In this document: positions 1 to 64,000 of the stretch, piece by piece | Layout: each line of letters opens with the position of its first letter | How positions within the stretch are numbered: position 1 is the stretch's first letter | Assembly: GCA_001791995.1 (NCBI GenBank) | Contig: MGFR01000001.1 | Coordinates: 242,638-306,637, forward strand | Source: Candidatus Woesebacteria bacterium RBG_13_46_13 | Lineage (GTDB): Bacteria > Patescibacteriota > Microgenomatia > UBA8517 | Length of the DNA stretch: 64,000 bases | Reading direction: 5' to 3' | Made by a program: the position numbers and the translations under genes | The notes under the pieces: generated by a model | Seen by the model: the letters and a program-made list of their open reading frames with translations, nothing else | What the model was told of the DNA's origin: nothing | Databases searched by the model: none

Positions 1-104
1 CGGGAAAGAACCCGGGTGTACATGAAGGCGGTGAAGGCAGGTAAAAGCGAGCATGAACTTTCCGATGATGAAAGAAAAGCCCTAGTAAAGGCTCAAAAAA
101 GCAT

Positions 105-1316
105 ATGAAAGAAAACATATCCGCAAAGATTTCGAAACTTATCGCATCAAAGAAGTTTATGATGGTGGTCTCTTTCGTGGGGCTATATCTTTTGGCTACC
201 GGACTTTCTTTGGCAATATTCTCCTTCTTAAGAAAAGATACGGGGGTGACCTCGGGGGCGGTGGGTTCCACCCGCTCCAAGATCAACCTTGATTTACCCA
301 AAACAGAGGAATGTCCTATCAATGGATTAATGTTTACCAAGGCGGAGAAGGATATTTGGGAAGGCAGAAGGCCCATCACCGCTATGGTTGAAAACCACTC
401 GGACAGCCGTCCTCCATCAGGGCTTTCCAAGGCGGATGTTGTTTATGAGGCCGTGGCCGAAGGCGGCATCACCCGTTTCTTGAGCATCTTCTATTGTGGT
501 GCTGCAGCCGAGGATGTCAAGATTGCACCGGTTCGCTCAGCTAGGATTTATTTTGTCGACTTTGCGGCTGAATATGGGGTCAACCCGATATTTATGCATG
601 TGGGTGGAGCCAACGACTTTTCCGGTTCGGGTGATACTGCCAGGGACGTCAGGGCTCTTGAGACTCTTGAGTCTTTAGGCTGGAGAGTTCCGGGCGGAAA
701 CGATTTCGATACGACCTACGATTCCGGCTACCCGATTTTCTGGAGAAACTACGAAAGGTTGGATAAAACGGTGGCCACGGAGCATACAATGATGGCCTCA
801 CTCGATGCCGCTTATAAAGAGGCAGAAAAGCGCGGGTTTGGAGCCAAAGACGAGGACGGAGTGCGTTGGGACAAGAACTTTGTTTCCTGGAGATTCGCGG
901 ACGATAAGGCCCAGAGCCCCACAGCTAGCGATATCTCTTTCGGCTTCTGGGACAATAAACCCGACTACGATGTCGAGTGGAAATATGACGCTGCCGGAAA
1001 CAAATATCTAAGGTTCAACGGAGGAACGGAGCATACCGATCTTGAAACCAAGACCCAGCTCTCGGCGAAAAACGTAGTCATTCTTTTTGCCAAGGAAAGG
1101 GGACCTGTTGACAGAAACTTGCATATGTTCTATACAACAACCGGGACAGGAAAGGCTCTGATATTTCAAAACGGGGTAGCCATTGAAGGAACTTGGAAGA
1201 AGGAAGCCCGAACATCAAGGACCAAGTTTATGGACGAGAAAGGCAAAGAAATCTCTTTCGTACGCGGTCCTGTCTGGATAGAGATTGTTCCTGCCGGAAA
1301 TAGCGTCAATTACTAA
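105..1316 (+). CDS. DUF3048 (YerB-like) secreted/lipoprotein-family protein with N-terminal TM anchor
   Basis: 403-aa ORF. N-terminal hydrophobic helix. Motifs PITAMVENHSDSRPPSGLSKADVVYEAVAEGGITRF and APVRSARIYFVDFA resemble the DUF3048/YerB family from memory. Confidence 0.55.
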   Translation: MKENISAKISKLIASKKFMMVVSFVGLYLLATGLSLAIFSFLRKDTGVTSGAVGSTRSKINLDLPKTEECPINGLMFTKAEKDIWEGRRPITAMVENHSDSRPPSGLSKADVVYEAVAEGGITRFLSIFYCGAAAEDVKIAPVRSARIYFVDFAAEYGVNPIFMHVGGANDFSGSGDTARDVRALETLESLGWRVPGGNDFDTTYDSGYPIFWRNYERLDKTVATEHTMMASLDAAYKEAEKRGFGAKDEDGVRWDKNFVSWRFADDKAQSPTASDISFGFWDNKPDYDVEWKYDAAGNKYLRFNGGTEHTDLETKTQLSAKNVVILFAKERGPVDRNLHMFYTTTGTGKALIFQNGVAIEGTWKKEARTSRTKFMDEKGKEISFVRGPVWIEIVPAGNSVNY

Positions 1317-1347
1317 AAAACTCCTGCCCCCCAAAGAGATTACATAA

Positions 1348-1932
1348 ATGGCAGAACTTGGAGACATTATCACTTCTAAAGTAAGAATAAAAATTCTTGA
1401 ACTGTTCTTCTCCAACTTGGACGAAATGTATCACGTCAGGGGAATCGTCAGGGAGATCAAAGAGGAAATTAACGCAGTCAGGCGCGAGCTGGAAAGATTC
1501 GAAAATGCCGGAATCCTCAAAAAGGAACCCAGAGGCAACAGGGTTTATTATTGGGTCAGGCCAGATTACCCCCTGTTTGGAGATATCATCTCCATGGTTT
1601 CCAAATCAACGGGACTCGGTAAGTCGATAATCGAGAATCGAGGCAAAATCGGCAAAGTTATCTATGTCATGTTCTCCGGGAGACTTGTCAGGGGCAAGTC
1701 CAGGAAAAGGGAAGACGATGTGGACATTTTGGTTGTCGGGGATATTGTTTTGCCCGAATTGGCTTCCATAATCCGGGCTGAAGAATCCAAGCGCGGTAAA
1801 GAAATAAACTACACGGTGATGAGTAAAGAGGAGTTTGATTTCCGCAAGAAAAGAAGGGACCCGTTTCTTCTGGGGATCTTATCTGGTAGCCGCACCATGG
1901 TCATCGGGGACGAGGAGGAGTTGGTCAGTTAG
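1348..1932 (+). CDS. winged-helix (HTH) DNA-binding regulator-like protein
   Basis: 194-aa ORF. The N-terminus (VRIKILELF...YHVRGIVREIKEEINAVRRELERFENAGILK) looks like an ArsR/MarR-type winged helix. The C-terminal domain is unassigned. Confidence 0.4.
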   Translation: MAELGDIITSKVRIKILELFFSNLDEMYHVRGIVREIKEEINAVRRELERFENAGILKKEPRGNRVYYWVRPDYPLFGDIISMVSKSTGLGKSIIENRGKIGKVIYVMFSGRLVRGKSRKREDDVDILVVGDIVLPELASIIRAEESKRGKEINYTVMSKEEFDFRKKRRDPFLLGILSGSRTMVIGDEEELVS

Positions 1933-1934
1933 AC

Positions 1935-3275
1935 ATGCTTCGGCTTTCTTCTCCTGCCAAGAAAGTTACTCTGATATTTTTCCTCACACTCTTGGCTGGG
2001 TTTATCAGTTTGCCTCATGAGTTTTCTCTTTTCGGCAGGAAATTCACGCGCCCCAATATCAATATCCAATCCGACAGGTTTGACATTCAAAAGAATCTGG
2101 ACCTGGTGCTGGGCCTCGATTTAGCCGGAGGCAGCCATCTGGTGTTTGAAGCGGATTTGGGTAAAATTGCCGATGGGGAGAAGAAGGAAGCTTTAGACGC
2201 TGCAAGAAACATTATCGAGCAGCGAGTAAATATGTTTGGAACTAGTGAGGCTAATGTCCAAACATCGTCCTTTGAAGGTAAGGATAGAATTATCGTTGAA
2301 TTACCAGGAATAAGTGACCCCCGAACCGCATCGGAAATAATAGGCAAAACTGCTCAACTTGATTTTAGGGAGTTTATCAATCCACAAGACGCAACGATTG
2401 GCGCAACTTTGGCTAATACAATTTCGACTGGATTTACCGGAGCGGATTTTAAAAAGGCTTCCCCGGCGTTTGACCAAAATGCGGGGAGACCTGTTATTTC
2501 TTTTGAAACTAAACCTGATGCCGCAAAAAAGTTTGGTGAAATAACAACGAGGCTTGTTGGTAAACCGCTGGCAATATTTCTAGATGCATCTCCGATTTCT
2601 TGGCCGACGGTACAGGAACCAATAACACAAGGAACCGGTCAGATAACAGGGGGGTTTACAGTTGAAGAAACAAAATTTATTTCTAAACTTTTGAACGCAG
2701 GAGCGCTTCCCGTTCCGGTTACCTTAATTGAAGAAAGAACGGTTGGGGCCACCCTGGGAGCCGAATCAATTGCCCGCAGCGTCCGCGCGGGCCTGGTTGG
2801 CCTTTCCATGGTTCTCCTTTTTATGGTTTTGGAGTACGGAAAACTGGGACTGGTGGCGGATATTGGCCTGATTATTTTCGGAGTTTTAACCCTGGCTCTT
2901 TATAAACTAGTTCCGGTCGTGCTCACCCTTCCTGGAATTGCAGGATTTCTTTTGTCTGTAGGAATGGCTGTTGACAGCAACATCCTGATATTTGAGAGAT
3001 TCAAAGAAGAAAAGGTCAGACGGCCCGTGGCCGATGCTTTGGAAGTTTCCTTCGGCAGGGCCTGGGATTCGATCAGGGATGCCAATATCTCAACTTTGGT
3101 TACGGCCTTTGTTCTGGCCAATCCCCTTGATTGGCAATTTCTAAATACATCAGGCCCGGTCAGGGGATTTGCCATCACTCTGGCTTTAGGCATCGGCTTA
3201 AGCCTTTTTACGGGAATCGTTGTATCCCGCAATCTGTTAAGGGTCTTTATCAGAGAGGGTAAGGTAACTAAATAA
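1935..3275 (+). CDS. secD: protein translocase subunit SecD
   Basis: 446 aa. N-terminal TM plus periplasmic domain and a C-terminal six-TM SSD-like region. Sits immediately upstream of secF; typical SecD motifs LGLDLAGG and GxxVDSNILIFERF. Confidence 0.9.
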   Translation: MLRLSSPAKKVTLIFFLTLLAGFISLPHEFSLFGRKFTRPNINIQSDRFDIQKNLDLVLGLDLAGGSHLVFEADLGKIADGEKKEALDAARNIIEQRVNMFGTSEANVQTSSFEGKDRIIVELPGISDPRTASEIIGKTAQLDFREFINPQDATIGATLANTISTGFTGADFKKASPAFDQNAGRPVISFETKPDAAKKFGEITTRLVGKPLAIFLDASPISWPTVQEPITQGTGQITGGFTVEETKFISKLLNAGALPVPVTLIEERTVGATLGAESIARSVRAGLVGLSMVLLFMVLEYGKLGLVADIGLIIFGVLTLALYKLVPVVLTLPGIAGFLLSVGMAVDSNILIFERFKEEKVRRPVADALEVSFGRAWDSIRDANISTLVTAFVLANPLDWQFLNTSGPVRGFAITLALGIGLSLFTGIVVSRNLLRVFIREGKVTK

Positions 3276-3276
3276 T

Positions 3277-4143
3277 ATGAAGTGGATGAAATACAGACTG
3301 GTCTATTTTGCCATTTCGGCCCTGGTAATCGCAGTGGGAGTATTTAGCCTTCTTAAGTGGGGACTGGCCTTTGGGGTGGACTTTAAAGGTGGGGCGATTC
3401 TGGAATATAGATTTAACACAGACGTTTCGGAAGAGAAACTAACTTCGCTTATCGAAGGCACCAAGGCTCAGGTTGCCTCTGTCCAGAAAACCGGCAACGG
3501 TTCCTACATTATCAGGCTTTCGCCTATTTCTATTGAGCAAAAAGAGATAATCGGTGTGCTTCTGGAGAAGAACTTTGAGGCCCAGGAGCTTAGATTTGAA
3601 AACGTCGGTCCATCAATCGGTCCCGAGCTGGTCAAAAAAACACTTTACGCTCTCATCATTTCCGCCACGGCAATTCTGCTTTGGGTTGCCATCCAGTTTA
3701 AGAGCATCAAATTCGGAGCCAGTGCGGTTTTGGCCATGTTCCACGACAGCGTGGTGGTTATCGGAACCTATTCGTTCTTGGGACACTTTTTCGGAGCGGA
3801 GGTGGACTTTCTTTTTGTGACGGCACTTCTGACCATTCTTTCCTTTTCTGTACACGACACCATTGTCGTTTACGACCGAATTCGTGAGAGCCACAAAAAA
3901 CTGGGGGGCAGCGTCACCGAGTTGGCGGATAAGGCCATTTCCGAAACAATGGTCAGGTCTTTAAATAATTCATTTACCATAATCTTCATGCTGGTGGCGC
4001 TTCTCCTTTTGGGAGGGACGACCATCCGCTGGTTTGCGGCGACACTCCTTATCGGAACTGTTTCGGGAACTTACTCTTCGCCCTTTGTGGCGGTCCCGAT
4101 TCTGGTAACCTGGGAGGAGATACAGAAGAAGATTAAAGGCTAA
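3277..4143 (+). CDS. secF: protein translocase subunit SecF
   Basis: 288 aa, polytopic membrane protein. Has FGVDFKGG and the HD(T)IVVYDRIRE motif typical of SecF. Forms an operon pair with secD. Confidence 0.9.
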   Translation: MKWMKYRLVYFAISALVIAVGVFSLLKWGLAFGVDFKGGAILEYRFNTDVSEEKLTSLIEGTKAQVASVQKTGNGSYIIRLSPISIEQKEIIGVLLEKNFEAQELRFENVGPSIGPELVKKTLYALIISATAILLWVAIQFKSIKFGASAVLAMFHDSVVVIGTYSFLGHFFGAEVDFLFVTALLTILSFSVHDTIVVYDRIRESHKKLGGSVTELADKAISETMVRSLNNSFTIIFMLVALLLLGGTTIRWFAATLLIGTVSGTYSSPFVAVPILVTWEEIQKKIKG

Positions 4144-4148
4144 AGCTT

Positions 4149-5501
4149 TTATTTAATTCTTTTCAATTCTTTAACCAACACCTCTTTTTCGTTCGCCAAT
4201 TCTTTTTCGACAACTTTTTCAAAGAGGGCATTTAGTATTTCTCCAACCTTCGGTCCGGGGGCAAGATCAAGTGTCTTCATTACATCGTTTCCGTCTATTT
4301 TCAGATCCCGCACCGTAAAGGGTTGTTTTTGAACTTCGATTAGTCTTTTCTTGAATTCTTCCAACCTCCATGAGGTCTCCCTGGCGCCTCCGCCTAACCT
4401 GTCGGCAACTCTGAGGTAAAGCATGTCGGTAATGTTTTCCTTGCCCACGTTTTTGATAAAGCGTCTTATCGCCGAATCCGTCTGGCGCTCATCCACCGTA
4501 AACTGATGCCACCTGATAAGTGTTACGAATTTATCCGTTTCCTCATTGGAAAACCTCAATCTTTCGGCAATATTTCTGGCGATTTTGGTGGAGATTACCT
4601 CGTGGTTATAAAAGGTAATCACCCCGGTCGGAAGTTTTTTGTAGGTTGCGGGCTTGCCGATATCGTGGATTAGAGTGGCAAAGCGTACCAAAGGATCCGT
4701 TGACTTACAGGCCTTAAGGCTCATCAAAAGGTGGGTGCCCACATCGTAAAGATGGTGCCTGCCCGGAGATTTCTGCTCGACCCCGAAAGCCTTCTCCAGC
4801 TCCGGAAGGATCTCCTGCATCAGACCGGAATTTCTGAAGAGCAATATTCCCTCGTAAGGATTGGGTGAGGCCAGAAGTTTAAAAAGCTCTTCCTTGACCC
4901 GTTCCCTGGCGATTTTACCTATCAAAGCCGCATTCTTCTTTATCGCTTCAAGGGTTGCCTCCTCAATCGTAAAGCCCAACTCTGCGGCGATTCTTAAGGC
5001 TCGCATCATCCTTAAGGCATCTTCGGCAAATCTGACGTTGGCATCTCCCACGGCCCTGACCATCTTTTTGTCCAAATCTTTTTGTCCCCCGAAAAGGTCG
5101 ACTATTTCGTATTCGTGGTCTGCCTTAAGTTTCTCCAGGGCCATGGCGTTGATGGTGAAATCCCGTCTGGCCATGTCCTCTTTAAGCGTCTTGCCCCATT
5201 CGACCCTGTCTGGGCGGCGTGCGTCCGAGTAACCGAATTCTTTTCTGAAGGTGGTTATCTCATAGGGGTTGGTCGAGGAGGCGTCACTCACGCCTACGGT
5301 ACCGAACTCGTTGTCGTAAAATCCGTCGGGAAAAATCTTTAATATTTCCTCGGGGGTGGCACTGGTTGTGAAATCCCAGTCATCAACCGACCTGCCAGTC
5401 AATAAATCCCTGACTGCTCCTCCCACAACATATATTTCGTAGTTATTCTCCGAGAACTTTTTTAAAATTTCCTGTACGAATTCTGGGAGCTGAATTTTCA
5501 T
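4149..5501 (-). CDS. cca: CCA-adding tRNA nucleotidyltransferase with C-terminal HD domain
   Basis: 450 aa. N-terminal PolyA-pol head (GGAVRDLLTGR...DWDFTT) and HD motif (HDIGKP) in the C-terminal half. Confidence 0.85.
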   Translation of the reverse strand: MKIQLPEFVQEILKKFSENNYEIYVVGGAVRDLLTGRSVDDWDFTTSATPEEILKIFPDGFYDNEFGTVGVSDASSTNPYEITTFRKEFGYSDARRPDRVEWGKTLKEDMARRDFTINAMALEKLKADHEYEIVDLFGGQKDLDKKMVRAVGDANVRFAEDALRMMRALRIAAELGFTIEEATLEAIKKNAALIGKIARERVKEELFKLLASPNPYEGILLFRNSGLMQEILPELEKAFGVEQKSPGRHHLYDVGTHLLMSLKACKSTDPLVRFATLIHDIGKPATYKKLPTGVITFYNHEVISTKIARNIAERLRFSNEETDKFVTLIRWHQFTVDERQTDSAIRRFIKNVGKENITDMLYLRVADRLGGGARETSWRLEEFKKRLIEVQKQPFTVRDLKIDGNDVMKTLDLAPGPKVGEILNALFEKVVEKELANEKEVLVKELKRIK

Positions 5502-5549
5502 CGTAATCTAATTATACTTCAGTCATCGGAAAGAAATTAAGGCACAAAT

Positions 5550-7217
5550 ATGAATAATCTTGGATTTAGATGGGAAGTTTTGGAAAAGGCGAAAGTAAAA
5601 GATATTATTCCTACCCTCCTAAGGAATAGAGGTATCACCTCAAAAAAGGACAAAGAGGAATTCTTTAAACCTACTCCGGCGGAGAAGATCTCGGTCAAAG
5701 CGCTGGGTGTAAATCCCAAAGAAATCGCCAAGGCAATTACCAGAATAAAGCTGGCCAGAAAAACGCAGGAAAAAGTAATTGTCTACGGAGATTATGACGC
5801 TGACGGAATTTGCGGGACAGCGATTTTATGGGAAGCACTTTTTACCCGGGGGTTAAATGTCCTGCCCCATATTCCCGAAAGATTTACCGAAGGGTATGGG
5901 CTCAATGTCGAAAGCATCAAAAAACTAAAAAAGGAAGATGAGAATCTGGGCCTGATCATTACGGTAGATCATGGCATTGTGGCAAATACAAAAGTCGATC
6001 TTGCCCGGGAGCTGGGGATAGACGTCATTGTCACCGATCACCACGAGCCGGCAAAGCTTAAGCCTAAAACCTATGCTTTGGTACATACCACCAAAATTTC
6101 CGGTTCGGCCGTTGCTTGGGTATTGGCCAGGGAGATAGGCAAAAAGATTAAAAACGAAAAACCAAAACTCAAAGACCTAAGTTCTTTAGAATTGGCTGCA
6201 ATCGGGACTCTGGCGGATCAGCTGCCCCTGATTGGCCCCAACCGTTCCTTTGCCAAATACGGACTCGAAGCACTGAATAAAACTCAGAGGGTCGGGCTTT
6301 TAGCGCTTTTTAAGGAAGCGGCCATTGTTCCGGGAGAAATTGGTCCTTATGAGGTCGGCTTTATCATTGCCCCGAGAATTAATGCCACAGGGAGGCTGAC
6401 CCACGCGATTGATTCTTTGCGGATTCTTTGCACCAGGAGTGTATCAAGAGCGCAGGAGCTGGCGGAGCATTTGGGCAGAACCAATCTAGAAAGGCAAAGA
6501 ATAGTCCAGGAGGTGGTCGTTCATGCCCGGGAAAGGCTAAAAGGCGGAGTTGGGGAAAGTATTATTATCCTGGCCCACGAAAGCTACCACGAGGGAGTAA
6601 TCGGACTGGCCGCAGCCAAATTGGTTGAAGAATTCTATAGACCGGCAATCGTGCTGTCTAAAAAGGGCGAGATTTCAAAAGCCTCTGCCCGCTCAATATC
6701 GGGTTTTAATATCATTGCGGCAATAAGAAGCCTGAAGCGTCTTTATATCGAAGGGGGTGGACACCCGATGGCAGCGGGCTTTTCGATCAAGACGGTTAAG
6801 ATCCAAAAGTTTTCCAAAGAGATAAATAAACTTTCCAAGAAAGCTCTCACCCCGGAAATACTATCAAAGCGGATTAAAATCGATACCGAGGCCCACTTTA
6901 ATCAATTGAATCAGGCCCTTTATGATAAAATAAAAGCCTTCGAGCCTACTGGGCTTGGGAATCCTGCACCGGTATTTATTACAAGAGACGTCGAAGTCCT
7001 TGAAGCAAGGCGGGTAGGGAAAGAAGGATCTCATTTGAAATTACGTTTGGCAAAGGACGGAATTAATTTTGAAGCGATAGGTTTTGGACTAACCAAGCGC
7101 TTCACCGATTTGGGACAGGCTGAAAAAATGGACATCGTCTACTGCCTTGATGAAAACGTTTTTAACGGCAGAAAAAGCCTGCAGCTAAAGATAAAGGACA
7201 TCAGGAAAAATGCGTGA
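5550..7217 (+). CDS. recJ: single-stranded-DNA-specific exonuclease RecJ
   Basis: 555 aa. DHH motifs (YGDYDADGICG, VTDHHEP) and a DHHA1 C-terminal region (GGGHPMAAG). Confidence 0.9.
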   Translation: MNNLGFRWEVLEKAKVKDIIPTLLRNRGITSKKDKEEFFKPTPAEKISVKALGVNPKEIAKAITRIKLARKTQEKVIVYGDYDADGICGTAILWEALFTRGLNVLPHIPERFTEGYGLNVESIKKLKKEDENLGLIITVDHGIVANTKVDLARELGIDVIVTDHHEPAKLKPKTYALVHTTKISGSAVAWVLAREIGKKIKNEKPKLKDLSSLELAAIGTLADQLPLIGPNRSFAKYGLEALNKTQRVGLLALFKEAAIVPGEIGPYEVGFIIAPRINATGRLTHAIDSLRILCTRSVSRAQELAEHLGRTNLERQRIVQEVVVHARERLKGGVGESIIILAHESYHEGVIGLAAAKLVEEFYRPAIVLSKKGEISKASARSISGFNIIAAIRSLKRLYIEGGGHPMAAGFSIKTVKIQKFSKEINKLSKKALTPEILSKRIKIDTEAHFNQLNQALYDKIKAFEPTGLGNPAPVFITRDVEVLEARRVGKEGSHLKLRLAKDGINFEAIGFGLTKRFTDLGQAEKMDIVYCLDENVFNGRKSLQLKIKDIRKNA

Positions 7218-8712
7218 TTTAAAAAAGAAATTTAAAGATCTTAAGCAAAATATATTGGATTACAATCCGCAGGCTGATATTGGGCAGATTGAGAAAGCCT
7301 GGAATTTTGCGGTTCTGGCCCATACCGAGCAAAAGAGATTAAGCGGTGAGCCTTTCGTGTCTCACCCTTTGGAGGTTGCCCTCAGGCTCGCCAAATGGAA
7401 ACTCGATACAACCTCAATAATTGTGGGGCTACTTCATGACACAGTGGAGGATGGCGGAGCCAAAAGGGAAGATATCGTTGAAGGCTTTGGTGAGGATGTC
7501 GCAGCCCTTGTCGACGGGGTGACAAAGGTCACGGACTTAAGGCTTAAAGGCAGCCGCGAGAGGGAGTTTATCGAGAACTTGAGAAAGATGCTTCTGGTTA
7601 TGGCCAAAGACCTGCGGGTAATACTGGTTAAGCTTGCGGATAGGCTGCATAACATGGAGACCCTCTTTGCCCTTGCCCCGGAGAAACGAAAGATAAATGC
7701 GATAGAAACCTTAGAAATTTATGCCCCCTTGGCCGAAAGACTGGGAATGGGAGAGGTTAAGGGACAACTTGAAGATTTGGCCTTCCCTTATGTTTATCCG
7801 AGCCAGTATAAAAAATTACTGCGGCGCTCAAAACCCTTTTACAAAGAAGCGGAAGGCCATATCAATAAAATGAAAAAGGTTCTTCTCAAAAAGCTTCTGG
7901 AGGAAAATCTAAATGCAGAAATTCATGCCAGGAAAAAGCATTTATTTTCTCTCTGGAAAAAACTGGAGAGGTCGGAAGTCGGTTGGGATTTTGGTAAGGT
8001 TCACGATATTGTGGCGATAAGGATAATTGCCGGAACGGTTGCCCAATGCTATAGCGCTTTGGGTATCGTCCACGGCAACTACAAGCCCGTTCCCTATATC
8101 GGGGTTTCGGATTTTATCGCCCAACCCAAGCCCAACGGCTACCGTTCTATCCACACCAAAGTTTTCGGTCCGGAAGGAAGGATTGTTGAGGTCCAGATCA
8201 GAACCTTTCTGATGCATAAAGAGGCGGAGGAGGGAATCGCTGCCCACTGGGTCTACTCCGATGCCAAGGGAAAAGGAGCCAGCGACGCGATTTTGGAAAA
8301 AGGCGACGTTTTTGCCCCTTCCGAAAAGCTTTCCTGGGTACGCCAGCTTGTGGACTGGCAAAAAGAGATGACGGATTCGGATGAGTTTCTTAAGGCCGTA
8401 AAATTCGACGCTTTAAGACACCGGAATTTTGTTTTTTCTCCCCTGGGGGATGTTTACGATTTGCCGGCTGACTCCACCCCGGTGGATTTTGCCTATGCGG
8501 TCCATACCGATTTGGGCAGGTTCATTACGGGTGCAAAAGTGGACGGGAAAATCGTCCCCTTGGACTACAAACTTAAAAGCGGCCAAGTGGTTGAAATATT
8601 GAAATCCAAAAATCCCAGAACCCCTAATCCCCACTGGGCAGATTTCGTTGTCACAACCTTGGCCAGGCGCGAAATAAACAGGTATTTGAGAAAGACAGGC
8701 CCGACAGAGTAG
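7210..8712 (+). CDS. rel: bifunctional (p)ppGpp synthetase/hydrolase, short RelA/SpoT-family (HD + synthetase + TGS, no ACT)
   Basis: 500 aa. HD motif HDTVED, synthetase motif RKKHLFSLWKKL, TGS-like VFSPLGDVYDLPADSTPVDFAYAVH. Start overlaps the recJ stop (ATGcgTGA). Confidence 0.85.
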   Translation: MRDLKKKFKDLKQNILDYNPQADIGQIEKAWNFAVLAHTEQKRLSGEPFVSHPLEVALRLAKWKLDTTSIIVGLLHDTVEDGGAKREDIVEGFGEDVAALVDGVTKVTDLRLKGSREREFIENLRKMLLVMAKDLRVILVKLADRLHNMETLFALAPEKRKINAIETLEIYAPLAERLGMGEVKGQLEDLAFPYVYPSQYKKLLRRSKPFYKEAEGHINKMKKVLLKKLLEENLNAEIHARKKHLFSLWKKLERSEVGWDFGKVHDIVAIRIIAGTVAQCYSALGIVHGNYKPVPYIGVSDFIAQPKPNGYRSIHTKVFGPEGRIVEVQIRTFLMHKEAEEGIAAHWVYSDAKGKGASDAILEKGDVFAPSEKLSWVRQLVDWQKEMTDSDEFLKAVKFDALRHRNFVFSPLGDVYDLPADSTPVDFAYAVHTDLGRFITGAKVDGKIVPLDYKLKSGQVVEILKSKNPRTPNPHWADFVVTTLARREINRYLRKTGPTE

Positions 8713-8723
8713 AATTTATCAAG

Positions 8724-10115
8724 ATGCAAAGAACTTTGATTTCGGAAACAGCAAAAAAGACGGGAGAAAAAGTGGAACTTTTCGGTTGGATAGACAGCAT
8801 CCGCGACCACGGAAAAATTACCTTCATCGACTTAAGGGACGCAACCGGAATAGTTCAGTGTGTAGGGGAGGCTCTTGACAAGGTTTCGGTCGAAAGCGTG
8901 GTGTCCATTTCCGGTACTGTTGTTGAAAGACCCGAGAATTTAATCAATCCGAACCTCGAAACGGGAAAGTTCGAAATCAAGATTGAAAAGATGGAGATAG
9001 TCTCCAGAGCGGCGGAGCTTCCCATTCCGATTGGGGGAGACGGAGCAGACATCGACGAAGGATTGAGACTTAAATACCGTTATCTGGATTTAAGGCGCCC
9101 CAGAATGGCCAAGAATTTAAGGCTTCGTTCCAAGGTGACGACATTTATCAGAAATTGGTTGACCAAAAAAGATTTTGTGGAGATTGAAACTCCGATATTA
9201 ACCAAGACCACCCCCGAAGGGGCCAGAGATTTTATCGTGCCTTCAAGACTTCAACCTGGCAATTTCTACGCTCTGCCCCAGTCGCCGCAGCAATACAAAC
9301 AATTACTGATGGTTGCGGGCTTTGAGAAATATTTCCAGATTGCCCGCTGTTTTAGGGACGAAGACCCGAGAGCTGATAGGGCCTATGGCGAGTTTAGCCA
9401 ACTCGATTTGGAAATGTCCTTTGTCGAGCAAGAAGACATTCTGAGATTGACAGAAGATCTTTTTAGCGATTTGGTCGCCGAAGTTTTTCCCGAGAAAAAA
9501 ATCAGCTCAAGCCCTTGGCCCAGAATTTCCCACAAAGAAGCCAAAGAAAAATATGGCAGCGATAGGCCGGATTTGAGGAAAGATAAAAACGACAAAGACG
9601 AATTGGCGTTTGCCTGGATTGTGGATTTCCCGCTTTTTACGGAACAATCGAAAGAAGATTTCTATCACGGCTCCGGAGCATCCCGCTGGGCACCGTCACA
9701 TCATATGTTTACCGCTCCCCGTCCTGAAGACATCGCCCTTTTGGACAAAGACCCGGGGAAGGTGCGGGGACTTCAGCACGATTTGGTCTTAAACGGCTAT
9801 GAAGTGGGCGGCGGCAGCGTCAGGATTCACGATGCGGAGATCCAAAAGAAAGTTTTCGATTTGATTGGCTTTTCAGAAAAGCAAAAGGAAGAATTTGCCC
9901 ACATGCTGACGGCTTTTAAGTACGGTGTTCCGCCGCATGGGGGGATTGCTCCCGGCCTGGACAGGTTTTTGATGGTAGTTTTGGGAGAGTCCTCGGTCAG
10001 GGAAACAATTGCATATCCGATGACGGCCGGAGGAACAACCGCGGTCATGGATGCTCCTTCCGAGGCCACCCCAGACCAGCTAAAAGAATTGGGAATAACA
10101 GTACGGGGAAAATAA
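8724..10115 (+). CDS. aspS: aspartyl-tRNA synthetase, short archaeal/non-discriminating type (no GAD insertion)
   Basis: 463 aa. OB-fold N-terminus, class II motifs (FRDEDPRADR, GGGSVRIHD, GIAPGLDR), QSPQ loop. Length argues for the archaeal-type enzyme. Confidence 0.85.
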   Translation: MQRTLISETAKKTGEKVELFGWIDSIRDHGKITFIDLRDATGIVQCVGEALDKVSVESVVSISGTVVERPENLINPNLETGKFEIKIEKMEIVSRAAELPIPIGGDGADIDEGLRLKYRYLDLRRPRMAKNLRLRSKVTTFIRNWLTKKDFVEIETPILTKTTPEGARDFIVPSRLQPGNFYALPQSPQQYKQLLMVAGFEKYFQIARCFRDEDPRADRAYGEFSQLDLEMSFVEQEDILRLTEDLFSDLVAEVFPEKKISSSPWPRISHKEAKEKYGSDRPDLRKDKNDKDELAFAWIVDFPLFTEQSKEDFYHGSGASRWAPSHHMFTAPRPEDIALLDKDPGKVRGLQHDLVLNGYEVGGGSVRIHDAEIQKKVFDLIGFSEKQKEEFAHMLTAFKYGVPPHGGIAPGLDRFLMVVLGESSVRETIAYPMTAGGTTAVMDAPSEATPDQLKELGITVRGK

Positions 10116-11029
10116 TGAAGAAAGGTAACTTCCTCTTCCTGGTTATCCTGAGTTTTATCTTTATCGCCACCTCGGCGTTTGCGATTTCCGGTGGGAAAGA
10201 TATTAGTTTCGGCCAACCTTTAAAGTTTAACTCTCAGAAGTTTTATTCTCCCTTACCTGCCCTAATCGGTAAAGCCCCTTTTCCGATAGTCTCGGCCCAG
10301 GCGGCTCTGGCTATCGATTTGGATTCCGGGATAACTCTTTACGAGAAAGACCCGGACAAAACTCTTCTGCCTGCCTCAACCACCAAGATAGTTACCGCTC
10401 TCGTTGCCCTGGATACCTATCCGGACGATGCGGTTTTGGTAGTTGCCAATCCCAAAGTAGAAGGCCAGAAGATGGGGCTTATCAAAGGAGAAAAGATTAA
10501 AGTGGGGGATTTGCTTTACGGACTATTGGTATACTCCGCCAACGACGCGGCCGAGGTCTTGGCTCAGAATTACCCGGGAGGCAGGGATGCTTTCATCGAG
10601 GGCATGAACGCCAAGGTCCGACAGCTGCACCTGGAACATACCACTTTCAAAAACCCCACCGGACTTGATGGCAACGGGCATCTGACAACCGCCAAGGATT
10701 TAATCAGGGTTGCCTCGGTGGCAATGGAGAACCCGGAATTTGCGCAGATTGTGGGGACAAAGGACATATTGGTCAAAAGCCAGGACGGCAAAATTGCCCA
10801 CCGGTTGACCAACATCAATGAACTCTTGGGTAAGGTCGAGGGAGTCTTAGGGGTAAAGACCGGCTGGACGGAAAACGCCAGAGAGAATCTGGTCACCTAT
10901 ATCGTTCGGGGCAATAAAAGGGTGATGATTGCTCTCTTGGGAAGTCAGGACCGCTTTGGGGAAACCAAGGAGCTTATCGACTGGATTTTTTCCAACTACA
11001 CCTGGGAGCCGGTCAAGTACCCGGTTTAA
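10115..11029 (+). CDS. D-alanyl-D-alanine carboxypeptidase (S11, PBP5-like, low-molecular-weight PBP)
   Basis: 304 aa with signal peptide. SxxK (ASTTK), SxN (YSANDAAE) and KTG (KTGWT) motifs. Confidence 0.85.
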   Translation: MKKGNFLFLVILSFIFIATSAFAISGGKDISFGQPLKFNSQKFYSPLPALIGKAPFPIVSAQAALAIDLDSGITLYEKDPDKTLLPASTTKIVTALVALDTYPDDAVLVVANPKVEGQKMGLIKGEKIKVGDLLYGLLVYSANDAAEVLAQNYPGGRDAFIEGMNAKVRQLHLEHTTFKNPTGLDGNGHLTTAKDLIRVASVAMENPEFAQIVGTKDILVKSQDGKIAHRLTNINELLGKVEGVLGVKTGWTENARENLVTYIVRGNKRVMIALLGSQDRFGETKELIDWIFSNYTWEPVKYPV

Positions 11030-11030
11030 A

Positions 11031-12077
11031 CTATTCTCCGTAGTAATCCGAACTCACCGCCGGCAGATATGCAAAAAAGCCGTTGTCTCCTTCAAAGACC
11101 ACTATCGGCTGGAAAAATTCCGTGTATACTCCCGGGTCGAAATAGGCCAGATAAACCCGCCTGATCTTGACGCTATCGCCTTCTTTGTTCTGGCCGATGG
11201 TGGCAATATACCCCCCGCCCGCATTGAATTCATCCCAGGCGGCCTGAGCCGTTTTAATCGGGTAAGTTGAGGAATTACTCTCATCCACGGAGAAATAGTG
11301 GAATTCCCCGGCAATCATTTGTTTTTCCCTTTCTCTGGCCCCGCTGACAATAAACCAGACATTGGCCTTGGTCGGGTCGGCGGTTAAGCTGGATAGATTG
11401 TCGTAGGTTTTTCTGAAAAAGTAGACTTTAATCAAATCCGACTCCGAAAGGGAAAGGGCCCCAACCAGTTTATCCTCCTGGATTTTCAAAAACTCCGGAC
11501 TGGTGGGTCCGGTTAAGTCCTCGGGCAAAAGATTGGCCGAGGAAAGGTAAGAGCGGACCAAGGAGGCGGCCACTTCTGGTGCCGGAGGCTTTCTTTCCAA
11601 CGGGGAAGGGTCGGTTTTTAAGTCGTAGCTGACAGAAAACACACCGGTCACGATATTCATTTCCAGGGTTGAGGGATTATCCTTGTGCGGGAAACGGTAA
11701 ACGGTTTGGGAGATCTCCTGTTCGCTCGGCAAAAAGCCCAAAGAATTGGCTTTTTCTCTGGCAACCTCCAGAGACAACAGATTGGGGGCAATTTTCGGCA
11801 TGAAAAATACTTTGGCCTGTGTGGGCAGAGTCGGCAGCCCCCCTTCGGGAGTCTCCAAAGAGTAGGTAAGGGCCACCTTCGGCTTTTCCTCAAAAGGCAG
11901 CTTGGGAAGTTTCCCGAAACTCACGGTTGGAGGCGGAGGCGGAGCCGGGAAGAACTTACGATAGACGCTACTGCCTATTCCCCAAAGAATTCTCAGAACT
12001 ACAAGAAAGATAACGAAGAAAATTCCGTAGCGGATAATCCTTCTGGTGGCTATGGCAATCTTGGTTAGAGAGGTCAT
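11031..12077 (-). CDS. hypothetical membrane-anchored protein (proline-rich linker)
   Basis: 348-aa ORF. N-terminal TM, PAPPPPP linker, no recognisable domain. Confidence 0.45.
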   Translation of the reverse strand: MTSLTKIAIATRRIIRYGIFFVIFLVVLRILWGIGSSVYRKFFPAPPPPPTVSFGKLPKLPFEEKPKVALTYSLETPEGGLPTLPTQAKVFFMPKIAPNLLSLEVAREKANSLGFLPSEQEISQTVYRFPHKDNPSTLEMNIVTGVFSVSYDLKTDPSPLERKPPAPEVAASLVRSYLSSANLLPEDLTGPTSPEFLKIQEDKLVGALSLSESDLIKVYFFRKTYDNLSSLTADPTKANVWFIVSGAREREKQMIAGEFHYFSVDESNSSTYPIKTAQAAWDEFNAGGGYIATIGQNKEGDSVKIRRVYLAYFDPGVYTEFFQPIVVFEGDNGFFAYLPAVSSDYYGE

Positions 12078-12163
12078 GCACTTTGAGTATAGCTGTAAGG
12101 TGAAAGGCTATCAATTTTATTTTTTGAATGGCGAATATGGCCAAAAGATTGTAGAATTCAATC

Positions 12164-13468
12164 ATGATTCGAACCCGATTCGCTCCTTCTCCAACAGGTG
12201 CTTTACATATCGGCGGGCTAAGAACCGCTCTTTATTCCTTTGCCCTGGCCAAGCACGATAAAGGGGAGTTTATCTTAAGAATCGAAGACACCGATATTAA
12301 AAGAGAAGTAGAAGGCTCCAAGGAAAGAATTAAAGAAATTCTTAAGCTCTTCGGAATGGACTGGGACGGATATTTTGTCCAATCCGATAGAGCCAGAGAG
12401 GGAATATATAAGAAAGCGGCCGAGGCTCTAGTTGAGGCGGGGCACGCTTTCTATTGCGACTGCAAACCCAGAAACGCCAAAGAAGAAGGTTACTCCAAAG
12501 AATTAAGGGATCCCTGCCGGGATGCGAAAAAGAAAGAAGGGGCGATAAAACTAATGGTTCCGGACGGGGAGCATGTCGGCTTCCGCGATTTCGTGCTGGA
12601 TAAGGAAGTAACCTGGGAAACGTCTACCGTTGCCGATACTACCCTTTTAAAATCGGACGGCTTTCCCACCTACCACCTGGCCGTTGTGGTTGACGATCAC
12701 GATATGGATATTACCCACGTCTTAAGGGGACATGACTGGATGCCCTCAACTCCGGTGCACCTGCTTGTTTATAAATGTCTTGGCTACGAAAAGCCGGAGA
12801 TAGGGCATTTAACCGATATTTTGGATCCCGAAGGGGGAAAGCTTTCCAAGCGCAAGGGAAGCACGTCAGTGGATGGGCTATTAAAAGAAGGATATCTTCC
12901 CGAAGCTGTCTTAAATTTTATCATGCTTTTGGGTTGGGCTCCCAAGGACAACAGAGAACTTTTTAGTCTGGAGGAGTTTGTCAAAGCTTTTGACCACAAA
13001 GGTTTTCAGAAATCGAATCCGGTTTTCAATAAAGAGAAGCTTGATTGGTTTAACGGCGAGTATATCCGCCAAAAATCAGACCCAGAACTATTAGAGGCGT
13101 TTAAACCTTTTATTCCTGAAGGGGCAGATGCAGAGAAAGTAAAAAAAGTTATTCCTCTTATCAAGGACAGGATAAAAACACTTGCGGATTTTAAAACCAT
13201 GGCTGGTTTTCTTTTTGAGGTAAAAACTGTAGATCCGACACAGTTCGGTGAAAACCACAAAATCCATTTACAAAAGGCAGCCCAGGCGATCGCAGGAAGT
13301 AGCGATCTCATGAAAGTTGTTGAAGAAAATAAATTCAAAACCGGAGATTTCTTTATGGACTTAAGGATTGCAATTGCGGGAAGCAGAGTTACCCCTCCGA
13401 TTACCGATTCGATTGCGATATTGGGGAAAGAAGAAACGCTTGCTAGACTAAAAAAGTTTACCGATTAA
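12164..13468 (+). CDS. gltX: glutamyl-tRNA synthetase
   Basis: 434 aa. HIGH-region RFAPSPTGALHIGG and KMSKS variant KLSKRKG. Confidence 0.9.
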   Translation: MIRTRFAPSPTGALHIGGLRTALYSFALAKHDKGEFILRIEDTDIKREVEGSKERIKEILKLFGMDWDGYFVQSDRAREGIYKKAAEALVEAGHAFYCDCKPRNAKEEGYSKELRDPCRDAKKKEGAIKLMVPDGEHVGFRDFVLDKEVTWETSTVADTTLLKSDGFPTYHLAVVVDDHDMDITHVLRGHDWMPSTPVHLLVYKCLGYEKPEIGHLTDILDPEGGKLSKRKGSTSVDGLLKEGYLPEAVLNFIMLLGWAPKDNRELFSLEEFVKAFDHKGFQKSNPVFNKEKLDWFNGEYIRQKSDPELLEAFKPFIPEGADAEKVKKVIPLIKDRIKTLADFKTMAGFLFEVKTVDPTQFGENHKIHLQKAAQAIAGSSDLMKVVEENKFKTGDFFMDLRIAIAGSRVTPPITDSIAILGKEETLARLKKFTD

Positions 13469-13471
13469 AAC

Positions 13472-14440
13472 ATGGGAGGAAAACTGCCGACTCAAACATA
13501 CCAGGGGATTGCCCGTGATAAGGTTGATTTTGATTATCTCCGCAACCACCTGAAGGTCAAACACCTAGAGGCTAAAAACGCCTTCTCCAAAAAGTACCCG
13601 CATGTCGAGAAGTTCCTCAAAGAAAAAGGCCTAGACGTCGGCAAAATCAGAGAACACTCCGCAAAGATAATCGGAGCCGGAGCCTTAACGGGCACTCTTC
13701 TTCTGACCCCTCCGACGGGAACAAAATCCCTACCCCCTCCGCAGGAGGTGTTGGAGAAGGTCAGAGAAAAAGCCTCGGCCGCGGGTCTTCCGCAGAAGAT
13801 TTTGGTGGATAGCTTAGCCGCAGTGCTGCCGGAAAAAACCAGGCCTTTGGATAGAAGCGAGGAAAAATACTTGGAGAGGATATTTGAAGATATTTTGGGA
13901 ATAAAGGCAAAAGCCAATCTGGAAGGGGAACATTTAAATACAAGTTATGGATTGATAGGAGCAGAGCAGCATCTTAAAAGATATCCGGGAGATGTGATAG
14001 GGAACCACGCCCCATATCTAAAGGAAGGTATCGCCCCAGGGCTTGGGGCTTGGGGCTATTTTGCCCGCTCCAGGGCGGATATTTCTCCTTCTCTGGAAGA
14101 AACCGAAAAGTGGTATGCGGTTGTGCAGACCCTGTATCTGCCCGATTGGAGTAGCCGCCAGCCATATCTGCGGGATTGGTACAAATATCGCAAAGTTTTG
14201 ATTGTAAATACCGATAACGGCAATGCGGTTATTGCGGCCATCGCCGATTCCGGCCCGGCGGCCTGGACGGGGAAGCATTTCGGTGGCAGCCCGGAGGTGA
14301 TGGAATATTTGGGAGGTCCGCGTTACAAAAAAGGTCCGGTAGTTCTTTTCTTTGTCGATGACCCCCAGAATAAAGTTCCTTTGGGGCCGGTGGAATATAA
14401 TAAAGTAAACCTGCCGCAGTTGGCTTTGGTAGAAACCTAA
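13472..14440 (+). CDS. RlpA-like double-psi beta-barrel domain protein (septal-ring lytic transglycosylase-like), membrane-anchored
   Basis: 322 aa with TM near residue 65. The C-terminus VLIVNTDNGNAVIAAIADSGPAAWTGKHFGGSPEVMEYLG matches the RlpA DPBB signature (V.V.N..NG.SV.VRINDRGP). Confidence 0.6.
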   Translation: MGGKLPTQTYQGIARDKVDFDYLRNHLKVKHLEAKNAFSKKYPHVEKFLKEKGLDVGKIREHSAKIIGAGALTGTLLLTPPTGTKSLPPPQEVLEKVREKASAAGLPQKILVDSLAAVLPEKTRPLDRSEEKYLERIFEDILGIKAKANLEGEHLNTSYGLIGAEQHLKRYPGDVIGNHAPYLKEGIAPGLGAWGYFARSRADISPSLEETEKWYAVVQTLYLPDWSSRQPYLRDWYKYRKVLIVNTDNGNAVIAAIADSGPAAWTGKHFGGSPEVMEYLGGPRYKKGPVVLFFVDDPQNKVPLGPVEYNKVNLPQLALVET

Positions 14441-14442
14441 TA

Positions 14443-14772
14443 ATGAGCAAACTATTTTTCGATCAGCTTTTGGTTCTTGATGAGGTTGAGGGAGAAATCA
14501 AAAAAATCGCCAAAACCCGGGAAGAGAAAGAAGAGCTTTGGGGATTGGTTGATGAAATGGTTCACCACCGGGTTTTGGGCTGTGTTTTAGATAAGCTTCC
14601 CCGCGAAAACCACGAGGAGTTTTTGGAAAGGTTCCACGCCGCTCCCCAGGATGAATCCCTCTTGGACTACCTAAAGGAAAAAATCGGAGACAATATTGAT
14701 GAGCTGATAAGGCAGGAAATAGGAGATTTGGCTTTCGAACTTCTTGAGGATATCAGGGCCGAGAAGAAGTAA
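14443..14772 (+). CDS. hypothetical small acidic protein
   Basis: 109-aa ORF translationally coupled to the upstream gene. No recognisable domain. Confidence 0.4.
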   Translation: MSKLFFDQLLVLDEVEGEIKKIAKTREEKEELWGLVDEMVHHRVLGCVLDKLPRENHEEFLERFHAAPQDESLLDYLKEKIGDNIDELIRQEIGDLAFELLEDIRAEKK

Positions 14773-15307
14773 TTCTGACCACAATATCCCTCCGCGCCCT
14801 TCCTTTTTGGTCCGTGTCCAAGCCGTAGCCTTCGACCCAAAGATTAGGTATTTCAATACCGAGATAATCAACTGGGACTTTTACCTCTCTGGCATCGCTT
14901 TTGGAGAGCAGGGCGCAGGTTTTTAAAGACTTGGGCCCTCTGGCGTCTATCATGCGCAATAAGGTGTTGAGCGAATAGCCGGTATCCACGATATCCTCAA
15001 CCAGTATTACATTCTTGCCCCGAATGGGGGTTCTGACGTCAAGATTGATAATCGGTTCGCGGGAAGATTTGGTGCCGGAGCCATAACTGGAAAGACTTAT
15101 GTAGTCTATTTCCACATTCGGATTTCTTATTGCCCGTGCCAAATCAACCAGGAAGAAGGTTGCGCCTCTTAAAACCCCGACCAAAACCAGGGATTCTTCC
15201 CCTTCGTAGTCTGCGTCTATCTGTTGGGCCATCTCCGCAATGCGGGTGGATATCTGCTCGCTGGTTAATAAGGTTTCGTAGCGGACGTTTGAGGGTTTTT
15301 CTTTCAC
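14753..15307 (-). CDS. hpt: hypoxanthine-guanine phosphoribosyltransferase
   Basis: 184 aa. PRPP-binding motif VILVEDIVDTGYSL and overall HPRT fold pattern. Confidence 0.88.
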   Translation of the reverse strand: MKEKPSNVRYETLLTSEQISTRIAEMAQQIDADYEGEESLVLVGVLRGATFFLVDLARAIRNPNVEIDYISLSSYGSGTKSSREPIINLDVRTPIRGKNVILVEDIVDTGYSLNTLLRMIDARGPKSLKTCALLSKSDAREVKVPVDYLGIEIPNLWVEGYGLDTDQKGRARRDIVVRITSSRP

Positions 15308-15344
15308 AAAAGAAGATATATCACAGAGCTGTATAATTGAAAAG

Positions 15345-15650
15345 ATGGATAAAAATTATGGAGGAGTAATCTGGACTAACCACGCCCTGGATAAGATGCG
15401 CCAGAGGGGTATGTCCCAATCGGATGCTTGGGCGACTTGGAGGAATCCCCAGCAGTCAAGAAAGGCAAATACACCTGGGGCCTGGGTTTACTATCGTACT
15501 TACGCAAACGAGAAAGTTGAAGTCGTCGCCAAGAAAAACGAAAAAGGGCAGTGGCTCATCCTTTCGGTCTGGAGTAGGCCGGTTTCTGGGGAAAAGCCTA
15601 AGAGCGAATCTTTCCTGAAGTTTTTCTTCCGCAAGCTCTTCCGTGGTTAA
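15345..15650 (+). CDS. DUF4258-like small protein (putative toxin-like)
   Basis: 101 aa. The N-terminus WTNHALDKMRQRGMSQSDAWATWRNP resembles the DUF4258 pattern H...M.ERGIS..EV. Confidence 0.4.
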   Translation: MDKNYGGVIWTNHALDKMRQRGMSQSDAWATWRNPQQSRKANTPGAWVYYRTYANEKVEVVAKKNEKGQWLILSVWSRPVSGEKPKSESFLKFFFRKLFRG

Positions 15651-15784
15651 CCTTTTCGGTGCTTGAAAAACTCAACCTGTCTTAAGCGCTTGAGAGCTTC
15701 TGTCCGTGTTTTGTACGGCCCACCCAGATTTCTTCTGGTCTTTTCCGAAAGAACAAAATAGCCCGCCTTTTTCTTGACGATCAT
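15647..15784 (-). CDS. possible unannotated 45-aa basic ORF convergent with the DUF4258-like gene
   Basis: ATG at 15784 to TAA at 15647-15649, translating to MIVKKKAGYFVLSEKTRRNLGGPYKTRTEALKRLRQVEFFKHRKG. No clear SD. Its stop shares the GGTTAACC palindrome with the DUF4258-like gene stop. Confidence 0.2.
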   Translation of the reverse strand: MIVKKKAGYFVLSEKTRRNLGGPYKTRTEALKRLRQVEFFKHRKG

Positions 15785-15822
15785 GGTTTGATTTTAGCAA
15801 AAAAGGTGTAAGATATTTACTT

Positions 15823-16248
15823 ATGGCAAACAAGAAATACGTAACCCTTTTACTTTTAGCTTTCGGATTCTTCGTCTTCGGAGGGATTTTCTACTCAAAG
15901 TTTATAAAAGGGAATAATAGCCAAAATACGGTTAGCCCAACGCCTACCCAGCAAGTTCAGGGCGAAACAGCTAGCGTTAAAGAATTCACTGTAGACGGCA
16001 CCAACTTTGCCTTTAACCCCAGTGAGATCAGGGTCAAGAAGGGGGACACCGTCAGGATTATTTTCAAAGACGATGACGGTCAGCATAATCTGGTTATCGA
16101 CGGTTATAACGTTTCCACTGACCTTATCGGTCCGGGTAGCCAGGATACGATTGAATTTGTAGCCGATACGGTCGGGGAGTTTGAATACTACTGTTCGGTC
16201 GGAAGCCACAGGGAACTCGGAATGAGCGGAAAACTGGTAGTCGAATAG
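15823..16248 (+). CDS. cupredoxin (plastocyanin/azurin-like blue-copper) domain protein, membrane-anchored
   Basis: 141 aa with N-terminal TM. Type-1 copper ligand pattern H (HNLVIDG) ... YYCSVGSHRELGM (C-x3-H-x4-M). Confidence 0.65.
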   Translation: MANKKYVTLLLLAFGFFVFGGIFYSKFIKGNNSQNTVSPTPTQQVQGETASVKEFTVDGTNFAFNPSEIRVKKGDTVRIIFKDDDGQHNLVIDGYNVSTDLIGPGSQDTIEFVADTVGEFEYYCSVGSHRELGMSGKLVVE

Positions 16249-16254
16249 ACGAAG

Positions 16255-16476
16255 CTAAAGATTCAAAAGTCCGAGGACTCGGTAGATCAGAATAGCCGGC
16301 CAAACCAAAGCCTTCAGGATGCCCAAAAGCCCCTCCGAAAAGGTAGTTGCCTGTTGCAGAAAATAGACCAAGGCGCCGATTAAGCCCAGACCATAGACTG
16401 CCCCCGAGCTTGAGTTACATTTCATTTCTTTCCACTTTTTAATCATATGATTATTCCCCAACGACTGTGGTTCCAC
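16255..16476 (-). CDS. hypothetical small membrane protein
   Basis: 73-aa ORF with two predicted TM helices (GLGLIGALVYFL, LVWPAILIYRVLGLL). Confidence 0.3.
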   Translation of the reverse strand: MEPQSLGNNHMIKKWKEMKCNSSSGAVYGLGLIGALVYFLQQATTFSEGLLGILKALVWPAILIYRVLGLLNL

Positions 16477-17212
16477 CTCCTTCTCCTCCAGAGGATGTAC
16501 CTGGAGCCGTACCAGGATTACCGCCTTCTATGGTTGTTCCGCCGCCCGAGTCACCCCCACCTTCAATTACTGTATTCTGAATGTCAGACCCACCACTTCC
16601 GCCGGCAGAGGTTCCGGGCGCAAACTGCATGGTGCCACCCTCGATAACCACTCCCGCTTCTCCTCCCGGTCCGGTTCCCGGTGCCCAGACATGCTCCACT
16701 TTCTGGAAGAATTCGGTTTGCCCCTCGGTTCCGTTAACCTCAACAATTCTTTCTGCCACCTGATTTACAACCTGTTCCTGAACTTCGATGACGTTTCCTT
16801 TCTCACCCTCGTCAATCTCATTCTTTATTTCCTCCATGGTCTTTTGTTGTTCTATCGTTCTTTCCGCAACCGACTCCAAAGTCTCCCCGTCATCGGTTTT
16901 CCCCAATAAGTTATTTTGTTTTTCTTTAATCTCAAGGTAATTCTGCAAAAGATCTTTCATCTTCTCGTTATTTCCCTCTTGAGCATAACCCTGGGCCAGA
17001 GACAGTCTTTTTTCGGCATGTTTTTCCAAGACCCCCACTTTTCTCTCCAGGCTGAAGGCGAAGAAATATTCAATTCCTTCCTGGATCTTCACTACAATCG
17101 AGTTCTCTGAAGTTAACGCCTGTTGTAAATCAATTGCTTTTGAAGATTTTGGGAGAAAAAGACCGAAGAAGAAGAAAACCAAAACCAGGAGCAATATTCT
17201 CTTAATACCCAT
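16451..17212 (-). CDS. secreted coiled-coil protein with Gly/Ser/Thr-rich C-terminal repeats
   Basis: 253 aa. Signal peptide, long heptad-like region, C-terminal GG(x)GG repeats (GGSGGSD...GGGDSGGGTTIEGG). Confidence 0.5.
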   Translation of the reverse strand: MGIKRILLLVLVFFFFGLFLPKSSKAIDLQQALTSENSIVVKIQEGIEYFFAFSLERKVGVLEKHAEKRLSLAQGYAQEGNNEKMKDLLQNYLEIKEKQNNLLGKTDDGETLESVAERTIEQQKTMEEIKNEIDEGEKGNVIEVQEQVVNQVAERIVEVNGTEGQTEFFQKVEHVWAPGTGPGGEAGVVIEGGTMQFAPGTSAGGSGGSDIQNTVIEGGGDSGGGTTIEGGNPGTAPGTSSGGEGGGTTVVGE

Positions 17213-17344
17213 CTAAGGTAATGATATATCAGCGATACTCAACAAATCAATAAATTACAATTGAGTTATACTTTCGGAGTGCCCGTTTGGCTGAGTATAC
17301 CTGCCCAAAAACATATTTTGTCGTAAAAGTAGTATAAATAAAGT

Positions 17345-17821
17345 ATGGGCATTAACTCCAAAATTGCCAAAGTCCCTTTTTTTGTTCTTTACCTGATACT
17401 TATAACCTTTACCTCATTTAATTGGGTTAGAGTTATCCTGTCCCAAAGTAGCTTTGAATCTTTTCGATCTCTACAACCATGGGATTATTATTTATCCAAT
17501 TTCTTTGCAACTAATTTCGGAATTTCCCAAAAACAATATTTCATTTTTGCTTTCCCCATAATCCTTCTGGGTCTGTATTTTATTCCCAAACTTGTCGGTA
17601 AATTAATGGGTCTGGACAAAAAAACCAACGTCAAAGGAGATAATCATGTTGCCATACTGCTGATTCTTCTTGTCGCACCTTCTACTTTGGGTTTACATAA
17701 ACTTTTTGCGGCAAACTGGAAAAGCTACCTCATGCCAGGAATCATTCTGATAGCTATATTTTCCATCTGGTCATGGTTAGATGAAAAAAAATACAAGACC
17801 AGAGAGAAAAATACCCTATAA
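17345..17821 (+). CDS. hypothetical polytopic membrane protein
   Basis: 158 aa with about four TM helices. AT-rich composition; first gene of the AT-rich block. Confidence 0.5.
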   Translation: MGINSKIAKVPFFVLYLILITFTSFNWVRVILSQSSFESFRSLQPWDYYLSNFFATNFGISQKQYFIFAFPIILLGLYFIPKLVGKLMGLDKKTNVKGDNHVAILLILLVAPSTLGLHKLFAANWKSYLMPGIILIAIFSIWSWLDEKKYKTREKNTL

Positions 17822-17827
17822 ATTGCT

Positions 17828-18502
17828 GTGGCAAATATAGACAATAAAGCAACAAAAGAAATTGGATTAAAGACGGTCTTTACCTTTATCCTAAACGGTT
17901 TATTTTCAGCCTTTTTTGTCACCTCCGGAGTCATAAATTTTAAGGAAAAGAAAATTATTGTCGGTCTTCTATATTTTGTATTGGCTGCTCTTGCCCTTTT
18001 ACCCCACAGATTTTTGAAGGTTACCCAGGCTTTAAAAATAGTTATTCTTATTATTCTTTTTGTCATACTGGCGGGAGTAGCTGCACAAGGTAATCCCATC
18101 GCGGAGCAGAAGTATGAATACTATAAAGTAGGGCAGGAATTTAACTTAAAATTCGGAGACAACACCTTCGCAACGACGGTCCGTAATGTTTCACAGGAAA
18201 CCAAGATAATAGCTCAAGGAAAAGAAGCAACCACATCTGGTCTTTTTCTTGTAGTTAAGGTGGATATTGTTAATCTTGGATCGGAATCGCTTGATTTTAT
18301 TACAGGAAAGGATCCTGAGTTAAAAGACAACCAGAAAAGAGTCTATGCTCTTTACGGGGCAGATATTCCCCAGGGAAAACTACAACCCAGCGTTGCCAAG
18401 AGAGTGTCGTATGTTTTTGAAATTCCCAAAGATTCAAAAGGATTAAGTTTTATTTTCAAAGACAAAACCGATATTGCCAAATCCGTAGATTTGGGGAGGT
18501 AA
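17828..18502 (+). CDS. membrane protein with C-terminal DUF4352-like beta-sandwich domain
   Basis: 224 aa. Three N-terminal TM helices, C-terminal LFLVVKVDIVNLGSESLDF...YVFEIPKD consistent with DUF4352. Confidence 0.45.
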   Translation: MANIDNKATKEIGLKTVFTFILNGLFSAFFVTSGVINFKEKKIIVGLLYFVLAALALLPHRFLKVTQALKIVILIILFVILAGVAAQGNPIAEQKYEYYKVGQEFNLKFGDNTFATTVRNVSQETKIIAQGKEATTSGLFLVVKVDIVNLGSESLDFITGKDPELKDNQKRVYALYGADIPQGKLQPSVAKRVSYVFEIPKDSKGLSFIFKDKTDIAKSVDLGR

Positions 18503-18513
18503 TTTTAGATCAA

Positions 18514-18801
18514 TCATTTCCCCCTTGGAGCCTTCTGATTGGAAAGGGTAGACTTGGAATTAACCAAGGCCTCCTTTTTTGCTTTAGTCCAACTTTTTAG
18601 TTGAATTTCCCTAGTCACAGCTTCTTTCCTAGTTTGGTACTTCTCGGAATAAACGAGGGCAAAAGATGAAAAATAGCGAAGATATTTAGCTGATTTTAAC
18701 GAACTTTTCCGGTGTTCTTTAAGCCTCTTTTCCAGATTGTTTGTTTGGCCGACATAAAGGGTATTTGAGGATGTGCGGAGGATATATATAAAGAAAGGCA
18801 T
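18514..18801 (-). CDS. GIY-YIG nuclease-superfamily small protein (UPF0213/YhbQ-like)
   Basis: 95 aa. FFIYILRTSSNTLYVGQTNNLEKRLKEH is the GIY-YIG signature. Confidence 0.8.
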   Translation of the reverse strand: MPFFIYILRTSSNTLYVGQTNNLEKRLKEHRKSSLKSAKYLRYFSSFALVYSEKYQTRKEAVTREIQLKSWTKAKKEALVNSKSTLSNQKAPRGK

Positions 18802-18869
18802 TGGCTGAGCATACGGGTCTGGACCCTTATAGACCCATTAGTACTGTATCATTCTATTGACGTTTCTTG

Positions 18870-20006
18870 CTATAACGTGAGTGGCTCGTAAATATTTTGG
18901 TCGCTTACTGGAGAAATATATTTCGGGGTGGCGGGAGCAGCTCTCTTTGCGATTTCACCCACAATTACCCTGATTAGTTTTTTTGCCATCCGTTCATTTT
19001 TCTTTAACGATAAGTTCCAATCAATTCCTGGCCTTATATTTCCTTCCATAAGGAACACATTGCCACTGTTGCTTACTACCAAATCTAAAGCATAAAGTTC
19101 ACTATCCACGTCGAGGTCTTGAGCGATGCGTTCGGCAAAGACGCGTACCTTTAGCGGCACTTCTTTTAAGGTTATATAGTGAAGTTCACCACCTTGATGT
19201 TCATTACAGCGGAAATCTCCCTTTTTTGCTCTCCTGATATAGACCTGGACAACTCTTTGCCCTACATAGATCATGCGAATATCTATAAACCCCGCGCTTT
19301 TGTTGTAAGCATAGCCGGTATTAAATTGAGCGAATGGCTGAAGTATAAATGAAATATTTTTATTTTTACGCATGATATTTAAAATATCTTTTTGGGGATT
19401 TAATGAGTCCACCAAATAAACATTGTTTCCTCCGGAACCGTATCTGTCCTTGAGAACAAATCTGTTTGAAAAGTCAGAGGCATGAGGATGAGCCGCGGTA
19501 AGTACCCTGATTTTATTTAGCGCAGCATGAACGCCAACAGAGCTTTTATTTGTAACAGCTACTGTTGGAATAGCAAAATCTTCAAGTACACGATATGTCT
19601 TTTGTTTGTCATAAAAAAGTGAGAAGAATGCCGGGCTATTAAATGGTCTTACTTTTGGATCGGAAAAAAGAATATTTATCCGTTGTTTTTGTTTTGAATT
19701 AACCGGAGATAATTTTTCAAAAATAAACTGTGAGTAACACGGCTGGTTTACTTTGATCCATTTGTTGTTTTTATATAACCAGTAACAACTTGCTGTTCCG
19801 CCTCCGATTATATCTTTAGAAGTGACAAAAGCGGATTTTAAATTATTTTTCTCACACGTTTTAAGGAAGTATGAGTAGGACTCATTATAATTAGTCCTAC
19901 CTTTACTTAGTTGGAAAGGTGACAGTACATTGTTATTCGATGAAGCGCTTGCGGCAATTGCGTTGGTGTAAACGACAAGAACATCAAAGGTTTTTATTTT
20001 AGTCAT
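18870..20006 (-). CDS. ATP-grasp family ligase (RimK/GshB-like), function unknown
   Basis: 378 aa. ATP-grasp-like motifs (RYGSGGNNVYLV, CNEHQGGELHYITL, EGNIRPGIDW). Strongly AT-rich compared with flanking housekeeping genes. Confidence 0.55.
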   Translation of the reverse strand: MTKIKTFDVLVVYTNAIAASASSNNNVLSPFQLSKGRTNYNESYSYFLKTCEKNNLKSAFVTSKDIIGGGTASCYWLYKNNKWIKVNQPCYSQFIFEKLSPVNSKQKQRINILFSDPKVRPFNSPAFFSLFYDKQKTYRVLEDFAIPTVAVTNKSSVGVHAALNKIRVLTAAHPHASDFSNRFVLKDRYGSGGNNVYLVDSLNPQKDILNIMRKNKNISFILQPFAQFNTGYAYNKSAGFIDIRMIYVGQRVVQVYIRRAKKGDFRCNEHQGGELHYITLKEVPLKVRVFAERIAQDLDVDSELYALDLVVSNSGNVFLMEGNIRPGIDWNLSLKKNERMAKKLIRVIVGEIAKRAAPATPKYISPVSDQNIYEPLTL

Positions 20007-20150
20007 AAGAATGTGCGAAGTAATTAATTTAATTCTCGTGAAGGCAAGCAGAATTAAATATTATAAGCAACTTACCGAGTATACACGAATTTACCTATAA
20101 TTGCTTGTAGAGCTAGCTTAGCTGAGCGGGTCGGTCTAGAACCTTATATT

Positions 20151-21371
20151 CTATTTTTCCCCAACCGGCTTTTCACCCTTTTTAATGGATACCAACGCTT
20201 TTTGAAGTTTCATTCCCGCTTCCCAAGACAATTCATCACCCTCGTACTCGCACCTATATAAACCCTGCAGATTCGAGGGAATCTTAACCCGTTTATCCCA
20301 AACCAAAATTACTCTCTCGTCATAAAGAACAAACGCTGTACCGATTTCTATTAGGACGTTTTGATTAATTTCAAATGAAGTTTTGGTCTCTTCTTCCGGA
20401 CTTTTATCTGCAGAGACGCTTATGACAGCAGCCTGACACTCTCTCATCTGATCGAGAATTTTTTTGGGGACTGGTATAGCTGTCGTTTCCTCCTCTTCGG
20501 CAACTACTGGTTCAAAGCCTCCTAATTCAAGTGAGGTTTTAATCTGATCAAGAATTTTCGAGTTTTTTCCATGAGAGATAAACACTTTGAGGGTTTGACT
20601 TGCCGCAGGGGGTTCGGATACGATGGGTGTTGTCGATTCTTCTTGTTCTTGAGGCTCTTGTTCCAAAAGTGTTTCCGGGGCGGTTGTTGGTTGTTGAGTG
20701 CCAACCGCATCGGTTTTTGAAAGTTGCACAAACAAATTGCCCGTTATATTCGCTAAGATTCCTACAAAATTTCCATTTTCTTTAAGAATACCGAGAGCTT
20801 CTTTGGCCCTTTCAGACGGTACCCCCATACCGACAAGAACATTAATGGCTATATCTTCTCTGGGAAATTTATTACGATCATACTTCTCATAAAAACTCTT
20901 GAGTATTCTGGGATTTAAAGCTGCTTTTATTAGGGCCTGTTTGTCTTGGTTCTCTTCGGTGGGCATAATTATTTTACGACCCAGATCTGTTAATCCAACC
21001 TCTTTGGCGTTATATCCCCCCGTCGTCAAACCATAGGCAACGGAAGCCCCGGTTAGATATCGCCAGTCTGAGCTTGTGGGAGACCTATTTATCGCGCCAG
21101 CTATGTCTAAAGGGGTTGCCGACTTAGCGGCAAAATTATCAACAAGAGCTTTGGCTATAACTAAAGACTCCTTCAACGTCACACGAGGAAAATCGGTTTG
21201 AGACAGAATTGAAAATTTTTTAGTTCCTGTTTCTCCTGTCATTGCACGAACATTATAAACACAAGTATTTCGGCCTGTCAAGTGTTTGTTCTGCCCAATA
21301 TCTGATTGTCTTTTAAACTTAACGTGCCCGGATAATTGGCGTGTCGTACGAATATTCCATGAATAAATCAT
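20151..21371 (-). CDS. two-domain protein: unknown N-terminal domain + C-terminal TIR-like nucleotide-binding domain (COG4271/DUF1863 type)
   Basis: The C-terminal 140 aa (KVFISHGKNSKILDQIKTSLELGGFEPVV...AAVISVSAD...NQNVLIEIGTAF...ERVILVWDKRVKIPSNLQGLY) align closely with the COG4271 consensus KVFIVHGHD..LGLEPIIL..AVVLLTPDD..RQNVIFELGYF..ERVCALYKGGVELPSDYSGVLY. The longest ORF reaches 21458 and would overlap tRNA-Gln, so the start is placed at the internal Met at 21371. The true start is uncertain (Met at 21242 also possible). Confidence 0.6.
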   Translation of the reverse strand: MIYSWNIRTTRQLSGHVKFKRQSDIGQNKHLTGRNTCVYNVRAMTGETGTKKFSILSQTDFPRVTLKESLVIAKALVDNFAAKSATPLDIAGAINRSPTSSDWRYLTGASVAYGLTTGGYNAKEVGLTDLGRKIIMPTEENQDKQALIKAALNPRILKSFYEKYDRNKFPREDIAINVLVGMGVPSERAKEALGILKENGNFVGILANITGNLFVQLSKTDAVGTQQPTTAPETLLEQEPQEQEESTTPIVSEPPAASQTLKVFISHGKNSKILDQIKTSLELGGFEPVVAEEEETTAIPVPKKILDQMRECQAAVISVSADKSPEEETKTSFEINQNVLIEIGTAFVLYDERVILVWDKRVKIPSNLQGLYRCEYEGDELSWEAGMKLQKALVSIKKGEKPVGEK

Positions 21372-21428
21372 CGGTTTTGAAGGTGTTTTAGGGCTATTCG
21401 AGGCGTCTCGGTCACTGGGGTGCCCTGT

Positions 21429-21503
21429 TTGGCTGCGGGATAGGGATTCGAACCCCAATACCAGCCTCCAGAGGGCTGTGTCCTACCGTTAGACGATCCC
21501 GCA
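21429..21503 (-). tRNA. tRNA-Gln (anticodon CUG)
   Basis: Reverse complement folds as a 75-nt cloverleaf: acceptor TGCGGGA/TCCCGCA with the U1-A72 pair typical of bacterial tRNA-Gln, anticodon stem CAGCC/GGCTG, loop CTCTGGA, T-loop TTCGAAT, encoded CCA. Confidence 0.85.
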
Positions 21504-21542
21504 ATGTGGCATAATTATAGCAAATAAGGGTAAAATATTCGT

Positions 21543-21893
21543 ATGCTAAAGTCTTTCTATCTTTTGGTAGTTGCCCACTTTGTCGCGGACTTTATTCTTC
21601 AGGGACACTTCCTGTCGGTTAAGAAAAGGGGATTGAATAAGTATATGCTGGCCCACACGGCCATTATGGCTTTGGCTTTCTTCCTGCCCCTCATCAATTA
21701 TCCTTCCGGAAAGGTGGTTCTGGGAACGGCTATTATTCTTGTCGTTCATGCCCTGATTGATGCGGTGAGGGGGGAATCAACACGGATTTTTAAAGTTGTC
21801 CCCGGAACCTATCTTTATGCGTTTTCCTTGGGCCTGGACCAGATTGCCCATATAACTACGCTCTATTTCGTCTTCACCAGGTTGATAATCTAA
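21543..21893 (+). CDS. DUF3307-like small membrane protein
   Basis: 116 aa, three TM helices. The N-terminus LLVVAHFVADFILQ is typical of DUF3307. Confidence 0.45.
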   Translation: MLKSFYLLVVAHFVADFILQGHFLSVKKRGLNKYMLAHTAIMALAFFLPLINYPSGKVVLGTAIILVVHALIDAVRGESTRIFKVVPGTYLYAFSLGLDQIAHITTLYFVFTRLII

Positions 21894-21969
21894 GCCCCAT
21901 AGTATATAATCCAGCCTCGTTCGTTGACAACTTCGAAAGCAGCTGGAGAAGCCAAAAAGGGAGGCTACG

Positions 21970-22260
21970 ATGCAAAAGCCAGGGGAATTCGTACATGCAG
22001 GAATGGAAAGAGCTCGAAGGAAGATCTCGCCTGCGGTAATCGTTCTTTCTCTCGTGCTCTTCGTCGGTTTGCTGGTGGGCATAAAGATGCTCTTCGGCGA
22101 GCCAACCTCGGCAGAAGCATTTGCCGCGGCATTCGTTTGTCCGGAAGCACCGGCACCCTTCGTTCTTCAGCAGAACTTGGTCGCCGATGTTGACGGGCAG
22201 CGGCTCTACATCGCCTGCGCCTGGGTAGGAGGTCTTCCTCAAGAAGCCCCTTTACCGTAA
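21970..22260 (+). CDS. small TM protein, possibly the frameshifted N-terminal part of the downstream 3D-domain gene
   Basis: 96 aa with one TM (AVIVLSLVLFVGLLVGI). GC-rich. Ends 36 nt before the 3D-domain ORF, in a different frame. Confidence 0.3.
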   Translation: MQKPGEFVHAGMERARRKISPAVIVLSLVLFVGLLVGIKMLFGEPTSAEAFAAAFVCPEAPAPFVLQQNLVADVDGQRLYIACAWVGGLPQEAPLP

Positions 22261-22295
22261 GCGCGGGGGTTGCCGAGCCTGTTTCTGCCGCCGGC

Positions 22296-22622
22296 TTGGT
22301 AGCCACTGGAGAAACCGTCCTTGTGAGGACATCGCACTACTGGCCGCCCTTGGGTGGGCCAAACTGCGCTCGCTTTGAAAACGGCGAGTGCGTCAGCAGG
22401 ATGTCCAGCGGGGAAGCCTGGCAGGATTGGACCGAACGGGCAATCGCTTGCCCTACCGAATGGGAATTCGGCACACGGCTTGAGGTTGCCGGGCGTGAGT
22501 GGGTCTGCATGGACCGCGGCGGAGCCATCGTAATTGAAGATGGAATCGCCTGGGTCGACATGCTCACTCCAGTTGGACTGTTTCCGCACGGAACGGTTCT
22601 TGAAGCAACGCTTGTTCGTTGA
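22296..22622 (+). CDS. 3D (Asp-Asp-Asp) domain protein, YuiC/MltA-C-terminal-like cell-wall binding/lytic domain
   Basis: 108 aa with TTG start. SHYWPPLGGPNCARFENGE...VAGREWVCMDRGGAIVIEDGIAWVDM matches the 3D-domain signature. GC-rich patch. Confidence 0.55.
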   Translation: MVATGETVLVRTSHYWPPLGGPNCARFENGECVSRMSSGEAWQDWTERAIACPTEWEFGTRLEVAGREWVCMDRGGAIVIEDGIAWVDMLTPVGLFPHGTVLEATLVR

Positions 22623-22640
22623 ATAGCTTTCGAAGTTGAT

Positions 22641-22686
22641 TGCCGGGGGCAAAATCTATCTCGTGAGAGATGATCAGCCCCCGGCA
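22641..22686 (+). terminator. 10-bp perfect-stem hairpin after the 3D-domain gene
   Basis: tgccgggggc ...26-nt loop... gcccccggca. No strong T-tract follows. Confidence 0.35.
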
Positions 22687-23069
22687 TTCGCTTTCGCATT
22701 AAACATCCGCCTGGTTCTTGTCCAGCCTACGTCCCTTCGGGAATCTTGATCAGAGACCAGCCCTTCCTTGTGAGATCGAGCCTACCGTCCCTTTTCTGCC
22801 GAATAATACCGGCTCTCCTTGGCAACTTGGTTGCCTTACTGTTGAGGAAAGCGTGACGCGTCATCCTCTTCTGAACCCCCTCCGCAAGTTCTACCAGCAG
22901 GAGCAAAGAACAACGCGAGCAACCCAACCTCTTCAGGAACTTTTCGAGCTTGGTGAAGTCGTAGGCAGACACTGTTCCCTCCGCAGAGAATGGTGTTCGG
23001 ACTTACCCAGGCTAGTCGGCGGACATTTAATGTGCGACAGTAGCAAAATTCTACGCTTTAGCCTCAAAA

Positions 23070-23100
23070 TTGTCAACCGATTAGAGAATGTGGGTATAAT
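23070..23100 (+). promoter_or_regulatory. sigma70-like promoter (TTGTCA ... TATAAT) just upstream of the GSDH-like gene
   Basis: -35-like ttgtca at 23070-23075 and tataat at 23095-23100 with a 19-nt spacer. The ORF's TTG start is only 9 nt downstream, so the real start may be internal or the mRNA leaderless. Confidence 0.35.
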
Positions 23101-23108
23101 AAAAAACG

Positions 23109-24245
23109 TTGAAAAAATTATTACCCTTGCTAATAATTGCAGTTTTAATTGGAGCTTTATTTCTACTTGGCCAAAAATACCTCCGTTCCAATGTCAATAT
23201 CGATATTCTGACCCAGATAGCTCAACCCGGGAAAAATAGCGAAAAATCCCTGCCCTCAAGCTCCCAGCTTGCGGGTTTGGAGATCTTTGCAGATCTTAAG
23301 GGGGCTTTGCCCCGGGCTCTGGCCTTTGACAAAAACGGAGTTCTTTTCGCCTCCGTCCCCGCCCAGGGCAAAATTATTGCCCTGCCCGATGCAAACAGAG
23401 ACGGCAAGGCGGATAGGATTGTTGAAGTAATAACCGGTTTGTCTCGGCCGCACGGTATCGCCTTTGACGGGAATTTTATATATATCGGGGAAACCGACAA
23501 GGTAGTGCGGGCCAGCTACAATGCCGATAACTTCACTATTGGGTCTTTGCAAACTCTTTTTTCTTTGCCGGATGGAGGCAGACACTTTACCCGAACGATA
23601 AGAGTCCTGAAAGATAAACTTTATACTTCCGTGGGCTCCTCCTGCGATACCTGTGTCGAAAAGGATGAGTATCGTGCTGCTATTTTGGTTTCTAATCTCG
23701 ACGGGAGCGGGTTGAGGGTTTTTGCCAGAGGTTTAAGAAATAGCGTATTTTTTACCTTCGATTCTCAAGGAAAACTCTGGGGAGCGGATATGGGTAGGGA
23801 TTTCTTGGGAGATAACCTACCCCCGGATGAGATAAATATTATTGAGGACGGCAAAGACTACGGTTGGCCTTATTGTTATGGGGATAGGCTTAGGGATAGC
23901 AATTTTATGCCCGGTCAAAAGACTGACTACTGCTTAAGTACGCAAAGCCCTCTTTATCAGCTGCCTGCGCACGTTGCTCCTTTAGGCGTGGTTTTCGATA
24001 AAGACGGAAATTTATTGGTGGCGCTACACGGCTCATGGAATTCGACTGTTCCCGTTGGTTATAAAATTGTTAAACTTAATCTAACCAAAGGAAAGGTCGT
24101 CCAGGTAGACGATTTTGTAACGGGGTTTATTACGCCCGCAGGTAAAGTTGTGGGACGACCGGTGGATTTGATTTTCAATAAAGAAGGAGAGCTTTTTGTC
24201 TCCGACGATTACGCTGGAGTTATTTATTTATTGCGCACAAAATGA
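23109..24245 (+). CDS. PQQ-dependent soluble sugar dehydrogenase / sorbosone dehydrogenase (YliI-like) beta-propeller protein, secreted
   Basis: 378 aa with signal/TM. Repeated beta-propeller blades (PRALAFDKNGVLF, PHGIAFDGNFIYIG, GRPVDLIFNKEGELFVSDD) typical of the GSDH family. Confidence 0.6.
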   Translation: MKKLLPLLIIAVLIGALFLLGQKYLRSNVNIDILTQIAQPGKNSEKSLPSSSQLAGLEIFADLKGALPRALAFDKNGVLFASVPAQGKIIALPDANRDGKADRIVEVITGLSRPHGIAFDGNFIYIGETDKVVRASYNADNFTIGSLQTLFSLPDGGRHFTRTIRVLKDKLYTSVGSSCDTCVEKDEYRAAILVSNLDGSGLRVFARGLRNSVFFTFDSQGKLWGADMGRDFLGDNLPPDEINIIEDGKDYGWPYCYGDRLRDSNFMPGQKTDYCLSTQSPLYQLPAHVAPLGVVFDKDGNLLVALHGSWNSTVPVGYKIVKLNLTKGKVVQVDDFVTGFITPAGKVVGRPVDLIFNKEGELFVSDDYAGVIYLLRTK

Positions 24246-24982
24246 TGGGATTTATAAGTTCGATATTTTTAGGAATCATTCAGGGCTTAACCGAATTTCT
24301 GCCGGTTTCATCCTCGGGGCATTTGGTTTTGGCCCAGAGCCTTATTCCGGGATTTAGACAGCCGGGAATACTTTTTGACGTGATCCTACATTTTGCGACA
24401 CTTTTTGCGGTTTTATTCTACTTCAGGAAAGGAATATTTAAGCTTGGTTTGGGCTATCTTTGGTATCTGGCAGTCGGTACTGTTCCTGCTGTTGTCATCG
24501 GGTTCTTGTTCAAAGATGCGATTGAGGGGATGTTCCAATCAGCCAAGTTTCTGGGGTTTGAGTTTATGATTTCGGGGCTTATCAATCTGGCGATTTATAA
24601 GATAAAACCCGGCAAGAAGGCAGTCAATGCCAAGAATTCCTTTTTAACCGGAATTGCCCAGGCGGTGGCTATTATCCCCGCCATCTCCAGGTCGGGTTCA
24701 ACCATTTTTAGCGGTGTGGCCCAGGGCATTGAGCCCAAAAAGGCGGTTGAATTCTCATTCCTTTTATCCGTACCTGCCATTTTGGGAGCCAACATTCTGG
24801 AAATTGCCAGCCATGGACCGGGAGGGGGCTTTGTAGTTTCCGATTATCTGGTCGGATTTGTAGCTGCTTTTGCTTCGGGCTTTTTTGCGATCGGTTTGGT
24901 TCTAAAACTTCTTTTAAACAGGAAGTTCAAATTCTTCGCTTACTACTGCTTTATTCTGGGGGCGATAACGCTTCTCATTTAG
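24242..24982 (+). CDS. uppP: undecaprenyl-diphosphate phosphatase
   Basis: 246 aa. N-terminal GIIQGLTEFLPVSSSGHL signature. Overlaps the upstream stop (ATGA). Confidence 0.88.
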   Translation: MMGFISSIFLGIIQGLTEFLPVSSSGHLVLAQSLIPGFRQPGILFDVILHFATLFAVLFYFRKGIFKLGLGYLWYLAVGTVPAVVIGFLFKDAIEGMFQSAKFLGFEFMISGLINLAIYKIKPGKKAVNAKNSFLTGIAQAVAIIPAISRSGSTIFSGVAQGIEPKKAVEFSFLLSVPAILGANILEIASHGPGGGFVVSDYLVGFVAAFASGFFAIGLVLKLLLNRKFKFFAYYCFILGAITLLI

Positions 24983-25353
24983 AGGATCTTCGGCAGAAAA
25001 AGAAACCCACCGACAATCAAAGAGAGGGCGGCGGAAACAAAAACCGCTGCGGCGGAGACGTCCTTGGCTACCTTGGCCTTGGCTCTTGTCCTGGGGCTCA
25101 CTATGTCGACAATTGCTTCAAGAGTGGTATTTATTAGCTCGAGAATAAAAACAAAGGCGATGGTAAAAAACAGCACTATCCACTCAAATCTGGAAAACTT
25201 CAGATAATAGGCCAGAGCCGCGGCAATGATGCCGATTACCAGGTGGATCCTTAAGTTGGGTTCATTTTTCAAAGCCAGCTTAATGCCCGAAAAAGCGTAG
25301 GAAAAGCTAGCCAGGGTCGAGTGGGACTTGCTCATATTAAAAGTATAACCCAA
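24979..25353 (-). CDS. dgkA: diacylglycerol kinase / undecaprenol kinase family
   Basis: 124 aa, three TM. ELINTTLEAIVD motif of the DgkA family. Confidence 0.8.
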   Translation of the reverse strand: MGYTFNMSKSHSTLASFSYAFSGIKLALKNEPNLRIHLVIGIIAAALAYYLKFSRFEWIVLFFTIAFVFILELINTTLEAIVDIVSPRTRAKAKVAKDVSAAAVFVSAALSLIVGGFLFLPKIL

Positions 25354-25406
25354 AAACCCACTTCTTAACCAATAGCCATTAATCTGGGGGTGTGCTAGGA
25401 TAATTT

Positions 25407-26084
25407 ATGGCCAAAAAGAGAAACCATAAAAATATCCTTTTCTTTATAATTGGAGTTCCTGTTTTTCTCATCGTTGCTCTGGGGCTGATCTCTTTCACCG
25501 CCAAGAAGTCGCTTTTTAGCGCCAATGCCTGCGGGTGCACCATCTCCGAGAATATCGACCCCAACGCCAAAGAAGGAACTTTTGAAGGAAAGAAAGTGAA
25601 CGTTCCTGCGCTTGCGGGAGAGATCAAGGAACCTGTTTTGGGTGCCTCCTCGGCCGAACGTTGGATCGAGGTTGACCTTTCCGAGCAGAAAATCAGGGCT
25701 TGGGAGGGCAGCCAGTTGTATCTGGAATCTCTGGTTTCAACCGGGCTACCCTGGTGGCCTACTCCTCAAGGGGAATTTCGCATCTGGGCCAAGGCGAGAG
25801 CCACCAAAATGGAGGGGGGTTCGGGCAGATACTATTACTACCTGCCCAATGTTCCCTACGTGATGTTTTTTGAGAACGGGGAGGTGCCCGGCTGGAGGGG
25901 CTTTAGCCTGCACGGAACCTACTGGCACAACGATTTCGGCAGGGTACATTCCCACGGTTGCGTAAATTTACCCACCCCGATTGCCGAGAAGCTTTTCTAC
26001 TGGACCAACCCGGCCTCGGAAGGCAAGGGTTTTATCCGGACCGATGCAGCCAATCCCGGCACCCGCATAGTTATTCATGAATGA
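25407..26084 (+). CDS. L,D-transpeptidase (YkuD domain)
   Basis: 225 aa with N-terminal TM. Catalytic LHGTYWHNDFGRVHSHGCVNLP motif. Confidence 0.8.
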   Translation: MAKKRNHKNILFFIIGVPVFLIVALGLISFTAKKSLFSANACGCTISENIDPNAKEGTFEGKKVNVPALAGEIKEPVLGASSAERWIEVDLSEQKIRAWEGSQLYLESLVSTGLPWWPTPQGEFRIWAKARATKMEGGSGRYYYYLPNVPYVMFFENGEVPGWRGFSLHGTYWHNDFGRVHSHGCVNLPTPIAEKLFYWTNPASEGKGFIRTDAANPGTRIVIHE

Positions 26085-26580
26085 GATTCTTCTACTGGAT
26101 AGAGGCAGTTGGCTGATTGCATTTTTGGCCAGCTTTCTGGTTTGGATAATGTTCGGAGGTTTGATTGTCCTTTGGCTTATCGACGGTAGGATAAAAAAAG
26201 AACAGGCCCTGCACGCGTTTCTGGCGGCCACCTTTGCCTGGCTGGTTGCCGAGATGCTCAAGACCTTAATTCCCTCCACCCGGCCTTTTGCCATCAACGG
26301 CTATTCGCCGCTGACCCTTACGGTTCCGACGGACAATTCTTTTCCCTCGTCCCACGAAGCTCTGTCTTTTGCCATGGCAGCCAGTATCTGGCTGCACGAC
26401 AAAAAACTGGGGACGGTCTTTGTAATCGGGGCGGCCCTCGTCGGGGCGGGCAGGGTCCTGGCCAATGTCCATTTCGTTTTCGATATTGTAGCCGGAGCGG
26501 GGATTGGAATCATGATTGCTCTGGCTGTATATAAGATGCACCTCCACCAATTATTTTCCCCTAAGTCAAAAAAGCCTTGA
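26077..26580 (+). CDS. PAP2-family phosphatase (undecaprenyl-PP/phosphatidate phosphatase-like)
   Basis: 167 aa membrane protein. PAP2 motifs KxxxxxxRP (LIPSTRP), PSSH (FPSSHEA) and SRxxxxxHxxxD (GRVLANVHFVFDIVAG). Confidence 0.8.
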   Translation: MNEILLLDRGSWLIAFLASFLVWIMFGGLIVLWLIDGRIKKEQALHAFLAATFAWLVAEMLKTLIPSTRPFAINGYSPLTLTVPTDNSFPSSHEALSFAMAASIWLHDKKLGTVFVIGAALVGAGRVLANVHFVFDIVAGAGIGIMIALAVYKMHLHQLFSPKSKKP

Positions 26581-26610
26581 CATTTAGCAGACGTGTTGTT
26601 AGACTGCTAA
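26577..26610 (+). promoter_or_regulatory. lon promoter with CIRCE-like HrcA-operator inverted repeat
   Basis: TTGACA at 26577-26582; TTAGCAGAC-N9-GACTGCTAA at 26584-26610, versus the CIRCE consensus TTAGCACTC-N9-GAGTGCTAA. It overlaps the spacer and a tagact -10, 22 nt upstream of the lon ATG. Confidence 0.55.
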
Positions 26611-26631
26611 ATACTTTTGTGAAATTTAGTT

Positions 26632-29049
26632 ATGATTGAAGAAGCAACAGTGATCAGACGGGTGCCGATAGTTGCGGTCAGGGGTTCCGTAATTTTTCCC
26701 CATACGGATACGCTTTTGTCTTTCGGCAGACCCAAATCCACAGCCGCCATCAATACCGCTTTCCAGGAAGACAGGGTGATAGCAATATTTACCCAGAAAG
26801 ACGCTAGAACCAGTGACCCGATGGAGGAGGATCTTTATAAAGTCGGGACCATTGCCACTATTACGCAGATGATGTCCACCGAAGGGGAGATTCATGCCCT
26901 GGTGCGGGGACAGGCAAGGATCAAAATAGAAGAGATAATCTCCAGCGAGCCATATCTTCTGGGTAAGGTCATCGAGCTTAAAGAGGAAGAAGGGGAGGCC
27001 GATGAGGTCAAAGCTTTGGCCAGTCAGCTCGCGGATCTATTTAAAAAAGCCATAAATTTAGGTAAACAGGCGGAGATTATGGCCGTGATGCGGCTTATTT
27101 CCGGTCCGGTTGAGCCGATGGAGCTGGTCGATCAGGTTGCGGCCCTCTTGGAGGTCAAAACCGTTGAAAAACAGAAGCTTCTGGAAACCCTTTCGGTCAA
27201 GAAAAGAATGCAAAGGGTCTTGGAGCTTATTGCCAAAGAGGTCAATATCTTGGATTTGGAAAGGACCATCTCCAGCAAAACCCAGCAAAGATTCGAGGAT
27301 CAGATGCGCAAAGCCATGCTCAGGGAGAAGAAAAGAACAATCGAAGAGGAGCTCGGTGAGGAAGAAGGCGAGCTTTCCTCCGATGAGGCCAAGGAATACA
27401 AGGAAAAGATAGTCGAGGCCAAGATGCCCAAGGATGTCCGCGAAAAGGCGGAAAAAGAGCTCAAAAAACTAATCCAGCTTTCTCCCCATAATCCCGAGGG
27501 AGGTTATATCCGAAACTACCTCGACTGGTTGGTCGATATGCCCTGGGCCAAGCTTACCCCGAATAATGTCTCCATCAAAAATGCCGCCAAAATTCTTGAG
27601 GATAGGCATTACGGCATGAAGAAAGCCAAAGAAAGAATCCTCGAGTTTTTGGCCGTCATGAAGATTAAGCAAGCCGTTAAGGGCAAGGGAAACAATGAGA
27701 GTCAGCCGACAATTCTCTGCTTTATCGGACCTCCCGGAGTAGGTAAGACCTCAATCGGCAAATCCATAGCCGAGGCATTGGGTAGAAAGTTTGTCAGGGT
27801 TTCTTTGGGAGGAATCAGAGACGAGGCGGAGATAAGAGGCCACAGGCGCACTTATGTTGGTGCCCTTCCGGGAAGAATAATCCAGGGAATCAAAAACGCC
27901 GGTACAAAAAATCCGGTCTTTATGCTGGACGAGATAGACAAAATCGGGGTTGACTTCAGGGGAGACCCCTCAAGTGCTCTTCTGGAAGCACTGGATCCCG
28001 AACAGAACAGGGAATTCTCCGACCACTATTTGGAGGTTCCTTTCGATTTGTCCGAGGTGATGTTTATCGCCACCGGCAACATGCTGGATACAATCCCGCC
28101 CGCCTTAAAAGACAGAATGGAGATTATCGGTTTTCCGGGCTACACCGAGGAAGAAAAATTGCATATCGCCAAGGATTTCCTTTGGCCAAAACAGGTCAGG
28201 CTGCACGGATTGGAAAGCAAGAAAATGGTGCTTGCCAAGGCGGCTATGTCCGAAATTGTCAACCGCTATACCCGGGAAGCCGGGGTTCGCGAGCTGGAAA
28301 GAAACCTGGCCTCGATCTGCCGCAAGGTGGCCAGAATGGTTGCCGAAGGCAAAAAGCCTACCAAGAAAATAGGGGTGGAGGATATCCATAAATTCCTAGG
28401 CCCACAGAAATTCTCTTCCTTAATTGCCGAGAAACAGGACGAAGTGGGAATGAGCACCGGCCTGGCGGTAACCGCAACCGGAGGAGAAATTCTCTTTATC
28501 GAAGTTGCCTTAATGCCGGGTAAGGGAAAGCTCACCCTGACCGGACAGCTGGGAGAGGTTATGCAGGAATCGGCCAAGGCGGCCTTCACCTGGGCCAAAG
28601 CCCACTTCGATATGCTGGGGCTTAAAAGTAATTTCGGACAAGATATCGATGTCCATATTCATGTTCCCGAAGGCGCTGTTCCCAAAGACGGGCCGTCGGC
28701 AGGCAATGCGATAACCACAGCCCTAGTTTCGGCCTTAACGGGGATACCGGTCAAGAGAAACGTGGGAATGACAGGGGAGATTACCTTAAGAGGTAGAGTT
28801 TTGGAGATCGGCGGAGTAAAAGAGAAGGTAATTGCGGGCCACAGGGCTGGGCTTAAGACGATAATTCTTCCCAAAGACAACAAGAAGGATTTGGAAGATA
28901 TCCCCGAGGCAGTCAAGAAGGATATTAAATTTGTCTATGTTTCAAGAATCGAGGAAGTGCTTTCAACCGCGATGAAAGCCTGGCCACCGAAAGGGACGGT
29001 CAATCAGAAAAAGTTCACCCCGATTCCCACCCTGCTTGCCGCAAATTAG
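26632..29049 (+). CDS. lon: ATP-dependent Lon protease (LonA)
   Basis: 805 aa. N-terminal LON domain, Walker A GPPGVGKTS, C-terminal protease domain with catalytic S (PKDGPSAG) and K. Confidence 0.93.
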   Translation: MIEEATVIRRVPIVAVRGSVIFPHTDTLLSFGRPKSTAAINTAFQEDRVIAIFTQKDARTSDPMEEDLYKVGTIATITQMMSTEGEIHALVRGQARIKIEEIISSEPYLLGKVIELKEEEGEADEVKALASQLADLFKKAINLGKQAEIMAVMRLISGPVEPMELVDQVAALLEVKTVEKQKLLETLSVKKRMQRVLELIAKEVNILDLERTISSKTQQRFEDQMRKAMLREKKRTIEEELGEEEGELSSDEAKEYKEKIVEAKMPKDVREKAEKELKKLIQLSPHNPEGGYIRNYLDWLVDMPWAKLTPNNVSIKNAAKILEDRHYGMKKAKERILEFLAVMKIKQAVKGKGNNESQPTILCFIGPPGVGKTSIGKSIAEALGRKFVRVSLGGIRDEAEIRGHRRTYVGALPGRIIQGIKNAGTKNPVFMLDEIDKIGVDFRGDPSSALLEALDPEQNREFSDHYLEVPFDLSEVMFIATGNMLDTIPPALKDRMEIIGFPGYTEEEKLHIAKDFLWPKQVRLHGLESKKMVLAKAAMSEIVNRYTREAGVRELERNLASICRKVARMVAEGKKPTKKIGVEDIHKFLGPQKFSSLIAEKQDEVGMSTGLAVTATGGEILFIEVALMPGKGKLTLTGQLGEVMQESAKAAFTWAKAHFDMLGLKSNFGQDIDVHIHVPEGAVPKDGPSAGNAITTALVSALTGIPVKRNVGMTGEITLRGRVLEIGGVKEKVIAGHRAGLKTIILPKDNKKDLEDIPEAVKKDIKFVYVSRIEEVLSTAMKAWPPKGTVNQKKFTPIPTLLAAN

Positions 29050-29086
29050 TTTTTTAGCCTCAAACCTGATAGAATAACCCTACCGC

Positions 29087-29159
29087 GGCCCCATCGTCTA
29101 GCGGTCTAGGACACTAGGTTCTCATCCTAGAAACCTGGGTTCGAGTCCCAGTGGGGTCA
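29087..29159 (+). tRNA. tRNA-Glu (anticodon CUC), CCA not encoded
   Basis: Cloverleaf GGCCCCA|TC|GTCT-AGCGGTCTA-GGAC|A|CTAGG-TTCTCAT-CCTAG|AAAC|CTGGG-TTCGAGT-CCCAG|TGGGGTC|A. The D-arm TCGTCTAG.GG..TAGGACAC is typical of bacterial tRNA-Glu. Confidence 0.85.
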
Positions 29160-29444
29160 CACATTTGGATTCTGCAGAATTTTTATGGCTTTACCGAGGA
29201 CAATAGCTTCCGCAATTTTTTTGTGAGCACTGCCTATTACTCGGGCGAATGTGGGCTGAGAAATTTTCATTTTCTCCGCCGAGCCAATTTGATCTAATCC
29301 ATCAACTTCATATAACTTCAAGGCCTCAAGCTCATCTGGCTCAAGAACTACTTCTTCTAGGAAACGCAAAGGAACCCCCCGAGGTTTGAAGTAGTAAACA
29401 TCAGGATTATACCGAAGTCTGCGGGGAATTTTTGGTCTTGGCAT
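29157..29444 (-). CDS. DUF134 (UPF0251) predicted sigma-70-region-4-like DNA-binding protein
   Basis: 95 aa. MPRPKIPRR...YFKPRGVPLRFLEEVVLEPDELEALKLYEVDGLDQIGSAEKMKISQPTFARVIGSAHKKIAEAI matches the DUF134 family pattern. Confidence 0.7.
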   Translation of the reverse strand: MPRPKIPRRLRYNPDVYYFKPRGVPLRFLEEVVLEPDELEALKLYEVDGLDQIGSAEKMKISQPTFARVIGSAHKKIAEAIVLGKAIKILQNPNV

Positions 29445-29460
29445 AGGGATCTCCTTAACC

Positions 29461-29703
29461 TTACTTACTTAGTTCTTCCTCTTCCTTTTTTACATCCTCA
29501 AGTTCTTCTTCGAGAGCCTTTTTATAATCGGCAAGAACTTTTCTTTGGTCCTGCCTATCCTGCGGCCACGCCCAACGAAAATATCTACCCAAACCCCTAT
29601 TGTGATGGTGCAAGTGAGCTGGTCCGAAACCAAAACAAGGACCAAATCCTCTTCCGGTACCCGGTCCCATTCCCATCGGTCCTGCTCCGTCAAATTTTGG
29701 CAT
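29461..29703 (-). CDS. DUF5320-family small protein (Gly/Pro-rich N-terminus, coiled-coil acidic C-terminus)
   Basis: Start chosen at the internal ATG at 29703 (MPKFDGAGPMGMGPGTGRGFGPCFGFGP), which has a strong SD (ggaggggg). This is the typical DUF5320 N-terminus and a conserved partner of DUF134 genes. The 116-aa upstream extension lacks an RBS. Confidence 0.6.
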   Translation of the reverse strand: MPKFDGAGPMGMGPGTGRGFGPCFGFGPAHLHHHNRGLGRYFRWAWPQDRQDQRKVLADYKKALEEELEDVKKEEEELSK

Positions 29704-29926
29704 ATTTCTCACCCCCTCCGTAAGTAATAATGAATACTTATTCAGTATATGAGGTGTTTTGGGCTTTGTCAACAAATGCGGACAAAATTGAAGTTCGAGG
29801 AATCTTCCCACAAATCTCTCAATACAGCCACAAATCTACTAATCTGAAAGTTCGGGTAACGTAATCGTGGGTCACCGGATACCTTTTCTGCAAAAATTGG
29901 TTTCAAGGAGTAGAATATAGTTACTT

Positions 29927-29942
29927 GCCCGAGATATCGGGC
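29927..29942. promoter_or_regulatory. 16-bp perfect palindrome GCCCGAGATATCGGGC in the divergent intergenic region
   Basis: Perfect dyad around an EcoRV-like GATATC centre, followed by ATTTTT and a TTGACA -35 at 29956-29961, 53 nt upstream of the membrane-gene ATG. Confidence 0.4.
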
Positions 29943-29994
29943 ATTTTTGTGCACCTTGACAATCCCGTCACAGATTCGCCACAAGGAGGGCGAG

Positions 29995-30489
29995 ATGAAG
30001 AAAGAATGGCTCTATTATGTGCCGATCGTACTCTACGGGGTCATCTGGTTCTGGATCTTTTCGGCAAGCGCCAGGGCTGGGTGTAGCGAAAACGATCCCA
30101 TGGTGGGACTTTCGGGCCTGTGTCTGGCGCGGCGCATTGCGGGCATGAGCTGTTTTGCGATCTATCTCGGCGTCTGGACCTTCCTCGGTATCCATGTTGC
30201 CATGGGCAAGGGCCGGAATCCCATCATGGGCGCCATTGTGGGATTTACGCTGCAGTTCATGGGCTGTCTCGGTATGATGATGATGGAGCCCAGGCGGGAC
30301 AACGCAGGGCAGATGATGCACTGGAATGAGTACAAGCATCTGACGAAGGAGCAACGCGAAGCCATTCGTCCCGTGAAGGTTCCGGACACTCCTCAAGACA
30401 AAAGGAGGAAAAAGATCGTTATCGCGATCGCCATTTTCACCGTCCTGGTGATGGTATTCCAAGTTCTGAAAAACCTGGGGAAAATCTGA
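29995..30489 (+). CDS. hypothetical membrane protein (GC-rich gene)
   Basis: Start at the ATG at 29995 preceded by AAGGAGGG. 164 aa with four TM helices; visibly higher GC than neighbours. The same-length antisense ORF (29968..30510 minus) is regarded as a high-GC shadow ORF. Confidence 0.5.
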   Translation: MKKEWLYYVPIVLYGVIWFWIFSASARAGCSENDPMVGLSGLCLARRIAGMSCFAIYLGVWTFLGIHVAMGKGRNPIMGAIVGFTLQFMGCLGMMMMEPRRDNAGQMMHWNEYKHLTKEQREAIRPVKVPDTPQDKRRKKIVIAIAIFTVLVMVFQVLKNLGKI

Positions 30490-30502
30490 TGACAAGGTGC
30501 GG

Positions 30503-30543
30503 GGGCACATACCTGACGCAAGTTAAGGGTGTGCCCTCTTTTT
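30503..30543 (+). terminator. rho-independent terminator after the membrane gene
   Basis: Stem gggcaca/tgtgccc at 30503-30509 and 30530-30536, followed by TCTTTTTAT. Confidence 0.6.
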
Positions 30544-30564
30544 ATGCGCGCTAGGCACATTTTC

Positions 30565-30593
30565 TTGACAAAAAGGTTTAAGCAGTCTAAAAT
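30565..30593 (+). promoter_or_regulatory. near-consensus sigma70 promoter of greA
   Basis: TTGACA (30565-30570), 17-nt spacer, TAAAAT (30588-30593). Confidence 0.6.
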
Positions 30594-30675
30594 TCTCTTT
30601 CAGTTGGTAAATTCTACTCTTTCCCCCGCAAGGGGATATTTTTTTACCACACACGGCCGAAAATCGGCGAAAAAT

Positions 30676-31137
30676 ATGGCAAAACAGGTTCAAATGACGA
30701 AGGAAGGCATCGAGACCTTAAGAAAAGAGCTTGACGAGTTGGTCAATGACAAAAGACCAAAACTTGTCGAGCGGCTTGCCAATGCCAGACAGCAGGGAGA
30801 CCTAACCGAAAACAGCGATTATGCCAACGCCAAGGAAGAACTGGAATTTCTCGATGGCAGAATTGATGAGCTGGAAGACGTTCTTAAAACTGCAACCGTG
30901 GTTAAGGCCAACGGCAAAGCACAGGGTGTAGATATCGGTGCGAGGGTTACGGTTAAGGTCAACGGGGACAGACATATTTTTGATATCGTCGGCGAATGGG
31001 AAGCGGACCCGGTCAACAAGAAAATTTCTCCGGAATCTCCTTTGGGACAGGCTTTGGTCGGCAAAAGAGTGGGAGATAAAGTCGAAGTTGAAGCTCCGGC
31101 AGGAAAACTCAAGTACGAAATCCTCGCAATCGAGTAA
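30676..31137 (+). CDS. greA: transcription elongation factor GreA
   Basis: Start set at MAKQVQMTKEGIETLRKELDEL (internal Met of the 202-aa ORF, downstream of the promoter). 153 aa with an N-terminal coiled coil and a C-terminal FKBP-like domain. Confidence 0.85.
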   Translation: MAKQVQMTKEGIETLRKELDELVNDKRPKLVERLANARQQGDLTENSDYANAKEELEFLDGRIDELEDVLKTATVVKANGKAQGVDIGARVTVKVNGDRHIFDIVGEWEADPVNKKISPESPLGQALVGKRVGDKVEVEAPAGKLKYEILAIE

Positions 31138-31161
31138 CCCCTTTGCTACAATAGCCTCAAG

Positions 31162-32733
31162 GTGTATTGGGCAGACAAGATAGCCAAAGAGATTATCGCT
31201 TCGGGAAAATATAAACCCTTCTGGGTTGATGATATGAAGACTCCCTCGGGTTTTGCCCACGTAGGCTCCCTAAGGGGTCCTCTTATCCACAGCGTCATCT
31301 TCAGAGCCATGAAGGATGCCAGTAAAGGAAAGGTCGTCTATACCTTTGTTTTTAACGATTTTGACCCGGCCGATGAGCTTCCCCCGGAGTTTAAAGACGG
31401 GCTTTCCCAATATCTGGGTTTCCCTTTAAAGAAAGTTCCCTCTCCAAAAAAGGAATTCGCAAACCTCGGTGATCTTTTGGTCGATGATTTGAGAAAAACC
31501 ATGGAGGCCTTGGGGGTTGAAGCGGAGTTTCTTTCTTCCTGGGAGCTTTACCACGAAGGAAAATTTGATGCGGTGATAAGAGAGGCTCTGGATAGTGCCG
31601 AAAAAATTCAGGACATTTATCAGAAAGTCTCGGGAAGTAAAAAAAGAGAGAAAGGCTGGTTGCCATTTCAGGTTATTTGCGAGGGCTGCGGCAAGCTCGG
31701 CACGACCAGGGTTTTTGCCTGGGACGGCAAGGAAGTTTCCTATAAATGTGAACCCAATCTGGTTACCTGGGCCAAAGGATGCGGACACGAAGGGAAAATT
31801 AGCCCCTTCGGAGGCAACGGCAAGCTTCCCTGGAAAGTCGATTGGGCCGCCCACTGGAAAGTAGTGGGGGTAACGATAGAGGGTGCAGGCAAAGACCATG
31901 CATCCGCCGGGGGTTCGTACGATATTGCTATGACCCTTTGCGACGAAGTATTTCACTACCCCCGGCCCTATAAATTGCCTTACGAGTTTTTCCTGATAGG
32001 GGGAAGGAAGATGTCTTCCTCAAAGGGCTTGGGACTTAAAGCCCACGATTTGGTTAAAATTCTGCCTCCCGAGTTGGGGAGATTTCTTTTCACCCGGACC
32101 GACTACAGGCAGCAGATTAACTTTGACCCCATGGAAACGATGGCGATTCCCGACCTTTTTGACGAATACGATAAGTGCTGGCAAGCCTATATCGAGGGGT
32201 CCGATGAGGATTTAGCCAGAGCCTTTGAACTGGCTCAGATAAAAAGCGTTCCGGAGAAAACTTCCATGTTTTTACCCCGCTTCAGAGAGGTTGCGCAGGT
32301 AATACAAATGCCCAATACGGAGCCTGAAACCTATTTTGCAGAGAAAAAGGGAGAGAAGTTGGAAAATACAGAGGATGAGATTCTTAAAGAGAGAATCATA
32401 TATGCAAAAGTCTGGGTCGAGCAGTATGCTCCAGAGACAGAAAGATTTAAGGTCGAAACCCACACGAAAACAATTTCTACCCAAGCCCATATCGTCGAGT
32501 CGGATCAAGTGTTTTTCTCAAAGCTGGTAAAGGCTATCCAAGAAGAAAAAACACCCGATGGGCTGGAGAAAACCCTTTACACAATCATCAAGGAATCAGG
32601 ATTTACCCCCAAAGAGGCTTTTGTAAAAATCTACCGGGTGCTAATCGGCAAGGATTACGGACCCAAGGCCGCCTGGCTTATCTGGGAGAGTAAAGAGAAA
32701 GCACTTACCCTTTTTAAGGAGGTTTCAAAGTGA
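31162..32733 (+). CDS. lysS: lysyl-tRNA synthetase, class I (archaeal-type LysK)
   Basis: 523 aa. HIGH-like TPSGFAHVGSLRG, KLPWKVDWAAHWKVV, AGKDHASAGGS and the KMSKS variant KMSSSKG match class-I LysRS (compare Borrelia LysS). Confidence 0.8.
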   Translation: MYWADKIAKEIIASGKYKPFWVDDMKTPSGFAHVGSLRGPLIHSVIFRAMKDASKGKVVYTFVFNDFDPADELPPEFKDGLSQYLGFPLKKVPSPKKEFANLGDLLVDDLRKTMEALGVEAEFLSSWELYHEGKFDAVIREALDSAEKIQDIYQKVSGSKKREKGWLPFQVICEGCGKLGTTRVFAWDGKEVSYKCEPNLVTWAKGCGHEGKISPFGGNGKLPWKVDWAAHWKVVGVTIEGAGKDHASAGGSYDIAMTLCDEVFHYPRPYKLPYEFFLIGGRKMSSSKGLGLKAHDLVKILPPELGRFLFTRTDYRQQINFDPMETMAIPDLFDEYDKCWQAYIEGSDEDLARAFELAQIKSVPEKTSMFLPRFREVAQVIQMPNTEPETYFAEKKGEKLENTEDEILKERIIYAKVWVEQYAPETERFKVETHTKTISTQAHIVESDQVFFSKLVKAIQEEKTPDGLEKTLYTIIKESGFTPKEAFVKIYRVLIGKDYGPKAAWLIWESKEKALTLFKEVSK

Positions 32734-33320
32734 TTACGCGAGAGCAAGCTCTAAAACTTCTTCACGACAATATGGATTCTGCCAATTTAAGACGGCATTG
32801 CTATTCTGTCGAGGCGGTAATGAAAGCTTTGGCGAAGTATTTCAAGCAGGACGAGGCCAAATGGGCAGTTGTGGGACTTTTGCACGACAGTGATTACGAA
32901 AAAACAAAAGACACTCCGGAAAAGCACACTCTTCTGACCGTGGAATGGTTGAAGGAGGCAGGGGAGGGCGACCCGGAAATTATTTCCGCGATTCTTTCCC
33001 ATAACTACGCGCATTTGGTCGAGCCGGATATAGGCAACAGTACCGCCAAGGCTCCGGCAAACGAAATGGAATGGTCGCTTTATTGCTGCGACGAACTCAC
33101 CGGTCTTATCGTTGCCGTTGCCCTAGTCAAACCGGACAAGACTTTGGCGTCAGTTACCGTAGATTCCGTAATGAACAAATGGAAGGAGAAAAGCTTTGCC
33201 GCGGGGGTAAAAAGGGAACAGATAGAAAAGTGTGAGGAAAAACTTAATATTCCTTTAAGGGAATTTGTTGGAATTGCCTTAGAGGCGATGCAGGGAATTT
33301 CTGTGGATTTAGGATTATAA
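32730..33320 (+). CDS. HD-domain phosphohydrolase
   Basis: 196 aa. The H...HD motif (RRHCYSVEAV...GLLHDSDYE) is typical of the HD/HDIG superfamily. Confidence 0.7.
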   Translation: MITREQALKLLHDNMDSANLRRHCYSVEAVMKALAKYFKQDEAKWAVVGLLHDSDYEKTKDTPEKHTLLTVEWLKEAGEGDPEIISAILSHNYAHLVEPDIGNSTAKAPANEMEWSLYCCDELTGLIVAVALVKPDKTLASVTVDSVMNKWKEKSFAAGVKREQIEKCEEKLNIPLREFVGIALEAMQGISVDLGL

Positions 33321-33327
33321 TCTGATT

Positions 33328-34560
33328 ATGTTAGATATCACTTTTGTCCGAGAAAACAAGCAAAAAGTTAAAGACGGAGTTGCCGCAAAACAGCTTGATC
33401 CCAAGATAGTTGATGAGGTTTTGTCTCTGGATGAAAAAAGGAGAAAGCTGATCGGCCAAATTGAGGAGTTGCGTGCAAAAAGGAATAAGGCGGCTGGAGA
33501 AAAGGATATAGCAGCGGGTAAGGCAATTAAAGAAGAGTTAAAAGATAAGGAACCAGAGCTTACGAAGATAGAGGCGGAATACAAAAAGACTTTGTCGGAA
33601 ATTCCCAATCTTCCGGCTGAAGATGTCAAAGAAGGCAAAGACGAGAGGGAAAATGAAGTGGTTAGAAAATGGGGCGAGGTTAAAAAACACGGCTTTACAC
33701 CCAAAGACCACCTGGCCCTCGGTGAGGCTTTGGGGATTATCGACATTGAGAGAGCTTCAAAGGTTTCCGGTGCACGCTTTGCCTACCTGAAAGGCGATGC
33801 GGTTCGGCTGGAATTCGCCCTGATTCAGTTTGCCCTCGAAACACTCTGTGCCCAAGGCTTTATCCCGGTTGTTCCGCCAGTTCTCATCAAGAAAGACATG
33901 ATGGGAGGAATGGGTTATTTGGAGCACGGCGGAGAAGAGGATATGTATGTTTTCGACAAAGACGGACTGGTTTTGGTTGGAACCTCGGAGCAATCCCTTG
34001 GTCCGATGCATGCTGGGGAAGTCTTTGACGGCAAGACCCTGCCGGCCCGTTATGTCGGATTTTCTTCCTGTTTCAGGCGCGAATCCGGCTCCTACGGAAA
34101 AGACACACGGGGAATCTTAAGGGTTCATCAGTTCGATAAAGTCGAAATGTTTTCATTCATCCTGCCGGAAGATTCCGACAAAGAGCATGAATATCTCTTG
34201 GGTCTGGAAGAGAAATTCCTGCAAGCTTTGGAAATTCCATATCAGGTTGTAAAAATGTGCTCCGGCGATTTGGGTGCACCGGCCGCCAGGAAGTACGATT
34301 TGGAAGCTTGGATGCCAGGACAGGATACCTACCGTGAAGTCACCTCCACCTCAACAACAACGGATTATCAGGCCAGACGCCTAAACATCAAATATAAAGA
34401 GGGGGATAAAGGGGGGTATGTGCATACCCTAAACGGAACAGCTTTTGCCATCGGCCGAACAATTATTGCCATATTGGAAAATTACCAGGAGAAAGACGGC
34501 TCGGTTGTCGTTCCCGAAGTTCTCCGCAAGTGGGTAGGGAAGGATAAAATTACTGCCTAA
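33328..34560 (+). CDS. serS: seryl-tRNA synthetase
   Basis: 410 aa. N-terminal coiled-coil arm and class II motifs (FRRESGSYGKDTRGILRVHQF, GDLGAPAARKYDLEAW, NGTAFAIGRTI). Confidence 0.92.
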   Translation: MLDITFVRENKQKVKDGVAAKQLDPKIVDEVLSLDEKRRKLIGQIEELRAKRNKAAGEKDIAAGKAIKEELKDKEPELTKIEAEYKKTLSEIPNLPAEDVKEGKDERENEVVRKWGEVKKHGFTPKDHLALGEALGIIDIERASKVSGARFAYLKGDAVRLEFALIQFALETLCAQGFIPVVPPVLIKKDMMGGMGYLEHGGEEDMYVFDKDGLVLVGTSEQSLGPMHAGEVFDGKTLPARYVGFSSCFRRESGSYGKDTRGILRVHQFDKVEMFSFILPEDSDKEHEYLLGLEEKFLQALEIPYQVVKMCSGDLGAPAARKYDLEAWMPGQDTYREVTSTSTTTDYQARRLNIKYKEGDKGGYVHTLNGTAFAIGRTIIAILENYQEKDGSVVVPEVLRKWVGKDKITA

Positions 34561-34568
34561 GTCTAATT

Positions 34569-35144
34569 ATGGTTGAGGCGAAATTCAGAATTTCCCCGCC
34601 CGAACGAAAAAATCTTGAAGATAAGTTCTTCGCAATGTTGTTTTTGCCGAAGTTTCAGGAAGCCCTTACGGCATGTGCAGAAAAAACAACAGAGACAGGG
34701 CTAGAGACGGGATTTGAAGTAGTTTCTTACCCCAAAGAGCCCTTTTGGATAGAAGATGTCAGGGTTGGAGGGGTCGACGGAATGGCAATGTCCAGGGTTT
34801 TTAAAGAAATAGACGGGGAAGGAGAGCAGGGATATAAATTCGGCGAGTATTTCCATTTCCATTTTCATCCGGGAAGCAAAGACCTGGCCATTCCTTCCCC
34901 TGACGACCTTAAGGCCTTTCAGGATAAAGTAGATCAACCCCAATACATGGGAGTCGGCAGTGTGGACGATGACGGGAAAATAACCATTTTTGTCATTAAA
35001 AAACCGCAATACCGGCTAATCGGATACGATATGCAGTATTACGAAGAACAAGTTGACGGAGTGGGTAGCTACGGAGAACTCCAAGAACTTCTGCAAACAA
35101 TTTCGCTGACCGGTTTTGTTGTTGAGGTGAAAACTACTTCTTAG
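34569..35144 (+). CDS. hypothetical protein (weak JAB/MPN-like HxH...S..D motif)
   Basis: 191 aa. HFHFHPGSKDLAIPSPDD is reminiscent of a JAMM motif but the spacing is atypical. No confident assignment. Confidence 0.35.
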   Translation: MVEAKFRISPPERKNLEDKFFAMLFLPKFQEALTACAEKTTETGLETGFEVVSYPKEPFWIEDVRVGGVDGMAMSRVFKEIDGEGEQGYKFGEYFHFHFHPGSKDLAIPSPDDLKAFQDKVDQPQYMGVGSVDDDGKITIFVIKKPQYRLIGYDMQYYEEQVDGVGSYGELQELLQTISLTGFVVEVKTTS

Positions 35145-36300
35145 AATAGTATTTTTTACCGGTTAGCTTTTCCGGCAGATAGCTTTCCGTATCGTATTTT
35201 TCGTAGCCTTCCCCGTAGCCAACTTCCTTCATCAGTTTGGTTACCGGATTTCTGATTTTTAAAGGAACCGGAAGGTTTCCGTGCTTCCTGACATCGGAAA
35301 GCGCAGCCATATAGGCGTTATAGGCGGAGCGGTCTTTTTTGGCCAGGGCGAGGTAAACCACTCCCGCCGCCAAATTTTCCTGACATTCGGGAAATCCGAT
35401 TGTGTCGCAGGCCCTGAAGACCTCATTGGCAACAACCAATGCGGTTGGAGAGGCAACATCTTCTGAGGCAAAAACCACCATCCTTCTGGCGATATACAAA
35501 GGGTCCTGCCCGGCCTCAACCATTCTGGCCAGATAATAAAGTGCGGCATCAACGTCGGAAGCCCTCATGCTTTTAATAAAAGCCGAGATAACGTTGTAGT
35601 AATCTTCTCCTTTTTTGTCGAAGGTGTATTGCCGTTTCTGCAGGGCCTGTTCAATTGTCTGCAGGGAAAGTTTTTTGGATTTGGAAAGATTGGAGGCAAT
35701 CTCGAGAACCACCAGGGCTACCCTGGCATCACCGTTTGAGCTTTCGAGCAAGAATTTTCTGGTTTTCTCGTCGAGTTTTACTTTCAAATGTTTTTCTCCT
35801 CGTCTGACGATTGTTGCCAGTTCTTTTTCGGTCAGCTGGTTTAAAAGCAGAACGCGGGTTCTGGATAGCAAAGGGCCGATTACCTCAAACGAAGGGTTTT
35901 CGGTGGTGGCACCTATTAAGGTAATGTCTCCTCTTTCCACAAACGGCAGCAGTTTAGCCTGTTGGGCTTTGTTGAATCGGTGGATTTCGTCGATGACCAA
36001 AACCGGAGGAAAAAGGTTTTTCTGCTTCATAATCTTTTCGATATCTTTAATCGAAGTTGAAACCGCGGAGAATTCAAAGTATTCTCTTTTAAGCTCGGTG
36101 GCGATGATTCGTGCAAGAGTAGTTTTTCCGCTTCCCGGAGGCCCCCAAAAAATAAGAGAAGGGAAAAATCCTTCCTTCTTGGCCGATAAAAGCAGTTTGG
36201 TAATTACTCCGTCTTTACCTACCAGGTGGGTCTGCCCCACAAAACCGGACAACTTTTTGGGTCTTAAAAGTTCGGGAAGAGGAAGATTCATCGTCCGCAC
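35134..36300 (-). CDS. rarA: replication-associated recombination protein A (AAA+ ATPase RarA/MgsA)
   Basis: 388 aa. Walker A GPPGSGKTTLARIIA, Walker B VLVIDEIHRFNKAQQ and the MgsA C-terminal helical domain. Confidence 0.9.
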   Translation of the reverse strand: MRTMNLPLPELLRPKKLSGFVGQTHLVGKDGVITKLLLSAKKEGFFPSLIFWGPPGSGKTTLARIIATELKREYFEFSAVSTSIKDIEKIMKQKNLFPPVLVIDEIHRFNKAQQAKLLPFVERGDITLIGATTENPSFEVIGPLLSRTRVLLLNQLTEKELATIVRRGEKHLKVKLDEKTRKFLLESSNGDARVALVVLEIASNLSKSKKLSLQTIEQALQKRQYTFDKKGEDYYNVISAFIKSMRASDVDAALYYLARMVEAGQDPLYIARRMVVFASEDVASPTALVVANEVFRACDTIGFPECQENLAAGVVYLALAKKDRSAYNAYMAALSDVRKHGNLPVPLKIRNPVTKLMKEVGYGEGYEKYDTESYLPEKLTGKKYYSKK

Positions 36301-36377
36301 ATTTTATACCCAAACAAAATCCGAAGTAAAGAGCTGGTAGATTTACGAACTGGGTATTAAGCTTTAAGATATCGCTA

Positions 36378-37004
36378 ATGCTGGGGACAAAAGTTATCGA
36401 AGAAGTCCGTTCTGCCCTCAACGGAAAGATCGAGGTGGTAAAGTCCGTCGGGTTCGGCACCTATATCAAAGTTGAAGGCCTTACCCAATCCGGAGGGGTT
36501 GTATATGAGGTTTGGCAAAGCACCCTGAAAAAGGTCAAGGGTAAAAAATTAGACATTCAAAGAAGCCTCATCTTGGGTTTAGGCGGCGGAAGTGCGGCCA
36601 AGCTGGTCAAAAAATATTGGCGAGAGGCCAAAATAACCGGTGTGGACATTGACCCGGTGATGGTAAGGTTGGGGGAAAAGTACCTCGATCTTAAGGATGT
36701 TGAAATTCGGGTAGAGGATGCAGAGAAGTTTATTGGTAGAGAGGTTGCGGCCGGTACCAAGTACGACCTGATCCTTATCGATATGTATATCGGGGATACC
36801 GTTCCCGAGAAGTTCCAGTCGGACAAATTTATTAAGACTATTCATACAATGTTGGGCCAGGGCGGAGTCGCGATTTTCAACAGGCTTTACTTCGGAGAAA
36901 AAAGATCTGAGGCGGTGAAGTTTGGCAACAAACTAGAAAAGGCTTTTTTGAATGTTGAGTATGTCTACCCTGAAGCGAACCTGATGTTTGTTTGTCTTAA
37001 ATAG
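36378..37004 (+). CDS. spermidine-synthase-like class I SAM-dependent methyltransferase
   Basis: 208 aa. GLGGGSAAK SAM-binding loop, ITGVDIDP and ILIDMYIGD (the PABS-like D-x-x-D region). Confidence 0.6.
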   Translation: MLGTKVIEEVRSALNGKIEVVKSVGFGTYIKVEGLTQSGGVVYEVWQSTLKKVKGKKLDIQRSLILGLGGGSAAKLVKKYWREAKITGVDIDPVMVRLGEKYLDLKDVEIRVEDAEKFIGREVAAGTKYDLILIDMYIGDTVPEKFQSDKFIKTIHTMLGQGGVAIFNRLYFGEKRSEAVKFGNKLEKAFLNVEYVYPEANLMFVCLK

Positions 37005-38148
37005 CCTGCTTGGCTCTGGCTTCTTTGTAGAATTTCTTGATTGAAACAGTAAGCGCTCCCAGCCCGAAAAGCAGAACAAATAATTTGACGAATCCCGCCG
37101 CAAAAGGAATTAGGCTGACCAGGAAAAAGACCAAGACTCCCAAGGCATAAGCCCAGTTGTCACTGGTTTTACCGGAGACAATTTTCTTGCCTGCCCAGAA
37201 AAACACAAAGACTTTGGCCAGGTAAAGCGCAACAAAATATAGCGCAAAAAGTATCAGGGCAATGGGGAATCCGATGATTGTTAGCATCAAAATTACTAGT
37301 GCCAGGGGTGTGAGAAATACCAGCAGAAAACCTTTGCCCAGACTTTTCCAGGGCGATTTCTCGAGAGTGGCTGCGACCTTACCTACAAACCCGGGGAAGA
37401 GATTCAAAAGGATAAGCCCAATCACCAGTAGCGAAAGGGAGCTGATGAGTTTGCCCGAGACCTGGGCCTTCCAGATATTTTGGGTAATCATCTTTGTATC
37501 CAGTTTGGATGGGGAAAGCTCAACCGGGGATTTATTAAAGACAGTTTTCCCGACAATCTTGGCGCTGGGGTCGATTTGGGCTTCATGGTCTGCCCAATAG
37601 GTGAAATCCTTGGTAACCTGGGCACCTGAGGTCAATCTTATTTCTCCGGCTGCGACATCAAGTCTCCCCCCGACCTGATCCGAGACCGTGACGTTGCCTC
37701 CGGCAATTTCCACGTTTCCGGCAACGGGGGTTGAAAGGGTGATGTTACCGCCCGCAACGACCAAAGCTCCTCCCACGCTGGCACCTTTGGCAATGTCGAT
37801 ATTTCCGCCGGCAACGGTAATGTTTTTACCGACCTTGCCGCTTATCGTGACTTGCCCTCCGAAGACTCTCACGTCTTGGGTTACCTCGCCGTCAACCTTG
37901 ACGTTTCCGCCGGCCACCAATAAATCTCCGTCAACCTTGCCGCTGACGGTAATTTCTCCGCCGGCCGCATAGACATCGCCAATAACCACTCCGGAGATAT
38001 CAACCGTTTCCCCATAGGCAAAATAGGGATTTTCACTGATAGTTTTGTCTTTGGCCAGGGAGAAATTTTTACTTTGGGCTTTTACCGAGGTGGCCGAGAA
38101 GAGAAAGAGCAGAAAAAGGGAAAGTAATAACGAAATTATTTTTCTCAC
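36997..38148 (-). CDS. bactofilin-like polymer-forming (beta-helical repeat) protein with C-terminal multi-TM anchor
   Basis: 383 aa with signal peptide. More than 8 repeats of VxGxVxGD(L)xVAGGNVxV (DUF583/bactofilin-type), followed by about four TM helices. Confidence 0.6.
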   Translation of the reverse strand: MRKIISLLLSLFLLFLFSATSVKAQSKNFSLAKDKTISENPYFAYGETVDISGVVIGDVYAAGGEITVSGKVDGDLLVAGGNVKVDGEVTQDVRVFGGQVTISGKVGKNITVAGGNIDIAKGASVGGALVVAGGNITLSTPVAGNVEIAGGNVTVSDQVGGRLDVAAGEIRLTSGAQVTKDFTYWADHEAQIDPSAKIVGKTVFNKSPVELSPSKLDTKMITQNIWKAQVSGKLISSLSLLVIGLILLNLFPGFVGKVAATLEKSPWKSLGKGFLLVFLTPLALVILMLTIIGFPIALILFALYFVALYLAKVFVFFWAGKKIVSGKTSDNWAYALGVLVFFLVSLIPFAAGFVKLFVLLFGLGALTVSIKKFYKEARAKQAI

Positions 38149-38229
38149 CTCAATTATTGTAGGGAATTATTTTCCACAATGTCAAGGATTGAGGGTGAAT
38201 AGTTAAGGCTGAATTGATAGAATAGATAC

Positions 38230-40935
38230 GTGCTGAACATATTCTCAAGATTTCTTGATATCAACAAAAGAGAAGTTGATAGGCTTGCAAAAATAGTTGC
38301 CGAGATAAACTCTTTCGCTGCCAAGATTAAGAAGTTTAAAGAAAAAGACTTTGCCGCAAAGACCAAAGAGTTCAAAGGCCGCATAGAAAAAGGTGAACCC
38401 CTGGAGAGTATCCTGCCGGAGGCTTTTGCCTTGGTCAAGGAAGCTTCCTGGAGAGCCATCGGCTTAAGGCATTTTGACGTACAGCTTTTGGCCGCCACCG
38501 CTCTTTTTGAAGGCAAGGTGATTGAGCAGAAAACGGGTGAAGGAAAAACTCTTTCGGCAATTCCCGCCCTATATCTGCGGGCTCTTACCGGTAAGGGAGT
38601 GCACTTGGTTACGGTTAACGACTATCTGGCCCGCCGAGACGCCGGCTGGAACGGACCAACCTTTAATCTTTTGGGTTTAACCGTGGGCTCGATTATTCAG
38701 GAAACCAAATCTTTTGTCTTTGACCCCGAATTTTCGGATACCAGCCACGGGGATGAGCGACTGTCTCATCTTAAGCCATCCGAGAGAAAGCTTGCCTATC
38801 AGGCCGATGTTACCTACGGAACCAATAACGAATTCGGTTTCGATTACCTCCGGGATAACATGGTGGGCACCCTTGAGGAGATGGTGCAAAGGGGACACCA
38901 CTATGCAATCGTCGACGAGGTAGACTCAATCTTAATCGATGAGGCGCGAACTCCTCTGATAATCTCCGCTCCGGATACGGAGCCTACCGACAAATACTAC
39001 AAATTTGCCCAGCTGGTGGGGAAGCTTAATCCCGACACTGACTATTCGGTTGATGAGAAAGCCAAAAGTGCGACCTTAACCGAGCACGGGATAACCAAGG
39101 TCGAAAAGATTTTGGGGGTGGAGAATCTTTACGAAAAAGATTTCGAGTCAATCCATCATATCGAAAATGCCCTGCGGGCCCGCACTCTTTATCTTCGGGA
39201 TAAAGATTATGTGGTCAAAGACGACAAGGTAACCATCGTTGATGAATTTACGGGCAGGCTGATGATCGGACGGCGCTGGAGCGACGGATTGCACCAGGCG
39301 GTTGAGGCCAAAGAAGAAGTCCATATCCAGCAGGAGTCCAAAACTCTGGCAACCATCTCCTTCCAGAATTACTTCAGAATGTACGAAGTGCTTTCGGGAA
39401 TGACCGGTACAGCATCAACCGAAGCGGAAGAGTTTAAGAAGATTTACAAACTCGAAGTTGTTGTCGTCCCAACCCATAAGCCGATGGTCAGGGACGACAA
39501 CCCCGATTCGATATATAAAACCTTAAGGGCCAAGTACGGGGCGGTAGTTGCCGAGATAGAAGAAAAACACAAGAAGGGTCAGCCCGTTTTGGTTGGAACG
39601 ACTTCAATTGAGAAGAACGAGATTATCTCGGAGTACCTAAAAAGAAGAAAAATTCCCCATAACATTCTTAACGCCAAGAACCACGAAAGAGAAGCCATGA
39701 TTATTGCCGAAGCGGGTAAGCCGGGTGGCGTGACGGTTGCTACCAACATGGCCGGCCGGGGTGTGGACATTGTTTTGGGCGGGGCCATGCCGGAAAGGGT
39801 GGAAGGGACTACCACCGAAAAATGGAAAACGACAAACCAGTACAAAAAGTGGGAAGAGGCGCACCAAAAAGTTGTGGCCGCAGGAGGGCTACACGTTCTC
39901 GGCACCGAAAGACATGAGTCCCGCCGCATTGATAATCAGCTCAGGGGCCGTTCCGGTCGTCAGGGGGATCCCGGTTCCTCCAAATTCTTCCTTTCCCTGG
40001 AGGATGATTTGATGCGGATTTTCGGAGGCGAGGCGATCTCTTCGATTATGGATAGGCTAAATCTGCCCGAGGAGATGCCCATTGAAAACGCTCTGGTGAG
40101 TCGGGCCATCGAGCAGGCCCAGGTTAAAGTGGAAGGGTTCCATTTTGACATCAGAAAGCGCTTGGTAGAGTTTGACGATGTTGCCAATCAGCAGCGGGAG
40201 ATAGTATATAAGCTAAGAAAAAGAATACTCGAATCGACTGACTTAAAAGAGGAAATTGTCTCCAAGCTTTCCCAGCAGATAGACAGGATTTTGCTTATCT
40301 CCTGGCCCGAATTTTCCCCCAAGCCGGATTACGAAAGGGTTTTGGTATCATTCTTGGATATCGTTCCTTTTGACGAGGCCTCGATCAAAAGAGTCAAAGG
40401 GGAGCTGTCCAAACGAACCATTAAGGAAGAGATAAAGCAGCTTCTGGAAAAGGTGATAGCGGATGTCCATAAAACTAGGGAAGAGCAGGTGGGAGCGGAG
40501 GTTATGAGGCAGATTGAAAAATACGCCTATCTGGGCTCCATCGACCATCTTTGGATTGACCATATTGACCACATCGACGATTTGAGGGAAGGAATCGGGC
40601 TTAGAGCCTACGGACAGCGCGATCCCTTAGTCGAGTTTAAGGCTGAAGCCTACGGGATGTTCGAAGGGTTGATAGACAAAATAGATGAAGAGCTTTCCCA
40701 CAGGATATTCAGAATTGGGGTGGCCATGCCCCAGCCGGAGATACCTCTTGCCCAAGCCAGGGAAAATATCGACAAATCCGACACCACGGGGCTAGCTGGA
40801 GATGCCCAAGAAACTGCCCAAAGCGGGGAGCCTGCATTTGCCGAGAAAAGTAAAATTGGCCGCAACGATCCCTGCTGGTGCGGCAGCGGCAAAAAATGGA
40901 AGAAGTGTCATTACCCCAATCCCGGACCTGCGTAA
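38230..40935 (+). CDS. secA: preprotein translocase ATPase SecA
   Basis: 901 aa with GTG start. DEAD motor motifs, a preprotein-crosslinking domain and a C-terminal zinc finger CWCGSGKKWKKCH. Confidence 0.95.
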   Translation: MLNIFSRFLDINKREVDRLAKIVAEINSFAAKIKKFKEKDFAAKTKEFKGRIEKGEPLESILPEAFALVKEASWRAIGLRHFDVQLLAATALFEGKVIEQKTGEGKTLSAIPALYLRALTGKGVHLVTVNDYLARRDAGWNGPTFNLLGLTVGSIIQETKSFVFDPEFSDTSHGDERLSHLKPSERKLAYQADVTYGTNNEFGFDYLRDNMVGTLEEMVQRGHHYAIVDEVDSILIDEARTPLIISAPDTEPTDKYYKFAQLVGKLNPDTDYSVDEKAKSATLTEHGITKVEKILGVENLYEKDFESIHHIENALRARTLYLRDKDYVVKDDKVTIVDEFTGRLMIGRRWSDGLHQAVEAKEEVHIQQESKTLATISFQNYFRMYEVLSGMTGTASTEAEEFKKIYKLEVVVVPTHKPMVRDDNPDSIYKTLRAKYGAVVAEIEEKHKKGQPVLVGTTSIEKNEIISEYLKRRKIPHNILNAKNHEREAMIIAEAGKPGGVTVATNMAGRGVDIVLGGAMPERVEGTTTEKWKTTNQYKKWEEAHQKVVAAGGLHVLGTERHESRRIDNQLRGRSGRQGDPGSSKFFLSLEDDLMRIFGGEAISSIMDRLNLPEEMPIENALVSRAIEQAQVKVEGFHFDIRKRLVEFDDVANQQREIVYKLRKRILESTDLKEEIVSKLSQQIDRILLISWPEFSPKPDYERVLVSFLDIVPFDEASIKRVKGELSKRTIKEEIKQLLEKVIADVHKTREEQVGAEVMRQIEKYAYLGSIDHLWIDHIDHIDDLREGIGLRAYGQRDPLVEFKAEAYGMFEGLIDKIDEELSHRIFRIGVAMPQPEIPLAQARENIDKSDTTGLAGDAQETAQSGEPAFAEKSKIGRNDPCWCGSGKKWKKCHYPNPGPA

Positions 40936-40938
40936 AGA

Positions 40939-42096
40939 ATGGATTTTTCTTTTGAGGTTTCAAAGAAAGACAAAAAAAGTCTGGCCCGGGCGGGAGTTAT
41001 CCATACGTCTCATGGGGATATTTTAACCCCAGCATTTTCCCCCGTTGCCACCAAGGCCTCGGTTAAAACCCTGACCCCCGATGATTTAAGAGCAGCAAAG
41101 ACCCAGGTAGTTTTGGGTAATACCTATCATCTTTATTTAAAACCCGGCACAGAAACTTTAAAAAAGTTTGGCGGCTTCGGTCCGTTTATGAGATGGCATG
41201 GTCCAACCATCTCCGATAGCGGTGGCTATCAGGTCTCATTTTTAAGATCCAAGTCGGAGGATGGGAGGCTGGTAAAGATTACGGATAAGGGAGCGATATT
41301 TTCCTCTTATCTGGATGGCTCCAGACACTTGATTACACCGGAAAAATCCATGGAGATTCAAAAGATATTGGCTGCTGACATTATCATGGCTTTTGATCAG
41401 CCCCTGGGAAGTGATTATTCTCCCCTGAAGAAAAAAGAAGCTTTCGAGAGGACGATGAAGTGGGAAGAACGGTCATTCTCCGCCTGGAAAAAACTCAAAA
41501 GCAACCAGGCCCTTTACGGAATTGTTCAGGGAGATATCGATAGAAGCTTAAGAAGGAAATCTTTGAAGTTTGTTCTTTCTCTGGGTTTTCCAGGAATTGC
41601 CATGGGCGGGGAATCAATTGGAGTCAGCCCCAAAATTACGGCCGAAACTCTTGATGCGGTGGCAGATATTCTTCCTCTCGATAAACCCCTGCATGCATTG
41701 GGACTTGGGGGAGGACCCGAGGGAATATTTACTGCAGTACAAAGAGGAGTGGATACTTTCGATAACACTTCAATCACCCGAATGGCCAGAACGGGCTTAC
41801 TCTTTATCTACCCCGAAGACGGGGGGAGTATTTCCAATAAATTTAGGATAGATATAGAAAAATCGAAATTCAAAAATGCAAGAGCCCCCATCAGCAATAA
41901 ATGCAGTTGTTATACCTGCAAAAATTTTTCTGCCGCCTATCTCCACCATCTTTTTTTGACCAGAGAGCTTTTGGGACTGCGGCTTGCCAGTATCCACAAT
42001 GTTTTTTTTGTTAACGATTTAATGGAACGAATCAGAAATTCGATTCTGGAAGGAGATTTTCGGGCTTTTAAGAAATACTGGTTGAATAGGGGTTGA
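40939..42096 (+). CDS. tgt: queuine tRNA-ribosyltransferase (tRNA-guanine transglycosylase)
   Basis: 385 aa. TIM-barrel motifs and the zinc site CSCYTCKNFSAAYLHHL (CxCxxC...H). Confidence 0.88.
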   Translation: MDFSFEVSKKDKKSLARAGVIHTSHGDILTPAFSPVATKASVKTLTPDDLRAAKTQVVLGNTYHLYLKPGTETLKKFGGFGPFMRWHGPTISDSGGYQVSFLRSKSEDGRLVKITDKGAIFSSYLDGSRHLITPEKSMEIQKILAADIIMAFDQPLGSDYSPLKKKEAFERTMKWEERSFSAWKKLKSNQALYGIVQGDIDRSLRRKSLKFVLSLGFPGIAMGGESIGVSPKITAETLDAVADILPLDKPLHALGLGGGPEGIFTAVQRGVDTFDNTSITRMARTGLLFIYPEDGGSISNKFRIDIEKSKFKNARAPISNKCSCYTCKNFSAAYLHHLFLTRELLGLRLASIHNVFFVNDLMERIRNSILEGDFRAFKKYWLNRG

Positions 42097-42130
42097 CAAA
42101 TATTATTTAAGTAGATAAACTGGCGCCCAC

Positions 42131-42775
42131 ATGGACGAGAACCCGCAGGAAGAGCAAATAAACCAAGAAGTTGCTGAAGAAAAAACCCCGGAAGTCGGTT
42201 TTCCGATGGCCGCTCCCAAACCGAAATCCAAAATTAATAAACTGGTTATCTTTGCACTTGTACTTTTGGTGCTAGTAGGCGGAGGAATATTCCTTTTCAC
42301 CCGCAGTTCCAAAGACAAAACTGAAGATATTTCCCCGACACCGGCGGTAGAAGGATTGACCTCTCCCACCGCGACAACCTCTCCTTCGGTAACCCCTACC
42401 TCTATCGATAAATCGAAGATTTCAATCGAGATTCAAAACGGAACCGGAATCCCAGGGGAGGCGGCTTACCTTGAGACTCAGCTTAAAAGCCTGGGGTATA
42501 AAGATTTCAAGGTCGGAAATGCCGAAGACCAAACGGAAACGATAACTACAGTGACTTTCGCAAAGAGCCTTTCCTCAAGTATAGTTGACGAGATCACCAA
42601 AAAACTTGAAGAGGTCTATAAGGACGTGGAAACTAAAACATCAAGCACCCAGAAAGTAGATATTCTTATCGTTACTGGTCTTAAGAAGGGAGCAACCCCC
42701 AAGCCGACCACAACCACAACTCCGACTCCGACAAAAACTCCCACAGCGACCCCAACCGCAACTCCTTCTACCTAA
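42131..42775 (+). CDS. LytR_C (LytR/CpsA/Psr C-terminal) domain protein with TM anchor and Thr/Pro-rich tail
   Basis: 214 aa. TM helix, then ISIEIQNGTGIPGEAAYLETQLKSLGYKDFKVGNAEDQTETITTVTFAKS (LytR_C pattern), then a TTPTPTKTPTATPTATP tail. Confidence 0.65.
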   Translation: MDENPQEEQINQEVAEEKTPEVGFPMAAPKPKSKINKLVIFALVLLVLVGGGIFLFTRSSKDKTEDISPTPAVEGLTSPTATTSPSVTPTSIDKSKISIEIQNGTGIPGEAAYLETQLKSLGYKDFKVGNAEDQTETITTVTFAKSLSSSIVDEITKKLEEVYKDVETKTSSTQKVDILIVTGLKKGATPKPTTTTTPTPTKTPTATPTATPST

Positions 42776-42790
42776 AACGAGGTATAATAA

Positions 42791-43255
42791 TTGTGTATGG
42801 ATGCTGTCCGGATTCTTGGGCAAACTTTTGATTTAAACCTGGGAAAATTAACCTTTTCCCCTTCATATGTCCAGGCAGGGGCAATAGTCTTTCTGCTTTT
42901 TCTCCTGGTCTTAACCATGGCCCAGTTCAGGAGGCACTTGATGGGCTGGTCCTTAAAAGGAGGGGTCTTTGGCTTATTTATCGGCTTTACCTTGGCCCTT
43001 ATCTTGGAAGGATTTTTGATAGTCGGGGGCAAAACCGCGGTTACCGAACTGGTGGGCTGGAAAAATGCGCCTAAGCCCCTACTGGTTGCCTTGGAAGCCG
43101 GAAGGAGTAAGCTTGTTGCCGTCTTGGGAGTAACTGACGAAATTCCCACCTCAAACGCCGAAGTCAGGGCCACAACCGAGAAAGTTGTTGGCGATTATCA
43201 GAGCCTAAGCCCAGAAGAGGCCAAGTCCGTGCGCAGAATGATTTGCCTCCCCTAA
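42791..43255 (+). CDS. hypothetical membrane protein
   Basis: 154 aa with two TM helices. No recognisable domain. Confidence 0.4.
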   Translation: MCMDAVRILGQTFDLNLGKLTFSPSYVQAGAIVFLLFLLVLTMAQFRRHLMGWSLKGGVFGLFIGFTLALILEGFLIVGGKTAVTELVGWKNAPKPLLVALEAGRSKLVAVLGVTDEIPTSNAEVRATTEKVVGDYQSLSPEEAKSVRRMICLP

Positions 43256-43276
43256 AGCTGATATACTTCGTTTATC

Positions 43277-44359
43277 ATGCAGGACCTACGGCAGCAAGTT
43301 ACCGAGTTGGAGGCTAAAATGCAGAATTTGTTATCCTCCATCAGCCTGACCGACAAAAAAACCCAACTCAACGCCCTTGAGGCCAAAACTTTAGATCCCG
43401 CTCTTTGGGAAAATCCCGAGGCGGCCAAATCGCTTTTGCAGGAATTCTCCGATACCAAGCAAGAAATTGAGCAGATGGAAACTCTTACTCAAGAGATATC
43501 CCTTCTGAAAGAATTGGTCCAGGACGAGAAAACCCAGGAGGGGCTGGAGAATGAAATCAGAAAAACCCAGTCAGCCCTGGAAAAGCTCATCCTTAAGTCC
43601 TTCTTGGCTGGAAAGTACGACAAGAAGAACGCTCTGGTTTCGATACATGCGGGCCAAGGTGGTACCGAGGCCATGGATTGGGCCAATATGCTCTTAAGGA
43701 TGTATCTGCGTTTTTGCCAAAGAAGAGATTGGGAAACACACGTTCTCGATACCACAGCCGGGGAGGAGGCGGGAGTAAAAAGCGTAACCTTCAAAGTCGC
43801 CGGTGCCTACGCCTACGGATACCTTAAAGGGGAATCTGGAACACACCGGCTGGTCAGGCAATCTCCTTTTAATGCCGACAATTTGAGACAAACCTCTTTT
43901 GCCCTGGTGGAGGTCTTACCTGAACTCACCGAGGTTGACCTGCCGGATATCGTCATCAAAGACGAGGACTTGGACTGGCAATTTTTCAGGGCCAGCTCTC
44001 AAGGCGGGCAAAACGTTCAGAAAGTATCCAGCGCGGTGAGATTGACCCATATTCCCACCAAAATCGTGGTTACGGCCCAGTCGGAGAGATTCCAGGAACA
44101 AAACAGGAAAAACGCCCTGGATCTTTTGAGGTCCAAGCTTTGGCTCTTGGAGGAGCTTAAGGCCGACGAAACCAAAAAAGAGCTTAAGGGTCAGTACCGA
44201 CCTGCTTCCTGGGGAAACCAAATCCGCTCGTACGTGCTGCATCCCTATAAAATGGTCAAAGACCTAAGAACGGAGGTTGAAACCTCAAACTCGGAAGCGG
44301 TTCTTGACGGTGAGATTGATGAATTTATCGAAGCCGAACTAAAATTGAGCGGTCACTAG
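43277..44359 (+). CDS. prfB: peptide chain release factor 2, contiguous ORF without the programmed +1 frameshift
   Basis: 360 aa. SPF tripeptide (RQSPFNADN) specific for RF2, GGQ motif (SSQGGQNVQKV), and a single uninterrupted frame from Met1. Confidence 0.9.
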   Translation: MQDLRQQVTELEAKMQNLLSSISLTDKKTQLNALEAKTLDPALWENPEAAKSLLQEFSDTKQEIEQMETLTQEISLLKELVQDEKTQEGLENEIRKTQSALEKLILKSFLAGKYDKKNALVSIHAGQGGTEAMDWANMLLRMYLRFCQRRDWETHVLDTTAGEEAGVKSVTFKVAGAYAYGYLKGESGTHRLVRQSPFNADNLRQTSFALVEVLPELTEVDLPDIVIKDEDLDWQFFRASSQGGQNVQKVSSAVRLTHIPTKIVVTAQSERFQEQNRKNALDLLRSKLWLLEELKADETKKELKGQYRPASWGNQIRSYVLHPYKMVKDLRTEVETSNSEAVLDGEIDEFIEAELKLSGH

Positions 44360-44402
44360 ACACTATTCACTAATAAGTATTTCTTGTGTTATAGTAAGAT
44401 TC

Positions 44403-44879
44403 ATGGAGCAGACAGCCACACCTACGCCCACCCCAAAGATACCGGTTGCCATGGGGTCGGTCGTTAAAAAGTTTCCCAAATTCGATATCAAAGGTTCGGC
44501 AATTCTGATCGCAGGGGTGGTTCTGGTGATTTTGGCCGGAATCGGCACCGGCTGGTTACTTTCCGGCAGGGCAAAGATTGCAGGGAGTTCTTCCCAAACC
44601 GTCCCGGGAGCGGAAACCGGTCCCAAGGAAGCCGGATTGGCGGATGAAAAAACATTCAGAGATACAGCTGAGGGAACTTTGGAAGAAGGCGGTATTGCCG
44701 GAGAGGGGACTCACCACTTGGTGCGCGACGGCGGGCCCAGCCAAAATGTGTACCTAACCTCAACCGTAATCGATTTGGAAAGCTTTGTCGGCAAAAAAGT
44801 TCAGGTTTGGGGAGAGACGATATCGGCGCGTAAAGCAGGCTGGCTAATGGATATCGGCAAAATTAAGGTCGTACAATAA
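44403..44879 (+). CDS. hypothetical membrane-anchored protein
   Basis: 158 aa. One TM helix after a Pro/Thr-rich N-terminus. Confidence 0.4.
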   Translation: MEQTATPTPTPKIPVAMGSVVKKFPKFDIKGSAILIAGVVLVILAGIGTGWLLSGRAKIAGSSSQTVPGAETGPKEAGLADEKTFRDTAEGTLEEGGIAGEGTHHLVRDGGPSQNVYLTSTVIDLESFVGKKVQVWGETISARKAGWLMDIGKIKVVQ

Positions 44880-45981
44880 CTCCATCGGGCGTTCTTCCAC
44901 CCAGAAATCCGTCGTCAAAATTATGAAATTCTGCGTATTGGTTTCTTAGCAAATTGAGTGACTCCCGCTCTTTCGCATAATCCGGAAGGGTTTTGCGAAG
45001 AGAAATTGTAAACGTAAGTCTGGCGTCGGAAGGCCAGCTTCTGTGCCTGGCGGGAGATGCGGGATTTACCGGCTCTTCATTTAAGACCAGGTCTGCCGAG
45101 AAAGAAAAATATAAAGGCGGTGAACCCGGCAAAACCCTGAATCTGTAGTCGGAATGTAAGGGGTACCACTCAACCGTTGCGTCGGAGTTGGCCCTGGTTA
45201 TGGCCCTATCCAGGGGGTTTTCTCCATATTGGAGATTGGGGCTGTGGGTTACCCTGGCAACCTCTTCGGTTAGCCCCATCGCACTTGCGAGAAAAACACA
45301 TTTGGACATGGTGGTGACGCTTGCACAGACCCCCCCGGCATCAACATATCCTCCTATCAAAAACCTTTCGGCGTTTCTATGGATTACTCCAGACATATCA
45401 AGGTAAGAATAAACACTTCCGGGGGTAAGAGGTCCATTTTCTTGCTGCCATTCCGAGATGCAGGTTAGGGCGGTTAAAATGTTATATATTTTACTCGGAT
45501 AAATTCTGCTCCTGTCGGAGAATGCATAGGTAGCCACAATATCTTCGTTCTTCCTTCTAAGGCTGCCATTCATGATCTCCATCCTTGATTCATCTTGGCT
45601 AAAGCCAACAACTACATGCATTAAAGGGGGATATATTCCCGTTGCATGGGGAACATCGGCCACCCAAGCAACAGGACCCAGAGCTCCGGGAACCTCATAG
45701 CCTCTTTCCGGTCTAATGGGGGTAAGGATATCCAAAGGGAGCCCGTTAAAATGTACCCACTCCGGATAGTAGTAGGAATTGCCCGGCAAGGTTGAATCAA
45801 TGAGAGAGCCTCCACGGGTCAGAGTCTCTATGTAGACCGGGGTATCCTGGGTAATAAATTTAGGCAAATCGGTCAGGGGTTCGCGGGTTTCAACTTCTTT
45901 AGCTGAGGGGAGGACCATAGAAAAAGCTGCGGTCCCCGCAACTTTTAAAAAATCTCTTCGGCTAAGGCGTTCTTTTTCCAT
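44863..45981 (-). CDS. Tat-signal secreted VanW-like domain protein
   Basis: 372 aa. Twin-arginine signal MEKERLSRRDFLKVAGTAAFSMVLPSA. GGVCASVTTMSKCVFLASAMGL resembles the VanW G(G)GVCQ(V)STTLY motif. Confidence 0.5.
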   Translation of the reverse strand: MEKERLSRRDFLKVAGTAAFSMVLPSAKEVETREPLTDLPKFITQDTPVYIETLTRGGSLIDSTLPGNSYYYPEWVHFNGLPLDILTPIRPERGYEVPGALGPVAWVADVPHATGIYPPLMHVVVGFSQDESRMEIMNGSLRRKNEDIVATYAFSDRSRIYPSKIYNILTALTCISEWQQENGPLTPGSVYSYLDMSGVIHRNAERFLIGGYVDAGGVCASVTTMSKCVFLASAMGLTEEVARVTHSPNLQYGENPLDRAITRANSDATVEWYPLHSDYRFRVLPGSPPLYFSFSADLVLNEEPVNPASPARHRSWPSDARLTFTISLRKTLPDYAKERESLNLLRNQYAEFHNFDDGFLGGRTPDGVIVRP

Positions 45982-46689
45982 TTATTCTTCGGGTATATGG
46001 GGAGAGTTTTTTAACCTCCTTAAGTATCTTTGAATAAGCTCGGCCGGGTCGACAAAAAACCTGTTGATGTAGCTCACTGGAGCTCTATTTGGATACCACC
46101 AGGGGTCTTCCTGCCAGTGGCGCTCAAAAAGCTCGCGGTTGCCGGCATCAAAGTGCAAGTGGCTGAAGCCGTTAGGCCATCCGCTTTTGCCCATTGTTCC
46201 AATAATTTCTCCGGCTCTGTAGTTAGTTCCGACTTCGGCATCCCAGCTGTCCAGATGGCAGTAGCGCGTGTAGATTAAAGTTCCGTCGGGAAGCCTGTGG
46301 CAAAACATGGCAATTTTCCCCAAATCCCTGTAGTCTCCGTCTCCGACAAAAACACAAACGCCGTTCATGATAAGCCTCAGAGGAGTTCCCAAGTCCTCGT
46401 CAAAATCTCCGCAGTTAAAATCGACTCCGATATGATGGCCTCCGTCAAGGGAATAATCCACATTTACGGTTTCCTGAAGATGTCTATAGCCCAGTCCCGG
46501 GAAAACACCGTCCCCCATAATTGCCTCCAGGTCGTTTCCGAAAGGGGGCAAAGAGTAAGTTGCGGTCCTCTCCGGAAAAACATCAAGCGGGAGCTCGGGC
46601 GATTCGCCTTCTTTGCGGGGCATGGCAAAAGAGGCCCCGAGCATTGTCGCAGCTTTCAAAAAATCTCTACGCGATAATTCTTTAGACAT
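45982..46689 (-). CDS. Tat-signal secreted M23-family (LytM) metallopeptidase
   Basis: 235 aa. Tat signal SRRDFLKAATMLGASFAMP. M23 motifs HxxxD (GHHIGVDF) and HxH (FSHLHFD). Confidence 0.75.
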   Translation of the reverse strand: MSKELSRRDFLKAATMLGASFAMPRKEGESPELPLDVFPERTATYSLPPFGNDLEAIMGDGVFPGLGYRHLQETVNVDYSLDGGHHIGVDFNCGDFDEDLGTPLRLIMNGVCVFVGDGDYRDLGKIAMFCHRLPDGTLIYTRYCHLDSWDAEVGTNYRAGEIIGTMGKSGWPNGFSHLHFDAGNRELFERHWQEDPWWYPNRAPVSYINRFFVDPAELIQRYLRRLKNSPHIPEE

Positions 46690-46802
46690 AGACTATAAGG
46701 GGGCAGAAGTTGTGATATTAAACCACATTTCTTCCAAAAATACAATCTATAGGGTAGTTTTGCAGGATAAATTTGAATTAGGCTGATACAATAAATGCGG
46801 AG

Positions 46803-46841
46803 ATAGGACAATTTGATTTCTGCCCCAACCTGTCCTATAAT
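46803..46841 (+). promoter_or_regulatory. consensus sigma70 promoter (TTGATT-17-TATAAT) bracketed by an 8-bp inverted repeat
   Basis: ttgatt at 46813-46818 and tataat at 46836-46841. ATAGGACA (46803-46810) is the reverse complement of TGTCCTAT (46831-46838), overlapping the -10. Oriented toward the TadG-like gene. Confidence 0.5.
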
Positions 46842-46972
46842 GCTCTTACTTAACTGATATTCCAGGGGTTGCCCCTGTTGCAAGTATCGTTAACTACAAG
46901 CTCTTTTACAAGGCAAGAGAGAAGATCCGTGTAAGTCAATCTCTCCCGACTCGGGAGGAAAGGAGTAGGAAG

Positions 46973-48058
46973 ATGAACGCTTGGTCTAGAACCAAGGCCT
47001 TCCTGTCGAGAAGGGAGGCCCAGCGTGGCCAGGTGCTTATCATACTGGCCTTCGGGTTGGTGTTTTTGGCGGCCCTCGTCGGTCTGATGATCGATGTGGG
47101 TATCTACACTACCAACAACATCATTGCCCACAACAACGCAGCGGTTGGTTGTGTCACGGCTGCAGAGGCATACCGCAGAGGCGGAAGCGCATCAGGCGCA
47201 TTTGCCGATATTCTGCAGCAAAACGGGATGCAGCCGGCCACCTATTCTCCGAACGAAGGGACGGGTTTAACCCTCACCCGGGGTTTGGAGAATATGGGAG
47301 ACGGAAGCTGGCGGGCAGCTGTCACTTGGCAGCAGCCGACCGGTTTCTTGGGCATCGTGGGAATCCGCGAGATGACAATCCGCGGCAGATCCCGATGCGT
47401 TGGTCGCGACTCTGGGGGACTGGCACCGATTGCCGTTCGGCAAAGTGCCGTTGAGGATTCGCTCTACGGACTCCCCCCCGAGGAGTACAGCATCCTGGGA
47501 CGTGACCCTTCTTGGGATTTGGCGGACGTTGAGTCCGGTACCAACTTCCGGGGAGCGGTCTTTCTCCACATGTGGTGCGTGCCGTCGACTGATCCGAACT
47601 GCCCGAACATCCGCTATTTCTACCCACTGACCGAGGCACCTCCCACAGCCCAGACTCAAAAGAGGCTGGTGGAGGATTGCTTCAGGGGCATCAACTGCTC
47701 GATCTGGCCCGGGGTAGACCAACGCCTGCCAATCGTGGCGGGTACCTCCGACAACCAGATCTGCCATGCTTTTCAGGATGGCGGTTGGGAAGTCGGGGAC
47801 AAGGTGGTGGTCATCGTTTTCGACGGGGAGGTCTATGACCCCGATCCCACTTACGGCAACTGGGAGAATGTGGCCGTCGTGGGCTATGCGGTCTACGAGA
47901 TAACCCAATTTGAGCCGAATCCCAATAACTGCAACAACGTGATCGCTCGGCTCGCCTCGGACAGGATTTACGACAGCCTGGATGACATCCCGGCCGACGT
48001 GATCCTTTTGAGGTCTCGGGAAATCTCGTGGGACTACGGAGGATCAATCCCATGGTAG
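46973..48058 (+). CDS. TadG/TadE-like N-terminal domain (Flp-pilus-assembly pseudopilin-like) protein, high-GC
   Basis: 361 aa. The N-terminus RREAQRGQVLIILAFGLVFLAALVGLMIDVG matches the Tad_N/TadG family. The C-terminal domain is unassigned. Clearly GC-richer than the backbone. Confidence 0.55.
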   Translation: MNAWSRTKAFLSRREAQRGQVLIILAFGLVFLAALVGLMIDVGIYTTNNIIAHNNAAVGCVTAAEAYRRGGSASGAFADILQQNGMQPATYSPNEGTGLTLTRGLENMGDGSWRAAVTWQQPTGFLGIVGIREMTIRGRSRCVGRDSGGLAPIAVRQSAVEDSLYGLPPEEYSILGRDPSWDLADVESGTNFRGAVFLHMWCVPSTDPNCPNIRYFYPLTEAPPTAQTQKRLVEDCFRGINCSIWPGVDQRLPIVAGTSDNQICHAFQDGGWEVGDKVVVIVFDGEVYDPDPTYGNWENVAVVGYAVYEITQFEPNPNNCNNVIARLASDRIYDSLDDIPADVILLRSREISWDYGGSIPW

Positions 48059-48450
48059 CCAGAAGGAAGGACAAGGGACAGGGCCTGGTCGAGTTCGCCT
48101 TGATCGCCCCGATCCTGATACTGCTCCTGCTTTTGGCCATTGACCCCTTCTTCAAGGCGGTCAATATCGCCCTCGCCAAGTACTACACGTTTCAGGCCGC
48201 GCGGGAGGCGTCGATCTTTCTGGCTGACGGGACTCACTCCTGTGATTCCTGGGTCCGCTCACACGTGAGCGAACCTACTCTCCTGATGGGAACCGGCTGG
48301 ACACTTGAAATCGCACCGTGTCCTACCGACTCGTCTTGGAGTCAGGTCAGCGGGAGCACCGTCACTGCTACCTTCAACTGGGAGCAGTCCACCGTCTGGT
48401 GGGAAGGTCCTTGGACCGGAGCGATGGTGACCCGCGACGTCTTCCAGTGA
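48052..48450 (+). CDS. TadE-like protein, high-GC
   Basis: Start at the ATG overlapping the upstream stop (cATGGtag). RKDKGQGLVEFALIAPILILLLLLAIDPFFKAVNIALAKYYTFQAAREA matches the TadE family (PF07811). Confidence 0.55.
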   Translation: MVARRKDKGQGLVEFALIAPILILLLLLAIDPFFKAVNIALAKYYTFQAAREASIFLADGTHSCDSWVRSHVSEPTLLMGTGWTLEIAPCPTDSSWSQVSGSTVTATFNWEQSTVWWEGPWTGAMVTRDVFQ

Positions 48451-48454
48451 GTCA

Positions 48455-48499
48455 GGAGGGTACCTGGTTAGCGACCTAATTGGTCAACAGGTACCCTCC
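48455..48499. terminator. 12-bp perfect-stem hairpin between convergent genes
   Basis: ggagggtacctg (48455-48466) ...21-nt loop... caggtaccctcc (48488-48499). Sits between the TadE-like gene (plus) and the amidase/M23 gene (minus). Confidence 0.5.
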
Positions 48500-48534
48500 G
48501 TACAATCTCTCTTGCCTTGTTAGTTTTTTTGAAG

Positions 48535-50220
48535 TTATTCTTCTCTGAGTTCCCGCGGACTATTTACTTCTTGAGACCTTTGTTCGATAAATTCAACAGG
48601 ATTAATATATCTGTTTCTTATCCATGTAGCATTTACCCCCGAGGGGGCGTAAGGTCTATGGCCCATATCGGTGTCCCAGGTGGCCCCATAGGCAATCGCC
48701 AAATGCAGATGGCTGTCGAGTTGTCCGCCCGAGGCGCCCATTGTGCCTATCACCTGGCCTTTTCGGGTAATTACCCCAACCCTGAGGTTAATATCGTTTA
48801 AGTGTCCGTAAAGACTGATTACCTCGCTGCCTTCGGGTAGTCGATGGCGGATGATGACGGTTTTACCCAGCCCATGGCCCGGAATTTCTTCTGCGTAAAT
48901 ACACTCGCCGTTGGCAACGGCCTTGATGGGTGTTCCCAAATCGGAATTGATTACTCCTTGAGGACCCGTATTAATATCTACACCTTCGTGATTTTCGGGA
49001 CTTAGATAGGTATTGCCCAATCTGATGTCTCCATCGATGGGCATTCTGAAAGAATCCGCAATCGGGATGGGTGCTCCTTCCCTAAAGGCCGCATCATAGA
49101 CTTCCCAGTATTTACTTCTTGCTTCCCAGTCGAATACTTCAACAGGGTACCCCCAGGTCGTTAAAACCAGATAGTCCCGGATGAATTTAAAATATCTTCT
49201 GGCTGCTTCTTTTTTATCTACCCCGTCCCTTTCGAAAGGTCCAAAAACAAGCTCCTTGGCAGCATTTTCCTCTTCGGTTAAGGCTTTAGCGCCCAATAAA
49301 AGCTTTAACTCGGCCAGATAGGCCCTGCCGGGATCTATTCTATCCAGTTGAACTTCGTAGTGACCCACAAGGTTAGTGGCGGGAATGCTGTCTCTTTTCA
49401 TAATGGCCCAGATAACGCTTAAGAGATTAGCCGTTTTTTGATTATCGGGATGGGTCTCCGAGTCGAAATCTCTACCGGTTACCTCTATTGCCCAGGAATA
49501 CCAGTTGGGGTCGGTGGAGCGGCGAAACCAGTCTTGGGCCGGAGAGATTACCCCTTGGGGAAATCCATTTTCCCTGCCCAGCCGATAAAGAGAGCTTAGG
49601 TAATGGTTAGCGCCCCTGTTGTATCCTTCGTAATCCAAGGGAATGGCGATGTGGGAGGCAAGAGTTGCGTCTCCCAACCTCGGGGTTTGCGTTTGGACAA
49701 TTGAGACAGGGCTTTCAAGTGTTGCCGGTGCCCCCGGGGGAATACTGCCGACCAGAAAATGGGCACTGGTTGTTGTTTCGTAGGATGTTCCTCCCAGGGT
49801 AGAGATATTTCTGCGTCCGTCAAAACCCCAAATATAATTTTGGATGGTGGTTTCGGGATCCGCCGAATCCGAAAACCAGTGCAGCACTATTGCCCTGGGC
49901 CTGTCCGTTCTTAACCTGTCGGCCTCACGATTTCTCCGCCGGCTCCATTCGGTGGGGAAAAACGGTGCTTGTCCGCGGATGGCCCCGTTTCTGCCCAAAA
50001 GAGACAGAAACCCGTCTTCGTTGATTAGGGTCGGTGGGGTTAACTCGATGATGCCCCTGGGGTATTCGGGGAGTCTATCCAGCGATAGAGTGGGCCATTC
50101 GCCCTCCGGAGGAAGGGATCGCAAGGATTCTGGAACAAAAGCAGATGCCGCAGTCAATCCGCTAAGTTTGAGAAAGTCCCTTCTTGATAATTTATCCAAA
50201 CCGTCTGTTTCCTTCATCAA
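48535..50220 (-). CDS. Tat-signal secreted bifunctional cell-wall hydrolase: N-acetylmuramoyl-L-alanine amidase-like (Amidase_2) + C-terminal M23 peptidase
   Basis: 561 aa. Tat signal LSRRDFLKLSGLTAASAFVP. The middle region (RAIVLHWFSD...TTSAHFLVGS) is Amidase_2/PGRP-like. The C-terminus carries M23 HxxxD (HEGVDIN) and HxH (SHLHLAI) motifs. Confidence 0.65.
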   Translation of the reverse strand: MMKETDGLDKLSRRDFLKLSGLTAASAFVPESLRSLPPEGEWPTLSLDRLPEYPRGIIELTPPTLINEDGFLSLLGRNGAIRGQAPFFPTEWSRRRNREADRLRTDRPRAIVLHWFSDSADPETTIQNYIWGFDGRRNISTLGGTSYETTTSAHFLVGSIPPGAPATLESPVSIVQTQTPRLGDATLASHIAIPLDYEGYNRGANHYLSSLYRLGRENGFPQGVISPAQDWFRRSTDPNWYSWAIEVTGRDFDSETHPDNQKTANLLSVIWAIMKRDSIPATNLVGHYEVQLDRIDPGRAYLAELKLLLGAKALTEEENAAKELVFGPFERDGVDKKEAARRYFKFIRDYLVLTTWGYPVEVFDWEARSKYWEVYDAAFREGAPIPIADSFRMPIDGDIRLGNTYLSPENHEGVDINTGPQGVINSDLGTPIKAVANGECIYAEEIPGHGLGKTVIIRHRLPEGSEVISLYGHLNDINLRVGVITRKGQVIGTMGASGGQLDSHLHLAIAYGATWDTDMGHRPYAPSGVNATWIRNRYINPVEFIEQRSQEVNSPRELREE

Positions 50221-50348
50221 GAGTGTACTTTAAATGGTGAGAATTTTGAATACTTTAATAAAGTGAAGTGCTGGAGCAGGGATATCCTTGTGAGGATATT
50301 GTCATCTTGCGATGACCCCCTGCTCCAGCAAAGTGCTTCGTGTGCTTG

Positions 50349-51971
50349 TTAGTTAGCCCTGACGTAGCCCATCCGCTCGAATTCCTCGATACGGGATTCC
50401 CCGACTTCGATGGGGATTTGGGTGGTTGGATGAATCATTTTCACCCTGCCCTCCGTATGCTCCGGATCGGGACTGTAGCGGATTCCCCTCATGGTTTCGG
50501 GCTGGCGTGGTCTGGTGGGCTCATCGACCTGGACGGGAACCTGTTCGGCTCCTATCCTTCTGGGGCGACCGCCCTTGGCGCGGAGCTTGTTGTCCTCCAC
50601 CTCCAGACGTTGGTTGACGCGTTGCTCGCGCTTGGCCATCGCCTCATCGATTGCATTGGTGACTTCGATGAGGTGGCTCCATTGGTAGGTAGCCCACAAG
50701 GCGGGGACTTCAGTCCCAAGCCTGACCAAAACGCTGTCCCAGTTGGGATCTTCGGGGAGACTGACCTGATAGCCATCCGTAAGTACGGTCTCTTTCTCTT
50801 TGAGATCCGCGACCCGTTTCTGCAGGGCCAGGATGACTTTCTGCCAGTTAACAAGTTCCCCGACGTCCTTGGCGGCGCTGTCCAGCTGCGCTCCGATTTC
50901 TCCGAGGACCAGATCCAGCTCGTCCCACTTGTGGACATCCGCCCACAAGACTGGAACATGCTGGGTGAGTACCCCCGAGACTTCGACAAGCGCATCCGGC
51001 TCGGAAGGCACTGCGCCTTCGACGAGCGAGTCGTTCAGGAACTGGACGAAGCGGTCCCTGGTGGAATCCAGCCTGGCCTCCAGTTTTGCAATGTCGGAAG
51101 CCTTCTTGATGAATCCGTGCTGGATATCCGCTGAGGCCTTCTCCACGAACTCGGCGATGACCTCGGGGTCGGTTCCTTGCTCCTTGGCCAGGGCAATCTG
51201 ACTCCTACACCAGACGATGTAGGGCCGTATCATGCCCAGCTTCAGAATTTTGGATCCGTCCCCAACCGGAGATTCGGAGAGCTCCAGAAGTCCAGGAATA
51301 TTCCTGGACTTAGCGAGAGCCCTATGGCTCCGCTCCTTGCGTACGAGGTAGCCGAGGGCATAGCGGAAAGCCTTTTCGGCACCCGCCAGCCTCTTCCACC
51401 GACGTGCACGTTCCAACTCCTCAGCCTTCTTGAGTTTCTCGTGCTCCTCGATGAGAACCGGGAGCTCGATTGGGGTAATCTTGCGACCGCCCCAAAACTG
51501 GTTGGGAGTTGTTGCGTACTCCAGTTTCTCAATGAGCTGTTTCTGCTCTCGGGCCAATGTTTCAGTTCTGGCCAAGAGCTTCTTCAAGCCCTTGATGGAG
51601 TACTGCGATATCTGCAGGAATCGGTCGGGGGCTTTATCCTCCTGATACCAGAAGGTTACCCACCAACCCCAGAAACCGCCGAGCCTCTCGGTCAGAGGCG
51701 GGGAGAGTTCCTGGTAAGCGTCGTACACGCTGGTGTAGAGCTTTTCGATTTCTCCGCAGATGTTGACTGCCTTTCCACCGACCCTGATGACGATGTCGCG
51801 GTAGTCGAAATAGAGCTTACCGGTCCACGTCCACTCCTCCTCGATGCTGTTCCAGAGCTCGGTAATCGCAAGCATCAACTTGCGCTTGTTTCTCCCGTGG
51901 ACAACCAGGAGGATTACCGAGAAAACCAGTAGGGCGACCATAATGCCACCCCGAATCCAAAGGCCGTTCAT
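50349..51971 (-). CDS. hypothetical membrane-anchored 540-aa protein, GC-rich orphan
   Basis: Longest ORF of the patch, with an N-terminal TM (IMVALLVFSVILLVV) and no recognisable domain. The plus-strand ORFs 50340..51134 and 51177..51932 are treated as shadow ORFs of this GC-rich gene. Confidence 0.45.
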   Translation of the reverse strand: MNGLWIRGGIMVALLVFSVILLVVHGRNKRKLMLAITELWNSIEEEWTWTGKLYFDYRDIVIRVGGKAVNICGEIEKLYTSVYDAYQELSPPLTERLGGFWGWWVTFWYQEDKAPDRFLQISQYSIKGLKKLLARTETLAREQKQLIEKLEYATTPNQFWGGRKITPIELPVLIEEHEKLKKAEELERARRWKRLAGAEKAFRYALGYLVRKERSHRALAKSRNIPGLLELSESPVGDGSKILKLGMIRPYIVWCRSQIALAKEQGTDPEVIAEFVEKASADIQHGFIKKASDIAKLEARLDSTRDRFVQFLNDSLVEGAVPSEPDALVEVSGVLTQHVPVLWADVHKWDELDLVLGEIGAQLDSAAKDVGELVNWQKVILALQKRVADLKEKETVLTDGYQVSLPEDPNWDSVLVRLGTEVPALWATYQWSHLIEVTNAIDEAMAKREQRVNQRLEVEDNKLRAKGGRPRRIGAEQVPVQVDEPTRPRQPETMRGIRYSPDPEHTEGRVKMIHPTTQIPIEVGESRIEEFERMGYVRAN

Positions 51972-52163
51972 CGAATCCTCCTTAGGCTGTTAGCCTGTGA
52001 TACCAGATTTTTGCACACAAAGCTGTTAAGGTGCGCCCTCTTCGGGCATACGGAATAATACCTCCTCGCTGGTTAAAAATCAAATAATATAGGATGTAAG
52101 CTTGTTTTGGCGACTAGCTTTAGTTGCTTTCATTTGCTACCCTAAGAAAGAATAATTTCTGCC

Positions 52164-52904
52164 GTGATTCAATTTAAAAAAGTCAGCAAATCCTTCGGGA
52201 CAATCAAGGCTCTGGAAGAGGTCTCCTTTGAGGTCGGGAAAGGAGAGTTTGTCTATATCACCGGCCCCTCCGGAGCCGGCAAAACCACACTTCTGAAGCT
52301 TATCCTCAGGGAGTATCAACCCGACTCCGGGGAGATAGTCCTGGAGGGGGTAGATATCACCAAACTTTCCGATGAACAAATTCCAGAATACCGCCAAAAG
52401 ATAGGGGTGGTTTTCCAGGATTTTAAAGTCTTACCCGAAAGAACCGTCAGGGAAAACGTAGAGGTTTCTTTGGCTGTTATCGGAGTTGCCCAAGAGGCAT
52501 GGTCGGCCAGAGTCGGTCAGGTTTTAAAACTGGTGGGGCTGGCCGAAAGAGCCGATCTTTTTCCCAACCAACTTTCCGGAGGAGAAATCCAAAGGGTTTC
52601 TTTGGCACGGGCATTGGTGGTTAATCCGAAAATTATTCTCGCCGATGAACCGACCGGAAACTTGGACTGGGAAACGGCGGATTCAATGATGGAGCTTTTC
52701 GAGAAAATCAACAAAGAGGGGAAAACAATAATTATGGCGACCCACAACAAAGTAATCGTCGATAAATTCAAAAAAAGGGTGATTAAGCTCAAGGGCGGGA
52801 AGAACGTGGGCAAGGAAAAGGTTCACGAGCTGGAAAAAGAGCCCAAAAAAGAAGAAAATGAAAAAGGGGAAGGCAAGATGAAGGTTAAGGTGGAGGAAGT
52901 ATGA
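52164..52904 (+). CDS. ftsE: cell-division ABC ATPase FtsE
   Basis: 246 aa. Walker A GPSGAGKTT, signature LSGGEIQRVSLARAL, Walker B ILADEPTGNLD, and a Lys/Glu-rich C-terminal tail. Confidence 0.88.
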   Translation: MIQFKKVSKSFGTIKALEEVSFEVGKGEFVYITGPSGAGKTTLLKLILREYQPDSGEIVLEGVDITKLSDEQIPEYRQKIGVVFQDFKVLPERTVRENVEVSLAVIGVAQEAWSARVGQVLKLVGLAERADLFPNQLSGGEIQRVSLARALVVNPKIILADEPTGNLDWETADSMMELFEKINKEGKTIIMATHNKVIVDKFKKRVIKLKGGKNVGKEKVHELEKEPKKEENEKGEGKMKVKVEEV

Positions 52905-53815
52905 ATATCCATTTCAAAACCGCATTCGATTATATAAAAAGGGCTCCTTTTCAGGCCCTATCGGCCATCTCGGTTCTGACCCTGACCTTCTTCGTATCGA
53001 CAATGGTGGCAGTTCTGGCCTATTCATCCGGCAATCTCCTGAAGTATTTCGAGACCAGACCTCAGGTAATTGCCTTCCTTAAAAATGAAGTTACCCCCCA
53101 GGATGTTTCGGCGCTTCAAAACAAACTCACCGCGGATGAGCGGGTGAAAGAGGTCCGCTATGTTTCCAAAGAAGAAGCTCTAAACATTTACAAAGAGGCC
53201 ACATCAGATAACCCGCTATTATCGGAACTGGTCAGCCCGTCGATTTTCCCGGCGTCTTTGGAGTTTTCCTTGGCAAATTTAAGTTATGCGGAGGATATTA
53301 TTGCCCAGGTTAAAAAAGAATCTATTGTCGACCAGGTCGGTTTTACCGCCAGCCTTGGGGGAGAATCTACCCTTCAGGACGTTGTTTCCAGGCTCAAAAC
53401 CATCACCCTTTATGTCAGAATTGGGGGTATGGTTTTGGTCGGGATGCTGGGTGCCGTGTCGTTTCTGGTGCTTATCGTCATCATCGGCATGCGGATGGCA
53501 ACCCGCAAGGGGGAGATTGAAATACTGGATTTAATCGGGGCCACCCCGAAATTTATCCGGAGCCCGATTGTCATTGAAGCTCTGATTTATTCCTTTGCCG
53601 GGGTACTCTTGGGCTGGGCCATATCGTTTCTCTTTTGGCTCTACGTAACCCCCAATATCGTTGCCTACTTTGGGGAAATCCCGGTTCTGCCCAAAGGCAC
53701 TTGGGATTTTCTTATCCTGCTGGTAATTATTTTGGGGGCGGAGCTTTTGATTGGTTCTTTATTGGCGCTTTTGGGAAGCATGCTTGCGGTCTCCCGTGCC
53801 AAGAGAACCCGATGA
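52901..53815 (+). CDS. ftsX: cell-division permease-like protein FtsX
   Basis: 304 aa. Four TM helices with a large first extracellular loop. Overlaps the ftsE stop. Confidence 0.8.
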   Translation: MNIHFKTAFDYIKRAPFQALSAISVLTLTFFVSTMVAVLAYSSGNLLKYFETRPQVIAFLKNEVTPQDVSALQNKLTADERVKEVRYVSKEEALNIYKEATSDNPLLSELVSPSIFPASLEFSLANLSYAEDIIAQVKKESIVDQVGFTASLGGESTLQDVVSRLKTITLYVRIGGMVLVGMLGAVSFLVLIVIIGMRMATRKGEIEILDLIGATPKFIRSPIVIEALIYSFAGVLLGWAISFLFWLYVTPNIVAYFGEIPVLPKGTWDFLILLVIILGAELLIGSLLALLGSMLAVSRAKRTR

Positions 53816-54939
53816 GAGAAACAGTAAAAAAAATTCTTCTTCTGGCCACAGTCTTTGCTCTCGTCTTCTTCGGTCTAAAAATTAGAAATGTCTTGGCCGA
53901 GGCCTGCGCAGACAAGACAAATCTCAACGACAGAATTAACTGCTACGAGGATGAGCTTTCCCGCCTTGGGGCGCAATCCAAAACTCTTTCTAACCAGATT
54001 GCCCAGTTCGATGCCCAGATAAAACTCACCACCCTTAAGATATCCCAGACAGAGGAAAAAATTTCTCTTCTGGGAGGAAGGATAGACCAGCTGGAAGGCT
54101 CTCTGGATGCTCTTTCGGCCGCATTTAGCTCAAGAGCGGTAGAAACCTACAAGATGGCCAGGGTCGGGGACCCGGTTTTACTTATCGTTTCGGCTCCGGA
54201 TTTGGGTGGAGCAATTTCGAGATTCCACTATTTGCAAAGAATCCAGGAGGCGGACAGGGATTTACTGCAAAAGCTTCAGACCGCCCAAGATACATATAAG
54301 GTAGAAAAGACCGACCAGGAGCAACTGCAGGATGAGCTTGAGAAACAGAAAGCCAACTTAGATGCGCAGAAGAAAGCAAAAAATGCACTTTTAGCCCAGA
54401 CCAAAAACGACGAAAAGAGATATCAGCAGCTTTTGAGTCAGGCCATTGCGGAGAAAGCAGCAGTTGAGCGGGCGCTGGTGTCCGGTGTCAAAGTTGGCCC
54501 GGTTAAAAGAGGCGATCCAATAGCTTTGGTAGGTAACTCCGGGTATCCGGGTTGCTCTACGGGAAAGCATTTACACTTTGAAATCCGAAAAAACAATACG
54601 TGGGTGGATCCGGGAGGCTATCTCTCCGGAAAAACCGTCATCGATGAACAAAACGGAGGAGGTAACGTCAGCTTGGGCTCGGGTAGCTGGCCTTGGCCAA
54701 TAGAAGATACGGTTCGCCTCACACAATTTTATGGGCATACTCCGTATTCTTGGAAGTATGCCTACTCGGGCGGGCTCCACACCGGATATGACATGGTTTC
54801 AACTTCAAGCGATGTAATAAGAGCTCCTGCGGACGGAACTCTCTTTAAGTCTGCACAATCCTGTGGCTCCAGTACAATAAACATCGCTTACATCGAGCAT
54901 GGGGATAATGTGGTTAGTCTTTATCTCCACGTCCAGTAA
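53812..54939 (+). CDS. EnvC-like coiled-coil M23 peptidase-domain protein (FtsEX-associated), with an additional C-terminal M23-like module
   Basis: Start at MRETVKK (ATG overlapping the ftsX stop, ATGA). TM/signal, coiled coil, M23-like GNSGYPGCSTGKHLHFEIR, and a second HxGxD...HxH-like segment (GLHTGYDM...LYLHVQ). Confidence 0.7.
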   Translation: MRETVKKILLLATVFALVFFGLKIRNVLAEACADKTNLNDRINCYEDELSRLGAQSKTLSNQIAQFDAQIKLTTLKISQTEEKISLLGGRIDQLEGSLDALSAAFSSRAVETYKMARVGDPVLLIVSAPDLGGAISRFHYLQRIQEADRDLLQKLQTAQDTYKVEKTDQEQLQDELEKQKANLDAQKKAKNALLAQTKNDEKRYQQLLSQAIAEKAAVERALVSGVKVGPVKRGDPIALVGNSGYPGCSTGKHLHFEIRKNNTWVDPGGYLSGKTVIDEQNGGGNVSLGSGSWPWPIEDTVRLTQFYGHTPYSWKYAYSGGLHTGYDMVSTSSDVIRAPADGTLFKSAQSCGSSTINIAYIEHGDNVVSLYLHVQ

Positions 54940-54942
54940 ATC

Positions 54943-55782
54943 ATGCCCAAAATCCTGTCGGCTGCAATAATATATATTGTTGCAGTTCTTCTTCTCTCGA
55001 CCTTCCCAATATCAGCAAAAGCGCAGGTGGTGATAAATGAGTTTAGTTCTGGAACCACTTCGGACTGGATAGAACTTTATAATGTTTCAACACAATCTGC
55101 CAATTTATCGACCTACATCCTTAAAGACTCGGGATCTAACGACAAAACTCTATCAGGGGATATTCCTCCTTCAGGTTTTGTGTCTTTCAATTTCAGCAAT
55201 TGGTTAAATAACGACGCGGATACGGTGCGGCTATTTAACGGCAGTGATTTGGTAAATTCTATTGCTTATGGAGGAGAAGGAAATGTTTGTAGTGCGGGGA
55301 GTGGTCAGTCAATAGGCAGATATCCTGACGGTAACAATACAGTGGAACGCTTTATTACTTCGACAAGAGATGCATCCAATAATAGTGTCACACTTGACCC
55401 CTGTCCTACTCCAACCCCGACTCCAACACCCACTCCCACGCCAACTGCTACTCCCACACCAACACCAACGCCGACACCAACCCCAACTCCAACTCCGACT
55501 AAAACTCCTACCCCAACTGCCAAGGCAACCGCAAAACCCACTGTTTCTGCAGATAAAGTGGATGAAGCCGAAGAAGTGGTTTTGGGATTAAGGAATGAGC
55601 TGGCGACGGAAACCCCCACACCGGCTTTGGTTGCATCCGAACAAAAGAAAAAATTCCCGATTGGCGCAGTAATTTTGATAATAGTGGGAACTGTGTTGGT
55701 GGCGGGATCCGGTTTTGTATTATTTAAGAAAATGAGGCAAGATATAAGTCAGAGCGGAGAAGATGTTAACCAAGATAATTAG
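54943..55782 (+). CDS. lamin-tail-domain (LTD) surface protein with PT-repeat linker and C-terminal TM anchor
   Basis: 279 aa with signal peptide. LTD pattern QVVINEF...DWIELYN...RLFNGSDLV, a (PT)n linker, and a C-terminal hydrophobic helix plus basic tail. Confidence 0.65.
   Translation: MPKILSAAIIYIVAVLLLSTFPISAKAQVVINEFSSGTTSDWIELYNVSTQSANLSTYILKDSGSNDKTLSGDIPPSGFVSFNFSNWLNNDADTVRLFNGSDLVNSIAYGGEGNVCSAGSGQSIGRYPDGNNTVERFITSTRDASNNSVTLDPCPTPTPTPTPTPTPTATPTPTPTPTPTPTPTPTKTPTPTAKATAKPTVSADKVDEAEEVVLGLRNELATETPTPALVASEQKKKFPIGAVILIIVGTVLVAGSGFVLFKKMRQDISQSGEDVNQDN
55405..55540 (+). repeat. imperfect hexanucleotide (CCNACN)n repeat encoding the Pro-Thr linker
   Basis: About 22 tandem ACNCCN units, visible directly in the DNA. 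Confidence 0.8.
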
Positions 55783-56176
55783 ATTTTGGGTTCCGGTAGT
55801 TGCTTGGGCTGTCCTTATTTTTACCTTCTCCTCGGAGGCGCTTCCGGCTACTTCCAGATTTTACTGGAAGGATTTTGTGGTAAAAAAAAGCGCCCACCTT
55901 ATCGAATATTCGGTTTTTGCCACCCTTATCTACCGGGCCTTTATCAATAGCGGAGTGGAGAAGAAGAAATCTGTTCTTTATGCTTTTCTTCTTGCGGTTT
56001 TTTACGGAGCGACCGATGAGTTCCATCAGTCTTTTACCCCAGGAAGGGAACCGACGCTAAGGGATTTATTTTTTGATACAATTGGGGCTGGTTTTGCGTC
56101 TTATTACATATGGAAGTTATTACCCAAAGCGCCGAAGAGACTAAAGATTTTGGCAGAAAAACTGCAGCTAACTTAA
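55763..56176 (+). CDS. VanZ-family membrane protein
   Basis: 137 aa. KSAHLIEYSVFATLIYRAF and FYGATDEFHQSFTPGREPTLRDLFFDTIGAG match VanZ-like (PF04892). Confidence 0.7.
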   Translation: MLTKIIRFWVPVVAWAVLIFTFSSEALPATSRFYWKDFVVKKSAHLIEYSVFATLIYRAFINSGVEKKKSVLYAFLLAVFYGATDEFHQSFTPGREPTLRDLFFDTIGAGFASYYIWKLLPKAPKRLKILAEKLQLT

Positions 56177-56529
56177 ATGGAGGGCAGACTCTTGCCTTAA
56201 CCGGCGATTTAGGCAGCGGGAAAACAACCTTTGTTCAAGGGTTTGCCGAAGGCCTTGGGCATATAGGCAGAATAATTTCTCCGACCTTCATCCTTATGCG
56301 CAAATACGACTTACCCGATGGTGATTTTTATCACGTTGACCTTTACCGCTTTGAAGACAATGTTGAGAAAGAGGTTGAGAATATCGGCTTGAGAGATATT
56401 TGGGGTAACAAAGATAATATTGTGGTTATCGAGTGGGCGGAGAAGATTAAAAACTTGCTTCCCGAAAATACGAAATGGCTAAAATTCGAGATGGTGGGGG
56501 AAAACGAAAGGAAAATAACAGTCGAATGA
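56110..56529 (+). CDS. tsaE: tRNA t6A37 biosynthesis ATPase TsaE (YjeE)
   Basis: 139 aa. P-loop GDLGSGKTTFVQG with conserved SPTF and DLYRF segments. The predicted start overlaps the VanZ gene by 67 nt, so the start is uncertain. Confidence 0.75.
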   Translation: MEVITQSAEETKDFGRKTAANLNGGQTLALTGDLGSGKTTFVQGFAEGLGHIGRIISPTFILMRKYDLPDGDFYHVDLYRFEDNVEKEVENIGLRDIWGNKDNIVVIEWAEKIKNLLPENTKWLKFEMVGENERKITVE

Positions 56530-57503
56530 GAATTTTGGTAACAGGCGGTGCCGGATATGTAGGAAGCCATATTGTTGAGGCGCTTGTCGCTGCAAAACAC
56601 AAAGTTGTAGTTTTTGACGATTTATCTATGGGTCATAGGCAAGCGGTACACCCGCGTGCAGAATTTTTCAAAGGAGACTTAAGGAAAAAGGCAGACGTTG
56701 CAAAAGTTTTTAAGAAGTACAAATTCGATGCTGTTTTTCATTTTGCGGCAAGAAGCCTGGTCGGACAGTCGATGCGTGATCCGATGCTTTACCTTGGGGA
56801 CAATGTCGTTTCCGCCGTAAACCTTTTCGAGGAGATGATCAAAAACGAGGTCGGCAAATTTATTCTTTCCTCAACGGCCAATCTTTTCGGCGACCCTACA
56901 AAAATTCCCATATCCGAAAAAGAAGCAATTACTCCGGGAAGCCCTTATGGGGAGAGCAAAAACATTATCGAAAGAGAACTTTTCTGGTTGGATAAAACTG
57001 TTGGTATGAAATACGCTTGTTTGCGCTATTTCAATGCTGCCGGCGCATCTTTGTCGGGGAGAATAGGAGAGGATCACAGAAGGGAAACTCATTTAATTCC
57101 TTGCCTAATCTCTGCTGCTTTGGAGAATAAGAAATTTATCGTTAACGGGAATGACTATAAAACCCCGGACGGAACCTGTATCAGAGATTATGTTCACGTC
57201 AGCGATTTGGCCAGGGCACACCTCTTGGCCCTGAAGGCGATTGGTTTAAAAAGCCGTATTTATAATCTCGGCAGCGGTAAGGGCTACTCCATTATTGAGG
57301 TGATAAGAACGGTTGAGACGGAAACTGGGAAAAAGATTAATTTTGGTTTTGGTCCCAGGAGAGCCGGTGACCCGGATAAATTAATTGCCTCCTCGGCAAG
57401 GATAAAAAGAGAATTGGGATGGAAGCCTAAATATTCTTTAACGGAAATTGTGGAAACCGCTTATAAGTGGCACTTAAGCCATCCGAAAGGATACGCAAAA
57501 TGA
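56526..57503 (+). CDS. galE: UDP-glucose 4-epimerase
   Basis: Start at MRILVTGGAGYVGSH (ATGA overlap with tsaE). Rossmann motif GxxGxxG and the YxxxK catalytic dyad (SPYGESK). 325 aa. Confidence 0.85.
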   Translation: MRILVTGGAGYVGSHIVEALVAAKHKVVVFDDLSMGHRQAVHPRAEFFKGDLRKKADVAKVFKKYKFDAVFHFAARSLVGQSMRDPMLYLGDNVVSAVNLFEEMIKNEVGKFILSSTANLFGDPTKIPISEKEAITPGSPYGESKNIIERELFWLDKTVGMKYACLRYFNAAGASLSGRIGEDHRRETHLIPCLISAALENKKFIVNGNDYKTPDGTCIRDYVHVSDLARAHLLALKAIGLKSRIYNLGSGKGYSIIEVIRTVETETGKKINFGFGPRRAGDPDKLIASSARIKRELGWKPKYSLTEIVETAYKWHLSHPKGYAK

Positions 57504-57805
57504 AACTTTATATCGATACCTCCAGCAGAGAAGAAATCGTTGTTGGTCTTGGTAGCAAGAGGTTTAAAACAAATGCCAAAGAAAATGCGTCGCAAAAGCT
57601 ACTCTCTTTTATAGACGAGATTCTAAAAAAAGAAGGCGTTTCGATTAATCAGATAACCGAGATCGAGGTAAATACCGGCCCGGGATCTTTTACCGGCTTA
57701 AGGGTTGGAGTTGCCATCGCCAACACTTTGGGTTGGGCCTTGGATATTCCGGTCAACGGCAAAAATCTTCGCAAGGGTGAAAAAGTGGACATAAAATACT
57801 CTTGA
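57500..57805 (+). CDS. TsaB-like N-terminal domain protein (short, about 101 aa)
   Basis: MKLYIDTSSREEIVVGL ... TGPGSFTGLRVGVAIANTLGWALDIP matches the N-terminal half of TsaB/YeaZ. A full-length TsaB is about 220 aa. ATGA overlap with galE. Confidence 0.5.
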   Translation: MKLYIDTSSREEIVVGLGSKRFKTNAKENASQKLLSFIDEILKKEGVSINQITEIEVNTGPGSFTGLRVGVAIANTLGWALDIPVNGKNLRKGEKVDIKYS

Positions 57806-57866
57806 GAATATAATCCGGGTGCTCGTTAATATAACTGCGGATACAGGCAAGAAAGGAGAAAGGGAG

Positions 57867-58115
57867 ATGAAAGGACGGCTGGTTCTTAAGGTCCGTCCCA
57901 AGAAGGGTGCGAGTATTACGTTTCTGTCTTCCGTCTTGGCGGGCAGCATACCGGCTGTAGTTGCCAAAACCGTGTCGGGTGGAAAGGCGACCTTTGAACC
58001 CGACAAGGACGGGAACTTCGAAGTCAGACTTCTTGACGAGACCTTTGAAGGTCAACTCAAGAGGCTTCTGGAAAGCACAAGCTTCGAAGTCCTGGAACTC
58101 CAGGAAGTCGCCTGA
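57867..58115 (+). CDS. hypothetical small protein
   Basis: 82 aa from the internal Met (MKGRLVLKV...). No recognisable domain. Confidence 0.3.
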   Translation: MKGRLVLKVRPKKGASITFLSSVLAGSIPAVVAKTVSGGKATFEPDKDGNFEVRLLDETFEGQLKRLLESTSFEVLELQEVA

Positions 58116-58199
58116 TGTTGCCTCGCCGCAGAGTTAGCCCTCCTTATTACTGCTTCTTGTCCCCAGGAGGGCTTTTCTCTTCTTATTTGCCATAGCAAT

Positions 58200-58997
58200 T
58201 TGAAATATGTATTATTATTTCTATACATGAGAAGGTTAGTTTTCTTAGGCTTCGCTTTCGCTTTCCTTTTTGGGTTATTTATGACCCCTGTTCTTTCGGC
58301 AAAACCGACTGATATCCCCGAAGAAGACGGGATTTATGACGAGCCAGGACATCCCGGAGTGAAAGTTAGGGTTTTTGTGCACAGGGAAAGACCTGCTAAG
58401 CCCAGTACACCACCCACCCTTGTTTGTGAACTCACCGACCCGAGTTCCCCCGCTATCGTTGGAAAAGAGGCCTGGAAACTGCCATCAACTTGGACTTATA
58501 ACCTAAATCCTTCCAGTGTTCCTGCCTCGGTCGGCTCCGGAAGTTTGCAAACAATTGCAGCAAACGGATTTAATGATTGGCAGAGCGCATCCGGGAATAA
58601 AGTCCATTTTGCCAGAGGCTCGGATACGACAGTCTCGAGACAAGCGTATGACGGCGTTAACGTAGTTACCTGGGGAAGAACTTCAGGAAGCGCCTTGGGG
58701 GTTACCTATATAAGGTATAACGGTACAACAGGTGAGGCTTTAGACGTGGATACTATTATGAATAGCAAGTTTACCTGGAGCTGGTCAAACTCCGTTAGTT
58801 GCGCCTACTCTTCAACCTATGATGCGGAAAATATTATGACCCACGAGCTGGGACACTGGCTGGGTTTGACCGATGAGTACGATGCAGCCAACTATCAAAA
58901 CGCGACAATGTACGGATATGGCGCCAAAGGAGAAGTGAAGAAAGTTACCTTAACCACTGGAGATAGCGCGGGCGCATTCGCTATCTATAATCCTTGA
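58200..58997 (+). CDS. secreted metzincin zinc metalloprotease (snapalysin/M7-like HExxHxxGxxD with Met-turn)
   Basis: 265 aa with signal peptide. HELGHWLGLTDEYD (compare snapalysin HETGHVLGLPD) and a downstream Met-turn-like ATMYGYG. Confidence 0.65.
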   Translation: MKYVLLFLYMRRLVFLGFAFAFLFGLFMTPVLSAKPTDIPEEDGIYDEPGHPGVKVRVFVHRERPAKPSTPPTLVCELTDPSSPAIVGKEAWKLPSTWTYNLNPSSVPASVGSGSLQTIAANGFNDWQSASGNKVHFARGSDTTVSRQAYDGVNVVTWGRTSGSALGVTYIRYNGTTGEALDVDTIMNSKFTWSWSNSVSCAYSSTYDAENIMTHELGHWLGLTDEYDAANYQNATMYGYGAKGEVKKVTLTTGDSAGAFAIYNP

Positions 58998-59590
58998 TGA
59001 CAAAACCCAAAATACTTCATTTTTTGGGAAACCTTTTAATCTTCATCGCTGCCGTAATTTTGGTTCTTACCTTTACTCCCGTATTTGAGCAGGAAGCCAA
59101 GTACCAGATCAAGCACACTTTCAATTCGCCTTACAAAGAAAAAGATTTAACCCCGCCCAATACGGATTTTGCCATCGTCATACCCAAAATAGGTGCGGTT
59201 GCACCGGTTATTGCCAACACCGACCCCTTGGACCCCAAAAAATACATGCCCGTTTTGTATAAAGGGGTTGCCCACGCCAAAGGAACGGCTTTCCCCGGAG
59301 AGTTTGGAAACACTTATATTTTCGCCCACTCGACGGACACTTTTTATAATGTGGGCCGCTATAACGCCGTTTTTTACCTGATTGGCAAGCTCGAGAAGGG
59401 GGACGAGATAGATATTTACTATAAGGGTGAGAAGATCGTCTATGAGGTAGTGGAAAAGAAGGTTGTTGGGGCTGATGCCGTAAAGTATCTGGGGAAGCTG
59501 GGAGAGTGGAACACCTTGACTCTGCAGACCTGCTACCCACCGGGGACAACCCTTAAAAGGCTGGTAGTTGTGGCCAATGAAAAAATATAG
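58994..59590 (+). CDS. sortase (TLxTC catalytic motif)
   Basis: 198 aa. N-terminal TM anchor, catalytic His region (YIFAHST) and the active-site TLQTC motif. Confidence 0.8.
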   Translation: MMTKPKILHFLGNLLIFIAAVILVLTFTPVFEQEAKYQIKHTFNSPYKEKDLTPPNTDFAIVIPKIGAVAPVIANTDPLDPKKYMPVLYKGVAHAKGTAFPGEFGNTYIFAHSTDTFYNVGRYNAVFYLIGKLEKGDEIDIYYKGEKIVYEVVEKKVVGADAVKYLGKLGEWNTLTLQTCYPPGTTLKRLVVVANEKI

Positions 59591-59647
59591 GCCCATAATT
59601 TGACAATTAAAGACAAAAAATGTATAAATCACTAACTGCCCCAATAA

Positions 59648-62600
59648 ATGAGCCAAAAACTGCTTAAACGCGTCTTTTCGGCCATAGCCGCATTTTCACT
59701 TCTGGTGAACTCTATTTCCGCGCCTCTTACGGTTTACGCACAGAACGCTGGAAATTCTCCATTAGCCGCCGATCCGCCCCATACGCCTAATCCATCCGGA
59801 AACCTTGACCAATGTAGCAATGGATCCTCAGTTTCTCCCACGAATCCTTGCACTTGGGTAAATGGAAACCTGAATAGCAATCAAGCACATTATGTAGAAG
59901 GACAATCGGTGCCATATAGACTTATCATGGAAGATTTGCCGGTCTCCTCGTCTATAACCCTGACGCTAGGATATGATATCAAACACAGTGATAAGCACGC
60001 TCTTGATTACTTAACCCACTTTAACCGATTAGAACCCCACAGCCCTTTTGGGCATACTGCTGAAACGATAGACCCAGCAAGTGGGATATCTGGACTATCT
60101 GCGACGGTGACAACCTATTCAATCCCGTCCCCGAGCTCGGTTGGTTCACCAGTGAGTGGGCAACCAACAACAAGTTTTGATGCGCTTCCAGCTGGGGAAA
60201 AATTGATGACTCTCTATGGTGGAACAATTAACGATATCGTTTACAACACTCAGGGGGACCTAACCGATTCACAAGCAGAGACAAGAATAGATATCATTTT
60301 TACCGCTGATAGCGCGACCGCTGTCTTAGCTTGGGGGGGTCATATTGCGAGTAGACTCGACTGGGGTTTTGATGGGTTAACCCCCAGATCGGCCAGCGGA
60401 ATTAGCGGTTCCCCTTATCACATGAGGCAGATAAGCTGGACTATAGGAAATCTGGGGAATCAAGACAGGTCTCTACAGGCAGGAGCAGTGATACCTCCTG
60501 GAAATTTGACTATCATTAAGCAGATAGAACCACCTGATTCTACTCTTTGGGATTTTTCTGTGACAGGCCCCAATAGCTATACAAACAGTATTCAGGACTT
60601 GGGGGATGGAGGTCAATCGGTATTGAGCGTGGCCCCAGGAACATACACCATAACCGAAACAACCAGTCAGGATTATTCCCCAAGTGTTACCTGCAACACG
60701 GGCGAAAGTGGCTCCGGAAGCGTCCAGGTTGATATTTCTTCGACAGAGAACGTGGTGTGCACTTTTGTAAACACCCTACAGCCGGCCCATTTGACGCTGG
60801 TTAAAACAATTACGATTGACAATGGAGGTGTAGCCACAGTAGCTGATTGGACTTTAAGCGCAAGTGGAACCACACCAATTTCAGGAACTTCTGGAAGCGG
60901 TGCAGTTACAAATGCAGCAGTATATTCGGGAACATACTCTCTCTCCGAGAGTGGGCCTTCAGGCTATACCCCGAGTGCCTGGAGTTGTATTAAAAACGCA
61001 GGGCAACCTATAGAAGGAAATTCGATAGTTCTCGCTCCGAACGATACGGCGGTTTGTACGATTAACAATGACGACATTTCTCCTTCGCTCACACTTGATA
61101 AGGTGTTGATCAAGGACAATGGAGGCAATGCACAGGAAAGCGACTGGACCCTAACCGCAACTGGTCCGACGCCTCTTTCTGGTCCTGGGGCGGCCGGCTC
61201 TGCAGATGTTGTAAGCGGATCAGGATTTTCAGCTGGGACTTATACTCTTTCCGAATCAGAAGGACCAGAGGGGTATTCTTCTAGCGCCTGGAGTTGTACA
61301 GGAACGGCTACCCAAAACGGAAACGAGATTACTCTAGCATTGGGTCAAACAGCCACCTGTACTGTTACAAATAATGATATTGCACCGACTCTTACCCTCG
61401 TCAAGACAGTATCGAACGACAATGGAGGAACAAAAGTCGTTTCCGATTTCCCGCTTTTTATAAACGGCGTTTCCGCCACAAGCGGGGTTGCCTACCCCTT
61501 AATGGCCAATACGCTCTATACGGCAACAGAAACACAGGATGAGGATTATCAAGCATTTCCTTGGGGTACGGACTGTGCACCAGATGGCACCATAACTCTC
61601 CAGCTTGGGGAGAATAAAACTTGCACAATTTTGAATGACGATATTGCTCCCACATTAACTTTGGTAAAGAGCGTTTTCAATGATTACGGGGGCAATAACC
61701 TCGTTTCCGATTTTTACCTCTATATCAACGATCTTTTGGTAACAAGCGGGGTACCAAATACCCTTAACGCAGGAAGTTATACAGCTAGCGAAGGCCCGTT
61801 GTCAGGCTATACTCCTTCAAGCTGGGGTGGCGATTGTAGTGCAGGCGGGGCAGTGACGCTTCTTCCGGGAGATAATAAAACCTGTACTATATCAAACAGC
61901 GATACCCCGGCGTCAATAACTTTGACTAAAGTTGTAATTAGTGACAATGGCGGAAACGCTGGAGTCAACGACTTTGGTTTAAGTATAGGTGGCGCCCCCG
62001 TCAGTTCTGGGACTACAAGGCAAGTAAATTCGAATACTCCGATTACCATAGACGAAATTGGCCTTACGGGCTACGGTTTCGTTTCGATAACAGGCGATGC
62101 GAAGTGTCCGGCACAGTTGGGTGGAACAGTAACCCTGAATGAAGGAGAAAGCGTAAGTTGTACCATAACGAACGATGATGAGGCGCCAACTATCACTTTG
62201 GTTAAAGATGTCATAAATGACAATGGAGGGTTAGCTGGAGAAAACGATTTTGGCCTAACAATAGGTGGAACAGGGGTAAATTCAAATCAAACCCTAACCG
62301 TTGTTGCAAACACCCCGTACGTCATTACCGAGGCCGGAAAGACGGGCTACGCGTTTGTGTCAATATCCGGCGCAGGCTGTCCGGCTGAGCTCGGGGGAAC
62401 AGTTACTCCTAACGAAGGGGAAGATATTGTTTGTACCATTACAAACGATGATGTTTCCCCGACCGTAACCTTAAATAAAATAGTCAGAGGGGGAGAGGCA
62501 GGAGTCAACGACTTTGGCTTAACGGTTGGAGGGCAGGGAGTCAATTCCGGCCAAACAGTAAATGTAACAGCCAACACCCCGATTGGATTAAACGAAGCAG

Positions 62601-63964
62601 GCCTTGACGGCTATAGTTTTGATTCGATAACAGGTGCCGGTTGCCCATCTACATTAGGAGGAACCGTTACTTTAGGCGAGGGAGGAAGCATCACCTGTAC
62701 AATTATTAACACGAGAGATATTGGAGATATCTCGGGTTATAAATTTGAAGACCTGAACGGTAACGGAGATTGGGATGACGGTGAACCCGGATTGGCGGGT
62801 TGGACGATCGAGCTCTGGGGTGGGCAGGAAGACTTAATCGATTCTACGGTAACCTCAGCAGATCCCCTCGGAGAATACGGGTTTGAGAATATTCCGACTG
62901 GTGAGTATGCTGTTTGCGAGGTATTAGAGGACGGCTGGACACAAACTTATCCTCAAGGATGCCATTTCTTCACTCTTACGAAAGAAGGCATACAAGGATT
63001 AGATTTTGGCAACTTTAGGTTGGCCTCAATCGGGGACTTTATTTGGCGAGATAATGATGGGGATGGACTACAAGACCCAGGGGAACCAGGGATAGTAGGA
63101 ATTGGGGTAAACCTATATCTTGATGACGACGGAACCCCGGGATTAAATACTTCCACAGACTTACTAGTTGCCAGTGACATAACCGACGGAACCGGGGCAT
63201 ATCTGTTTGAAAATCTTGGCCCGGGCGAATACTTCACAGACGTTATCGAATCTACTTTGCCTGTAGGGTATTCCAATACGACCCCAGATCCTGTTGGGCC
63301 TATTATTTTGAGCTCCGGTGAAATCTATCTGCTTGCAGACGTCGGCTATGTTCCTCCCGTCAAGGAAATCAGAATCGAAAAGTCGAACGATAAGGAAGGC
63401 GGAGCAACAGCTGGAGATATCGTTACTTATTCTTTAGTTATTTCAAACACGGGAGATGTGGCTATCGGCGACGTAATCGTGACGGATGTATTACCCGGCG
63501 GATTCATATATGAAAACGGATCAACTTCAATCACAGGGGCTCCAGATGTTGAACCTGGAGTGGCGGGAAGTATTCTTACTTGGGATATCGGCACAGTATT
63601 TCCCAAAGAGCCGGTTACGATTATTTACCAGGCAAAAATTTCCTCGGAGCTGCCGGCAGGATCTTACAAGAACTATGCAACTTGCGAGGGACAGATAGGG
63701 GGAATTATTCCCCAGAATGGACCAGAGGAACGTGTTGCTGTGTATGAATCGGAACCGATAAGCTGTAATATCGATGATTCGGATGTTTCACTTGGTCAGT
63801 CCTTTAGCTACGGCGGAAAGCTTACGCCCCAGGTTTTAGGTGCGGCAACCGAACTTCCCGCTACGGGTAACTCAACCGGAATTCTGATCTTTGCCATCGC
63901 CGCAGGTCTTGGGGGATTTGCTCTTAAGCTGAGAGAAAAGAGGACAAAACATGCAAAAAACTAA
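59648..63964 (+). CDS. giant LPxTG-anchored surface protein with tandem Ig-like (prealbumin/SdrD-B-like) repeats and a DUF11-like domain
   Basis: 1438 aa with signal peptide. Seven or eight tandem repeats of about 95 aa (PTLTLVKxVxNDNGG...CTITNDD), SdrD-B-like segments (GYKFEDLNGNGDWDDGEPGLAGWTIEL), a DUF11-like region (DIVTYSLVISNTGDVAIGDVIVTDVLPGGFIY), and a C-terminal sorting signal LPATG (63854-63868) plus hydrophobic stretch plus KLREKRTKHAKN. Confidence 0.8.
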   Translation: MSQKLLKRVFSAIAAFSLLVNSISAPLTVYAQNAGNSPLAADPPHTPNPSGNLDQCSNGSSVSPTNPCTWVNGNLNSNQAHYVEGQSVPYRLIMEDLPVSSSITLTLGYDIKHSDKHALDYLTHFNRLEPHSPFGHTAETIDPASGISGLSATVTTYSIPSPSSVGSPVSGQPTTSFDALPAGEKLMTLYGGTINDIVYNTQGDLTDSQAETRIDIIFTADSATAVLAWGGHIASRLDWGFDGLTPRSASGISGSPYHMRQISWTIGNLGNQDRSLQAGAVIPPGNLTIIKQIEPPDSTLWDFSVTGPNSYTNSIQDLGDGGQSVLSVAPGTYTITETTSQDYSPSVTCNTGESGSGSVQVDISSTENVVCTFVNTLQPAHLTLVKTITIDNGGVATVADWTLSASGTTPISGTSGSGAVTNAAVYSGTYSLSESGPSGYTPSAWSCIKNAGQPIEGNSIVLAPNDTAVCTINNDDISPSLTLDKVLIKDNGGNAQESDWTLTATGPTPLSGPGAAGSADVVSGSGFSAGTYTLSESEGPEGYSSSAWSCTGTATQNGNEITLALGQTATCTVTNNDIAPTLTLVKTVSNDNGGTKVVSDFPLFINGVSATSGVAYPLMANTLYTATETQDEDYQAFPWGTDCAPDGTITLQLGENKTCTILNDDIAPTLTLVKSVFNDYGGNNLVSDFYLYINDLLVTSGVPNTLNAGSYTASEGPLSGYTPSSWGGDCSAGGAVTLLPGDNKTCTISNSDTPASITLTKVVISDNGGNAGVNDFGLSIGGAPVSSGTTRQVNSNTPITIDEIGLTGYGFVSITGDAKCPAQLGGTVTLNEGESVSCTITNDDEAPTITLVKDVINDNGGLAGENDFGLTIGGTGVNSNQTLTVVANTPYVITEAGKTGYAFVSISGAGCPAELGGTVTPNEGEDIVCTITNDDVSPTVTLNKIVRGGEAGVNDFGLTVGGQGVNSGQTVNVTANTPIGLNEAGLDGYSFDSITGAGCPSTLGGTVTLGEGGSITCTIINTRDIGDISGYKFEDLNGNGDWDDGEPGLAGWTIELWGGQEDLIDSTVTSADPLGEYGFENIPTGEYAVCEVLEDGWTQTYPQGCHFFTLTKEGIQGLDFGNFRLASIGDFIWRDNDGDGLQDPGEPGIVGIGVNLYLDDDGTPGLNTSTDLLVASDITDGTGAYLFENLGPGEYFTDVIESTLPVGYSNTTPDPVGPIILSSGEIYLLADVGYVPPVKEIRIEKSNDKEGGATAGDIVTYSLVISNTGDVAIGDVIVTDVLPGGFIYENGSTSITGAPDVEPGVAGSILTWDIGTVFPKEPVTIIYQAKISSELPAGSYKNYATCEGQIGGIIPQNGPEERVAVYESEPISCNIDDSDVSLGQSFSYGGKLTPQVLGAATELPATGNSTGILIFAIAAGLGGFALKLREKRTKHAKN
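60500..62720 (+). repeat. tandem array of about 285-nt coding repeats (Ig-like domains) inside the giant adhesin gene
   Basis: Seven or eight diverged copies, each starting P(S/T)LTL(V/D)K...DNGG and ending CT(I/V)xNDD. Confidence 0.7.
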
Positions 63965-64000
63965 AATAGCAACATTGTTACTTGGATTCTTGGCAGGCTT
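63948..64000 (+). CDS. 5' end of a further secreted-protein gene (partial, signal peptide only)
   Basis: ATG at 63948 overlaps the end of the giant gene. MQKTKIATLLLGFLAG is a signal-peptide-like start. Truncated by the window end. Confidence 0.3.

What the first reader, a model, noticed from the sequence alone, without database searches (positions are those of the whole stretch)
17250..21503. AT-rich ~4.2-kb island inserted at the 3' end of tRNA-Gln carrying GIY-YIG, ATP-grasp and TIR-like genes
Nucleotide composition is visibly AT-richer from about 17.25 kb to exactly the 3' end of tRNA-Gln (21429), then switches back. The block encodes five genes: two small membrane proteins (one DUF4352-like), a GIY-YIG nuclease-family protein, an ATP-grasp ligase, and a large protein with a C-terminal COG4271/DUF1863-type TIR-like nucleotide-binding domain. 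tRNA 3' ends are classic integration sites for genomic islands. TIR-like sensor/effector domains are hallmarks of anti-phage signalling systems such as Thoeris, CBASS and Pycsar. I know of no characterised system that pairs an ATP-grasp ligase with a TIR-like protein. No integrase is present, so this may be an old, decayed insertion.
Basis: partly seen in the sequence, partly recalled or inferred. Interest (0 to 1): 0.8.

Follow-up and report, generated by a model that had tools for sequence, protein, structure and literature searches.

The report
AT-rich gene mosaic beside tRNA-Gln
The AT-rich block next to tRNA-Gln is real, but it is a patchwork of separately evolving genes in a Woesebacteria chromosome, and the proposed new ATP-grasp plus TIR immune system does not hold up: only the TIR gene is an inserted, stand-alone candidate anti-phage gene.

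Summary
Observation confirmed. Window 17.29-21.43 kb is 38.9% GC against 48.0% elsewhere. The five genes have GC3 of 0.34-0.41 against 0.53±0.08. The block ends at the 3' end of tRNA-Gln(CTG). HMMs confirm DUF4352, GIY-YIG, a RimK-like ATP-grasp and a PF10137 (CAP12/PycTIR-type) TIR domain.

The ATP-grasp/TIR pairing fails: there were 0 ATP-grasp hits around 80 TIR-family loci and 0 TIR hits around 80 ATP-grasp loci. The closest relatives of each gene lack the other.

ATP-grasp + small GIY-YIG + an upstream tRNA-Gln is a conserved Patescibacteria neighbourhood. The ATP-grasp allele here was imported recently: 4-fold-site identity is 0.82-0.92, against 0.37-0.50 for flanking core genes in the more distant relatives. 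DUF4352 is a Woesebacteria-specific gene found in the same chromosomal neighbourhood elsewhere.

Only the TIR cassette occupies a swappable slot. It carries its own 12/12 sigma-70 promoter and a 363-aa gene. Relatives hold a GDSL hydrolase in that slot instead.

The protein is a tandem winged-helix domain (BrxA/FokI-like), a disordered linker and a TIR domain. It is widespread (≥512 relatives in a one-genome-per-species collection), has no conserved partner, and is uncharacterised. It is most likely a single-protein NAD+-depleting abortive-infection module (inferred, about 0.5).

A 17/19-nt direct repeat brackets the block (P≈0.004), but relatives do not corroborate it. Interest is low to moderate.

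The parts
21430..21503 (-). tRNA-Gln(CTG). Its 3' CCA end marks the right edge of the AT-rich block and the left edge of the swappable slot.
   Evidence: ARAGORN and Rfam RF00005 at 56.8 bits. The tRNA matches L094/L095 across the whole gene, and homology stops at the CCA end.
21417..21435 (.). tRNA-proximal copy of an imperfect 19-nt direct repeat (GGGGTGCCCTGTTTGGCTG on the + strand). It covers the last 6 nt of the tRNA plus 13 nt downstream.
   Evidence: It is the best direct match of the tRNA 3' region anywhere in the window: score 27 against a null of 19±2.2. P≈0.004 in 3000 shuffles, and 0 of 478 real-sequence segments reach it.
17276..17293 (.). Distal copy of the direct repeat (GGAGTGCCC-GTTTGGCTG), at the left GC boundary. 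It is a candidate att-like remnant and is unconfirmed.
   Evidence: Homology with the closest relative, L091, decays at about 17295. No equivalent repeat was found in L010, L008, L095, L100 or L102.
21252..21281 (-). Consensus sigma-70 promoter (TTGACA-18-TATAAT, 12/12). It ends 10 nt upstream of the TIR gene's ATG.
   Evidence: Nucleotide homology to the TIR locus in L008 covers 20152-21304, which is the gene plus this promoter only.
20151..21242 (-). Stand-alone 363-aa protein with three regions: an N-terminal tandem winged-helix domain (aa 1-176), a disordered acidic/Pro-rich linker (aa 177-213), and a C-terminal PF10137 TIR domain (aa about 217-353, nt about 20184-20594). It is a candidate single-gene NADase abortive-infection module.
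   Evidence: Pfam PF10137, E 1e-19. PADLOC PDC-S35, E 6.6e-13. AlphaFold models with pLDDT 82 and 91.7. Fold matches to TIR-STING, SPARTA and SARM1 TIRs. The N-domain matches MarR wHTH, BrxA and the FokI recognition domain. The start codon is supported by homologue alignment and by the promoter.
18804..20146 (-). ATP-grasp cassette: the gene at 18870-20006 plus its intergenic flanks. It is 92-96% identical to copies in genomes whose flanks are 73-88% identical.
   Evidence: blastn blocks. 4-fold-site identity is 0.82-0.92, against 0.37-0.50 for flanking genes in L095/L010 and 0.50-0.84 in the closest relative L091. The block is about 36-38% GC in every host. Pfam RimK, E 8e-13. The nearest solved structures are RimK-type glutamate ligases, E about 1e-6.
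18514..18801 (-). Small stand-alone GIY-YIG (URI-only) protein of 95 aa. It is the conserved neighbour of the ATP-grasp gene.
   Evidence: Pfam GIY-YIG, E 1e-17. It is the commonest neighbour of the ATP-grasp family: 25/80 loci, 29/30 on the same strand, 1.31 per 10 kb within 1.5 kb against 0.04 per 10 kb at 5-10 kb.
17828..18502 (+). DUF4352 membrane protein of 224 aa, a Woesebacteria-specific family.
   Evidence: Pfam DUF4352, E 4e-8. There are 62 homologues with graded identity of 46-80%, named by sources as Woesebacteria/Patescibacteria. Homologues lie in the same Lon-PAP2-DAGK neighbourhood in L177 and L178, directly beside DUF5667 in L177.
17345..17821 (+). 158-aa hydrophobic, membrane-like protein with no family assignment. 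It lies immediately upstream of DUF4352 (6-nt gap).
   Evidence: ORF list. No Pfam, NCBIfam, PADLOC or PHROG hit. It is absent, together with DUF4352, from the closest relative L091.

Best explanation
The block is a compositionally foreign, mosaic variable segment of a Candidatus Woesebacteria chromosome. The genome is GCA_035256625.1, the same species as RBG_19FT_COMBO_47_8. The segment lies between tRNA-Gln(CTG) and a DUF5667 gene. It is not one decayed island and not a multi-gene system. It has three kinds of content.

1. A self-contained TIR cassette: its own consensus promoter plus a 363-aa gene. It occupies a swappable slot bounded by the tRNA's CCA end and the start of the ATP-grasp cassette. 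Relatives carry a GDSL hydrolase or other genes in that slot.
2. A RimK-like ATP-grasp plus a small GIY-YIG. This is a conserved Patescibacteria gene pair that usually lies just downstream of tRNA-Gln. The resident ATP-grasp allele was recently replaced by an allele circulating among lower-GC relatives.
3. A 158-aa membrane protein plus DUF4352. These are lineage-specific envelope genes of this chromosomal neighbourhood.

Mechanism of the one accessory gene (inferred): the tandem winged-helix N-domain senses an infection cue, most plausibly nucleic acid. This drives assembly of the C-terminal PF10137 TIR domains, which then hydrolyse NAD+ and abort the infection. PycTIR, Cap12 and TIR-STING work this way, but here no cyclase or second messenger is involved.

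Shown: composition, gene content, synteny, absence of co-occurrence, domain folds, own promoter.
Inferred: NADase activity, the trigger, the anti-phage role, and recombination between conserved flanks as the way cassettes are exchanged.
For: Composition and GC3.

Domains.

No co-occurrence:
- 0 ATP-grasp HMM hits within ±10 kb of 80 TIR-family loci from many phyla.
- 0 TIR hits in 746 kb around 80 ATP-grasp loci.
- No conserved neighbour of the TIR gene; the largest neighbour cluster is 7/80. None either in five Patescibacteria contexts.

Empty or alternative slot:
- L094/L095 have a matching tRNA-Gln, then a 195-aa GDSL lipase (E 5e-25), then the ATP-grasp cassette. Homology breaks at the CCA end and about 4 nt after the TIR stop codon.
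- L010 has other genes in the slot.

Ancestral synteny:
- tRNA-Gln lies within 3 kb upstream, on the same strand, of ATP-grasp in at least 8 lineages at 46-92% identity.
- GIY-YIG is enriched more than 30-fold beside ATP-grasp.
- DUF4352 homologues lie in the same neighbourhood.

Recent allele import: 4-fold-site identity 0.82-0.92 against 0.37-0.50 for flanking genes in L095/L010.

TIR cassette autonomy: 12/12 promoter; homology to L008 is limited to gene plus promoter.

TIR protein:
- Fold.
- The Glu of the NVLIEIG motif is nearly invariant and aligns with PycTIR.
- The N-domain is also fused to protein kinase and AAA_15 domains.
- At least 512 relatives in the one-genome-per-species collection, including archaea.
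- Only 3 hits in 2.9 M viral contigs.
- In L008 the same tRNA-Gln-adjacent region holds a PDC-S13 Bro-N gene, NADAR, SNase and NUDIX.

Literature: the PycTIR mechanism (PMC11224242); stand-alone TIRs are treated as likely NAD+-depleting effectors (10.64898/2025.12.03.692087).
Against: - No experiment exists for this TIR family. PDC-S35 is only a computational candidate, and its models match mainly the TIR half.
- Across 80 genomes the immediate neighbours of the family are mostly housekeeping genes. By my estimate from the top-ranked families, roughly 7% look defence-related, so guilt by association is weak.
- The fold also resembles nucleoside 2-deoxyribosyltransferases.
- All five genes share low GC3, and a significant direct repeat brackets the whole block. 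This fits a single import event better than a piecemeal mosaic.
- No donor genome was identified for any gene except ATP-grasp.
- The block is fixed in all four assemblies of this species, so no within-species empty site was seen.
Confidence: 0.65

Rival explanations
1. A single, old, integrase-less genomic island inserted at the tRNA-Gln 3' end carries a new two-component defence system in which the ATP-grasp ligase works with the TIR-like protein.
For: The two genes are adjacent and co-oriented, 145 nt apart. They share low GC3. A direct repeat brackets the block. The TIR domain belongs to an anti-phage effector family.
Against: Co-occurrence is 0/80 and 0/80. An 85%-identical TIR sits in L008 without ATP-grasp, and 90-92%-identical ATP-grasp genes sit in L010 and L094/L095 without TIR. 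The genes have separate promoters (conserved ATP-grasp leader). The ATP-grasp family sits among housekeeping genes in Patescibacteria. PADLOC has no hit for the ATP-grasp.
Confidence: 0.03
2. The whole 4.1-kb block (17294-21416) arrived in one event from a lower-GC Woesebacterium. Either site-specific integration at the tRNA-Gln end left the 19-nt repeat as an att remnant, or a single homologous replacement was anchored in the tRNA and DUF5667. The genes are functionally unrelated cargo.
For: All five genes have uniformly low GC3 with sharp edges. The direct repeat has P≈0.004 and lies exactly at the two edges. The block is identical in four assemblies of the species.
Against: There is no integrase. 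The repeat covers only 6 nt of the tRNA and is not seen in relatives. The genes differ greatly in their distance to the nearest outside homologue: ATP-grasp 92-96%, TIR 85%, DUF4352 80%, GIY-YIG about 76%. The closest relative, L091, shares ATP-grasp and GIY-YIG but lacks the two membrane genes and has 1.8 kb of extra DNA. That points to several events.
Confidence: 0.2
3. The winged-helix-TIR protein is not an immune gene. It is a DNA-binding regulator or a nucleotide-metabolism enzyme, with a TIR/nucleoside-deoxyribosyltransferase-like domain acting on or sensing nucleotides.
For: The N-domain resembles MarR-type transcription factors. The C-domain also matches nucleoside 2-deoxyribosyltransferases and DNPH1. 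Neighbours are mostly housekeeping genes, with class II ribonucleotide reductase adjacent in 4-5 loci. Many N-domain proteins carry only short tails without an effector domain.
Against: The best sequence and fold matches are immune TIR NADases: PF10137, PycTIR, TIR-STING, SPARTA and SARM1. The distribution is patchy across bacteria and archaea at 42-52% identity. The gene is present or absent at the same locus in relatives. Alternative fusions to kinase and AAA_15 exist. It sits beside RM/recombinase and PDC-S13 genes in Patescibacteria contexts. The RNR neighbours come from related Acidobacteria and are not independent.
Confidence: 0.25
4. The low GC is intrinsic to these genes, caused by amino-acid composition or low expression, and is not a sign of horizontal origin.
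For: The ATP-grasp block is about 36-38% GC in every host examined. Membrane proteins are rich in AT-coded residues.
Against: The deficit is at third codon positions. DUF4352 homologues track their host's GC: 0.33 in a 0.33 host and 0.375 in a 0.42 host. The near-identity of ATP-grasp at 4-fold sites to distant genomes shows actual transfer.
Confidence: 0.08

Closest known systems
PycTIR (Pycsar effector) and Cap12 / TIR-SAVED / TIR-STING (CBASS effectors)
   Same: The TIR sub-family is the same (PF10137, E 1e-19; weak direct match to PycTIR 8jsj; top fold hits are TIR-STING 9lmq and 7un8). [quoted passage not shown] In the known proteins, ligand binding drives oligomerisation and NAD+ depletion (PMC11224242).
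   Different: There is no cyclase (PycC or CD-NTase) next to it, here or in 80 other loci. The sensor is a tandem winged-helix domain rather than a CNBD, SAVED or STING domain. Any trigger must therefore be sensed directly rather than through a second messenger.
PADLOC candidate PDC-S35 (single-gene, TIR-containing phage-defence candidate)
   Same: It is a single-gene architecture with a C-terminal TIR domain. Five PDC-S35 models hit at E 4e-10 to 7e-13.
   Different: PDC-S35 models are 230-280 positions long and align mainly to the linker and TIR half. The 176-aa tandem wHTH domain is largely outside them. PDC-S35 is itself unvalidated, and no paper mentions it.
BrxA (BREX) and the FokI / N.BspD6I DNA-recognition domains
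tRNA-linked genomic islands and defence hot spots
   Same: The segment abuts the 3' end of a tRNA gene. It is compositionally atypical. Cargo varies between related genomes at the same site, and in L008 the site holds several defence-like genes.
   Different: There is no integrase. The direct repeat is short and uncorroborated. Most of the 'cargo' (ATP-grasp, GIY-YIG, DUF4352) is lineage-typical at this locus rather than foreign.
RimK (ribosomal protein S6 / poly-alpha-L-glutamate ligase) family ATP-grasp enzymes
   Same: The ATP-grasp domain matches PF08443 above its cut-off. The nearest solved structures are RimK-type glutamate ligases.
   Different: Only the C-terminal half aligns. It scores 53 bits against the 143-bit TIGR00768 cut-off. 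It has a distinct conserved N-terminal region of about 120 aa. The substrate is unknown.

Membership tests
Proposed ATP-grasp + TIR two-gene defence system | The two gene families recur as neighbours in independent genomes | tested here: not met
   0 ATP-grasp-family hits within ±10 kb of 80 TIR-family loci. 0 TIR-family hits in 80 ATP-grasp loci covering 746 kb. The nearest homologues of each gene lack the other.
tRNA-targeted integrative genomic island | Lies directly at the 3' end of a tRNA gene and is compositionally atypical | tested here: met
   The tRNA-Gln 3' end is at 21430. GC is 38.9% against 48.0%, and GC3 is 0.34-0.41 against 0.53±0.08.
tRNA-targeted integrative genomic island | Flanking direct repeats that duplicate the tRNA 3' end (attL/attR) | tested here: inconclusive
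   A 17/19-nt repeat lies at 17276-17293 and 21417-21435, with P≈0.004. It includes only 6 nt of the tRNA, and no counterpart is found in five related loci.
tRNA-targeted integrative genomic island | Integrase or recombinase gene, or a remnant of one | tested here: not met
   The five genes have no recombinase domain. Only 132 + 187 nt of non-coding DNA remain.
tRNA-targeted integrative genomic island | The whole block is absent from the site in related genomes | tested here: not met
   ATP-grasp (often with a small GIY-YIG nearby) follows tRNA-Gln in at least 8 lineages. DUF4352 lies next to DUF5667 in L177. Only the TIR gene is replaced, in L094/L095 and L010.
CBASS / Pycsar TIR effectors (Cap12, PycTIR) | PF10137-type TIR domain | tested here: met
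   70.9 bits against a 24.7-bit cut-off. All 30 family members hit.
CBASS / Pycsar TIR effectors (Cap12, PycTIR) | Adjacent CD-NTase or pyrimidine cyclase gene | tested here: not met
   None among the window's genes. There is no conserved neighbour in 80 loci.
CBASS / Pycsar TIR effectors (Cap12, PycTIR) | N-terminal cyclic-nucleotide sensor (SAVED, STING or CNBD) | tested here: not met
Thoeris | ThsB-type TIR protein next to a ThsA-type effector (SIR2, TM or Macro with a SLOG sensor) | tested here: not met
   No Ths model appears among the listed PADLOC hits for the five proteins. The TIR sub-family is PF10137, not PF08937. No effector gene is adjacent.
PADLOC PDC-S35 | Full-length match to the PDC-S35 models | tested here: inconclusive
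   E 6.6e-13 to 4e-10, but the alignments cover mostly the linker and TIR half. There is no curated cut-off.
TIR NADase | Conserved catalytic glutamate and NAD+ glycohydrolase activity | not testable with these tools
   The Glu of the NVLIEIG motif (residue 299 of 363) is conserved in at least 90% of 30 homologues and aligns with PycTIR's HLEFG. Activity needs an enzyme assay.
RimK family (TIGR00768) | Score above the curated family cut-off | tested here: not met
   53.1 bits against a 143.4-bit cut-off. The Pfam RimK ATP-grasp domain is met, at 48.8 against 21 bits.

The most novel reading that the evidence does not exclude
The tandem winged-helix-TIR protein is a founding example of an uncharacterised, very widespread single-protein immune sensor. 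It has at least 512 relatives in a one-genome-per-species collection, across many bacterial phyla, CPR bacteria and archaea. In this reading its BrxA/FokI-like DNA-recognition domain detects invading nucleic acid directly and switches on a PF10137 TIR NADase, with no cyclase or second messenger. Separately, the RimK-like ATP-grasp + small GIY-YIG + tRNA-Gln triad could be an unrecognised functional or selfish module in Patescibacteria, because its ATP-grasp allele sweeps between diverged genomes.
Probability: 0.35. Interest if true: 0.55.

Novelty: new member of a known kind. Interest (0 to 1): 0.3.

Why it matters
The headline claim was a new defence system that pairs an ATP-grasp ligase with a TIR protein. 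That would have been a new class of system, and it is not supported.

What remains is more modest. First, there is a tRNA-linked recombination hot spot in an ultra-small (CPR) bacterium, and defence content and genome plasticity in such bacteria are poorly known. Second, there is a stand-alone winged-helix-TIR gene from a large uncharacterised family. If it senses nucleic acid directly, it would add a messenger-free route to TIR activation, alongside the Pycsar and CBASS effectors of the same TIR sub-family.

Two further points bear on how tiny genomes exchange alleles: the single-gene ATP-grasp allele sweep, and the tight ATP-grasp/GIY-YIG/tRNA-Gln linkage. Neither is explained.

Tried and rejected
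- **att-type repeats in relatives.** I searched L010, L008, L095, L100 and L102. Nothing convincing turned up; the best was 13/14 nt in L010, z about 2.7.
- **Structured RNA.** I looked in the block and in the conserved ATP-grasp leader. Rfam finds only the tRNA, and the leader fold has z = 0.06.
- **A conserved partner for the TIR gene.** Neighbour clustering over 80 loci gave a maximum of 7/80, which was class II RNR in related Acidobacteria. Five Patescibacteria contexts showed nothing shared. The 356-aa and 342-aa downstream genes are unrelated to each other and to ATP-grasp, and have no Pfam or PADLOC hit.
- **Defence-island enrichment.** I scanned 150 immediate neighbours with Pfam and PADLOC. 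The signal was weak: type I RM S subunit, dGTPase, AbiEi, Schlafen/AlbA_2 and integrases, which I estimate at roughly 7% from the top-ranked families shown.
- **A phage origin.** Only 3 viral contigs carry the family. PHROG hits are weak and of unknown function.
- **Literature.** There are no papers on PDC-S35. PF10137 papers treat stand-alone TIRs only in passing.
- **A within-species empty site.** All four assemblies of this species carry the full block.
- **An aborted call.** One search failed because of a coordinate error and was repeated.

Full report
**1.

The interval 17250-21429 is 38.9% GC, against 48.0% for the rest of the window. It is the lowest-GC 4.2-kb stretch in the 64 kb, about 3.3 SD below the mean. 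The deficit sits at synonymous positions. The five genes have GC3 of 0.34-0.41, against 0.53±0.08 for 61 other ORFs, and three of them are lower than every other gene.

ARAGORN and Rfam place tRNA-Gln(CTG) at 21430-21503 on the minus strand, so the block ends at the tRNA's CCA end.

HMM searches confirm four of the gene calls and leave the fifth unassigned:
- DUF4352, E 4e-8
- GIY-YIG, E 1e-17
- RimK-like ATP-grasp, E 8e-13
- PF10137 'CAP12/Pycsar effector TIR' domain, E 1e-19, plus PADLOC PDC-S35 hits
- The 158-aa membrane-like protein, with no hit in any library

There is no recombinase, and there is no room for a remnant of one.

The window is contig DATEXV010000001.1 of GCA_035256625.1. 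The same block occurs at about 99.5-100% identity in three other assemblies. One of them is Candidatus Woesebacteria RBG_19FT_COMBO_47_8.

**2. The ATP-grasp/TIR pairing fails**

The TIR protein belongs to a large family with one fixed architecture. More than 2,000 protein clusters match it. At least 512 relatives were confirmed in a collection of one genome per species, spanning Acidobacteriota, Proteobacteria, Planctomycetota, Clostridia, Bacteroidota, Chloroflexota and archaea.

- Around the best 80 of those TIR loci (±10 kb), an HMM of the ATP-grasp family finds nothing.
- No neighbour family recurs in more than 7 of the 80.
- Around 80 metagenomic ATP-grasp loci (746 kb), an HMM of the TIR family finds nothing.
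- An 85%-identical TIR gene (L008) and a 74%-identical one (L004-L007) have no ATP-grasp nearby.
- ATP-grasp genes 90-92% identical to the window's (L010, L094/L095, L097, L099, L100) have no TIR.

**3. What each part is**

*ATP-grasp and GIY-YIG.*
- The commonest neighbour of the ATP-grasp family is a small URI-only GIY-YIG gene. It is present in 25/80 loci, and 29/30 copies are on the same strand.
- Its density is 1.31 per 10 kb within 1.5 kb of the ATP-grasp, against 0.04 per 10 kb at 5-10 kb.
- The other recurrent neighbours are housekeeping genes: RRM protein, Obg, DEAD helicase and TypA.
- A tRNA-Gln (CTG or TTG) lies within 3 kb upstream, on the same strand, in at least 8 distinct lineages whose ATP-grasp is 46-92% identical to the window's.

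The arrangement tRNA-Gln -> ATP-grasp (± GIY-YIG) is therefore an old Patescibacteria arrangement, not island cargo.

*DUF4352.*
- Its family has 62 members with graded identity of 46-80%. Where a source names the organism, it is Woesebacteria or Patescibacteria.
- Homologues lie in the same Lon-PAP2-DAGK neighbourhood in other genomes, directly beside DUF5667 in L177.

**4. Why the block is nevertheless AT-rich**

The ATP-grasp cassette (18804-20146, the gene plus both intergenic flanks) is 92-96% identical at the nucleotide level to copies in genomes whose flanks are only 73-88% identical.

| Comparison | Identity at 4-fold degenerate sites |
|---|---|
| ATP-grasp gene, all relatives | 0.82-0.92 |
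| Flanking core genes, L095 and L010 (GluRS, Lon, BacA and others) | 0.37-0.50 |
| Flanking core genes, closest relative L091 | 0.50-0.84 |

The adjacent GIY-YIG is only 43-67% identical at the protein level. The cassette is about 36-38% GC in every host, while the rest of each fetched locus ranges from 38 to 47% GC.

This points to recent replacement of the resident allele by one circulating among lower-GC relatives. No donor was found for the other four genes. Their uniformly low GC3 suggests a similar origin, but that is an inference.

**5. The TIR cassette is the real insertion**

In L094/L095 the tRNA-Gln matches the window's across the whole gene. Homology with the window stops at the CCA end and resumes about 4 nt after the TIR stop codon, at the ATP-grasp leader. 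Between those points lies a 195-aa GDSL-type hydrolase (E 5e-25) instead of TIR. L010 holds a 596-aa and a 130-aa gene in that position.

A 12/12 sigma-70 consensus promoter (21281-21252) ends 10 nt before the ATG at 21242. This agrees with the N-termini of homologues. The gene is therefore 363 aa, and the 406-aa annotation is too long.

Nucleotide homology with L008 spans only the gene plus this promoter (20152-21304). In L008 the gene is again downstream of tRNA-Gln(CTG). It lies in an 11-kb variable region that also contains a Bro-N protein matching PADLOC PDC-S13 (E 3.5e-117), NADAR, SNase, NUDIX and an AAA ATPase. In L004-L007 it follows tRNA-Ser and lies near a serine recombinase and a type IIG restriction enzyme.

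**6. The protein**

AlphaFold models (pLDDT 82 for the full length, 91.7 for the N-domain) show three regions:
- two consecutive winged-helix units (aa 1-176);
- a disordered acidic/Pro-rich linker (aa 177-213);
- a flavodoxin-like domain (aa 217-353).

The C-domain's best PDB fold matches are bacterial TIR-STING, SPARTA TIR and SARM1 TIR, followed by nucleoside 2-deoxyribosyltransferases. By sequence, the only solved relative is PycTIR (E 0.014), aligned across the NVLIEIG motif, whose Glu is nearly invariant.

A library-wide search with the N-domain finds 1,271 representatives. Besides TIR, it is fused to protein kinase domains (4 of 80 examined), to an AAA_15 ATPase (1), and to short tails of unknown function. 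Many apparently short hits are truncated TIR genes.

The layout parallels PycTIR (CNBD + TIR), in which ligand binding causes oligomerisation and NAD+ depletion (PMC11224242). Here the sensor looks DNA-binding, and no cyclase is ever adjacent.

My best mechanistic guess is direct sensing of an infection-associated nucleic acid or protein, followed by TIR assembly, NAD+ hydrolysis and abortive infection. This is inference. The family is uncharacterised, and its neighbours in other phyla are mostly housekeeping genes, with only roughly 7% defence-like by my estimate. I give the immune role about 0.5.

**7. The island question**

A 19-nt imperfect direct repeat brackets the AT-rich block:
- 17276-17293: GGAGTGCCC-GTTTGGCTG
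- 21417-21435: GGGGTGCCCTGTTTGGCTG

It overlaps the last 6 nt of the tRNA. It is the best direct match of the tRNA 3' region in the window. P≈0.004 by shuffling, and 0 of 478 real-sequence segments reach its score.

Against it:
- there is no integrase;
- the repeat barely includes the tRNA;
- no relative shows a counterpart;
- the closest relative (L091: flanks 86-88%, ATP-grasp 96.5%) shares ATP-grasp and GIY-YIG, lacks the two membrane genes and carries 1.8 kb of other DNA;
- the five genes differ widely in distance to their nearest outside homologues.

The simplest overall description is a tRNA-Gln-linked recombination hot spot. Gene-sized cassettes are exchanged there, probably by recombination between conserved flanks (inferred).

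**8. Verdict**

What is present is a new member of known kinds: a stand-alone TIR candidate defence gene in a tRNA-linked variable region. Interest is low to moderate.

Two side observations remain unexplained: the single-gene ATP-grasp allele sweep, and the tight ATP-grasp/GIY-YIG/tRNA-Gln linkage in Patescibacteria.

Noticed in passing
window 18514-20146; loci L091-L170: A small URI-only GIY-YIG gene is more than 30-fold enriched within 1.5 kb of the RimK-like ATP-grasp gene across Patescibacteria. 29/30 copies are on the same strand, and the gene order varies. tRNA-Gln lies upstream in at least 8 lineages. The reason for this three-way linkage is unknown.
   Followed up: partly
window 18804-20146: The ATP-grasp gene and its intergenic flanks are 92-96% identical to copies in genomes whose core genes are near saturation at synonymous sites (4-fold identity 0.82-0.92 against 0.37-0.50). 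The adjacent GIY-YIG is only 43-67% identical. This is a one-gene allele sweep with sharp edges at the neighbouring genes' start and stop codons.
   Followed up: partly
window 29087-29811: Two small ORFs (29157-29444 and 29461-29811) directly after tRNA-Glu(CTC) have GC3 of about 0.37, among the lowest in the window. This is a second tRNA-adjacent low-GC patch.
   Followed up: no
window 21900-22750: Just beyond the tRNA and the DUF3307 gene there is a GC-rich patch, up to 0.60 in 500-nt windows. Its 96-aa and 108-aa ORFs have homologues in L010 (55-70% aa) and no Pfam family.
   Followed up: no
window 21243-21458: The public annotation of the TIR gene (406 aa, start 21371) and the maximal ORF (start 21458, overlapping the tRNA) are too long. 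A perfect sigma-70 promoter lies inside the extension, and homologues start at the equivalent of 21242.
   Followed up: yes
L008 3025-14486: In a related genome the region downstream of tRNA-Gln is 11 kb long. It holds the TIR gene plus a Bro-N protein matching PADLOC PDC-S13 (E 3.5e-117), NADAR, SNase, NUDIX and an AAA ATPase. It resembles a small defence island in a CPR bacterium.
   Followed up: partly
L109 5141-5212; L115 3260-3331: ARAGORN reports a tRNA with a four-base anticodon (ctgg) about 2 kb downstream of the ATP-grasp gene in two metagenomic loci.
   Followed up: no
L091 3057-3698: In the closest relative, the GIY-YIG domain is fused to a C-terminal extension of about 120 aa that is rich in Lys and Glu, giving 213 aa in total.
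   Followed up: no
L012, L021, L045 and other Acidobacteriota loci: The winged-helix-TIR gene lies 12-55 nt from a class II (B12-dependent) ribonucleotide reductase gene in 4-7 loci. These are probably related genomes, so independence is unclear.
   Followed up: no

Follow-up and report, generated by a model that had tools for sequence, protein, structure and literature searches.

A predicted NADase TIR domain tethered to a tandem winged-helix module in a candidate single-gene defence protein of Candidatus Woesebacteria

Which part of the fusion protein encoded beside tRNA-Gln in Candidatus Woesebacteria RBG_13_46_13 senses, which part acts, and on what? The gene lies in a stretch of 64,000 nucleotides of this genome (the window; Table 1), and its product stands in the NCBI record as OGM10317.1, a "hypothetical protein". 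An original prediction, made from the letters of the sequence, described a COG4271-type, TIR-like C-terminus joined to an N-terminal domain of ~270 aa. Our analysis makes it reasonably probable that its product acts on its own, as sensor and effector in one chain, in the manner of bacterial abortive-infection immunity.

Table 1. Features of the TIR gene and its surroundings (positions within the window)
Feature	Position	Strand	Description
Coding sequence (true CDS)	20151..21242	-	363 aa, TAG stop 20151-20153; tandem winged-helix/TIR fusion
N-domain, residues 15-175	20718..21200	-	Two winged helices, two joining helices; proposed sensor
Disordered linker, residues 176-216	20595..20717	-	E/P/S/T-rich; pLDDT <50 over 177-214
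CAP12/Pycsar-class TIR, residues 217-354	20181..20594	-	PF10137; predicted NADase effector
E299 codon GAA	20346..20348	-	Catalytic Glu in NVLIEIG; aligned to SfSTING E84
Sigma-70-type promoter	21252..21281	-	TTGACA 21281-21276, 18-nt spacer, TATAAT 21257-21252
Non-coding intergenic sequence	21243..21429	-	187 nt, tRNA-Gln 3ʹ end to start codon; inside maximal ORF
tRNA-Gln (anticodon CTG)	21430..21503	-	ARAGORN; Rfam 56.8 bits; directly upstream, same strand
Low-GC block	17000..21429	.	GC 0.35-0.41 vs window mean ~0.475; abuts tRNA 3ʹ end
RimK-like ATP-grasp gene	18870-20006	-	In low-GC block
Small GIY-YIG gene	18514-18801	-	In low-GC block

The extent of the gene has to be settled before its domains can be discussed. 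As the original prediction pointed out, the longest ORF (20151..21458, minus strand, 435 aa) runs into tRNA-Gln; ARAGORN and Rfam put the overlap at 29 nt, with the TTG start at 21458 inside the tRNA. The prediction expected an internal Met at 21371 or 21242 to be the true start, and the ATG at 21242 is the one that our data support. Homologue N-termini fall within a few residues of this Met, both among the best 120 matches listed (query coverage 93-100%, mostly ~350-390 aa) and in a 46-sequence alignment, and in close relatives stop codons interrupt the frame 10-21 codons before the corresponding position. These stops, together with the position of the promoter, rule out starts at 21371, 21281 and 21458. 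Starts in public records differ (363, 376 or 406 aa), and the 363-aa start alone is supported. With the start at 21242, the N-terminal region is 216 aa long and not ~270 aa, of which ~160 are folded and ~40 form a disordered linker.

The promoter matches the consensus at 12/12 positions, and no other 12/12 match occurs in the region. Judged by these hexamers, it looks constitutive and would be strong. Both hexamers and their spacing to the ATG are kept in the window and at the homologous loci L005/L006 and L001, while most other intergenic sequence has diverged. A scan of positions 14000-22000 for direct repeats reported no repeat family in the promoter. The corrected annotation pairs the 363-aa start with a conserved promoter whose arrangement, an ATG 9 nt past the -10 box without a Shine-Dalgarno sequence, implies that the mRNA probably has no leader, or hardly any.

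The C-terminal 140 aa match PF10137 (CAP12-PCTIR_TIR) with E 1.2e-19 and 70.9 bits (gathering cut-off 24.7 bits), over profile positions 1-118 of 119, a match that chance would not produce. This family was formerly named "TIR-like", COG4271, and the homologues bear the same precomputed annotation; the family assignment in the original prediction thus stands. In Foldseek the top matches of the TIR domain are TIR-STING filament structures (9lmq and 7un8, E 3e-5 to 6e-4), and SPARTA TIR chains are also among the matches. The TIR fold is itself flavodoxin-like, and that of the window protein comes closest to solved PF10137 members; the domain is not a plain receiver or flavodoxin domain, an outcome of the kind that the prediction had named as speaking against it. 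The profile aligns to PycTIR (8jsj) at E 1.4e-4, and to SfSTING (7un8) at E 0.036, which is below significance.

The prediction also held that the classic catalytic Glu context is absent and that the domain might be a sensor and not an NADase. This part was mistaken. All 46 diverse homologues keep E299, which matches both E84 of SfSTING and the Glu of "NVHLEFG" in PycTIR; the very blocks quoted with the prediction ("QNV..E.G") include it. F221, N295 and N324, the last within a PSNLQGLY motif, occupy the positions of SfSTING F6, N80 and D110 and are invariant or nearly so in the same homologues. In SfSTING, E84 is catalytic, D110 is supplied in trans, and F6 and N80 lie in the NAD pocket (PMC9402430). 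The invariance of E299 and of the pocket residues argues for an enzyme over a passive binder. Together, these alignments identify the C-terminus as a TIR domain of the bacterial immune type with an intact set of NAD-site residues, and they predict NADase activity. CAP12/Pycsar TIRs have been described as effector NADases that are activated by oligomerisation (10.64898/2026.04.30.722052).

The other end of the protein had been described as having no recognisable signature, and our searches agree. Pfam gave sub-threshold DUF7226 and AAA_assoc_C only, NCBIfam gave nothing, and a profile search of the PDB with the N-domain returned nothing even at E 10. Structure prediction, the route that had been suggested for this region, produced a confident AF2 model (pLDDT 90-98, pTM 0.86) in which the winged-helix topology alpha1-beta1-alpha2-alpha3-beta2-beta3 is present twice. 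By DSSP, the first winged helix (WH1, ~residues 20-85) consists of helix 23-37, a bridge residue at 42, helices 44-50 and 58-69, a two-residue strand at 73-74 and strand 82-84. The second (WH2, ~110-175) consists of helix 112-120, strand residues 122 and 124-125, helices 129-138 and 143-160, and strands 163-166 and 169-172; the short strands were taken from the DSSP string and not from the element list. Foldseek of the N-domain against the PDB and BFVD gave no match at E<=1e-3 (best TM-score 0.51), and its weak matches are all winged-helix proteins (SelB, DtxR, MarR, FokI and BpuJI). The linker is 31-60 aa long across the family, and the full-length model (pTM 0.49) has no confident inter-domain arrangement.

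What might such a module recognise? Its most conserved surface, SPTSSxWRxLTGASxAYGLTxGGYN, comprises helix 3 and the wing of WH1. The N-domain is basic (pI ~9) in 19 of 27 members and acidic or near neutral in the other eight. Pairwise identity is 0.50 for the N-domain and 0.55 for the TIR domain. For a sensor that has to keep pace with changing phage proteins, conservation so close to that of the TIR domain is atypical, although it fits an invariant ligand. The modelled winged-helix fold, the charge and an analogy with short Argonaute effectors suggest that this ligand is possibly nucleic acid.

The other partners of the N-domain bear on what it does. A profile of the domain finds 4304 clusters at 50% identity. 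In some proteins (P0128, P0192, P0196 and P0229) its fusion partner is a Ser/Thr kinase domain (PF00069, E 1e-32 to 1e-35), and these domains match the PADLOC model for PD-T4-6 with E 1e-51 to 1e-54. It also occurs in proteins of ~270 aa that end in a conserved 35-aa C-terminal peptide; the gene after theirs encodes a PF18165 pPIWI-associated nuclease. This nuclease gene lies downstream at 24 of the 25 loci of the ~270-aa proteins with enough sequence, versus none of 49 TIR-fusion loci, and the nuclease matches the PADLOC model Aga_Nuclease with E 1e-7 to 1e-9. One such pair stands beside Hachiman (HamA and helicase), a PIN_12 gene and a GIY_YIG_2 gene. The original prediction had left it open whether the N-domain is an effector or an input domain. 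Its combination with three types of effector, the nuclease being encoded in trans, favours an input or sensor module and speaks against an effector. That the same domain also stands alongside a nuclease or is joined to a kinase of the defence type points to an uncharacterised modular defence family.

The TIR fusions themselves form a family of more than 2000 clusters spread over many bacterial phyla and some archaea, with members in Candidatus Woesebacteria (Patescibacteria/CPR) and in one Pacearchaeota MAG. Cultivable hosts of homologues include Clostridium estertheticum, Brevundimonas sanguinis, Dyella marensis and a Halomonas. Occurrence is sporadic, in at least 519 of 185,579 species representatives (~0.3%), and identity is 41-52% among the best 80 matches listed. 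The family was not found by tblastn in 72,556 plasmids and 50,697 phage records, and three of 2.9 million viral contigs in IMG/VR carry it, one of them a Nitrobacter contig.

The gene appears to work without a fixed partner. Clustering of the ORFs in five genes on either side at ~85 independent loci revealed no conserved partner gene; no family occurs at more than six loci, and the commonest neighbour families stand at varying offsets. Likewise, the 129 genes adjacent to the gene at independent loci match 76 Pfam families, each of them at most twice. No CD-NTase or pyrimidine cyclase gene neighbours the gene in the window, among these 129 genes or in ten Pfam-annotated contexts. A minority of the 129, roughly 6-8 as a raw count, are defence-like (PADLOC E<=1e-10). 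A NADAR gene, beside the L005 homologue, occurs once among the 129. Toxin-antitoxin, restriction-modification, Schlafen, integrase and IS genes lie next to some members of the family, and several loci have housekeeping genes alone on their flanks. The ATP-grasp and GIY-YIG genes of the window are not conserved beside the TIR gene elsewhere, which removes them as candidate partners.

The position of the gene next to a tRNA had been read as consistent with foreign DNA inserted there, and this reading survives in part. The low-GC block and the adjacency to the tRNA are in keeping with it, and the block is possibly an old genomic islet. A DUF4352 gene and a gene for a membrane protein also lie in the block, and none of its other genes is a conserved partner of the TIR gene. 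Within 500 bp of family genes there are 0.72 tRNA genes per 10 kb, versus 0.11-0.13 at 2-8 kb, a ~6-fold enrichment across the whole family. Nonetheless, the window contains no second copy of the tRNA-Gln 3ʹ end (<=3 mismatches) and no convincing att repeat, and a Pfam scan of the eight flanking ORFs found no integrase. Hence, a recent integrase-mediated insertion is not supported. A remnant of a tRNA 3ʹ end occurs in one relative only, L005. Rfam found nothing in the GC-rich stretch 21500-23150. Promoter and ORF probably travel from one genome to another as a single cassette that often lands beside tRNA genes.

How would such a protein act? On the reading that we favour, the tandem winged-helix module would be the input, linked by the flexible tether to the TIR domain as the output. 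A lone TIR protomer of the CAP12/Pycsar class is inactive, since one residue of its NAD+ pocket comes from the neighbouring TIR; this residue is D110 in SfSTING, and N324 would take its place here. An infection cue, nucleic acid or some other invariant feature, would bind to helix 3 and the wing of WH1 and cause the TIR domains to gather. The assembled domains would then cleave NAD+ by means of E299, and depletion of NAD+ would arrest the cell before the invader replicates.

The closest known relatives of the output end are TIR-STING (SfSTING/Cap12) and PycTIR, which on both HMM and fold evidence belong to the same PF10137 subfamily and share the catalytic Glu and the positions of F6 and N80; the D110 position is an invariant Asn in the window protein's family. 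These proteins likewise combine a sensor and a TIR domain in one chain, and by analogy ligand-driven oligomerisation and NAD+ hydrolysis may be expected here too. In contrast to CBASS and Pycsar effectors, however, the window protein has its proposed sensor at the N-terminus, and a tandem winged helix takes the place of a STING, SAVED or cNMP-binding domain. Since no CD-NTase or cyclase gene is adjacent and the protein has no cyclic-nucleotide-binding domain, it is neither an effector that depends on a second messenger nor a component of CBASS or Pycsar. Closer in overall organisation are the single-protein TIR systems, which are reported as experimentally established defences of E. coli (PMC11350192). 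SpbK of B. subtilis is reported to be an NADase that works through abortive infection and senses YonE of phage SP-beta (PMC12847820). The likeness lies in the use of one gene, in the pairing of a TIR domain with a region of another kind, and in sensing that is direct and needs no signalling partner; the non-TIR regions have no detectable sequence similarity to that of the window protein, and our profile touches only the "KIFISHSS" strand of SpbK (E 0.79). The closest PADLOC models are those of PDC-S35: five HMMs match the TIR region, one of them also WH2 and the linker. The window protein matches with E between 5e-13 and 3e-10, and the best value in 46 members of the family is 1e-16. By their scores and coverage these matches are weak, partial and mostly limited to the TIR domain, and we regard PDC-S35 as a relative of which the protein is not a member; we found no publication text on PDC-S35 in the openly accessible literature.

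Several other roles could be imagined for the same architecture. It is improbable, in our view, that the protein is a one-component regulator with a housekeeping or stress role, in which the winged helices are a DNA-binding output and the TIR-like domain a nucleotide-binding or oligomerising input. The winged-helix fold and the mostly basic pI do suggest DNA binding, both domains are strongly conserved across phyla, many loci lie among housekeeping genes, exchange of C-terminal domains is also known in transcription-factor families, and the homologues are annotated at source as "predicted nucleotide-binding protein". However, the invariant catalytic Glu and pocket residues point to an enzyme; the other partners of the N-domain, the nuclease and the PD-T4-6-like kinase, are effectors and not ligand sensors; and the sporadic distribution, the absence of a conserved target gene nearby and the constitutive-looking promoter free of any reported repeat family all argue against one. 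A still smaller chance attaches to a TIR-like domain that acts on nucleotides or nucleic acids in place of NAD+, as a MilB/BcmB-like N-glycosidase, a nucleoside 2-deoxyribosyltransferase or a 2ʹ,3ʹ-cNMP synthetase, with the winged helices targeting it to DNA or RNA. The BcmB CMP N-glycosidase and a nucleoside 2ʹ-deoxyribosyltransferase are among the weaker Foldseek matches of the domain (ranks 25 and 33), and a winged-helix module could tether an enzyme to nucleic acid; against this, the sequence profile is that of PF10137, the best structural matches are NADase TIRs, and the residues aligned with the nicotinamide and ribose pocket of SfSTING are conserved.

Two further alternatives deserve mention. 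A cyclase activity is also possible for TIR domains that have this catalytic Glu, and Thoeris occurs in many configurations (10.64898/2025.12.03.692087), which leaves room for a signal-producing TIR like ThsB, whose cADPR-type messenger would act on an effector encoded elsewhere. We consider this the least probable of the readings weighed here, as the gene has no conserved neighbour at ~85 loci and seems to spread as a single cassette, and its TIR domain belongs to the CAP12/Pycsar effector clade, PF10137, and not to PF08937 like that of ThsB. Membership of Thoeris itself is ruled out by the same family assignment and the lack of a conserved ThsA-like neighbour. A different comparison is offered by the short-Argonaute systems SPARTA and SPARDA, whose effectors are a TIR domain and a nuclease, respectively, and which deplete NAD+ or turn nuclease activity on when they oligomerise. 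The N-domain is likewise paired with a TIR domain or a pPIWI-associated nuclease, the gene often adjoins tRNA genes, and some islets carry recombinases or IS elements; by analogy, the same NAD+ depletion, set off by foreign nucleic acid, might serve against plasmids or competing mobile elements, or in a toxin-like addiction module, and not against phage. This is unlikely but deserves more weight than the alternatives above. The gene is absent from the sequenced plasmids that we searched, and computationally nothing separates this role from the sensor-effector that we propose. The resemblance to SPARTA and SPARDA is one of analogy and not of homology: Argonaute, APAZ domain and guide are all missing from the window family, and its proposed sensor is a tandem winged helix of 160 aa. 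The likeness to PD-T4-6, in turn, belongs to the sister kinase architectures, where the window protein has a TIR domain instead.

What, then, does this locus add? Single-chain TIR sensor-effectors are already known in bacterial immunity, and the output end of the protein is ordinary. The novelty is the input domain, which is confidently folded, highly conserved and previously undescribed; Pfam lacks a family for it, PADLOC lacks a model of its own for it, no solved or viral structure is related to it, and we found no description of a winged-helix plus TIR architecture in the openly accessible literature. We propose tentatively, giving it somewhat less than an even chance, that the tandem winged helix is an unrecognised, widespread invader-sensing module that defines a defence family with TIR, kinase and trans-encoded nuclease outputs. 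Such a module is possibly a guide-independent sensor of nucleic acid; the nuclease would be recruited in trans through the 35-aa C-terminal peptide, and the family would reach even into CPR bacteria, whose genomes are reduced, and DPANN-type archaea. Because the domain is wired to three defence-type effectors, it offers a testable entry to this candidate family and to its trigger. The TIR fusion would add a candidate defence gene of the abortive-infection type in Patescibacteria/CPR and in Pacearchaeota.

The C-terminal domain belongs, as the original prediction held, to the TIR-like family formerly named COG4271. The Pfam profile PF10137 ("CAP12/Pycsar effector protein, TIR domain") is covered whole by residues 291-406 of the 435-aa ORF (E 1.2e-19; 70.9 bits vs a cut-off of 24.7 bits). 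The first PDB matches of the full-length AlphaFold2 model (mean pLDDT 84) are TIR-STING structures (9lmq, 7un8 and 9lmr; E 3e-5 to 6e-4), with generic flavodoxin-like proteins and the TIRs of SPARTA, SARM1 and plants interspersed with them and further down the list. The TIR-domain profile matches the Pycsar TIR effector PycTIR (8jsj; E 1.4e-4) and aligns with the TIR-STING of CBASS, SfSTING ("CD-NTase-associated protein 12", 7un8), at an E of 0.036 that alone is below significance. In SfSTING, F6 stacks on nicotinamide, N80 contacts ribose/phosphate, E84 is catalytic, and D110, given by a neighbouring TIR, completes the pocket (Morehouse et al. 2022, PMC9402430; chain 7un8 numbers its residues with an offset of 8 relative to that paper). 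Because F221, N295, E299 and N324 align with these pocket residues (Table), the claim that the domain lacks a catalytic Glu context is unsupported. The alignment shows a complete CAP12-class TIR active site, and the domain appears able to work as an enzyme of the effector-NADase clade.

Table. Features of the TIR gene, its protein and related loci
Feature	Position	Strand	Basis or remark
Maximal ORF, 435 aa, TTG start	20151..21458	-	ORF call
tRNA-Gln(CTG)	21430..21503	-	Same strand as ORF; ARAGORN and Rfam agree
TIR gene CDS, 363 aa	20151..21242	-	Homologue starts, promoter position, stops upstream in relatives
Promoter TTGACA-N18-TATAAT	21281..21252	-	Consensus match 12/12
RimK-like ATP-grasp gene	18870-20006	-	PF08443, E 8e-13
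WH1 (first winged-helix unit)	H23-37, bridge residue 42, H44-50, H58-69, two-residue strand 73-74, E82-84		Predicted structure
WH2 (second winged-helix unit)	H112-120, short strand residues 122 and 124-125, H129-138, H143-160, E163-166, E169-172		Predicted structure
TIR pocket residue	F221		Nearly invariant in family; = SfSTING F6
TIR pocket residue	N295		Invariant in family; = SfSTING N80
TIR pocket residue (NVLIEIG motif)	E299		Invariant in family; = SfSTING E84
TIR pocket residue (PSNLQGLY motif)	N324		Invariant in family; at SfSTING D110 position
Two paralogous ORFs and NADAR-domain gene, between tRNA-Gln and TIR gene	L005:3025-5369
Two-gene operon (~270-aa N-domain protein, then PF18165 nuclease)	L098:8001-9417, L099:8001-9396, L100:8001-9384, L101-L127

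The longest ORF does run into the tRNA gene, and the start does prove to be an internal Met. The overlap is 29 nt, since the tRNA reaches down to 21430 and the ORF up to 21458. A search of 5.8 billion proteins gave 2069 homologues, the best 120 of which span 93-100% of the query, most of them being ~350-390 aa long; in a 46-sequence alignment, homologue N-termini lie within a few residues of Met 21242. The promoter sits within the longer reading frames, with its end 9 nt ahead of this ATG. Its hexamers and their distance to the ATG are kept in three diverged lineages, namely the window, loci L005/L006 (84-85% protein identity to the window) and loci L001-4 (74%), among which the intergenic DNA outside the hexamers is mostly diverged. 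In-frame stops occur 21 codons upstream of the ATG in L005 and 10 codons upstream in L001. From the homologue starts, the promoter and these stops, we conclude that the gene starts at 21242 and encodes 363 aa, the length of NCBI record OGM10317.1 ("hypothetical protein", Candidatus Woesebacteria bacterium RBG_13_46_13); two further public gene calls are longer, at 376 and 406 aa. Since the 9 nt between promoter and ATG show no Shine-Dalgarno sequence, the spacing suggests that the mRNA is probably leaderless or nearly so.

The N-terminal domain was originally described as lacking a recognisable signature, and it has no significant sequence-profile relative in PDB, Pfam or NCBIfam, and no fold relative at E<=1e-3 in Foldseek searches of PDB and BFVD. 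Residues 15-175 (the N-domain) are modelled with pLDDT 90-98, and with pTM 0.86 when modelled alone, as two canonical winged-helix units with two helices between them. The weak Foldseek matches are all winged-helix proteins, including SelB with its tandem winged helices, DtxR, MarR, the recognition domains of FokI and BpuJI, and 3bhw (TM-score 0.51). Conservation peaks at SPTSSxWRxLTGASxAYGLTxGGYN, which forms WH1 helix 3 and the wing, and the N-domain is basic (pI ~9) in 19 of 27 members. The N-domain is followed by a linker that is predicted to be disordered, is enriched in E, P, S and T and has 31-60 residues across the family. The N-domain and TIR domain are about equally conserved (pairwise identity 0.50 vs 0.55). 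The models thus show a predicted novel winged-helix module on a flexible linker.

The same module occurs with other outputs. A profile of the N-domain only, searched against 1.84 billion representatives, matched 4304 clusters at 50% identity, 362 of them with E<=1e-30; TIR fusions, truncated ones included, make up about half of the top 148 matches. In four proteins (P0128, P0192, P0196 and P0229) the N-domain shares a chain with a Ser/Thr kinase (PF00069; E 1e-32 to 1e-35 in the three complete proteins, 2e-19 in truncated P0229), and the two kinases scanned, those of P0128 and P0192, match the PADLOC PD-T4-6 defence-kinase model at E 1e-51 to 1e-54. Another large group, 255-290 aa in length and frequent in Actinobacteria, has the N-domain, then a linker, and ends in a 35-aa peptide that is conserved among its members, "VSVxPGvHINIEIHIAADASxETIEEIFRNMRRYVL". 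Directly behind its gene, Micromonospora, Curtobacterium and Plantactinospora carry one for a PF18165 "predicted pPIWI-associating nuclease" (above gathering score; weak match to PADLOC Aga_Nuclease), and the two genes overlap in two of the three. In a metagenome sample this nuclease lies downstream at 24 of 25 short-protein loci with enough downstream sequence, some of them near-duplicates, vs 0 of 49 TIR-fusion loci. Across the operons the nuclease gene usually overlaps the stop codon of the N-domain gene, and the arrangement is apparently undescribed. The Curtobacterium pair adjoins a Hachiman system, a PIN_12 gene and a GIY_YIG_2 gene. Three further proteins (P0144, P0210 and P0241) join the N-domain to a TIR-like region without the Glu, with "..FLLMLGAS.." where NVLIEIG is expected, and may be inactive derivatives or regulators. 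A 328-aa N-domain protein at L129:974-1960, in which no TIR is detectable and which has no nuclease gene beside it, may be a fourth architecture.

Outputs that exclude one another (TIR, kinase or nuclease) on one shared input domain are the hallmark of a modular conflict system. This effector swapping argues that the N-domain is a sensor or adaptor; the earlier suggestion that it could be the effector is therefore not favoured.

The TIR gene is shown to be a one-gene cassette that brings its own promoter, and its distribution is sporadic and island-like. Of 185,579 species-representative genomes, at least 519 encode a relative; they come from many bacterial phyla, Pacearchaeota and Methanomassiliicoccales, with 41-52% identity among the best 80 listed. 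No ORF family (longest-ORF calls, five genes either side, clustered) recurs in more than six of ~85 independent loci, and positions vary. The 129 immediate neighbours fall into 76 Pfam families, none seen more than twice; a handful, as a raw count, match PADLOC models (dGTPase, PDC-S09, PDC-S04, AbiLii/RloB, SoFic and Schlafen-type). Among the ten contexts annotated with Pfam, L009 and L093 are purely housekeeping; at the other extreme are small accessory islets, which include a Type ISP restriction enzyme and serine recombinase (L001/L003), Bro-N, SNase and NADAR (L005), a recombinase near tmRNA (L007), an IS1595 element (L094), Schlafen and PIN/DUF433 genes (L095), or PIN-DUF4411 and ImmA/IrrE (L096). 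In the window, the ATP-grasp gene follows directly downstream, 144 nt away and with no terminator predicted in between, a placement that is not conserved beside TIR homologues elsewhere. A small stand-alone GIY-YIG gene lies downstream in the window (18514-18801, minus strand) and upstream in L001-4 (L001:6860-7114); the window and L001 versions share 37% identity over 71 aa only.

The proposal that foreign DNA abuts the tRNA stands in part. The TIR gene starts 187 nt from the tRNA-Gln 3' end, and the block that holds it has the lowest GC in the window (0.35-0.41 between 17 and 21 kb vs a mean of ~0.475). Since the window has neither an att repeat nor an integrase, the islet is old or decayed, and recent insertion is not demonstrable. 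Across 88 independent loci, tRNA genes number 0.72 per 10 kb within 500 bp of the TIR gene (6 tRNAs in 83 kb) and 0.11-0.13 at 2-8 kb. In L001-4 the gene follows tRNA-Ser(GCT). In L005 the upstream tRNA is again tRNA-Gln(CTG), with three genes intervening, two of them paralogues sharing a 300-nt repeat (70% identity). A remnant of a tRNA acceptor 3' end, "gcccagcca" (~5190-5198), lies directly ahead of the conserved region upstream of the TIR gene, and the DNA after it is homologous to the window intergenic region. This arrangement is most simply read as a later insertion at that tRNA and suggests serial insertions at one tRNA hotspot. Just beyond the tRNA-Gln and DUF3307 genes of the window, 21900-22700 has a GC of 0.60 vs the mean of ~0.475 and several overlapping ORFs in different frames; the one ORF searched (22296-22622, plus strand) has no Pfam or PDB match, and Rfam finds nothing in the stretch even at E 0.1. 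It may be another foreign or fast-evolving segment.

How might the protein act? We propose that the resting TIR would be inactive, because its pocket would be completed only with a neighbouring TIR. A cue, possibly nucleic acid, would bind to helix 3 and the wing of WH1 and would cluster the protein; the assembled TIRs would then hydrolyse NAD+, and cell growth would stop. We hold this overall picture to be somewhat better than an even bet, and nucleic acid as the trigger to be a tentative choice, a little short of even. Such a cue would explain the high conservation of the sensor, its basic charge and the parallel between N-domain outputs and the TIR or nuclease that short Argonaute systems use as effectors.

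Several less likely rivals bear on the same observations. The protein could be a transcription regulator, a reading to be weighed with the winged-helix prediction on one side and the complete TIR pocket on the other. That pocket could also act on a substrate other than NAD, to be set beside its residue-by-residue match to SfSTING. A Thoeris-like signal producer would likewise use the TIR, and is to be judged together with the variable neighbourhood. For an anti-plasmid or addiction role, the relevant observations are the island-like distribution and the absence of the gene from the plasmids of PLSDB. The gene is likewise absent from the phages of INPHARED, and is present on 3 of 2.9 million IMG/VR viral contigs.

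Returning to the proposed clustering NADase, the protein would work like TIR-STING, TIR-SAVED and PycTIR, and like single-protein TIR defences (PMC11350192; among them SpbK, PMC12847820). It does not belong to CBASS, Pycsar or Thoeris, since a cyclic-nucleotide sensor domain, a cyclase and a partner gene are all missing. The nearest PADLOC models, PDC-S35, match weakly and partially (5e-13 for the window protein, 1e-16 at best in 46 relatives), and the searchable literature yielded no published description of the winged-helix/TIR architecture or of its two-gene nuclease version. Since the TIR logic matches known systems and the architecture is otherwise undescribed there, we rate the protein as a known output and logic joined to a new, widespread input module.

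What the first reader, a model, noticed from the sequence alone, without database searches (positions are those of the whole stretch)
44863..50220. Cluster of three twin-arginine-signal secreted cell-wall hydrolases
Three minus-strand genes begin with canonical Tat motifs (SRRDFLK + hydrophobic + A-x-A). Their products are a VanW-like protein, an M23 endopeptidase, and a two-domain Amidase_2 + M23 enzyme. Exporting folded peptidoglycan hydrolases via Tat is unusual. The cluster could serve daughter-cell separation, or attack of a host or prey cell wall if the organism is an episymbiont. No Tat translocase gene is in this window.
Basis: partly seen in the sequence, partly recalled or inferred. 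Interest (0 to 1): 0.65.

Follow-up and report, generated by a model that had tools for sequence, protein, structure and literature searches.

The report
Tat-signal wall enzymes beside pilin genes
Three cell-wall enzymes of a tiny uncultured (Patescibacteria) bacterium carry twin-arginine export signals. They are two separate gene modules, not one hydrolase cluster, and the largest enzyme belongs to a family that sits in or beside Tad-pilus operons in Chloroflexota bacteria, which points to wall remodelling for a pilus-like machine.

Summary
Three minus-strand ORFs (A 44863-45981, B 45982-46689, E 48535-50220) each start with SRRDFLK. This heptamer occurs only there in the six-frame translation (about 0.0008 expected). 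TIGR01409 passes its cut-off for B and E and just misses for A. Their hydrophobic cores are much weaker than those of Sec signals in the same window.

The domain calls hold. B is an intact M23. E is Amidase_2 plus M23 with every catalytic residue present. A is a divergent VanW-like protein, and VanW is now known as an L,D-transpeptidase domain, not a hydrolase.

- Tat export of wall amidases is classical (AmiA/AmiC).
- The genes form two modules, independently present or absent between prfB and ftsEX in related Microgenomates.
  - B-A is fused into one protein in some relatives.
  - C-D/F-E combines TadG-like and TadE-like pseudopilin genes, E, and a membrane-anchored protein F.
- In 42 of 53 Chloroflexota-type loci, E's homologue directly abuts a complete Tad pilus operon.

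Best reading: Tat-exported remodelling of the cell's own wall, with E linked to a pilus-like apparatus. tatAC could not be checked. A conserved inverted repeat flanks the pseudopilin pair.

The parts
44863..45981 (-). A: 372-aa protein with a Tat-type signal and a divergent VanW-like domain. Putative L,D-transpeptidase/carboxypeptidase. Second gene of the B-A pair.
   Evidence: ORF. TIGR01409 16.2 against 16.7. Family of 31 proteins; the only taxon names sources give are Patescibacteria group and Candidatus Woesebacteria. C219, H246 and D267 (NSDATV) invariant. 15 of 29 members hit Pfam VanW just below its cut-off. AF2 model pLDDT 84, pTM 0.85, with no fold match or sequence match in the PDB, as reported for VanW.
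45982..46689 (-). B: 235-aa M23 metalloendopeptidase with a Tat-type signal. Its stop codon directly abuts the start of A.
   Evidence: Pfam M23 39.7 bits; TIGR01409 21.8. The HxxxD (HIGVD), Y.H (YCHL) and HxH (HLH) motifs can be read in the sequence. Orthologues in L034, L035 and L062 keep the RR motif. Fused to A in P0118 and P0119.
46813..46841 (+). Promoter-like site (TTGATT-17-TATAAT) upstream of C. Conserved in L028, L003, L033, L039 and L040.
46907..46922 (+). Left arm of the conserved inverted repeat (TACAAGGCAAGAGAGA), in the 5' leader of C.
46973..48058 (+). C: 361-aa TadG-like pseudopilin (N-terminus ..RGQVLIILAFGLVFLAALVGLMIDVG).
   Evidence: Orthologue in L033 has a weak Pfam Tad (PF13400) hit. 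tblastn links to Chloroflexota TadG. N-termini compared. GC 0.58 against about 0.47 for the genome.
48028..48450 (+). D: TadE-like pseudopilin. The likely start is the ATG at 48052 (132 aa). It has the class-III signal KG/QGLVEFALIAP.
   Evidence: Pfam TadE 25.0 bits, above the 22.9 cut-off. Orthologue starts. tblastn hits to Chloroflexota TadE genes.
48455..48499 (.). Conserved GC-rich hairpin between the convergent genes D and E (GGAGGGTACCTG...CAGGTACCCTCC).
   Evidence: 8 of 16 pairs show compensatory changes across 7 CPR loci. Coordinates.
48506..48521 (-). Right arm of the conserved inverted repeat (AACAAGGCAAGAGAGA on the minus strand), just before the E stop codon at 48535-48537.
48535..50220 (-). 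E: 561-aa protein with a Tat-type signal, a small N-terminal domain, Amidase_2, a helical linker and M23. All catalytic residues are present.
   Evidence: AF2 pLDDT 88.5, pTM 0.87. Foldseek hits to DipM, lysostaphin and LytM at 1e-9 to 1e-6.
50349..51971 (-). F: 540-aa protein with one N-terminal membrane helix and a long helical, probably cytoplasmic, body. Lies upstream of E on the same strand. Function unknown.
   Evidence: No Pfam or NCBIfam hit. Only 2 database relatives, and NCBI calls a shorter 408-aa product. Weak but significant orthologues at the same position in L028, L033, L038, L039 and L040. GC 0.57.
43277..44879 (+). Left border of the variable site: prfB (43277-44359) and a conserved 158-aa membrane protein (44403-44879).
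52164..54939 (+). Right border: ftsE (52164-52904), ftsX (52901-53815) and a PcsB-like coiled-coil M23 protein (about 53812-54939).

Best explanation
The region between prfB and ftsEX holds two independent envelope modules. Their three secreted enzymes are targeted to the Tat pathway and act on the cell's own peptidoglycan.

**Module 1 (B then A)** pairs an active M23 endopeptidase with a VanW-type L,D-transpeptidase/carboxypeptidase. This is a cut-and-re-crosslink pair, made as one fused polypeptide in some relatives.

**Module 2** has four genes: TadG-like pseudopilin C, TadE-like pseudopilin D, membrane-anchored protein F, and enzyme E. E combines an N-acetylmuramoyl-L-alanine amidase (Amidase_2) with an M23 domain. 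Its family is a standing neighbour, on the same strand, of the Tad (Flp) pilus operon in Anaerolineales/Chloroflexota. There it directly follows cpaF/tadA or precedes tadE-tadE-tadG.

The most likely job of E is to strip or cut peptide stems locally, so that a Tad/type-IV-like filament primed by the TadE/TadG minor pilins can pass through a monoderm wall. Flagella, T4SS and T6SS have dedicated wall-remodelling enzymes that play the same role.

**Shown:** the ORFs, motifs, domains, intact catalytic residues, synteny, the fusion, and the Tad linkage.

**Inferred:** actual Tat export, the enzymatic specificities, the pilus-passage role, and the existence elsewhere in the genome of tatAC, a prepilin peptidase and a pilus motor.
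For: **Tat targeting**
- SRRDFLK occurs 3 times against about 0.0008 expected.
- TIGR01409 is above its cut-off for B and E.
- The hydrophobic cores are weak compared with Sec signals in the same window.
- In E's family the first Arg is kept in 85 of 85 aligned N-termini and the second in 80 of 85.
- 19 of 29 A-family members hit TAT_signal, and B orthologues keep RR.
- TatA and TatC have been reported in Microgenomatia (PMC9166423).

**Enzymes**
- Amidase residues H114/E246/H287/E289/D296 are invariant in 100 of 100 homologues. The M23 residues H411, D415, H473, H504 and H506 are all present in the window protein.
- A family profile hits DipM, zoocin A and AmpD. The fold search hits LytM-type structures.
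- A's family shows sub-threshold VanW hits over the region holding its invariant Cys, His and Asp. VanW is an L,D-transpeptidase domain.

**Modularity**
- L035 has only B-A. L028, L003, L039 and L040 have C-D-E(-F) and no A or B in the stretch held.
- The window and L033/L034 have both modules, in different order.
- Every locus long enough to show its flanks sits between prfB and ftsEX.
- P0118 and P0119 are B+A fusions.

**Tad link**
- L030 and L032 carry the full set next to E: TadE, TadE, TadG, CpaB, TadZ, TadB, TadC, TPR-LysM and CpaF.
- 42 of 53 non-CPR loci have a Tad gene within 1.5 kb of E, on the same strand in 41 of those 42. Aligned CpaF-to-E gaps are as small as 11 nt.
- Ten of the other 11 loci lack flanking sequence on at least one side.
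- C and D are homologous to Chloroflexota TadG and TadE.

**Monoderm wall**
- The window encodes a sortase and an LPATG surface protein.
Against: - No tatA or tatC, and no cpaF, tadB, tadC, tadZ or cpaB, lies in the 64-kb window. The rest of the genome could not be read.
- Pfam TAT_signal is just below its cut-off for all three proteins, and no dedicated signal predictor was available.
- The fused B-A proteins carry Sec-type rather than RR signals, so Tat is not intrinsically required by these folds.
- In the CPR only the two pseudopilin genes remain next to E, so the pilus link there is inherited context, not demonstrated function.
- In all ten CPR loci the modules lie next to the ftsEX division genes.
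- A itself gives no VanW hit, and the family hits are sub-threshold.
- Most Chloroflexota homologues lack the first His of HxH (His in only 14 of 100). There the M23 domain may be regulatory, so function may differ between the phyla.
Confidence: 0.55

Rival explanations
1. Cell-division enzymes. The three proteins split the septum and separate daughter cells, perhaps under FtsEX control, like Tat-exported AmiA/AmiC with LytM activators in E. coli.
For: - In all ten CPR loci the modules lie beside ftsE-ftsX and a PcsB-like M23 gene.
- Tat-exported division amidases are a known precedent.
- E joins an amidase to a LytM-type domain, and its best structural neighbours include the regulators DipM and EnvC.
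Against: - FtsEX already has its own partner gene directly downstream.
- Each module is missing from some close relatives: L035 lacks E, and L028 lacks A and B. That is unexpected for a core division function.
- In Chloroflexota, E's family is tied to Tad operons, not division genes.
- The position may simply reflect a shared insertion hot spot.
Confidence: 0.22
2. Offensive enzymes. An episymbiont uses a TadG/TadE-tipped filament together with E (and B) to breach the peptidoglycan of its host or prey.
For: - All cultivated CPR bacteria are episymbionts, and their type IV pili mediate host contact (PMC11623550, abstract listed).
- The Tad-like Kil system of Myxococcus causes local degradation of prey peptidoglycan by a hydrolase that has not been identified (PMC8460266).
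- The full M23 catalytic set is kept mainly in the CPR clade, whereas most Chloroflexota homologues have lost the first His of HxH.
Against: - Tat only carries a protein across the producer's own membrane.
- No cell-wall-targeting domain and no immunity gene is evident.
- A is a probable cross-linker, not a lysin.
- The family is widespread in Anaerolineales, which are not known to be predators.
- No host is known for this organism.
Confidence: 0.1
3. The RR motifs are not working Tat signals. The proteins go out through Sec, or stay anchored by an uncleaved N-terminal helix, and the shared heptamer is inherited from a common ancestral leader.
For: - Pfam TAT_signal is below its cut-off for all three, and TIGR01409 is below it for A.
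- No tat gene lies in the window or in about 135 kb of related CPR loci.
- The B-A fusion proteins use Sec-type signals.
- The leader-coding DNA of A and B is 88% identical over 24 nt (repeat D3).
Against: - Both arginines are almost invariant across proteins that are only 31-57% identical, from two phyla.
- The hydrophobic cores are far weaker than Sec signals from the same genome.
- Basic residues follow the hydrophobic core in A and B.
- TatA and TatC have been reported in Microgenomatia.
Confidence: 0.1
4. A horizontally acquired island, or the remnant of a phage lysis cassette, with no integrated cellular role.
For: - GC is 0.53-0.55 across 46-52 kb against about 0.47 elsewhere.
- Gene content at this one site varies between relatives.
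- An inverted repeat flanks C-D.
- The B-A fusion locus L037 has a holin-family gene next door.
Against: - Only C and F are GC-rich. A, B and E have genome-typical GC of 0.48-0.50.
- No integrase, phage or transposase gene was seen among the called genes of these loci.
- The modules keep the same position in relatives whose prfB is only 63% identical.
- CPR sequences of E form one clade separate from the Chloroflexota sequences. The tree is neighbour-joining with midpoint rooting and no bootstrap support.
Confidence: 0.03

Closest known systems
AmiA/AmiC of E. coli and Salmonella (Tat-exported N-acetylmuramoyl-L-alanine amidases activated by the LytM factors EnvC and NlpD)
   Same: Zinc amidases that cut peptide stems off glycan strands. 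They are exported by Tat and work together with a LytM/M23-type domain.
   Different: AmiA and AmiC have the Amidase_3 fold, whereas E is Amidase_2 (AmpD/AmiD-like). In E the M23 domain is fused in cis and, in the window protein, has its full catalytic set. AmiA and AmiC act in division, whereas E's family is linked to Tad operons.
Dedicated wall-remodelling enzymes of envelope-spanning machines: FlgJ (flagellum), PleA (Caulobacter pili and flagellum), VirB1 (T4SS), CwlT (ICEBs1), TagX (T6SS). Listed from general knowledge.
   Same: A peptidoglycan-cleaving enzyme encoded in or beside the operon of the machine that must cross the wall. CwlT is also a two-domain enzyme in a monoderm.
   Different: Those are mostly lytic transglycosylases, muramidases or NlpC/P60 enzymes. 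My searches found no Amidase_2+M23 enzyme, no Tat-signal enzyme and no Tad-operon-encoded wall enzyme.
VanW-domain L,D-transpeptidases Ldt4 and Ldt5 of Clostridioides difficile (PMC11348318)
   Same: A family with a conserved Cys, His and Asp and no fold relative in the PDB. Sub-threshold Pfam VanW matches cover the catalytic region.
   Different: A lacks the PG_binding_4 and G5 domains and the membrane anchor. It has a Tat-type signal and an extra N-terminal beta-rich domain. It is paired or fused with an M23 peptidase, and no member reaches the Pfam cut-off.
Lysostaphin/LytM-type M23 endopeptidases and the degenerate LytM regulators DipM and EnvC
   Same: The same fold (Foldseek 1e-9 to 1e-6). 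B and the window's E carry HxxxD, the catalytic His, and HxH.
   Different: There is no SH3b or LysM targeting domain. Most Chloroflexota homologues of E have F or Y in place of the first His of HxH, which resembles the non-catalytic regulators.
Tad (Flp, type IVc) pilus loci, including the transcribed Anaerolineales cluster (PMC4877987)
   Same: C and D have the TadG and TadE class-III N-termini. The Chloroflexota relatives of E sit beside TadE-TadE-TadG-CpaB-TadZ-TadB-TadC-(TPR-LysM)-CpaF.
   Different: The window has only the two pseudopilin genes. No motor, platform, Flp pilin or prepilin peptidase lies within 64 kb.

Membership tests
Tat (twin-arginine) signal peptide | S/T-R-R-x-F-L-K consensus in the n-region | tested here: met
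   SRRDFLK is present in all three proteins.
Tat (twin-arginine) signal peptide | Curated HMM score above its cut-off | tested here: inconclusive
   TIGR01409 (cut-off 16.7): B 21.8 and E 20.2 pass, A 16.2 fails. Pfam PF10518 (cut-off 22.7): 22.4, 22.5 and 17.7, all below.
Tat (twin-arginine) signal peptide | Short, weakly hydrophobic h-region compared with Sec signals | tested here: met
   Best 12-residue Kyte-Doolittle mean is 1.2-1.6, against 2.5-3.3 for eight Sec-type signals in the window.
Tat (twin-arginine) signal peptide | TatA and TatC encoded in the same genome | not testable with these tools
   Absent from the window (a weak test). The source contig could not be retrieved. The literature reports TatA and TatC in Microgenomatia.
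Peptidase_M23 (B, and the C-terminal domain of E) | Pfam score above its cut-off, plus HxxxD, a catalytic His, and the HxH motif | tested here: met
   39.7 and 61.9 bits against 28.7. B motifs read from the sequence. E residues H411, D415, H473, H504 and H506. Foldseek matches to LytM, lysostaphin and DipM.
Amidase_2 (E) | Pfam score above its cut-off | tested here: inconclusive
   25.6 bits against a cut-off of 26. The family profile hits AmpD at 5e-4 and AmpDh2 at 9e-3.
Amidase_2 (E) | Zinc ligands His, His and Asp, plus a catalytic Glu | tested here: met
   H114, H287, D296 and E246 are invariant in 100 of 100 homologues. Their roles are assigned by analogy with AmpD, not verified on a structure.
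VanW (PF04294) L,D-transpeptidase domain (A) | Pfam score above its cut-off | tested here: not met
   A gives no VanW hit at E<=1. 15 of 29 family members do, with a best score of 26.6 against 27. A is therefore VanW-like, not a demonstrated member.
VanW (PF04294) L,D-transpeptidase domain (A) | Conserved Cys-His-Asp triad, and a fold with no PDB relative | tested here: inconclusive
   C219, H246 and D267 are invariant. There is no Foldseek or sequence hit in the PDB, as reported for VanW.
TadE/TadG pseudopilins (D, C) | Class-III signal (G/xxxxEF for TadE) followed by a hydrophobic helix, plus a family HMM hit | tested here: met
   D: Pfam TadE 25.0 bits against 22.9, with KG/QGLVEFALIAP. C: the TadG-type N-terminus is visible. 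The Pfam Tad hit is only weak and only in the L033 orthologue. tblastn links C to Chloroflexota TadG.
Complete Tad pilus system | CpaF/TadA ATPase, TadB/TadC platform, Flp pilin and TadV peptidase | tested here: not met
   tblastn with the Chloroflexota CpaF, TadB, TadC, TadZ and CpaB found nothing in the window. Flp and TadV were not searched for directly, and the rest of the genome is unknown.

The most novel reading that the evidence does not exclude
E's family could be a so-far undescribed wall-breaching component of Tad-type pili in monoderm bacteria: a Tat-exported amidase fused to a LytM domain. If so, this Patescibacteria lineage has kept a minimal kit of TadG/TadE tip pseudopilins plus a fully catalytic version of the enzyme. 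It may use that kit to open the peptidoglycan of a host cell at the contact site rather than its own wall. This would be the kind of hydrolase postulated, but never identified, for the Tad-like Kil killing system of Myxococcus. A related corollary is that reduced CPR genomes may keep Tat largely to export wall enzymes.
Probability: 0.12. Interest if true: 0.8.

Novelty: new variant of a known kind. Interest (0 to 1): 0.45.

Why it matters
Every domain here is known, and Tat export of wall amidases is textbook, so the finding as first written is fairly ordinary. Three points add value.

1. **A wall enzyme in Tad operons.** A two-phylum family of Amidase_2-LytM proteins with a nearly invariant twin-arginine signal is a regular neighbour of Tad pilus operons. 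My literature searches found no description of a wall-remodelling enzyme encoded in a Tad operon. How type IV-like filaments cross thick monoderm walls is poorly understood, and this family offers a concrete, testable candidate.

2. **A cut-and-re-crosslink pair.** An M23 endopeptidase is paired, and sometimes fused, with a VanW-like protein. This extends the newly recognised VanW L,D-transpeptidase class into Patescibacteria.

3. **A reason to keep Tat.** In the window plus about 135 kb of related CPR sequence, the only RR-type signals found belong to these wall enzymes. This hints at why such reduced genomes retain Tat.

Tried and rejected
**Lookups and libraries that failed**
- Retrieving the source contig to look for tatAC failed. 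Exact-protein lookups for E and P0001 found nothing. The lookup for B returned only two short contigs.

**Searches with no useful result**
- Foldseek of the A model against the PDB gave only noise. A profile of A's family found no PDB sequence relative.
- Rfam found only two tRNAs in the window.
- F has only two database relatives and no domain hit.
- Searching related CPR loci for tatA or tatC gave nothing.

**Ideas considered and set aside**
- Recent horizontal transfer of the hydrolases, suggested by the GC rise at 46-52 kb. The rise comes only from C and F, while A, B and E have genome-typical GC. In a neighbour-joining tree (no bootstrap) the CPR copies of E form their own clade.
- A mobile-element origin. 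No integrase or transposase was seen, and the direct repeats found are short, probably chance, matches.
- An invertible C-D segment. All 7 CPR loci show the same orientation, so the idea is neither supported nor excluded.

**Literature**
Searches for a Tad-associated amidase or hydrolase found no prior description. The library does not cover subscription journals.

Full report
**1. The observation**

- A: 44863-45981, 372 aa.
- B: 45982-46689, 235 aa.
- E: 48535-50220, 561 aa from TTG, or 560 aa from the adjacent ATG, which is the start NCBI uses.

Each begins with a short polar stretch followed by SRRDFLK. In the six-frame translation of all 64 kb this heptamer occurs three times, only at these N-termini. 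About 0.0008 occurrences are expected. The looser pattern [ST]RRxF[LI]K averaged 0.01 matches in 200 codon shuffles. None of the other 69 ORFs in my gene set has such a motif.

- TIGR01409 (cut-off 16.7) scores B at 21.8, E at 20.2 and A at 16.2.
- Pfam TAT_signal is just under its cut-off for B and E, and lower for A.
- The hydrophobic cores are weak. The Kyte-Doolittle mean is 1.2-1.6 over the best 12 residues, against 2.5-3.3 for eight Sec-type signals from the same window. This is the classical Tat/Sec distinction.
- Only E has a strict A-x-A (ASA). B has SFA and A has PSA. None has a lipobox cysteine.

**2. What the three proteins are**

*B* is a Peptidase_M23 (39.7 bits). Its HxxxD, Y.H and HxH motifs can be read directly in the sequence.

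*E* combines M23 (61.9 bits) with Amidase_2.
- Amidase_2 scores 25.6 bits, a hair under the cut-off of 26.
- A profile of 36 homologues hits the M23 proteins DipM and zoocin A, and the Amidase_2 enzymes AmpD and AmpDh2, in the PDB.
- Across 100 homologues the amidase residues H114, E246, H287, E289 and D296 never vary.
- The AlphaFold model is confident and compact (pLDDT 88.5, pTM 0.87). Its C-terminal domain matches LytM, lysostaphin and DipM structures at 1e-9 to 1e-6.
- The window protein has all five M23 catalytic or ligand residues.
- Most homologues carry F or Y at position 504, the first His of HxH, which is His in only 14 of 100. Those 14 lie mainly in the clade that holds the window protein.

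*A* gives no VanW hit by itself.
- Its family has 31 proteins. The only taxon names given by sources are Patescibacteria group and Candidatus Woesebacteria.
- 15 of 29 members match Pfam VanW, the best at 26.6 bits against a cut-off of 27. The matches cover the region with the family's invariant Cys219, His246 and Asp267.
- The model is good (pLDDT 84, pTM 0.85). It has no structural or sequence relative in the PDB, which is what has been reported for VanW.
- VanW domains were shown in 2024 to be Cys-His-Asp L,D-transpeptidases with carboxypeptidase activity (PMC11348318).

It makes A a probable cross-linking or trimming enzyme, not a hydrolase in the lytic sense.

**3. The organism and the neighbourhood**

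NCBI names the source a Patescibacteria group MAG. The closest named relatives are Microgenomates and Woesebacteria. The window encodes a sortase and a 1438-aa LPATG surface protein, so the envelope is of the monoderm type.

The gene order, with neighbours identified through the syntenic loci, is:

secA, tgt, LytR_C protein, small protein, prfB, 158-aa membrane protein | A, B, C, D, E, F | ftsE, ftsX, PcsB-like M23 protein.

- C (46973-48058) has a TadG-type N-terminus.
- D (48028/48052-48450) is a Pfam TadE protein with the class-III signal KG/QGLVEFALIAP.
- F (50349-51971), upstream of E, has one N-terminal membrane helix and a long helical body. It has no recognisable domain.

**4. Two modules, not one cluster**

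Ten related CPR loci show the following content at the prfB-ftsEX site:

| Locus | Content |
|---|---|
| L035/L036 | B-A only |
| L028, L003, L039, L040 | C-D-E(-F); no A or B in the stretch held |
| L038 | F and E next to ftsE-ftsX; the locus ends within E |
| L062 | E-D-C followed by a B homologue; the contig ends there |
| L033/L034 (Woesebacteria) | both modules, with B-A on the ftsE side |
| Window | both modules, with B-A on the prfB side |

In P0118 and P0119, B and A are fused into one protein, which carries a Sec-type leader. Such a fusion is strong evidence that B and A work together. F is weakly but significantly conserved at the same position next to E (phmmer 2e-34 and 1e-16).

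The GC rise seen at 46-52 kb comes only from C and F. A, B and E have genome-typical GC.

**5. The key clue: E's family and Tad pili**

E has about 100 homologues, and nearly all carry the RR motif. Genome hits are one Microgenomates genome plus 24 Anaerolineales, Chloroflexia or Chloroflexota genomes.

In Chloroflexota loci with annotated genes, E's homologue sits at the edge of a full Tad operon. The operon is TadE, TadE, TadG, CpaB (SAF), TadZ, TadB, TadC, a TPR-LysM protein, and CpaF.

Across the 53 non-CPR loci collected:
- 42 have a Tad gene within 1.5 kb of E, on the same strand in 41 of those 42.
- E either directly follows cpaF (aligned gaps as small as 11 nt) or precedes a small HD-domain gene and tadE.
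- Ten of the 11 exceptions are contigs that lack flanking sequence on at least one side.

The Anaerolineales Tad cluster is known and is transcribed (PMC4877987). I found no paper that describes an amidase as part of it, or of any tad locus.

C and D are homologous to the Chloroflexota TadG and TadE. The CPR module therefore looks like a reduced version of the same association. No CpaF, TadB, TadC, TadZ or CpaB lies in the window.

In a neighbour-joining tree the CPR copies of E form one clade apart from the Chloroflexota radiation (midpoint-rooted, no bootstrap support). That fits an old split or an old transfer, not a recent acquisition.

**6. Is Tat plausible here?**

I could not read the rest of the genome. 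The window holds no TatA- or TatC-like gene.

Indirect support:
- The first arginine is kept in 85 of 85 aligned N-termini of E's family and the second in 80 of 85, although these proteins share only 31-57% identity.
- 19 of 29 members of A's family hit TAT_signal.
- B orthologues keep RR.
- A freshwater CPR survey reports TatA and TatC in Microgenomatia (PMC9166423).

In the window plus roughly 135 kb of related CPR loci, the only RR-type leaders found belong to orthologues of A, B and E.

Tat export of wall amidases is not unusual in itself. AmiA and AmiC are standard examples (PMC6231687). A plausible reason, which is my inference, is that zinc enzymes can be metal-loaded in the cytoplasm before export. 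The Sec-type leaders on the fused B-A proteins show that the folds do not strictly need Tat.

**7. Most likely mechanism**

*Module 1.* B cleaves cross-links and A re-forms or trims them as 3-3 links. This would allow local remodelling of the wall.

*Module 2.* E removes or cuts peptide stems locally, in connection with a filament primed by the TadE/TadG minor pilins. This would be the monoderm counterpart of the dedicated wall enzymes of flagella, T4SS and T6SS.

The steps shown and the steps inferred are listed under the best explanation. I put this at about 0.55.

The main rival is a division role beside FtsEX (about 0.22). It is weakened in three ways: each module is dispensable in close relatives, FtsEX has its own partner gene, and the Chloroflexota context points to Tad pili.

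An offensive role against a host wall (about 0.1) is the most interesting reading and has a conceptual precedent. The Tad-like Kil system of Myxococcus provokes local degradation of prey peptidoglycan by an unidentified hydrolase (PMC8460266). Nothing here shows delivery beyond the producer's own envelope.

**8. A side finding in the same locus**

The C-D pair is bracketed by a conserved inverted repeat. The core ACAAGGCAAGAGAGA lies at 46908, and its complement lies at 48506, just before E's stop codon.
- The two arms are present, always just outside C's start and D's stop, in all 7 CPR loci that contain both ends. The surrounding coding DNA is only about 68-70% identical.
- The repeat is absent from every Chloroflexota locus.
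- The left arm lies in the leader downstream of a conserved promoter. The right arm follows a hairpin with compensatory changes in 8 of 16 pairs.
- The orientation of C-D is the same in all seven loci.

The element could pair the 5' and 3' ends of the C-D mRNA. It could be a shared protein- or RNA-binding site, since the same sense sequence would lie in the C leader and in E's 3' UTR. It could also be an inversion switch. I could not tell these apart.

**9. Verdict**

The individual parts are known kinds: Tat signals, M23, Amidase_2, a VanW-like domain, and TadE/TadG.

Three things are new as far as I could find:
- the regular association of a Tat-signal Amidase_2-LytM family with Tad operons;
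- its reduced form in a CPR lineage;
- the paired or fused M23 and VanW-like module.

Interest is moderate (0.45), and I class it as a new variant of a known kind.

Noticed in passing
window 46907-46922 and 48506-48521 (also L028, L003, L033, L039, L040, L062): A conserved inverted repeat (core AAGGCAAGAGA, 15 nt exact in the window) brackets the TadG-like/TadE-like gene pair in all 7 CPR loci that hold both ends. It is absent from the Chloroflexota loci. It could pair the 5' and 3' UTRs, be a shared regulator site, or be an inversion switch. The orientation is identical in all seven.
   Followed up: partly
window 48455-48499: A GC-rich hairpin lies between the convergent genes D and E. Across 7 CPR loci, 8 of its 16 pairs show compensatory changes. 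It is probably a bidirectional terminator or a 3'-end stabiliser.
   Followed up: partly
window about 53812-54939 (ORF listed from 53635): The coiled-coil protein downstream of ftsE-ftsX has a weak PcsB coiled-coil hit. Its M23 domain motifs are in permuted order: HxH comes before HxxxD, and Y.H sits at the very C-terminus. The HxH-before-HxxxD order is the same in the orthologues of L035 and L028. This looks like a circularly permuted LytM domain.
   Followed up: partly
window 25407-26084 and 10115-11029: A YkuD-type L,D-transpeptidase and an S11 DD-carboxypeptidase lie in the same window. Together with A, the genome would therefore carry two unrelated L,D-transpeptidase types.
   Followed up: no
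window 58994-59590 and 59648-63964: A sortase gene sits next to a 1438-aa repetitive surface protein that ends in LPATG, a membrane helix and a basic tail. This is a Gram-positive-style surface anchoring system.
   Followed up: no
window about 17300-21500: A low-GC stretch (gene GC 0.35-0.43, against about 0.47 elsewhere) ends at tRNA-Gln (21430-21503). It holds unannotated genes, including a DUF4352 protein. It may be an island integrated at the tRNA.
   Followed up: no
L037 10001-12446: The fused M23+VanW-like protein P0118 carries a Sec-type leader. It lies elsewhere in its genome, directly upstream of a DUF5654 gene and a Phage_holin_4_2 family gene.
   Followed up: no
L030, L032 and most Chloroflexota loci: The Chloroflexota Tad operon also encodes a TPR-LysM protein just before cpaF. 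A small HD_5-domain protein usually lies next to E's homologue. The operon thus carries a second peptidoglycan-binding component and a possible signalling component.
   Followed up: no
window 50349-51971: NCBI annotates F as a 408-aa product, whereas the longest ORF is 540 aa and includes an N-terminal membrane helix. Orthologues of 543-577 aa support the longer form.
   Followed up: partly
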